Below are positions 1-18,924 of a stretch of DNA of 18,924 nt, piece after piece; positions within the stretch are counted from its first letter, which is position 1, and every line of letters starts with the position of its first letter. The translations under genes and the position numbers were made by a program. Location: contig JBBQEB010000069.1 of the NCBI GenBank assembly GCA_038320275.1, forward strand, positions 1 through 18,924. The letters run 5' to 3'. Below the pieces are notes generated by a model. It worked only from the letters and a program-made list of their open reading frames with translations, did not search any database and was not told the origin of the DNA. The DNA comes from Myxococcales bacterium. GTDB lineage: Bacteria > Myxococcota > Myxococcia > Myxococcales > Anaeromyxobacteraceae.

Positions 1-3
1 GGC

Positions 4-33
4 GTTCTACCCTTCTCCATTGCAAGGGGTCAA
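4..33 (-). promoter_or_regulatory. Putative sigma70-type promoter pointing out of the left edge of the window
   Basis: Minus strand reads TTGACC (33-28), 18 nt, TAGAAC (9-4), in a non-coding stretch that is AT-richer than the flanks. The target gene is outside the window. Confidence 0.3.
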
Positions 34-90
34 TCGTTCGGGGCAATGCAGAAGCGCCGGGAATGTGAATGGATTTGACCGAACCGCCGG

Positions 91-183
91 GCGCGAAATG
101 GATGCGCGCCCCGGCGTGCTCGGGGCCGGAAATAGGCCGTCGCGAGAGAGCGGGGTGCAGCGCGGCGCGCAAAAAGTGCGCGC
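91..183. promoter_or_regulatory. Two copies of a GCGCGCA-N5-TGCGCGC palindrome (possible transcription-factor sites)
   Basis: GCGCGAA-ATGGA-TGCGCGC at 91-109 (one mismatch) and GCGCGCA-AAAAG-TGCGCGC at 165-183 (perfect), 74 bp apart. Confidence 0.3.
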
Positions 184-270
184 ACGCGCAGCGCGACGCC
201 GGCCAGGGCAATCATCGCCCCAGCCGGTCCATGAAGCTCCGCGTGCGACATGTAGGCGCAGCGCGCCGCG

Positions 271-963
271 CTAGGCCCTGAGGAACGCCTGGGTGAGGTC
301 CTTCCAGGCCTGTCCCTGCATGACCATCGGCGCGGGGCCGCCCCGAGCCGCAAGGCCCGCCTGGCCCAGCGACGAAGCCAGGAAGCGGTCGAGCCTGTCC
401 GACTCCTCCCTCATCCAGGTGCGGGCGGAATCACCCACGGGCAGCGTGGACCAGCGCGCGTCGTCCGGCTCGAGCGCGCAGAGCCATCCCCGTCCGTAAC
501 CGTCCTCCTTGACGAGCGACGGGTCGCGCTCCACCTCGGCGTTCACCGCGACGACGGTGCCGTTCATCGGTGCGGCGATTCGCGCATCGACGCCGCCGCA
601 CGAGATGACCGCCACCACCTCGCCCTCGGTCACGCGCCGGCCCGGCTCGGGAAGCCGGACCGCCAGAGCCCAGGGGAGGAGCTCCTGCGCGACCCCGTCG
701 ATGCCGAGCCGGACCCTCGCCCCCTCGCGCTCCACCCAGGTGTGGCTGGCGGCATAGCGGACTCCCGGCTTGTAGAGCACGTGCCCCACGCGCCGGAGCC
801 CACGGGCAGCCGGACGCAGCGCCCGCCAGAGCCGCATGGCGCCCAGCGCAAGGAGCACGGGGGAGCCCAGGGCGAGGAGGACGAGCGCCACGAAGCCGAA
901 GCGCGCGAGGAGCCCGAAGGCGAAGGCCGCCACGCTCTGCAGGATGCCGATGATGGCGCTCAT
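271..963 (-). CDS. Membrane-anchored glycine cleavage H-protein-like (GcvH fold) protein lacking the lipoyl lysine
   Basis: 230 aa with a hydrophobic N-terminal ~45 aa. GcvH-like motifs: YAASHTWV, VRLGID..AQELL, LPEPG..V..GE, APMNGTVVAVN, DPSLV..DGYGRGWL. The ESVK lipoyl loop is replaced by SCGG. GGGAGG RBS upstream. Confidence 0.85.
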   Translation of the reverse strand: MSAIIGILQSVAAFAFGLLARFGFVALVLLALGSPVLLALGAMRLWRALRPAARGLRRVGHVLYKPGVRYAASHTWVEREGARVRLGIDGVAQELLPWALAVRLPEPGRRVTEGEVVAVISCGGVDARIAAPMNGTVVAVNAEVERDPSLVKEDGYGRGWLCALEPDDARWSTLPVGDSARTWMREESDRLDRFLASSLGQAGLAARGGPAPMVMQGQAWKDLTQAFLRA

Positions 964-982
964 GGTGTCCCCCTCCCGTTGG

Positions 983-1324
983 CTACTTGTGGCACATGTC
1001 GCAGGAGTCGAGCGCGAAGGCCGTCTTGCCGTGGCACGCGCCGCAGGCGGCGCCCTTTTCCATGGTGGCGTGGACGATCGCCTCGCCGGACGCCGTGCTG
1101 CCGGGCTGCAGCGACTTGAAGGAGCTCGGGTGACAGACGAGGCAGTTGGGCTTCTTCGCGTCCACGTGGCTCGCGTGGCTGAACGTCACCTTGCCCGGGC
1201 TCCCCTCACCCGGGAAGACGTAGTCGGCCGGGAGCCGCTGCAGCGGGCCCCCCGCATCCGCCGCGACGGACACGAGGAGCGCCGCCACCGCAGCGGCCAG
1301 GCGCGCCGCCCGCGCGCGGGTCAT
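983..1324 (-). CDS. Periplasmic triheme cytochrome c, c7/c3 family
   Basis: Signal peptide ending ADA. Three CxxCH motifs (CLVCH, CGACH, CDMCH). VTFSHASH and IVH supply distal His ligands. ATGA overlap with the upstream gene. Confidence 0.92.
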   Translation of the reverse strand: MTRARAARLAAAVAALLVSVAADAGGPLQRLPADYVFPGEGSPGKVTFSHASHVDAKKPNCLVCHPSSFKSLQPGSTASGEAIVHATMEKGAACGACHGKTAFALDSCDMCHK

Positions 1325-1497
1325 GACGCCCTCTCTGCGTGGTGGGCCGGGCCGGCCTTCACGGTGGGGACGCTGCCTGGCGCCTTGGCACCCATGACCC
1401 AGCGCCAGTAGCCGACGAAGAGGATGAGATAGGCGACGGCGAGGAGGTACTCGACGACCTTTGCTCCGTACAGATTGAGGAACTCGTTCTCGTACAT
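1321..1497 (-). CDS. Small single-pass membrane protein (58 aa), HmcD-like accessory subunit
   Basis: MYENEFLNLYGAKVVEYLLAVAYLILFVGYWRWVMG... has one TM helix. GGGAG RBS precedes ATG 1497, 10 nt after the NrfD-family stop. Its stop overlaps the cytochrome start. The ORF track start at 1590 lies inside the NrfD gene, so it was shortened. Confidence 0.75.
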   Translation of the reverse strand: MYENEFLNLYGAKVVEYLLAVAYLILFVGYWRWVMGAKAPGSVPTVKAGPAHHAERAS

Positions 1498-1507
1498 GGC
1501 GTTCTCC

Positions 1508-2737
1508 CTACGCGTCGTGCGCTTCTGCGAAGCGCGGGTCTTCGGACATGATCGGCATCCGGTTGGCGATCCACTTGAAGAGAACCACACCCAGCGTGAT
1601 GAGCGTCACCGAGACGGTGATCTCCATCCACGTCGGCACGTAGTGGTTGGGGCGATTCCAGTTGTAGGCGATGACGGAGACGTTGAGCCGGTTGAGGATG
1701 ATGCCGGCCACCGCCAGCACCGCGCCCCAGCGGACGAACTCGATCTTGCCGTGGCGCGCGCCGTACCCGTAGAGGAGCGACGGGACCAGCACGAAGCCGA
1801 CGATCTCGAGGAGGAACCACAGGCCCCAGCCGGTGAAGAGCAGGTTCCAGTGCCGCCCCTCGGCGACGCCCTGGAGCTTGAGGAAGAAGTAGGCGAAGAG
1901 GGCGATGGAGCCGGCCTTGCCGAGGCCGATCTGCAGCTTGTCCATGTCGACGTGCTCGCCGGAGATGCGGTGCTGGAAGAGGCGGTGCGAGAGCGTGCCC
2001 TCGGCGATCACCATCGAGATTCCGGCGCAGATGGCCGAGATGAAGAAGAAGATGAAGATGTAGGGCGAGTACCAGAGCGGGTGGAGCTTGGCGGGGGCGA
2101 TGAGGAACAGCGAGCCGAGCGCCGACTGGTGCATGGTCGAGAAGACGACCGACAGCACGGTGAGCCCGAGCATGCACTTCGAGAGCGTGTCGTGCGCCTT
2201 GCGCCATCCCAGCCAGGCGAAGGCGGGCACGAGGAACTCGAGCGTGAGCACGGTCGTGTAGCACATGACGCACCAGGCGATCTCGAACAGCGCGGACGCG
2301 CTGCCGTGGTACCGGATGGCCATGATCATGTTCCACGGCTTGCCCAGGTCGGCGAGCAACCCGAACACCGCCAGCAGGTAGCCGATGAAGGCGGTGAGGA
2401 TCGCGGGCCGCACGATGGGGTGGTACTCGTGCATGCCGAACAGGTGAACCGCGGAGCCGAGCGTGAAGCCGCCCGCGGCGAGCACCACGCCGGTCATCAT
2501 GTCGAAGCCGATCCAGATGCCCCACGGCTGGATCTGGGAGAGGTTGGTGGTGGCGCCGAGCCCGGCGGCGAACCGGTAGATCAGCACCGGCAGGCCGAAG
2601 GCGAGGATGACCGCCGCGAGCGCGTTCCAGGGGGTGACGAGCGAGCGGGCGTAGGTGCGGGCGCCCATGCCGAGGAAGAGCTTCTCGTTCATCCAGTTGG
2701 GCCGCGGGGCAGCAACGGCGATGGCTTGGCTATTCAT
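1508..2737 (-). CDS. NrfD/PsrC-family integral membrane quinol-interacting subunit (HybB/HmcC-like)
   Basis: 409 aa with about 10 TM segments. Motifs PWGIWIGFD...GVVLAAGGF, RPAILTAF.GY, DLGKPW, S.LFE...C...Y.TVL.LEF, STMHQSALGSLFLIAP.KLHPLWYS and NRLNVS. Confidence 0.92.
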   Translation of the reverse strand: MNSQAIAVAAPRPNWMNEKLFLGMGARTYARSLVTPWNALAAVILAFGLPVLIYRFAAGLGATTNLSQIQPWGIWIGFDMMTGVVLAAGGFTLGSAVHLFGMHEYHPIVRPAILTAFIGYLLAVFGLLADLGKPWNMIMAIRYHGSASALFEIAWCVMCYTTVLTLEFLVPAFAWLGWRKAHDTLSKCMLGLTVLSVVFSTMHQSALGSLFLIAPAKLHPLWYSPYIFIFFFISAICAGISMVIAEGTLSHRLFQHRISGEHVDMDKLQIGLGKAGSIALFAYFFLKLQGVAEGRHWNLLFTGWGLWFLLEIVGFVLVPSLLYGYGARHGKIEFVRWGAVLAVAGIILNRLNVSVIAYNWNRPNHYVPTWMEITVSVTLITLGVVLFKWIANRMPIMSEDPRFAEAHDA

Positions 2738-3704
2738 GGCTGCTCCGGTTGTCCTCGGTCGCGGGGGGGGGGATGGCGGGGGTGGTGGTGGCGGGCGGTA
2801 CGGACGGACCGTGCGGGTGGCCGTTCGCGGCCTGGTCCCGGCCGCGCTTCGAGAAGGCGTACAGCCCCATCAGCAGCGGGGGCCAGAGCGTCATGACGAA
2901 CGGCGGAGCGCTGAGCGCGCCCTGCACCTTGTCCGGGTAAGCCTCGTCGCGGACCTTGCGCAGGCCGAGCTTCTCGAAGGGGACGTCCGAGATGTAGAGC
3001 CAGTCGGTGCCGCCGGCTTCGTGCTCGCCGTAGACGTGGTGGATGTACTTGTCGGGGGTGCGGTACACGCGCATCTTCGCGAGCTCGAGCAGCGCGGAGC
3101 GCTTGCCGAACATGAGCGCGCCGGTGGGGCACACCTGGGCGCACGCCGGCTTCTTGCCGTCGGCCTGGCGCGACGCACAGAAGGTGCACTTGCGGACGAG
3201 CGGCGCGAGCTTGTCGTACTGGTACTTGGGGATCTCGAAGGGGCAGGCCACCATGCAGTAGCGGCAGCCCATGCAGCGATCGCCGCGGTAGATGACCGGG
3301 CCCGAGGGCTGCTTGTCGAGCGCGCGCACCGGGCAGGCGGAGGCGCAGGCGGGCTCGATGCAGTGCATGCACTGCCGCTTCGCGAACCGGTCCTCGCCGT
3401 CGCGTCCCTTTTCCGTCGCCTGGTTCACGACGGTGAACTGCTCCGGGCCGGTGTCCCGGCGCGTCTTGTAGACCGCGTCGTCCGACGGTGGGGGAGCGAG
3501 CTGGTTCGACTCGGCGCAGGCGCCCTCGCACGCGCGGCAGCCGGCGCAGAGGGTGGTGTCCACCAGCATGGCGTTCTCGTTCTCGCCGCGCGTGTCGAGC
3601 GACTCCGAGCCCTCGTGGGCGAGCGCCGGCTTCGCCTTCAGGGCGACGAGCGCGGTGCCTGCGACGCCCGCCGCCTGAAGGAACCCTCTGCGACTGATCT
3701 TCAT
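2730..3704 (-). CDS. Tat-exported 4x[4Fe-4S] electron-transfer subunit (HybA/HmcB-like) with C-terminal membrane anchor
   Basis: SRRGFLQ twin-arginine signal. Four Cys groups: CAGCRACEGAC, CMHCIEPACASACP, CMGCRYCMVACP, CTFC...PACAQVCP. YGEHEAGGT motif. Hydrophobic C-terminal helix. Confidence 0.93.
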   Translation of the reverse strand: MKISRRGFLQAAGVAGTALVALKAKPALAHEGSESLDTRGENENAMLVDTTLCAGCRACEGACAESNQLAPPPSDDAVYKTRRDTGPEQFTVVNQATEKGRDGEDRFAKRQCMHCIEPACASACPVRALDKQPSGPVIYRGDRCMGCRYCMVACPFEIPKYQYDKLAPLVRKCTFCASRQADGKKPACAQVCPTGALMFGKRSALLELAKMRVYRTPDKYIHHVYGEHEAGGTDWLYISDVPFEKLGLRKVRDEAYPDKVQGALSAPPFVMTLWPPLLMGLYAFSKRGRDQAANGHPHGPSVPPATTTPAIPPPATEDNRSSHE

Positions 3705-3742
3705 GGATGACTCCGTGAGCGTTGCGGAAAAGGCCGTCGGGG

Positions 3743-3814
3743 CTACCGGCTGGAGAAGGACAGGAACGCGAGGAATGCTGCCGCGATGAGGCTGAGCGGG
3801 AATGCGAGGATCAT
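3743..3814 (-). CDS. Putative 23-aa hydrophobic peptide
   Basis: MILAFPLSLIAAAFLAFLSFSSR. Its ATG (3814) overlaps the TGA of the upstream gene (ATGA), with purine-rich AAGGAAGAGG just upstream. It fills the gap before the Fe-S gene. Confidence 0.45.
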   Translation of the reverse strand: MILAFPLSLIAAAFLAFLSFSSR

Positions 3815-4029
3815 GGCCCTCTTCCTTTCGGTGCCGCGTGGGACTCCACTTCCATCTCGCGCACGACGCGACCGAGCCGGCCCGACACCTCGTCGAAGAC
3901 GGAGCAGCTGCGGAAGGCCTCGCCGTCGCATCGGCTCTCGGTGGAGAGCTGATCCGAGGGGACGAGCTTCTTGACCGGGTAGGCCCGGCAGAAGACCATC
4001 GTGACTTCGGTGAGGTAGGGACAGCTCAT
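3811..4029 (-). CDS. Small four-cysteine protein (72 aa), function unknown, probable metal or Fe-S binder
   Basis: MSCPYLTEVTMVFCRAYPVKK...SRCDGEAFRSCSVF, with spacing C-x10-C-x19-C-x7-C. GGAGG RBS at 4040-4036, 6 nt before ATG 4029. No signal peptide. Confidence 0.75.
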   Translation of the reverse strand: MSCPYLTEVTMVFCRAYPVKKLVPSDQLSTESRCDGEAFRSCSVFDEVSGRLGRVVREMEVESHAAPKGRGP

Positions 4030-4053
4030 CGTGCGCCTCCACAGCACTTCCTT

Positions 4054-4070
4054 TCCACGCGCCGGGCCAA
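4054..4070 (-). promoter_or_regulatory. Putative sigma54 (-24/-12) promoter of the redox operon
   Basis: Minus strand TTGGCCCGGCGCGTGGA versus consensus TGGCACG-N4-TTGC. GG-N10 spacing is correct but -12 is GG rather than GC. It sits just upstream of the first RBS, next to a sigma54 activator gene. Confidence 0.5.
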
Positions 4071-4092
4071 CATGAAGGTCGTGCTCAAAGAT

Positions 4093-4108
4093 TCTCAAGC
4101 GCTTGAAT
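4093..4108. promoter_or_regulatory. Putative IHF binding site
   Basis: Palindromic core TCAAGCGCTTGA (4095-4106). One mismatch to WATCAANNNNTTR on either strand. Lies between the promoter and the palindromic boxes. Confidence 0.4.
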
Positions 4109-4126
4109 TCGCAGCGGATTGCTCGC

Positions 4127-4265
4127 CGTCGAATTCCTCGACGCCCCCCACTTCGGCCCTGGATCCGTCGAGAATCTCGACGACCGTCCCGGCCGGGGTC
4201 ATCGCAAGAGGCTGGAATTATGGATGATTCGGTGAGTTAAGGGCTCAGCGTCGAGAAACTCGGCG
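4127..4265. promoter_or_regulatory. Three CGTCGA-N5-TCGACG palindromes, putative upstream activator sequences
   Basis: CGTCGA-ATTCC-TCGACG (4127-4143), CGTCGA-GAATC-TCGACG (4166-4182), CGTCGA-GAAAC-TCGGCG (4249-4265). Confidence 0.7.
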
Positions 4266-4286
4266 AGCGATGGAATGTTTTACACC

Positions 4287-5687
4287 CTAGCGGGGGCCAG
4301 AGCCTTCGTCTTCGGCCCGGCGAAGCTGATACCGCTTCATCTTGTTGTAGAGGGTCATCCGGTCGATCCCGAGCACGCGGGCTGCCTGGGTGACGTTCCC
4401 ACCGAGCGAAGCCAGCACCTTCGCGACGTGCCGCTTCTCGAGCTGCTCGAGGGTCTGTGGCTCGTCGTCGGAAGGGGCGGCGCCCGCCGGAGCCGGCTTC
4501 GGGCCGGCAGACGCGAGGCCAAGGTCCGCGAGCTGAACCACCCTGCCCTTCGCCACCACCGCGCCCCGCTCGAGCACGTTCCGCAACTCGCGGACGTTGC
4601 CCGGCCATCCATGCGCGACCAGGGCCGCCATGGCGTCCGGCGAGACGGCCTCGACGGGCCGGCCGAGCTCCGTCGTGAGCCGCGCCAGGAAGTGCTGCAC
4701 CAGGAACGGGATGTCCTCTGGGCGCTCGCGCAGCGGGGGCAGCCGGATGGGGATGACGTCGAGCCGGTAATAAAGGTCTTCGCGGAAGCTGCCGCTCGCC
4801 ACCGCCTTGGCGAGGTCCCGATTGGTGGCCGCGATCACCCGCACGTCCACGGCGATGCTCTCGGAGCCCCCCACCCGCTGCACCTTCCGCTCCTCGAGCA
4901 CGCGGAGCAGGTCGAGCTGGAGCTTGGTGGAGATGTCTCCCACCTCGTCGAGGAAGAGCGTCCCGCCGTGGGCGAGCTCGAACTTGCCCTTGCGCCGTGC
5001 CACGGCGCCGGTGAACGCCCCCCGCTCGTGGCCGAAGAGCTCGGACTCGAGCAGCGTCTCGGTGAGGGCGGCACAGGAGACCGCGACGAAGGCCTCCTTG
5101 GCGCGCGGGCTGGCCGCGTGGATGGCCCGGGCGAGGACCTCCTTGCCGCTTCCGCTCTCCCCCAGCACGAGGATGGTGGAGGCGGAGCGGGCCGCCACGG
5201 CCGCCAGGTCGAAGACCCGCTGCATGGCAGGGCTCTTCGAGACGAGGTCGTGGAAGCCGTATTCACGCTTGAGCGCCTGGCGAAGCTCGCGATTCTCGTG
5301 GACGAGCGCCTGCTGCGAGGCGATGCGCTGCACCAGCGCGGAGAGCTCCTCCGGGTCGAAGGGCTTCACGAGGTAGTCGTAGGCGCCAAGCTTCATCGCG
5401 TGGACCGCGGTGTCCACCGTGGCGTAGGCGGTCATGAGGACGAACACCGCGTCAGGTCGGGCCCGCCGACCCTCCTCCAGGACTTGCAGCCCGTCCACGC
5501 CGGGCATCTTGAGGTCGACGATGACGATGGCCCACGGCTCGGCCGTGAGCCGCTCCAGCGCGACCCGCCCGTCGTGCGCGGTCTCGACCGTGTAGCCGTC
5601 CTTCTGCAGCCACCCGCAGAGCGATTCGCGGACGATCTCCTCGTCATCGACGACGAGGATCCTGACCTCGCTGCGCTCTCCGCTCAC
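4287..5687 (-). CDS. Sigma54-dependent response regulator (NtrC/AtoC family: REC-AAA+-HTH)
   Basis: ILVVDDE and DLKMPG receiver. GESGSGKE Walker A, ESELFGHERGAFTGA, LFLDEVG, FREDLYYRL, WPGNVREL, and a Fis-type HTH (GGNVTQAARVLGIDRMTLYNKMK). GTG start overlaps the kinase stop. Confidence 0.97.
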   Translation of the reverse strand: MSGERSEVRILVVDDEEIVRESLCGWLQKDGYTVETAHDGRVALERLTAEPWAIVIVDLKMPGVDGLQVLEEGRRARPDAVFVLMTAYATVDTAVHAMKLGAYDYLVKPFDPEELSALVQRIASQQALVHENRELRQALKREYGFHDLVSKSPAMQRVFDLAAVAARSASTILVLGESGSGKEVLARAIHAASPRAKEAFVAVSCAALTETLLESELFGHERGAFTGAVARRKGKFELAHGGTLFLDEVGDISTKLQLDLLRVLEERKVQRVGGSESIAVDVRVIAATNRDLAKAVASGSFREDLYYRLDVIPIRLPPLRERPEDIPFLVQHFLARLTTELGRPVEAVSPDAMAALVAHGWPGNVRELRNVLERGAVVAKGRVVQLADLGLASAGPKPAPAGAAPSDDEPQTLEQLEKRHVAKVLASLGGNVTQAARVLGIDRMTLYNKMKRYQLRRAEDEGSGPR

Positions 5688-7429
5688 AGCTTCACCTCGC
5701 CGGGGGCGGGGTCGACCTTGGCGACCTCAGGGGGGGGACTCATGCTCGGGATCCTGAGGAGGAAGGTGGTTCCCTTCCCGAGCTCACTCTCCACCTCGAT
5801 GGTCGCGCGGTGGCGCTGCACGATCCCGTACACCACCGAGAGGCCGAGCCCGGTGCCCTTCTCCTTGGTGGTGAAGAACGGATCGAAGATGTGCTGCAGG
5901 TGGTCCTTGGCGATGCCCGGGCCGGTGTCGGAGATGGCGAGCTCGGCCGCTCCGTCCGGCCCGACGCGGCTCTGGATGGTGAGCTTGCCACCTTTGGCCA
6001 TGGCCTGGCAGCCGTTCAGGGCCACGTTCACCACCGCCTGGCGGAGCTGCCCGAAGTCGGCCATGACGTGCGGAATGGAGGCTAGCCTCTTGTCGAGCGT
6101 GAGCCCCTGGATGGCGATCTGGTGCGCGATGAGCTGGAGCGCCTCCTCCACCACGCCGTTCAGGCTGACCTCCACCAGGGACAGGGGCCGGTCGCGGGCG
6201 AAGTCCAGCAAGTTCCGGACGATGGCACTGCACCGCTCCGTCTCGCGCTCGACCAGGGCGAGGTTCCGGATGAGGAGCTTCCGGGTGGGCTCGTCCGGCG
6301 CGCCGCCCTCCAGCGTCCGGATGACGAGCTTCGCGAAGGTGAGGATGCCCGCGAGCGGGTTGTTGATCTCGTGGGCGATGGACGCCGAGAGCCGTCCCAG
6401 GCTCGACAGCTTCTCCGATTGGACCAGCGCCGCCTGGGCCTTCCTGAGCTCGGAGGTGCGGTCCTCGACCTGCTTTTCGAGGCCTTGCATGAGGTCGCGC
6501 AGCTCACCTTCCGCCTGCCGCAGCGATCGGGTCATGTCGTTGAAGGATGCGGCGAGGAGGCCCAGCTCGCCGCGCGAGCCGATCTGGATCTGCGTGTCGA
6601 GCTGATCGCCGGCGACCCGGCGGGTCGCGTCGAGGAGGGCCTGCACCGGCCGCACCACCTGGAAACGCGCGAACACGAAGAAGAAGCCCGAGAGGACGAT
6701 CACCGCCACCGCGGTCAGGCCCAGGCTCGAGCGCCGGAAAGCGCTCACCTTGGCGTCCACCGGGGCGAGCGACAGGCTGACGTCGAGCAAGCCGAGGACG
6801 TCCTGGTTCGGGTCGTGGGCGTGGCACTCGGCGGTGAAGCAGCGCCGCTCGTTGCGGATGGGGGTGACGAGACCGAGCACCCGGTGGTCGTTGCGCTCGT
6901 AGAGCCGGGTGCGGGACAGCACGGAGGTGCCGGAGACCGCCTTTCCGTTCACGTGGCAGGGCTTGCAGCGCGCGTCGTCGAACCCGATGATCGTGCCGAC
7001 TCCGGCCCCGTCGGAGGAAAAAGCCACCCGCCCGTCCTTCGTGACCAGCCGGACGGTCTCGATGCCCTCCTGCCGGGCCACATCCCGCATGGTGTCGATG
7101 GCGTCGGCCTTGCGGTTCTCGAGCATGGCGCGCGTGGTCGCCTTCTCGATGGTGCTGCTGAAGAGCGCAGCTCCCGCGATCTGGCTCTCCAGGAGCTGAT
7201 CCGACATGCGGGCCTCGCCCAGCGCGAACATCGCGACGCCGGCGACCGCGAGCGCCATCGTCACGAAGAAAAGCTTCGTCTTGATGCGGTGCCGCCAGGG
7301 GATGATGCGCTCGAGCGGCGCCAGCGGGATCGGGCGTCCGAACGCCGGGGGGCGAGGCTGCTCTGCGGAGGGGTGGGGCGCCTGTGCGTCGGCGCTCGTT
7401 CCCTCCGGACGATCGTCCAGTTCTCCCAT
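5684..7429 (-). CDS. Membrane sensor histidine kinase with periplasmic heme-c motifs, HAMP, HisKA and HATPase domains
   Basis: Two TM helices flank a periplasmic domain containing CKPCH and CFTAECH. HAMP (ELGLLAASFNDMT), H-box AHEINNPL, N-box NGCQAM, DTGPGI, FDPFFTTK, GTGLGL. Exact start uncertain because of a Pro-rich N-terminus. Confidence 0.95.
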   Translation of the reverse strand: MGELDDRPEGTSADAQAPHPSAEQPRPPAFGRPIPLAPLERIIPWRHRIKTKLFFVTMALAVAGVAMFALGEARMSDQLLESQIAGAALFSSTIEKATTRAMLENRKADAIDTMRDVARQEGIETVRLVTKDGRVAFSSDGAGVGTIIGFDDARCKPCHVNGKAVSGTSVLSRTRLYERNDHRVLGLVTPIRNERRCFTAECHAHDPNQDVLGLLDVSLSLAPVDAKVSAFRRSSLGLTAVAVIVLSGFFFVFARFQVVRPVQALLDATRRVAGDQLDTQIQIGSRGELGLLAASFNDMTRSLRQAEGELRDLMQGLEKQVEDRTSELRKAQAALVQSEKLSSLGRLSASIAHEINNPLAGILTFAKLVIRTLEGGAPDEPTRKLLIRNLALVERETERCSAIVRNLLDFARDRPLSLVEVSLNGVVEEALQLIAHQIAIQGLTLDKRLASIPHVMADFGQLRQAVVNVALNGCQAMAKGGKLTIQSRVGPDGAAELAISDTGPGIAKDHLQHIFDPFFTTKEKGTGLGLSVVYGIVQRHRATIEVESELGKGTTFLLRIPSMSPPPEVAKVDPAPGEVKL

Positions 7430-7609
7430 GGTGACCCCTGACCCACCCTCTTGGCAGGACCACCGTGCGCCGGCGCCGACAGCGGAGCCTTGCTCTCGAT
7501 CAAGCCGCGACAGAGAACCGCACCATCCGGGTGCCTGAGGTTTCGACGTGAAGCTCGACGTCGCCGACCGCGGCGGAGCTTCGATGGGTGGCCAGGCCCT
7601 CTCTTCCGC

Positions 7610-8050
7610 TCAATGCTGGGGCATTCGACGGACGAGGCATTCGGCGGAGGCGGGGCAGAGGGTCTGGAGCTCCTCGGTGCGGCAGATCGTCTCGGGCACC
7701 TCGTCCCGGGACACGGTGTTGAAGCCCAGCAGGCCGAACCAGGCTGCCGCGGTGGTGGTCAGGACGAAGAGTCGCTCGACCCCCAGCTCCCGGGCGCGCC
7801 CGATGACCGTCGCATACAGGCGGCGGGCGAGCCCGCGGCCCCGCTGCTCGGGGGCCACCGCGAGCGATCGCAGGAGGGCGTCCGTCCCGTGAACCTCGAG
7901 CCCCAGCACCCCGACCATGCGTCCGTCGTCCCGCGCCACGGTGAACGTCTCGAGGTGCGGGGCGATGTCCTCGTGCGGCAGCCCCGCAGACGCCAGCAGC
8001 GCGGCGATCTCCGGGTGGTCCCTGTCCGAGGCGCGGGCGAAGTGCTCCAT
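7610..8050 (-). CDS. arsN2: GNAT N-acetyltransferase, ArsN2-like
   Basis: LLASAGLP, GLEVHG..ALLRSLAV.PEQRGRGLA, LTTTA..WF..LGF, and C-terminal LCPASA typical of ArsN2. Confidence 0.82.
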   Translation of the reverse strand: MEHFARASDRDHPEIAALLASAGLPHEDIAPHLETFTVARDDGRMVGVLGLEVHGTDALLRSLAVAPEQRGRGLARRLYATVIGRARELGVERLFVLTTTAAAWFGLLGFNTVSRDEVPETICRTEELQTLCPASAECLVRRMPQH

Positions 8051-8056
8051 GCGCTG

Positions 8057-8085
8057 AACCTACGAGGCCTGTGAAGAAGCGCCAA
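8057..8085 (-). promoter_or_regulatory. Putative sigma70 promoter giving a leaderless arsN2 mRNA
   Basis: TTGGCG (8085-8080), 17 nt, TAGGTT (8062-8057), 6 nt, ATG. No Shine-Dalgarno sequence. Confidence 0.5.
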
Positions 8086-8138
8086 GCACCACGTTCGCAC
8101 GTCAGGGAAGCCAGGGACGAACCTCGGGCTGCTCCCCA

Positions 8139-8555
8139 TCAGCGCCCCGGCTCCTCGCCCGGGTACTGGGGCGCGCCGTCGAGGATGTCGAACCACTCTG
8201 CCTTGGAGGCGACGTGGATGTGCGCCGCTGGGCGTGCCGCGAGCTTCGTGTCGAGCGCGCCGATGCGCAGCCGGACCACGCCCGGCTTGTCGTCGCGCCG
8301 GCTGAGGATGGGCGATCCGCAGCGGGGGCAGAAGCAGCGCCACTTGCCCGGCGACGAAGGGTACGAGGCGAGCACCTCCTCTCCCCGCAGGAAGCGAAAG
8401 CCCTCCGCGGGGACGGGCGCGTTCGTGGCGAAGGCCGTCCCCTGCGCCTTCCTGCACATGGTGCAGTGGCAGCAGACGACGGGGCCGAGCTCGGTTCGAA
8501 CCTCGTAAGCGATGGCGCCGCAGAGACAGCTCCCTCGCAGCATCTCGGTAATCAC
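8139..8555 (-). CDS. GFA/CENP-V family zinc-binding protein
   Basis: GSCLCGAI, CCHCTMCRK, SSPGKWRCFCPRCGS and HIHVASKAEW motifs. Start placed at GTG 8555 (AAGGAG 7 nt upstream). ATG 8543 is an alternative. Confidence 0.9.
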   Translation of the reverse strand: MITEMLRGSCLCGAIAYEVRTELGPVVCCHCTMCRKAQGTAFATNAPVPAEGFRFLRGEEVLASYPSSPGKWRCFCPRCGSPILSRRDDKPGVVRLRIGALDTKLAARPAAHIHVASKAEWFDILDGAPQYPGEEPGR

Positions 8556-8651
8556 GTTGCCGCTCCTTGGTACGAGTTGACGCAGCGCGCCGCGTTGACG
8601 CAATGCGCTAATTACGCGCGCCGGCTCCACTATCCTGGTTTGCCGCAGACG

Positions 8652-8680
8652 TTGACACACACCCTTCGTGCCCGCATCCT
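8652..8680 (+). promoter_or_regulatory. Putative sigma70 promoter of the TRAP operon
   Basis: Perfect TTGACA (8652-8657), 17 nt, CATCCT (8675-8680), about 70 nt before the dctP start. Confidence 0.55.
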
Positions 8681-8752
8681 CCTCCACCGCACCCCACCTT
8701 CGAGAGACGGCGCTCATCCGACGGGGCGCGTCCGCGCTCCGGGAGAACGACC

Positions 8753-9775
8753 ATGCCGGTCACACGCCGTCAGTTCGTGCTGGGCATCGCCGCCGTCCCT
8801 GCTGCTACGATGCTGGGCCGCGTCAGCGCCGCTGCGCCCCGCGCGCTCAAGATCTCCCACCAATTCCCCGGCGGGACCGCCGACCAGGGCGATTTCCGCG
8901 ACAGGCTCTGCCGGAAATTCGCCGCCGAGATCGAGAAGCGCAGCAACGGCGCGCTGAAGGGTGAGGTGTACGCGGGCTCGTCGCTCATGAAGACGAACGC
9001 CCAGTACAACGCCATGCGCCGCGGCGCGCTCGATTGCTCACTCTTGCCCATTTCCTACGCGGGTGGGGAGGTGCCCGAGTTCAACCTCGGGCTCATGCCC
9101 GGGCTCGTGACCTCGTACGAGCAGGGGGTGAAGTGGAAGGGGTCGGAAGCGGGCCAGGCCTTCGGGAGCGTGATGGCGGACAAGGGCCTCGTGGCGCTCT
9201 CCTGGGTCTGGCAGGCGGGCGGCGTGGCGAGCCGCGGCAACGCCATCATCGACCCGGAGGACTCGAAGGGCATGAAGGTCCGCGGCGGCAGCCGAGAGAT
9301 GGACATGGTCCTCAAGGCGGCGGGCGCCGCGGTCATCTCGCTTCCCTCCAACGAGGTGTACCAGGCCATGCAGACGGGCGCTCTCGACGCGGCGATGACC
9401 TCATCGACGAGCCTCATCTCCTTCCGGCTGGAGGAGGTGAGCAAGGCGCTCACCACCGGCCGTGGCAGGGCCTACTGGTTCATGTTCGAGCCACTCGTCA
9501 TCTCGCGGATCGTTTTCGAGAGCCTCCCCAAGGACCTGCAGGCCGTCGTGACCAGCGTGGGCTCCGAGCTGGAGAAGTTCGCTTACGACGGCGCCCGGGC
9601 GGACGACGACGCCATCGCCAAGATCTACGAGAAGGCTGGCGCGAAGGTGCACGACCTGTCGGCCGCCACCGTTGCCAAGTGGCAGGCGATCGCGCGCGAC
9701 ACTGCCTGGAAGGACTACGCCGCGAAGAGCCCGCGGTGCGCGAAGCTGCTCGCGCTGACGGAGAAGACGTTGTGA
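8753..9775 (+). CDS. dctP: TRAP transporter substrate-binding protein DctP
   Basis: Tat-like signal TRRQFV. FAAEIEKRSNG.LK.EVY..SSL, GMKVRG (conserved carboxylate-binding Arg), EVYQAMQTGALDA. GGGAG RBS. Confidence 0.93.
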   Translation: MPVTRRQFVLGIAAVPAATMLGRVSAAAPRALKISHQFPGGTADQGDFRDRLCRKFAAEIEKRSNGALKGEVYAGSSLMKTNAQYNAMRRGALDCSLLPISYAGGEVPEFNLGLMPGLVTSYEQGVKWKGSEAGQAFGSVMADKGLVALSWVWQAGGVASRGNAIIDPEDSKGMKVRGGSREMDMVLKAAGAAVISLPSNEVYQAMQTGALDAAMTSSTSLISFRLEEVSKALTTGRGRAYWFMFEPLVISRIVFESLPKDLQAVVTSVGSELEKFAYDGARADDDAIAKIYEKAGAKVHDLSAATVAKWQAIARDTAWKDYAAKSPRCAKLLALTEKTL

Positions 9776-10341
9776 GGGCGGAGGGCGGGCTTGGACAGCT
9801 GCCACTCCAGAACGAGAGCCCCGCGCCGCGTCCCCGTGCCGAGAGCCGCCTGGGGCTCGCCGTCCGCGCCATCGCCTACCTGAACGACAAGCTGCTCGTC
9901 CTGTCGATGATCGCGCTCGTGCTCGGCGGCGCCATCCTGTCGCTCGGGGTGCTCCTGCGCTACTTCCTCAAGATCCCAACCGACTGGCAGGACGAGGCCT
10001 CGGTCTTCCTCCTCGTGGGAGCGACCTTCCTGAGCGGCGCGTACGTGCAATCGTACCGCGGACACGTCGCCATCGAGGCGTTCGCGCACCTTCTTCCGCC
10101 GGGCGTGAACCGGGTGCGGATGTTCCTCGTCGATCTCATCGCCGCGGCCTTCTGCGGGTTCTTCGCCTGGAAGTCCTGGACGCTCTTCCACGAGGCGCTC
10201 GTCGATCACCAGACCACCACCTCGACCTGGTCTCCCCCGCTCGCGATTCCGTACGGCTGCATGTCGCTCGGGATGACGCTCCTGACGGTGCAGATCGCCC
10301 TGCAGCTGGCGACCCGCTTCACGAAGCACGAGCGGCCGTGA
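9772..10341 (+). CDS. dctQ: TRAP transporter small permease DctQ
   Basis: Four TM helices. VLLRYF..PTDWQDE and GHVAIE motifs. GTG at 9772 overlaps the dctP stop (GTGA). The 9034 start in the ORF track is an overextension. Confidence 0.88.
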   Translation: MRAEGGLGQLPLQNESPAPRPRAESRLGLAVRAIAYLNDKLLVLSMIALVLGGAILSLGVLLRYFLKIPTDWQDEASVFLLVGATFLSGAYVQSYRGHVAIEAFAHLLPPGVNRVRMFLVDLIAAAFCGFFAWKSWTLFHEALVDHQTTTSTWSPPLAIPYGCMSLGMTLLTVQIALQLATRFTKHERP

Positions 10342-11687
10342 GCACCGCGACCATCGGCATGCTCTACGGAGCAGGCACCCTCTTCGTCATGTTCCTGGGG
10401 GTGCCGATCGCGTTCGCGCTAGGGTCCGTCGCCGTCGTCTTCATGTACTTCTTCATGCCGGCCTCCTCCCTCGACACGGTGACTCAGAACGTTTACGAGG
10501 AGATGGCGAGCATCACCCTCCTCTCCATCCCCCTCTTCATCCTGAAGGGCGCCGCGATCGGGAAGTCGCCGGCCGGGAAGGACCTCTACAGCGCAATCCA
10601 CGTGTGGGTGCAGAAGATCCCCGGCGGGCTCGGGATCGCGAACGTCTTCGCCTGCGCGCTCTTCGCCGCGATGGCTGGTTCGAGCCCCGCAACCTGCTCC
10701 GCCATCGGGACCGCCGGCATCCCCGAGATGCGCATGCGCGGTTACTCGGGGCGATTCGCGGCGGGCATCATCGCGGCCGGCGGAACGCTCGGCATCCTCC
10801 TTCCGCCCTCCATCACGATGATCCTGTACGCAGTCGCCTCCGAGCAGTCCCTGGGCAGGCTTTTTCTCGCGGGGATCGGCCCCGCCACGCTGCTCGTCCT
10901 CCTCTTCTCCGGTTACGCGGTGTACCGGTACAAGAAGGAGTACCAGCTGGCGCGGCTCGCGTACGACGCGGGTGGCGACAAGTCGGCCTACCTCAACGAC
11001 GAGACGTTCACGCTGCGCGAAAAGCTGAGGATCCTCCCGCGCGTGCTTCCCTTCGTCATCCTCCTCACCGGCGTCATGATCGCGCTCTACGGCGGCTATG
11101 CCACGCCCTCCGAGACGGCCGGCCTCGGCGCGCTGCTCGCGTTCGTGCTCATCGCCATCGTCTACAAGATCTGGCGCCCCCGGGACATCAAGCCCATCCT
11201 GGCGAGCACGCTGAAGGACTCGACCATGCTGATGTTCATCATCGGCATGTCGCTCCTCTACTCGTACGTGATGAGTTATCTGCACATCAGCCAATCGGCG
11301 GCGGAGTGGGTGGTACACTTCGGAGTCTCGAAGTGGGTGCTGCTCGCCGCCATCCTGGTCATGGTGGTGGTCCTCGGCTTCTTCCTGCCGCCCGTCTCCA
11401 TCATCCTCATGACCGCACCCATCATCCTCCCGCCGCTCCGCGCCGCCGGTTTCGACCTCGTCTGGTTTGGCGTGGTGATGACCATCGTCATGGAGATGGG
11501 GCTCATCCACCCGCCGGTCGGGCTCAACATCTTCGTCATCAAGAACGTGGCCCCCGACATCCCGCTCCACGAGGTGGTGTGGGGGGTGGTGCCCTTCGTC
11601 GGGCTCATGATCGTGGCCGTACTGCTTCTGTGCTGGTTCCCCGGGATCGCCACCGGGCTCCCGTCCCTGGTCATGACACGGAACTGA
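10338..11687 (+). CDS. dctM: TRAP transporter large permease DctM
   Basis: GVPIAFALG, LLSIPLFIL, GSSPAT, GGTLGILLPPSI, TPSETA and IHPPVGLN motifs. About 11-12 TM segments. Confidence 0.95.
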   Translation: MSTATIGMLYGAGTLFVMFLGVPIAFALGSVAVVFMYFFMPASSLDTVTQNVYEEMASITLLSIPLFILKGAAIGKSPAGKDLYSAIHVWVQKIPGGLGIANVFACALFAAMAGSSPATCSAIGTAGIPEMRMRGYSGRFAAGIIAAGGTLGILLPPSITMILYAVASEQSLGRLFLAGIGPATLLVLLFSGYAVYRYKKEYQLARLAYDAGGDKSAYLNDETFTLREKLRILPRVLPFVILLTGVMIALYGGYATPSETAGLGALLAFVLIAIVYKIWRPRDIKPILASTLKDSTMLMFIIGMSLLYSYVMSYLHISQSAAEWVVHFGVSKWVLLAAILVMVVVLGFFLPPVSIILMTAPIILPPLRAAGFDLVWFGVVMTIVMEMGLIHPPVGLNIFVIKNVAPDIPLHEVVWGVVPFVGLMIVAVLLLCWFPGIATGLPSLVMTRN

Positions 11688-11697
11688 GCGAGGAACG

Positions 11698-12882
11698 ATG
11701 GCCCCTACTTTGCGTGTGCTCGACCTCACCCAGGCCATGGCCGGGCCGTACTGCGCGATGCTGCTCGGCGACTTCGGCGCCGAGGTCATCAAGATCGAGC
11801 GGCCCGGCACCGGAGACCAGGCCCGCGGCTGGGGCCCGCCCTTCACGCACGGAGAGTCCACCTACTTCCTCTCCACCAACCGCAACAAGCGCTCCCTCAC
11901 GCTGAACCTCGACGCGCCCGAGGGCGTGGAGGTGCTGCACGCCCTCGCCCGCGAGGCGGACGTGTTCCTCGTGAACCAGCCCTCGCTGGCCTCGCTGGTG
12001 AAGCGGCGCATCGACTACGACAGCCTGCGCGCGCTGAACCCGCGGCTCGTCTACTGCTCCATCACTGGGTACGGCTTCACCGGACCCAAGGCGGAATGGC
12101 CCGGCTACGACCTCATCGCTCAGGGCGAGGCGGGCCTCATGAGCTTCACCGGCGCCGAGGGCGGTGAGCCGATGAAGTACCCCATCCCCATCGCCGATAT
12201 CACCACCGGTGTCTATGCGGCCTTGGGCGTGCTCGCCGCCCTGAACGCCCGCCACGAGACCGGGCGGGGGCAGTTCATCGACCTCGCGCTCTTCGACGCC
12301 CAGATGACCTGGCTCAGCCACGTGGGGAGCGATTACCTCAACGTGAAGGCGACCCCGCGCCGGATGGGAAACGCGCACGCCAGCATCGTCCCGTACCAGG
12401 TCGTCCGCGCGAAGAACGCCCACATGACCATCGCGGTGGGGACGGAGGGCCTCTGGAAGCGCTTCTGCGCCGTGGTGGGCATCGAGGACACCCTCGGCGC
12501 GGACCCGCGCTTCGCCACCAACCGGCTGCGCAACGAGAACCGGGCCGTCCTGATGCCCCTCCTGCAGGACATCCTCGTGCAGCGCACCGCCGAGGAGTGG
12601 CTTCCCCTCCTGGAAAAAGCTGACATCCCATGCGGCCGGATCAACACCGTCGAGCAGGCGCTCGAGGACCCCCAGGCGCTGGCCCGCGGCACGGTGGTGG
12701 AGCTCGCGCACCCGCTGCTCGGCGTCGCGCGCAGCGTGGGCAACCCGGTGAAGCTGAGTGAGACCGCCGTCACGTACCGCAGGCACCCGCCGACCCTTGG
12801 CGAGCACACCTCCGAAATTCTTCGGGAGCTGGGGCATTCCGACGCGCACATCGCCGACCTCCGCGAGAAGGGCGTGGTGTAG
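11698..12882 (+). CDS. Family III CoA-transferase (CaiB/BaiF/Frc family)
   Basis: RVLDLTQAMAGPYC..LLGDFGAEVIKIE, NRNKRS, NPRLVYCSITGYG.TGP, GYD, PIADITTG (catalytic Asp), PPTLGEHT. Confidence 0.95.
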   Translation: MAPTLRVLDLTQAMAGPYCAMLLGDFGAEVIKIERPGTGDQARGWGPPFTHGESTYFLSTNRNKRSLTLNLDAPEGVEVLHALAREADVFLVNQPSLASLVKRRIDYDSLRALNPRLVYCSITGYGFTGPKAEWPGYDLIAQGEAGLMSFTGAEGGEPMKYPIPIADITTGVYAALGVLAALNARHETGRGQFIDLALFDAQMTWLSHVGSDYLNVKATPRRMGNAHASIVPYQVVRAKNAHMTIAVGTEGLWKRFCAVVGIEDTLGADPRFATNRLRNENRAVLMPLLQDILVQRTAEEWLPLLEKADIPCGRINTVEQALEDPQALARGTVVELAHPLLGVARSVGNPVKLSETAVTYRRHPPTLGEHTSEILRELGHSDAHIADLREKGVV

Positions 12883-12985
12883 CGGGGGAGTGGAGCACCG
12901 GATCCGCGCCGTGAGGGTGCCGGAGCTGCCGCGCAGAAGGCGCGCGGAGACGGGCCGCTGAGGCGGAGCGGCGCTAACATCCGCC

Positions 12986-13849
12986 GTGCCCCACGCTCCT
13001 CGCGCCATCCTCCTCATCCGTTGCCCCGACGGGCCAGGCATCGTGGCAGCCGTCTCCGGCTTCCTCTTCGCGCACGGCGCGAACATCACCGATCTCGACC
13101 AGCACTCGACGGACAGCCCCCCCGCGTCTTACTTCATGCGGCTCGAGCTGCAGACGGACGCGCTCGACGTGCCGCTCGACACCCTGCGCGAGCGCTTCGA
13201 CGAGGCGATCGCGCGGCCGTTCGGGATGGCCTGGCGGCTCGCTGCGGCGGACGAGCGCAAGAAGGTCGCCGTCCTGGTCTCCCGGCACGACCACGCCCTC
13301 TTGGAGCTCCTGTGGGAGTGGCGGCGCGGCGAGCTCCGCGCCGACCTCACCTGCGTCGTCTCCAACCACCCCGACCTGCGCGAGGCGGTGGAAGGATTCG
13401 GCGTACCCTTTCACCACATCCCGAACGGCGCCGGGGTGCGCGGCGAGGCGGAGGCGCGCATGCTCGAGCTCCTGGAGGGGCGCGCCGACCTTTTGGTCCT
13501 CGCGCGCTACATGCAGATCCTCTCTCCGGCCTTCCTGGCGCGCTTCCCCGGTCGGACGCTCAACATCCACCACTCCTTCCTGCCCGCCTTCGCCGGGGCC
13601 GATCCGTACCGACAGGCCTGGGAGCGCGGCGTGAAGATCGTCGGCGCGACCGCGCACTACGTGACGGAGGAGCTCGACGCCGGCCCCATCATCGAGCAGG
13701 ACGTCGCGCGCGTCTCCCACCGGCAGGACGTGGAGGACCTCCGCCGCATGGGGCGGGACCTCGAGCGGCGCGTGCTCGCGCGCGCGGTGAAGTGGCACCT
13801 CGAGGACCGGGTGATCGTCCACGGCAACAAGACCGTGGTGTTCGCGTGA
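12986..13849 (+). CDS. purU: Formyltetrahydrofolate deformylase
   Basis: N-terminal ACT domain (CPDGPGIVAAVS), VVSNHPDL, LARYMQILS, NIHHSFLPAF.GA.PY.QA..RGVK..GATAHYVT.ELDAGPIIEQD, NKTVVF. Confidence 0.97.
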   Translation: MPHAPRAILLIRCPDGPGIVAAVSGFLFAHGANITDLDQHSTDSPPASYFMRLELQTDALDVPLDTLRERFDEAIARPFGMAWRLAAADERKKVAVLVSRHDHALLELLWEWRRGELRADLTCVVSNHPDLREAVEGFGVPFHHIPNGAGVRGEAEARMLELLEGRADLLVLARYMQILSPAFLARFPGRTLNIHHSFLPAFAGADPYRQAWERGVKIVGATAHYVTEELDAGPIIEQDVARVSHRQDVEDLRRMGRDLERRVLARAVKWHLEDRVIVHGNKTVVFA

Positions 13850-13924
13850 GGGTCCGCGGGCGTCGTCGACGCGGGCCCACAGCGGGTCGGGTCGCGAGGG
13901 TCGGGAGTGCCGACAGCCCAGGCG

Positions 13925-15040
13925 TCACAGCGTCCGCCGGAACAGGGCTGCGGCCGCGATCATCGAGAAGGCGCTGAAGGCGGCGAGCACGGCGAGGTCG
14001 CCAGCCAGCGCGCGGAGCCCCACCCCCTGCACCAGGAGCGCCCGCAGCGCGTGCACGGCGTAGGTGAAGGGATCGACCGCTGCGATGACCCGCATCCAGG
14101 GGGGAAACGCCTGCGTCGGGTAGACCGCACCGCTGGGAAAAAAGAGGAGCGTGGAGAGGAGGCCTGAGGCGATGCGCGGGATCATCGGGTCGCTCACGCG
14201 CGCCATGAGCATGAACATCAGGCTGACGAGCGCGAGCGCCGTCATCGCGACCACGAGGGCGAGCTCGAGGAGCCGCACTGGCGCGAAGGGGTGAGGGATC
14301 CCGGCGAGCATCGAGCCCACCACCGTGAGGCCCATGCCGGCGATGAAGGCTTTGATGGCCCCCGAGATGTTGAAGCCCGCTACCAGCTCGAGCCTGGTCA
14401 CTGGGGTGACGAGATATCCCTCGTGGAGGCCGCGCGACTTGTCGTCGATGAAGCTGAAGGCGCCGCCGATCATGACCATGGTGAAGATGGCGAGGACCAC
14501 CGACCCGGGGAGCAGATACTGGATGTAGGGGACGTAGGGAAAGAGCTCCACCACGTCGAGCGTCACCTTGTCGGAGACGCGCTTGGTCGAGGCGCGCGGC
14601 GCATCGAAGGCGGCGACCAGCGCGGAGAAGGTGTTCCCGAGGGTCCCCGCGACGAAGCGATCGGTGTTGTTCTGGATCAGGGCAACGCGCGGGTCCTCCT
14701 TCGCGAGTACCCGGCGCGAGAAGCCAGGAGGGATGGTGATGACGCCGTCGACCTTCCCGCTCCGCAGATCGGCGAGCGCGCCTCCCTCGTCCGCATACGG
14801 GAGCGTCACGAAGGTGCGCGCGTTGGCGGCGACGGCGTTGGTGAGGGCCCGAAGCCTCACCGCCGACACGCCATGGTCGTGGTCGACGAGCGCCACCCGG
14901 AGATCTTGCAGGTTGCCGCCGTACGCGTAACCCAGCACCACGAGTTGAAGCAGCGGCCCGACGATGGTCACCACGATGAGGAGGGGATTGCGGCGAAAGC
15001 GCCTCAACTCGCGCTCGACCAGCGCCCAGACACGGTGCAT
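13925..15040 (-). CDS. ABC-2 type exporter permease
   Basis: N-terminal TM, periplasmic domain (ALVDHD), YLLPG, five further TM segments, FPSGAVYP..FP.W and DPFTYAV. Confidence 0.92.
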   Translation of the reverse strand: MHRVWALVERELRRFRRNPLLIVVTIVGPLLQLVVLGYAYGGNLQDLRVALVDHDHGVSAVRLRALTNAVAANARTFVTLPYADEGGALADLRSGKVDGVITIPPGFSRRVLAKEDPRVALIQNNTDRFVAGTLGNTFSALVAAFDAPRASTKRVSDKVTLDVVELFPYVPYIQYLLPGSVVLAIFTMVMIGGAFSFIDDKSRGLHEGYLVTPVTRLELVAGFNISGAIKAFIAGMGLTVVGSMLAGIPHPFAPVRLLELALVVAMTALALVSLMFMLMARVSDPMIPRIASGLLSTLLFFPSGAVYPTQAFPPWMRVIAAVDPFTYAVHALRALLVQGVGLRALAGDLAVLAAFSAFSMIAAAALFRRTL

Positions 15041-15053
15041 GGGTGCTCCTCGG

Positions 15054-16046
15054 CTACCGGTGCTTCACGTGGAGGGGGAGCCGGTCCGCGGCAGACGGCT
15101 CCTGGAGCTCGTCGCGCAGCCCGCGCCCGGTGTATTGCACGAAGACGTCGTCGAGCGTGGTGCTGGCCACGGTCAGCGAGCCGACCGTGACCCGCGCCGA
15201 CTCGGCTGCGTCGAGGAGGGCCCGCGTGGTGATGGGGCCGTCGGAGGTGGCGATGCGGAAGGCGGCCCCGGCGCAGGTCACCCGCTCCACCGCCGGGAGC
15301 GCGCGCAGCCTCTCGGCCCATGACGGCGGAGCGTTCGCGAAGCCGACGTCGAGGAGGCTCTTCCCGGGAACGCTTGCCTTGAGCGCCGTGGGCGTGTCGA
15401 GCGCGACCAGATGCCCGCGGTCGACGATGGCCACGCGGTCGCAGAGGCGATCGGCCTCGTCGAGGTAGTGGGTGGTGAGGAGGACGGTGAGATCCTGCGT
15501 GGCCTTGATCTTCCGCACCATCTCCCAGACGGCCATCCGCGACACCGGGTCGAGGCCGGTGGTGGGCTCGTCGAGGAACAGGATGCGTGGCTGGTGAACC
15601 AGGCCGCGAGCGATCTCGACGCGCCGACGCATCCCGCCCGAGAGGAACTTCACCGGGCGGTCAGCCCAGTCGGTGAGCTGTACCGCTTCCAGGAGCTCCG
15701 CGATCAGGGCGCCGCGGCGGGCGCGAGGCACGCCGTAGAGCTTGGCAAAGATGACCAGGTTCTCCTCGACGCTCAGGTCGAGGTCGCTCGTGAGGTTCTG
15801 GGGGATGACGCCGATGGCCCGGCGCACGCCGCTGGGGTCACGGGCGACGTCGCAGTTCGCCACCGCGGCGGTGCCGCCGCTGGGGGGAACCAGCGTGGTC
15901 AGCATGCGGATGAGGGTGGACTTGCCGGCGCCGTTGGGCCCGAGAAGCCCGAAGACCTCACCCTCCTCCACCGCGAAGGAGATGGCGTCCACGGCCGTGA
16001 AGGGACCAAAGCGCTTGGTGAGCGCACGCACGTCGACGACGCTCAC
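15054..16046 (-). CDS. ABC exporter ATP-binding protein (DrrA/CcmA-like)
   Basis: GPNGAGKST, LSGGMRRR, ILFLDEPTTGLDP, TTHYLDEA, C-terminal TLDDVF. GTG 16046 overlaps the HlyD stop. Confidence 0.94.
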   Translation of the reverse strand: MSVVDVRALTKRFGPFTAVDAISFAVEEGEVFGLLGPNGAGKSTLIRMLTTLVPPSGGTAAVANCDVARDPSGVRRAIGVIPQNLTSDLDLSVEENLVIFAKLYGVPRARRGALIAELLEAVQLTDWADRPVKFLSGGMRRRVEIARGLVHQPRILFLDEPTTGLDPVSRMAVWEMVRKIKATQDLTVLLTTHYLDEADRLCDRVAIVDRGHLVALDTPTALKASVPGKSLLDVGFANAPPSWAERLRALPAVERVTCAGAAFRIATSDGPITTRALLDAAESARVTVGSLTVASTTLDDVFVQYTGRGLRDELQEPSAADRLPLHVKHR

Positions 16047-17095
16047 CGCCGCTCCGGGACAAGGACGCTCACGGTGGAGCCGAGCGCCAGCCGCCGGTCC
16101 ACGTTGTCGACCCGGAGGCGGATCTCGAAGGTTCGGATGTCCCGCTTCGTGCGGCTCACGTCGCGCTGCGTTGCGAACGCCGCGTCCACACCGCGAAAGA
16201 AGACCTCGCCCGTGCGCGACTCGCCGGACGGGAGCCGCACCTCCAGCCGGTCGCCCAGCCGGACCCGGCCAATGGCTCCCTCTTCGACGTCCGCGCGAAC
16301 CCACAGGTCATCGGGATCGACGAGCGTGACCACGGGCTGCCCCACCGCAACGTGCTCGCCCGCGCGCGCCACGCGGACGTCGACCACCCCGGCAATGGGG
16401 GAGAAGAGGCTCGCGTAGGCGAGTCGAACGTCGGCCCGGGATCGCTGGGCCTCGACGGCGGCCTGCTGCCCGCGCGCAGCGAGGAGCGACGCCCGCTTCG
16501 CGGCCACCTGCTCCGCGCCCGCCTTCGCCACGTCCAGGGCAGCGCGCTGTGCCTCGATCTTGCCTTCGAGCGCGGCGACGCGCGCGCCGGCCGCCGCGAG
16601 CATGGTGCGCGCGTGGTCGCGGTCCTGCTCGGTGACCGCGCCGCCGCTCGCCAGGCGGTCCTGGCGCCCCAGGATCGTTTGCGCGTCGTCAAACTGGGCG
16701 GCCGCCTCGGCGCGATCGCTCTCCGCCGAGGCGAGGCCTGCCCGCGCCTGCCGGATGCGCGCGGCGCTCTCCCGCTCCTGGTAGCGCAGCGTGGCGGCCG
16801 TCTCCGCGACCTGGGCCGAGAGCCCCTCGGCACTCCGGGCGTAGTAGGCGCCCTCCGCCTTCAGCTCCGCCGGCTCGATGCCGGCGAGGCGCTGGCCGCG
16901 CACGACCGCGTCGCCCTCGCGCACCGTGAGGTCCACCAGTCGTCCCGCGACCTCGGGGCTCACCACCACCTCCTCGGTGGTGACCACCCCCGTGAGTACG
17001 AGCGTCTCCGGCCCGCGCCTCGCCGATGCGATCCACACGACCACAGCGGCAGTGCAGGCGGCCCCCGCGGTGACGCCAGCGCGTTTCCAGTGCAT
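16043..17095 (-). CDS. HlyD-family periplasmic adaptor of the ABC exporter
   Basis: N-terminal anchor, lipoyl-like halves (VSPEVAGRL..L.VREGD.V..GQ and SPIAGVV....GE.V..GQPV), central coiled coil. Confidence 0.92.
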   Translation of the reverse strand: MHWKRAGVTAGAACTAAVVVWIASARRGPETLVLTGVVTTEEVVVSPEVAGRLVDLTVREGDAVVRGQRLAGIEPAELKAEGAYYARSAEGLSAQVAETAATLRYQERESAARIRQARAGLASAESDRAEAAAQFDDAQTILGRQDRLASGGAVTEQDRDHARTMLAAAGARVAALEGKIEAQRAALDVAKAGAEQVAAKRASLLAARGQQAAVEAQRSRADVRLAYASLFSPIAGVVDVRVARAGEHVAVGQPVVTLVDPDDLWVRADVEEGAIGRVRLGDRLEVRLPSGESRTGEVFFRGVDAAFATQRDVSRTKRDIRTFEIRLRVDNVDRRLALGSTVSVLVPERR

Positions 17096-17118
17096 CGGGA
17101 CCCTCGGCAGTGAGCAGA

Positions 17119-17151
17119 ATGAAACGACGTTTGTGACGTACAGTGTTCAAT
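17119..17151. promoter_or_regulatory. Putative TetR operator(s) upstream of the efflux operon
   Basis: GACGTAC-AGT-GTTCAAT (17135-17151) resembles the perfect palindrome upstream of the TetR gene. A weaker AAAC-GAC-GTTT core is adjacent (17122-17132). Confidence 0.55.
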
Positions 17152-17226
17152 AGCGGGCGAACCGCGAGACGACGCATGCGCGAACTGGATCGGTCTGCGC
17201 GCCGCGCCCGGCAGCGCACGGAGGGG

Positions 17227-17973
17227 CTACCGGGGAGTCCCCTTCCCGCGGGTGGCCCGCGCCTCCTCCCGCCCGCCGCCGGCGGTGTCGGAGGGCGAGC
17301 CGTGGAAGAGCCCGGCCAGGACGACATCGATGGACCACGCGAAGCGCTCCCGGCCGCCGCCGGAGAGCAGCTCCTTCCGGATGGCATGGATCCGCGGATA
17401 CTGCTCCGCGGGGACGGCGCCGATCGCGCGCGAGAGCGGGCCGATGGGGTCGGGCCGGTCGCGGCGGGAGCTCTGCTCGGCGGCGATGGCCGTCGCGTAG
17501 AGCAGGAGCAGGTCGACCGCCCAGGCCGCCGTGGCGGGTTCGACCCCGCCCTCGTCGAGCAGCTCGAGCAGCGCCTCGACGATCCGGAGCGCGTTGGGGC
17601 CCGCCGCGATGGTCGCCATGGCGAGCTGAGCGAGGCCGGGGCTGCGGAAGAGAGCCTGGAAGTATGACTCCAGCACGAGCTTCAGCCGGCGGTGCCAGTC
17701 GTGGCCGCGCGTCCTCGGGGTCCGCACGCTCGCCAGGGCCCGGTCGAGCACCAGCGCCTGCAGTTCGCGCAGATCCTCCACGTACGCATAGAGCGAGGCG
17801 GCGCCCGTATCGAGGGCGCCGGCGATCCTGCGCAGGCTCATGCCTTCCAATCCGTGGCGGGTGAGAAGATCGAGCGCTGCGGCCACGATCGCTTCCCGGC
17901 TGAGCGGCTCCTTGACCGGGCCGCCCCGGCGGCTCTTGACGGGGTGAGCGGCGAACGGATCTCGGTGAGCCAT
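17227..17973 (-). CDS. TetR/AcrR-family transcriptional regulator (TetR_C-type C-terminal domain)
   Basis: LSREAIVAAALDLL...GLEGMSLRRIAGALDTGAASLYAYV HTH. C-terminal YP.I and ERF.W.ID..LAG. Confidence 0.94.
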   Translation of the reverse strand: MAHRDPFAAHPVKSRRGGPVKEPLSREAIVAAALDLLTRHGLEGMSLRRIAGALDTGAASLYAYVEDLRELQALVLDRALASVRTPRTRGHDWHRRLKLVLESYFQALFRSPGLAQLAMATIAAGPNALRIVEALLELLDEGGVEPATAAWAVDLLLLYATAIAAEQSSRRDRPDPIGPLSRAIGAVPAEQYPRIHAIRKELLSGGGRERFAWSIDVVLAGLFHGSPSDTAGGGREEARATRGKGTPR

Positions 17974-17981
17974 GGAAAGAA

Positions 17982-18010
17982 CAGGTATCGCGACGAACGC
18001 AGTTCGTCAA
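17982..18010 (-). promoter_or_regulatory. TetR gene promoter with embedded palindromic operator
   Basis: Perfect inverted repeat GACGAAC-GCA-GTTCGTC (17992-18008). It overlaps TTGACG (18010-18005), 17 nt, TACCTG (17987-17982), which ends 8 nt before the ATG. Confidence 0.65.
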
Positions 18011-18166
18011 GGGCCGCAGGCGCTCCCCAGCAATCACCGCAGCCTGGCGGTGGCTGCGCTCGGCGCGAGCGGGCGGAGGGAGCGCGCTGTCGCGCCTGCC
18101 CTGAGAGTTTGCGGAAATCTCCTCCTATCGCCGGGCAACGGCTGAGGAGAAGGGGGCTCGGCGACG

Positions 18167-18924
18167 TCAGTTCCGGTACTGCGCCCCCTCGTTGTTCGCC
18201 TCGATAGCCGCGTCGCCCAGGGCGGTGAGCACCGAGTGACCAGCGCCCCGCCGGTGCTCGCCCACCGGCTGGGCCTTCGAGGCGGGCACGTCGCCGCCGG
18301 CGCCCGGGAGGAGCTGCGCGACGAGGGCGAAGATGCGGCTGGTCACGTTGGGGGCCAGCGCGCCGAAGAGCCGGAGCGCCTTCGCGGGGAGCCCCACCGT
18401 GACGAAACCCTCGCCGCGCTCGCAGGCGAGCACCATCCGGCGCGCGGCTCGACCGGCATCCAGGGTGAGCAGCGGCAGGCTCGATGCGACGGAGAAGACC
18501 GACGCCTCCGGCGCTCGGTCCCCTTTCACCAGCGCGTTCACAAAGGAGCCGGTGCGCATGAGGCCCGGGACGATGGTGGTGACCACCACGCCGTCCTTGG
18601 CGACCTCCGGCGCGAGCCCGGTGGAGAAGCCCACCGCCGCGAACTTGGCCGTCGAGTACCCCAGGAGGTGTGGCACGGCGACCGCCCCGCCGATGGAGGT
18701 GACGTTCACGATGCGGCCGAAGTGGCGGGCGCGCATGGCGGGCAAGACCGCCAGGGTGGCGTGCACGATGCCCCAGTGGTTCGCGGCCATGGTCGCGTGG
18801 AGGTCCCCGAGGGAGAGAGTCTCCGCCGGTGCGACCTGGATGATGCCGGCCACGTTGAACAGGACCTCCACCGACCCCATCCGCTCCTCCACGGCGTGGA
18901 CCAGGGCCGCGACGGCCGCCGGAT
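18167..18924 (-). CDS. SDR-family NAD(P)-dependent oxidoreductase, 5' end outside the window
   Basis: LFNVAGI (NNAG-like), GRIVNVTSIGG, catalytic YSTAK, PGLMRT. The frame stays open to the window edge and the Rossmann TGxxxGxG motif is missing, so the gene is partial. Confidence 0.92.
   Translation of the reverse strand, partial: PAAVAALVHAVEERMGSVEVLFNVAGIIQVAPAETLSLGDLHATMAANHWGIVHATLAVLPAMRARHFGRIVNVTSIGGAVAVPHLLGYSTAKFAAVGFSTGLAPEVAKDGVVVTTIVPGLMRTGSFVNALVKGDRAPEASVFSVASSLPLLTLDAGRAARRMVLACERGEGFVTVGLPAKALRLFGALAPNVTSRIFALVAQLLPGAGGDVPASKAQPVGEHRRGAGHSVLTALGDAAIEANNEGAQYRN

Follow-up and report, generated by a model that had tools for sequence, protein, structure and literature searches.

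The minus-strand gene cluster at positions 271 to 7429 of the window, by which we mean the whole 18,924-nucleotide stretch analyzed, is in our judgment, at somewhat better than even confidence, a self-contained respiratory branch consisting of a predicted haem-sensing kinase with a sigma-54 activator, an HmcBCD-like quinone/c7 module, and accessory parts.

Gene content and organization of the locus

The first-pass annotation described nine co-directional, tightly packed genes with overlapping stop/start pairs. All nine open reading frames were present on the minus strand in the order first given, and their coordinates and gaps (-4, 257, -4, 38, -8, 10, -4, and 19 nt, from the kinase to the GcvH-fold gene) confirmed this description (Table 1). 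Domain assignments were upheld on re-check, and each of the nine is a genuine, conserved gene. The stretch was also covered by contigs from one DNA sequencing run, which differed from it at two single bases and gave no sequence beyond the contig end, 270 nt past the GcvH-fold gene. That the locus is a decaying copy was rejected, as the GcvH-fold protein without a DGG loop is intact in 7 of 10 genus relatives at 61-71% identity.

Table 1. Features of the locus, with positions in the window
Feature	Position	Strand	Remarks
Sensor histidine kinase, 581 aa	5684..7429	-	Two TM helices flank Cache-fold sensor; HAMP, HisKA, HATPase_c
NtrC-type sigma-54 response regulator, 466 aa	4287..5687	-	Receiver, AAA+ with GAFTGA, Fis HTH
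Candidate activator site 1, palindrome GTNGA-N5-TCNAC	4250..4264	.	Pattern match
Candidate activator site 2, palindrome	4167..4181	.	Pattern match
Candidate activator site 3, palindrome	4128..4142	.	Pattern match
Sigma-54 -24/-12 like element	4054..4069	-	-12 box off consensus
Four-Cys protein, 72 aa	3811..4029	-	C-X10-C-X19-C-X7-C; no signal or TM helix; no known family
Hydrophobic peptide, 23 aa	3743..3814	-	Conserved
Tat-signal Fe-S protein, HmcB/HybA-like	2730..3704	-	16 Cys, four cluster motifs; hydrophobic C-tail
NrfD-family membrane protein, HmcC clade	1508..2737	-	Four HybB-required residues retained; Ala174
HmcD homologue, 58 aa	1321..1497	-	Single TM
c7-type trihaem cytochrome, 113 aa	983..1324	-	Hydrophobic N-terminus, three CXXCH
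GcvH-fold protein, 230 aa, membrane-anchored	271..963	-	No lipoyl Lys; no DGG loop motif of family

The Hmc-like core and its predicted electron partners

The best NCBIfam matches of the Fe-S, NrfD, and small TM proteins were HmcB, HmcC, and HmcD, with scores below the curated cut-offs (327 against 420 bits for HmcB and 463 against 550 bits for HmcC) or the model threshold (14.8 against 34 bits for HmcD, NF045712). A local profile picked out the 58-aa protein as a probable HmcD homologue with an E value of 5e-6 among 5,727 proteins. The NrfD protein scored 245 against HybB, compared to 463 against HmcC, and a quick tree placed it in a 32-row clade that includes true HmcC (SH-aLRT 100). The Hmc-like core proposed earlier was thus borne out by scores, profile match, and tree; HmcA, HmcE, and HmcF were not found among the locus genes.

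The 16 cysteines of the Fe-S protein lie in four cluster motifs, and its gene adjoins that of an NrfD protein that retains residues of the quinone site and the channel, as in NrfC/NrfD pairs. The NrfD protein keeps D79, D130, S148, E152, S209, R110, Y120, E167, and H203, and the equivalent of E155 is Ala. It thereby retains the residues R89, Y99, E148, and H184 that are needed in HybB (role from PMC8076601). All 97 relatives compared have Glu at the position of Ala174, and proton coupling may be weaker here as a result. The cytochrome has three CXXCH motifs and exceeded the thresholds of PF14522 (43.3 against 24.8) and TIGR04257 (61.1 against 40), but not that of the Geobacter-specific model (18.3 against 120). 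Electron flow from quinol to c7, as first proposed, is questioned by excerpts of PMC6303296, in which the HmcC clade is proposed to favor quinone reduction.

The cassette was said to encode no catalytic subunit, and none was found here or in 61 related loci. The locus has no hybO or hybC, the assembly (90.7% complete) gave no match to PF00374, and a search for FeFe hydrogenase gave no match. In contrast, the claim that c7 is the only periplasmic partner was not supported. It could not be read from the window, because the contig ends so soon after the last gene, and c7 is probably not the only partner, since a nine-haem cytochrome and a cytochrome b adjoin the cassette in 18 of 24 relatives. 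This pair (nine CXXCH and an FdnI-like b subunit) probably falls in an assembly gap here. The hydrogenases of relatives often have their own HybB.

The predicted haem-sensor kinase and the operon promoter

The kinase sensor carries CX2CH at 155-159, CX4CH at 197-203, and Met102; among the sequences compared, CX4CH was found in 75 of 75, CX2CH in 60 of 75, and Met102 in 72 of 72. In an alignment with GSU0935 (3b42, E 5e-5), the sensor matched both the haem motif and the Met of that protein, and the sensor model (pLDDT 91.6) showed a Cache fold with the haem motif ahead of the last strand. That motif, at the sCache_heme site, is spaced CX4CH rather than the canonical CXXCH. Alignment and model together bear out the haem-type sensor first suspected, and the domain probably carries one or two c haems. 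The kinase may sense NO or some other gas instead of redox state (PMC12889525).

A sigma-54 element and three palindromes lie upstream of the operon. A loose -24/-12 pattern was found in 33 of 33 upstream regions (shuffles, mean 1.3 and maximum 5) and the palindrome likewise in 33 of 33 (shuffles, mean 2.1 and maximum 7), counts that are overstated because the patterns were picked after viewing the same sequences and the kin are not independent. The strict -24/-12 consensus occurred in 19 of 33 regions, and the -12 box here departs from it. A search for a sigma-70 site found none, and a genome-wide scan for the promoter with palindromes returned numerous loose matches, none of them clearly a second target. 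These conserved promoter elements support the earlier proposal that the regulator controls the operon, and we infer from them a predicted regulator-to-operon wiring.

The GcvH-fold protein, the protease, and the small proteins

The last gene had been read as encoding a GcvH-like protein without the lipoyl Lys, and indeed Gly124 occupies that position; Lys was found at the lipoyl column in 8 of 259 aligned sequences. A canonical gcvH is found in gcvTHP on contig C117 of the assembly. A model of the GcvH-fold domain of a relative matched 1dxm with Z 19.4 and an rmsd of 1.5 over 129 residues. The hairpin Cys122 was considered as a lipoyl substitute and rejected, as Cys is present in just 21 of 57 sequences of this subtype. 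With a threshold of E ≤ 1e-30 the family comprised 1,373 matches, which include some canonical GcvH, and a search for longer GcvH-like proteins gave one match among 8,000 scored candidates. For P0004, phmmer found no solved relative.

In relatives, the fuller cassette also encodes an archaemetzincin protease, and its HmcD carries a second GcvH-fold domain; in most family relatives HmcD is the N-terminal anchor of that domain, which is absent from the genus here. The locus here is a reduced form that has lost the protease and one GcvH-fold domain. Of 50 non-genus relatives, the same 23 had both the GcvH-fold gene and the kinase gene, and the operon-type protease was present in 22 of these 23; none of the 11 genus genomes had it, nor did any of the 4 genomes from another lineage without DGG. 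All 47 loci with both protease and GcvH-fold genes had DGG. Two lineages on separate branches have lost both the protease and the DGG loop (two events, in incomplete genomes), which suggests that the protease acts on the DGG loop. Docking at or cleavage of the loop is predicted from this co-loss with somewhat less than even confidence.

The four-Cys protein has 72 homologues besides itself, its four cysteines were invariant in 30 of 30 aligned homologues, and its gene tracks the kinase and regulator. It had no match in Pfam, NCBIfam, or PDB, and unnamed clusters only in the Atlas. A relationship with the Cys-rich N-terminus found in a third type of GcvH-like protein was rejected (hhalign probability 0.9%). 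A loose pattern found 21 look-alikes of the 23-aa peptide in related loci, and its homologues also occur upstream of stand-alone HmcD-GcvH genes. The GcvH-fold and four-Cys proteins look accessory or regulatory rather than electron-carrying.

Distribution, proposed mechanism, and alternatives

The neighborhood proved to be conserved, with a GcvH-like gene in 61 of 80 NrfD-anchored loci; 48 of these 61 have the haem kinase and 47 the protease. The cassette occurs in Myxococcota, Acidobacteriota, Bacteroidota, Eisenbacteria, and Planctomycetota.

In the respiratory branch that we favor, the haem sensor would respond to the redox state of the periplasm or to a gas, for instance NO, and the phosphorylated regulator would bind the three palindromes and open the sigma-54 promoter ahead of the four-Cys gene. 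Judging from their residues, NrfD and the four-cluster Fe-S protein exported by Tat would make up a quinone-reactive pair, which may be reversible and proton-coupled by analogy with QrcD/HybB. The c7 cytochrome would link this pair to other periplasmic cytochromes, most simply the neighboring CbcL-like nine-haem/cytochrome b pair. The GcvH-fold protein probably serves as a membrane adaptor that faces the cytoplasm, and in the full cassette its flexible DGG loop would be the likely docking or cleavage site of the archaemetzincin; the genus here would have lost protease and DGG and retained a protease-independent form. The GcvH-fold, four-Cys, and peptide products are likely accessory or feedback parts, not electron carriers. 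A tentative elaboration, which we consider rather unlikely, is that membrane-anchored, lipoate-free GcvH-fold adaptors link the NrfD quinone complex to the two-haem kinase and that a dedicated archaemetzincin resets these adaptors via their DGG loop.

The Fe-S/NrfD/c7 proteins could instead be mainly an input arm of the signaling system that reads the quinone pool and relays its redox state to the haems of the kinase, with little bulk flow. The kinase is present in 56 of the 80 loci, and its second haem motif could suit electron entry. In many Acidobacteriota loci the Fe-S protein has no Tat signal and no cytochrome gene besides that of the kinase sensor lies within 10 kb, which fits a sensing role better than bulk electron flow. 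However, loci L015 and L019 have the redox genes without signaling genes, beside large multihaem cytochromes; genome G056 retains kinase, protease, regulator, four-Cys, and GcvH-fold genes with no NrfD match; and the NrfD channel residues are conserved. We regard an input arm as unlikely. A still less likely reading puts the GcvH-fold protein at the cytoplasmic side of the NrfD complex, as a structural or assembly subunit in the place of HmcE/HmcF, with the kinase no more than a co-located regulator. The HmcD-GcvH-fold fusion in most family loci and a tetrahaem cytochrome-HmcD-GcvH fusion (L061) agree with it, as do four Thermoanaerobaculia-type genomes in which the GcvH-fold gene directly precedes Fe-S/NrfD with no kinase or protease match, and where the barrel is therefore tied to the redox complex, not to signaling. 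Yet G015 and G031 have Fe-S/NrfD/HmcD/c7 without any GcvH-like gene, GcvH-fold domains also occur in receiver fusions (P0086, P0156) and as stand-alone copies distant from NrfD, and no cofactor ligand is conserved at the hairpin.

It is improbable that the Fe-S/NrfD pair is a spare HybA/HybB for a hydrogenase or formate dehydrogenase encoded elsewhere. All 10 genus relatives and 35 of 36 family relatives have NiFe large subunits, and a gap may explain why none is seen in this incomplete assembly; periplasmic enzymes could also feed c7 in the way they feed TpIc3 in Qrc (PMC6303296). However, 11 relatives have a separate NrfD paralogue (32-37% identical) beside a hydrogenase gene, the formate dehydrogenase-like genes here come with Fe-S/membrane partners of their own, and the HmcC score exceeds that of HybB.

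Significance

Present in five or more phyla of bacteria from soil and sediment, the cassette may provide a route by which quinones and cytochromes exchange electrons in a family that respires metals and nitrate, and it is testable because cultured Anaeromyxobacter has it (L005 carries part). It offers a promoter/operator motif and a GcvH-fold family of more than 1,000 lipoate-free clusters, connects HmcD to a soluble domain, and gives an orphan protease family a specific candidate target that can be tested. If the adaptor and reset circuit were true, it would provide the first substrate for bacterial archaemetzincins and a cofactor-free signaling role for the GcvH fold, with the genus here as a natural protease-free variant.

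Comparison with known systems

The first-pass annotation knew of no complex of this composition, and neither a gene-for-gene match nor a description of the cassette was found in the literature searched, which covered few subscription journals and no supplements (Table S3 of the Tat preprint may list such loci). A hydrogenase-free three-part module is already in print: the portion of bioRxiv 10.1101/2023.11.02.564894 available describes modules of a tail-anchored Fe-S protein, a HybB-like protein, and a c-cytochrome, with an often octahaem partner and no conserved flanking genes; Geobacter Cbc4 (CbcSTU) is likewise a hydrogenase-free three-part module. The GcvH-fold protein, kinase, and protease are unmentioned in that portion. 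According to the accessible text of PMC9129911, CbcL of Geobacter sulfurreducens has nine c haems and a b-cytochrome domain, with the c7 trihaem PpcA as partner. The neighboring pair of relatives, likened to CbcL by architecture, shares the nine CXXCH and b subunit but is split into two genes and was not seen in the assembly here.

The kinase shares with the sCache_heme sensors GSU0582/GSU0935 the Cache fold, the haem motif before the last strand, and the aligned Met, but differs in its CX4CH spacing, second CX2CH, and kinase output; two-motif versions in Anaeromyxobacter were already noted in the part of PMC3831638 available. The lipoyl carriers GcvH, LbpA, and GcvH-L share the GcvH fold, whereas the present family has no lipoyl Lys and has an N-terminal membrane anchor, extra C-terminal helices, and the DGG loop, a family feature absent here. 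Desulfovibrio Hmc (and Nhc) shares the Tat Fe-S protein, NrfD, and a small hydrophobic protein, here a probable HmcD, in the same order, and the NrfD protein groups with HmcC. Compared to Hmc, the locus scores below cut-offs and lacks the 16-haem HmcA, HmcE, and HmcF; it has c7, the GcvH-fold and four-Cys proteins, and the haem kinase instead.

Gene content and conservation of the cassette

The nine co-directional ORFs claimed by the first-pass annotation were found in the order it had given, with four overlapping stop/start pairs and a single 257-nt gap ahead of the four-Cys gene. The domain identities assigned to the kinase, sigma-54 regulator, Tat Fe-S protein, NrfD, c7 cytochrome, and GcvH-fold protein were upheld by Pfam and NCBIfam. 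The four-Cys protein has 72 homologues apart from itself, with C3, C14, C34, and C42 invariant in 30 aligned, and a loose pattern picked out 21 look-alikes of the 23-aa peptide at related loci. Among named loci, those of Anaeromyxobacteraceae are the closest. A PurU-like gene near the cassette was also observed at related loci L015, L017, L019, and L093.

Locations of features in the window, its assembly (G000), and related loci (L)
Feature	Location	Strand	Remark
Nine cassette ORFs	window 7429-271	minus
NrfD	window 1508-2737	minus
Ordinary neighboring genes, labeled by eye from translations	window 7610-18892		presumably acetyltransferase, GFA-type protein, TRAP transporter, CoA transferase, PurU, ABC efflux genes, TetR, short-chain dehydrogenase
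Second Fe-S/NrfD pair	G000:C44:14595-16800		no hydrogenase genes alongside; adjoins two-component system
Archaemetzincin-like gene	G000:C11:245-799		without HExxH; likely non-proteolytic Myxococcota type
Unnamed ~140-aa membrane protein	L002:12352-12777
Unnamed ~140-aa membrane protein	L004:19210-20134
Unnamed ~140-aa membrane protein	G000:C7:45017-45436
P0143	L061:11268-12461		tetrahaem cytochrome, HmcD-like helix, and GcvH-fold domain fused
Third GcvH-like type	L039:11218-11979		soluble; Cys-rich N-terminal repeats
DGG-only membrane protein	L029:8170-8400		75-76 aa
DGG-only membrane protein	L031:8183-8413		75-76 aa
DGG-only membrane protein	L032:8204-8431		75-76 aa

An NrfD scan of genome contigs gave 140 confirmed stretches of 151, and the best 80 were retained for locus counts. 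In these 80 loci, which include many kin and several short contigs, a non-canonical GcvH-like gene was present in 61, the haem-motif kinase in 56, archaemetzincin in 53, and the four-Cys gene in 15; seven were true Hmc-type operons by layout, with L021 among them confirmed by NCBIfam. The GcvH-like gene was accompanied by the kinase at 48/61 loci and by the protease at 47/61. No catalytic subunit lay inside the cassette at any of these 61 loci, in agreement with the earlier claim that none is encoded; a molybdoenzyme or NiFe subunit was within the fetched flanks of 4/61, each time beyond the limits of the cassette, at approximately 5.5-9 kb from NrfD.

In full, the cassette of the family runs in the order kinase, archaemetzincin, regulator, four-Cys gene, peptide, Fe-S, NrfD, an HmcD fusion to a first GcvH-fold domain (GcvH1), c7, a separate GcvH-fold gene (GcvH2), nine-haem cytochrome, and cytochrome b. 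Neither the protease nor GcvH1 is present in the window's genus (L091 and L093-L096, where the region was covered). Its NrfD clade was nested among full-layout loci in a quick tree, which argues that the window cassette is likely a derived, stable reduction of the full layout. The cassette is real and conserved, in reduced form, and apparently unstudied. At Acidobacteriota loci (L044, L047-L080), the Fe-S protein has no Tat leader, many loci have no cytochrome, and the kinase CX2CH is lost in some. The unnamed ~140-aa membrane protein family recurring by the cassette was also observed at L119 and L124, and GcvH-like representatives P0098 and P0157 have a fused hydrophobic segment resembling it.

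The nine-haem cytochrome and FdnI-like cytochrome b were downstream of the cassette at 18/24 fetched relative loci (genus 5/7, a sixth being truncated where it begins; family 13/17). Both were absent from the window's assembly, in which the best matches were 27-33%. The window's contig (C69) ends 270 nt past the GcvH-fold gene, and contig C288 starts within a kinase (76% identity) that relatives have downstream of this pair, followed by a regulator (83% identity). The pair probably sits in the gap between C69 and C288. A second two-haem-motif kinase downstream, facing the cassette, was observed at L002, L009, L011, L012, L023, L114, L115, and L123.

Redox core and the hydrogenase question

The window NrfD clustered with true HmcC with a support of 100 in a quick tree, and the window Fe-S and NrfD scores were below the NCBIfam HmcB and HmcC cut-offs. 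A profile built from eight small ORFs adjoining hmcC-like genes picked up the window 58-aa protein (E 5e-6). Four ORFs of this kind passed the NCBIfam HmcD cut-off of 34, against which the window protein scored 14.8; judged by profile similarity, this protein is a probable HmcD homologue. Replacing any of four residues in E. coli HybB lowers activity, according to the available portion of PMC8076601, and all four are retained in the aligned window NrfD. Five of six quinone-side residues of HybB are kept; HybB Glu155 is Ala174 in the window, and Glu is present in 97/97 relatives, genus included. The accessible text of PMC6303296 proposes HmcC and HybB to be electrogenic, possibly favoring quinone reduction, and calls the direction of HmcC uncertain; the quinol-to-c7 direction put forward by the first-pass annotation is thus only a candidate.

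The window's assembly (4.10 Mb, 343 contigs, 90.7% complete) gave no match to a NiFe or FeFe hydrogenase. NiFe large subunits were present in 10/10 genus and 35/36 family relatives. By comparison of coordinates, a separate NrfD paralogue, 32-37% identical, adjoins a hydrogenase gene in 11 relatives, which argues that the cassette Fe-S/NrfD pair is not needed as the anchor of the relatives' hydrogenases.

Regulation

The kinase sensor domain was modeled as a Cache fold (pLDDT 91.6), with WalK and GSU0935 as top structural matches. Aligned to 3b42, the domain has CX4CH at the haem motif and its invariant Met opposite a 3b42 Met; CX4CH was present in 75/75 kinase sensor sequences and CX2CH in 60/75. 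The accessible portion of PMC3831638 notes a pair of haem motifs in each of two Anaeromyxobacter sensors. Since the sCache_heme family is described as NO sensors in the part of PMC12889525 available, a gas signal is as plausible as redox state.

Patterns picked after inspecting the sequences upstream of the four-Cys gene were counted in 33 regions, of which those from kin do not count as independent: a -24/-12 element was present in 33/33 by a loose pattern (shuffle mean 1.3) and 19/33 by a strict one (shuffle mean 0.05), and GTNGA-N5-TCNAC with at most one mismatch was in 33/33 (67 sites; shuffle mean 2.1). We infer that the adjacent regulator binds the latter sites. The four-Cys gene is first in the operon and turned up only at kinase/regulator-type loci (15 of the best 80, the kinase being in all 15), which would suit a metal-binding feedback factor.

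GcvH-fold protein and archaemetzincin

When the GcvH1 domain of a relative was modeled (pLDDT 91.7), the fold matched that of pea H-protein (Z 19.4), extended at the C-terminus by helices whose low-confidence loop (57) carries the DGG motif. The lipoyl column has Lys in 8/259 GcvH-like sequences, and the ExxK motif is in 2/259; DGG is present in 143 of the best 150 representatives.

A signaling role is suggested by receiver fusions of two GcvH-like representatives (P0086 and P0156), by the identical set of 23 of 50 non-genus relatives having GcvH-like (E < 1e-30) and kinase (E <= 1e-46) matches, and by relative genome G056, which has both without an NrfD match, versus G015 and G031, which have NrfD without either. 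Counted against this role are HmcD as the anchor of GcvH1 and four Thermoanaerobaculia-type genomes with a GcvH-like gene ahead of Fe-S/NrfD and no kinase or protease match (a control genome matched both). The tightest association of the GcvH-fold protein on these counts is that of DGG with the protease: DGG was in 47/47 loci carrying both GcvH-like and protease genes, and full-length DGG-less copies were found only in the window's genus (8) and a second, Thermoanaerobaculia-type lineage (7 loci, one more broken), with the two losses on separate branches of the tree. The operon-type protease was present in 0/11 genus genomes versus 22 of the 23 non-genus relatives with GcvH-like and kinase matches, and HExxH-X5-H was kept in 67/67 protease copies. 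The GcvH-fold protein may be an adaptor: its barrel and anchor would associate with the membrane complexes, and the loop would be the part that the protease uses. The P0143 fusion places the barrel on the cytoplasmic side.

In representative P0088 (1,391 aa), three GcvH domains share one chain with an FAD oxidase and CCG Fe-S domains. The third GcvH-like type was also observed at L046 and L033 and as P0213. The membrane proteins with DGG and no GcvH barrel lie between two Fe-S/NrfD operons.

Comparison with known systems

Hydrogenase-free Fe-S/HybB-like/cytochrome modules are in print, as seen in the available portions of bioRxiv 10.1101/2023.11.02.564894 and PMC11434368, and the redox core is therefore of a known kind. 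No paper joining this core with GcvH-fold proteins, a haem kinase, and archaemetzincin was found in the literature searched, and the accessible portions of PMC2330069 and bioRxiv 10.64898/2026.10.01.755906 do not mention the union of the core with GcvH-fold, kinase, and archaemetzincin. The partner of CbcL is the c7 cytochrome PpcA, according to the accessible text of PMC9129911, and the relatives' nine-haem cytochrome and cytochrome b pair would recall CbcL in make-up.
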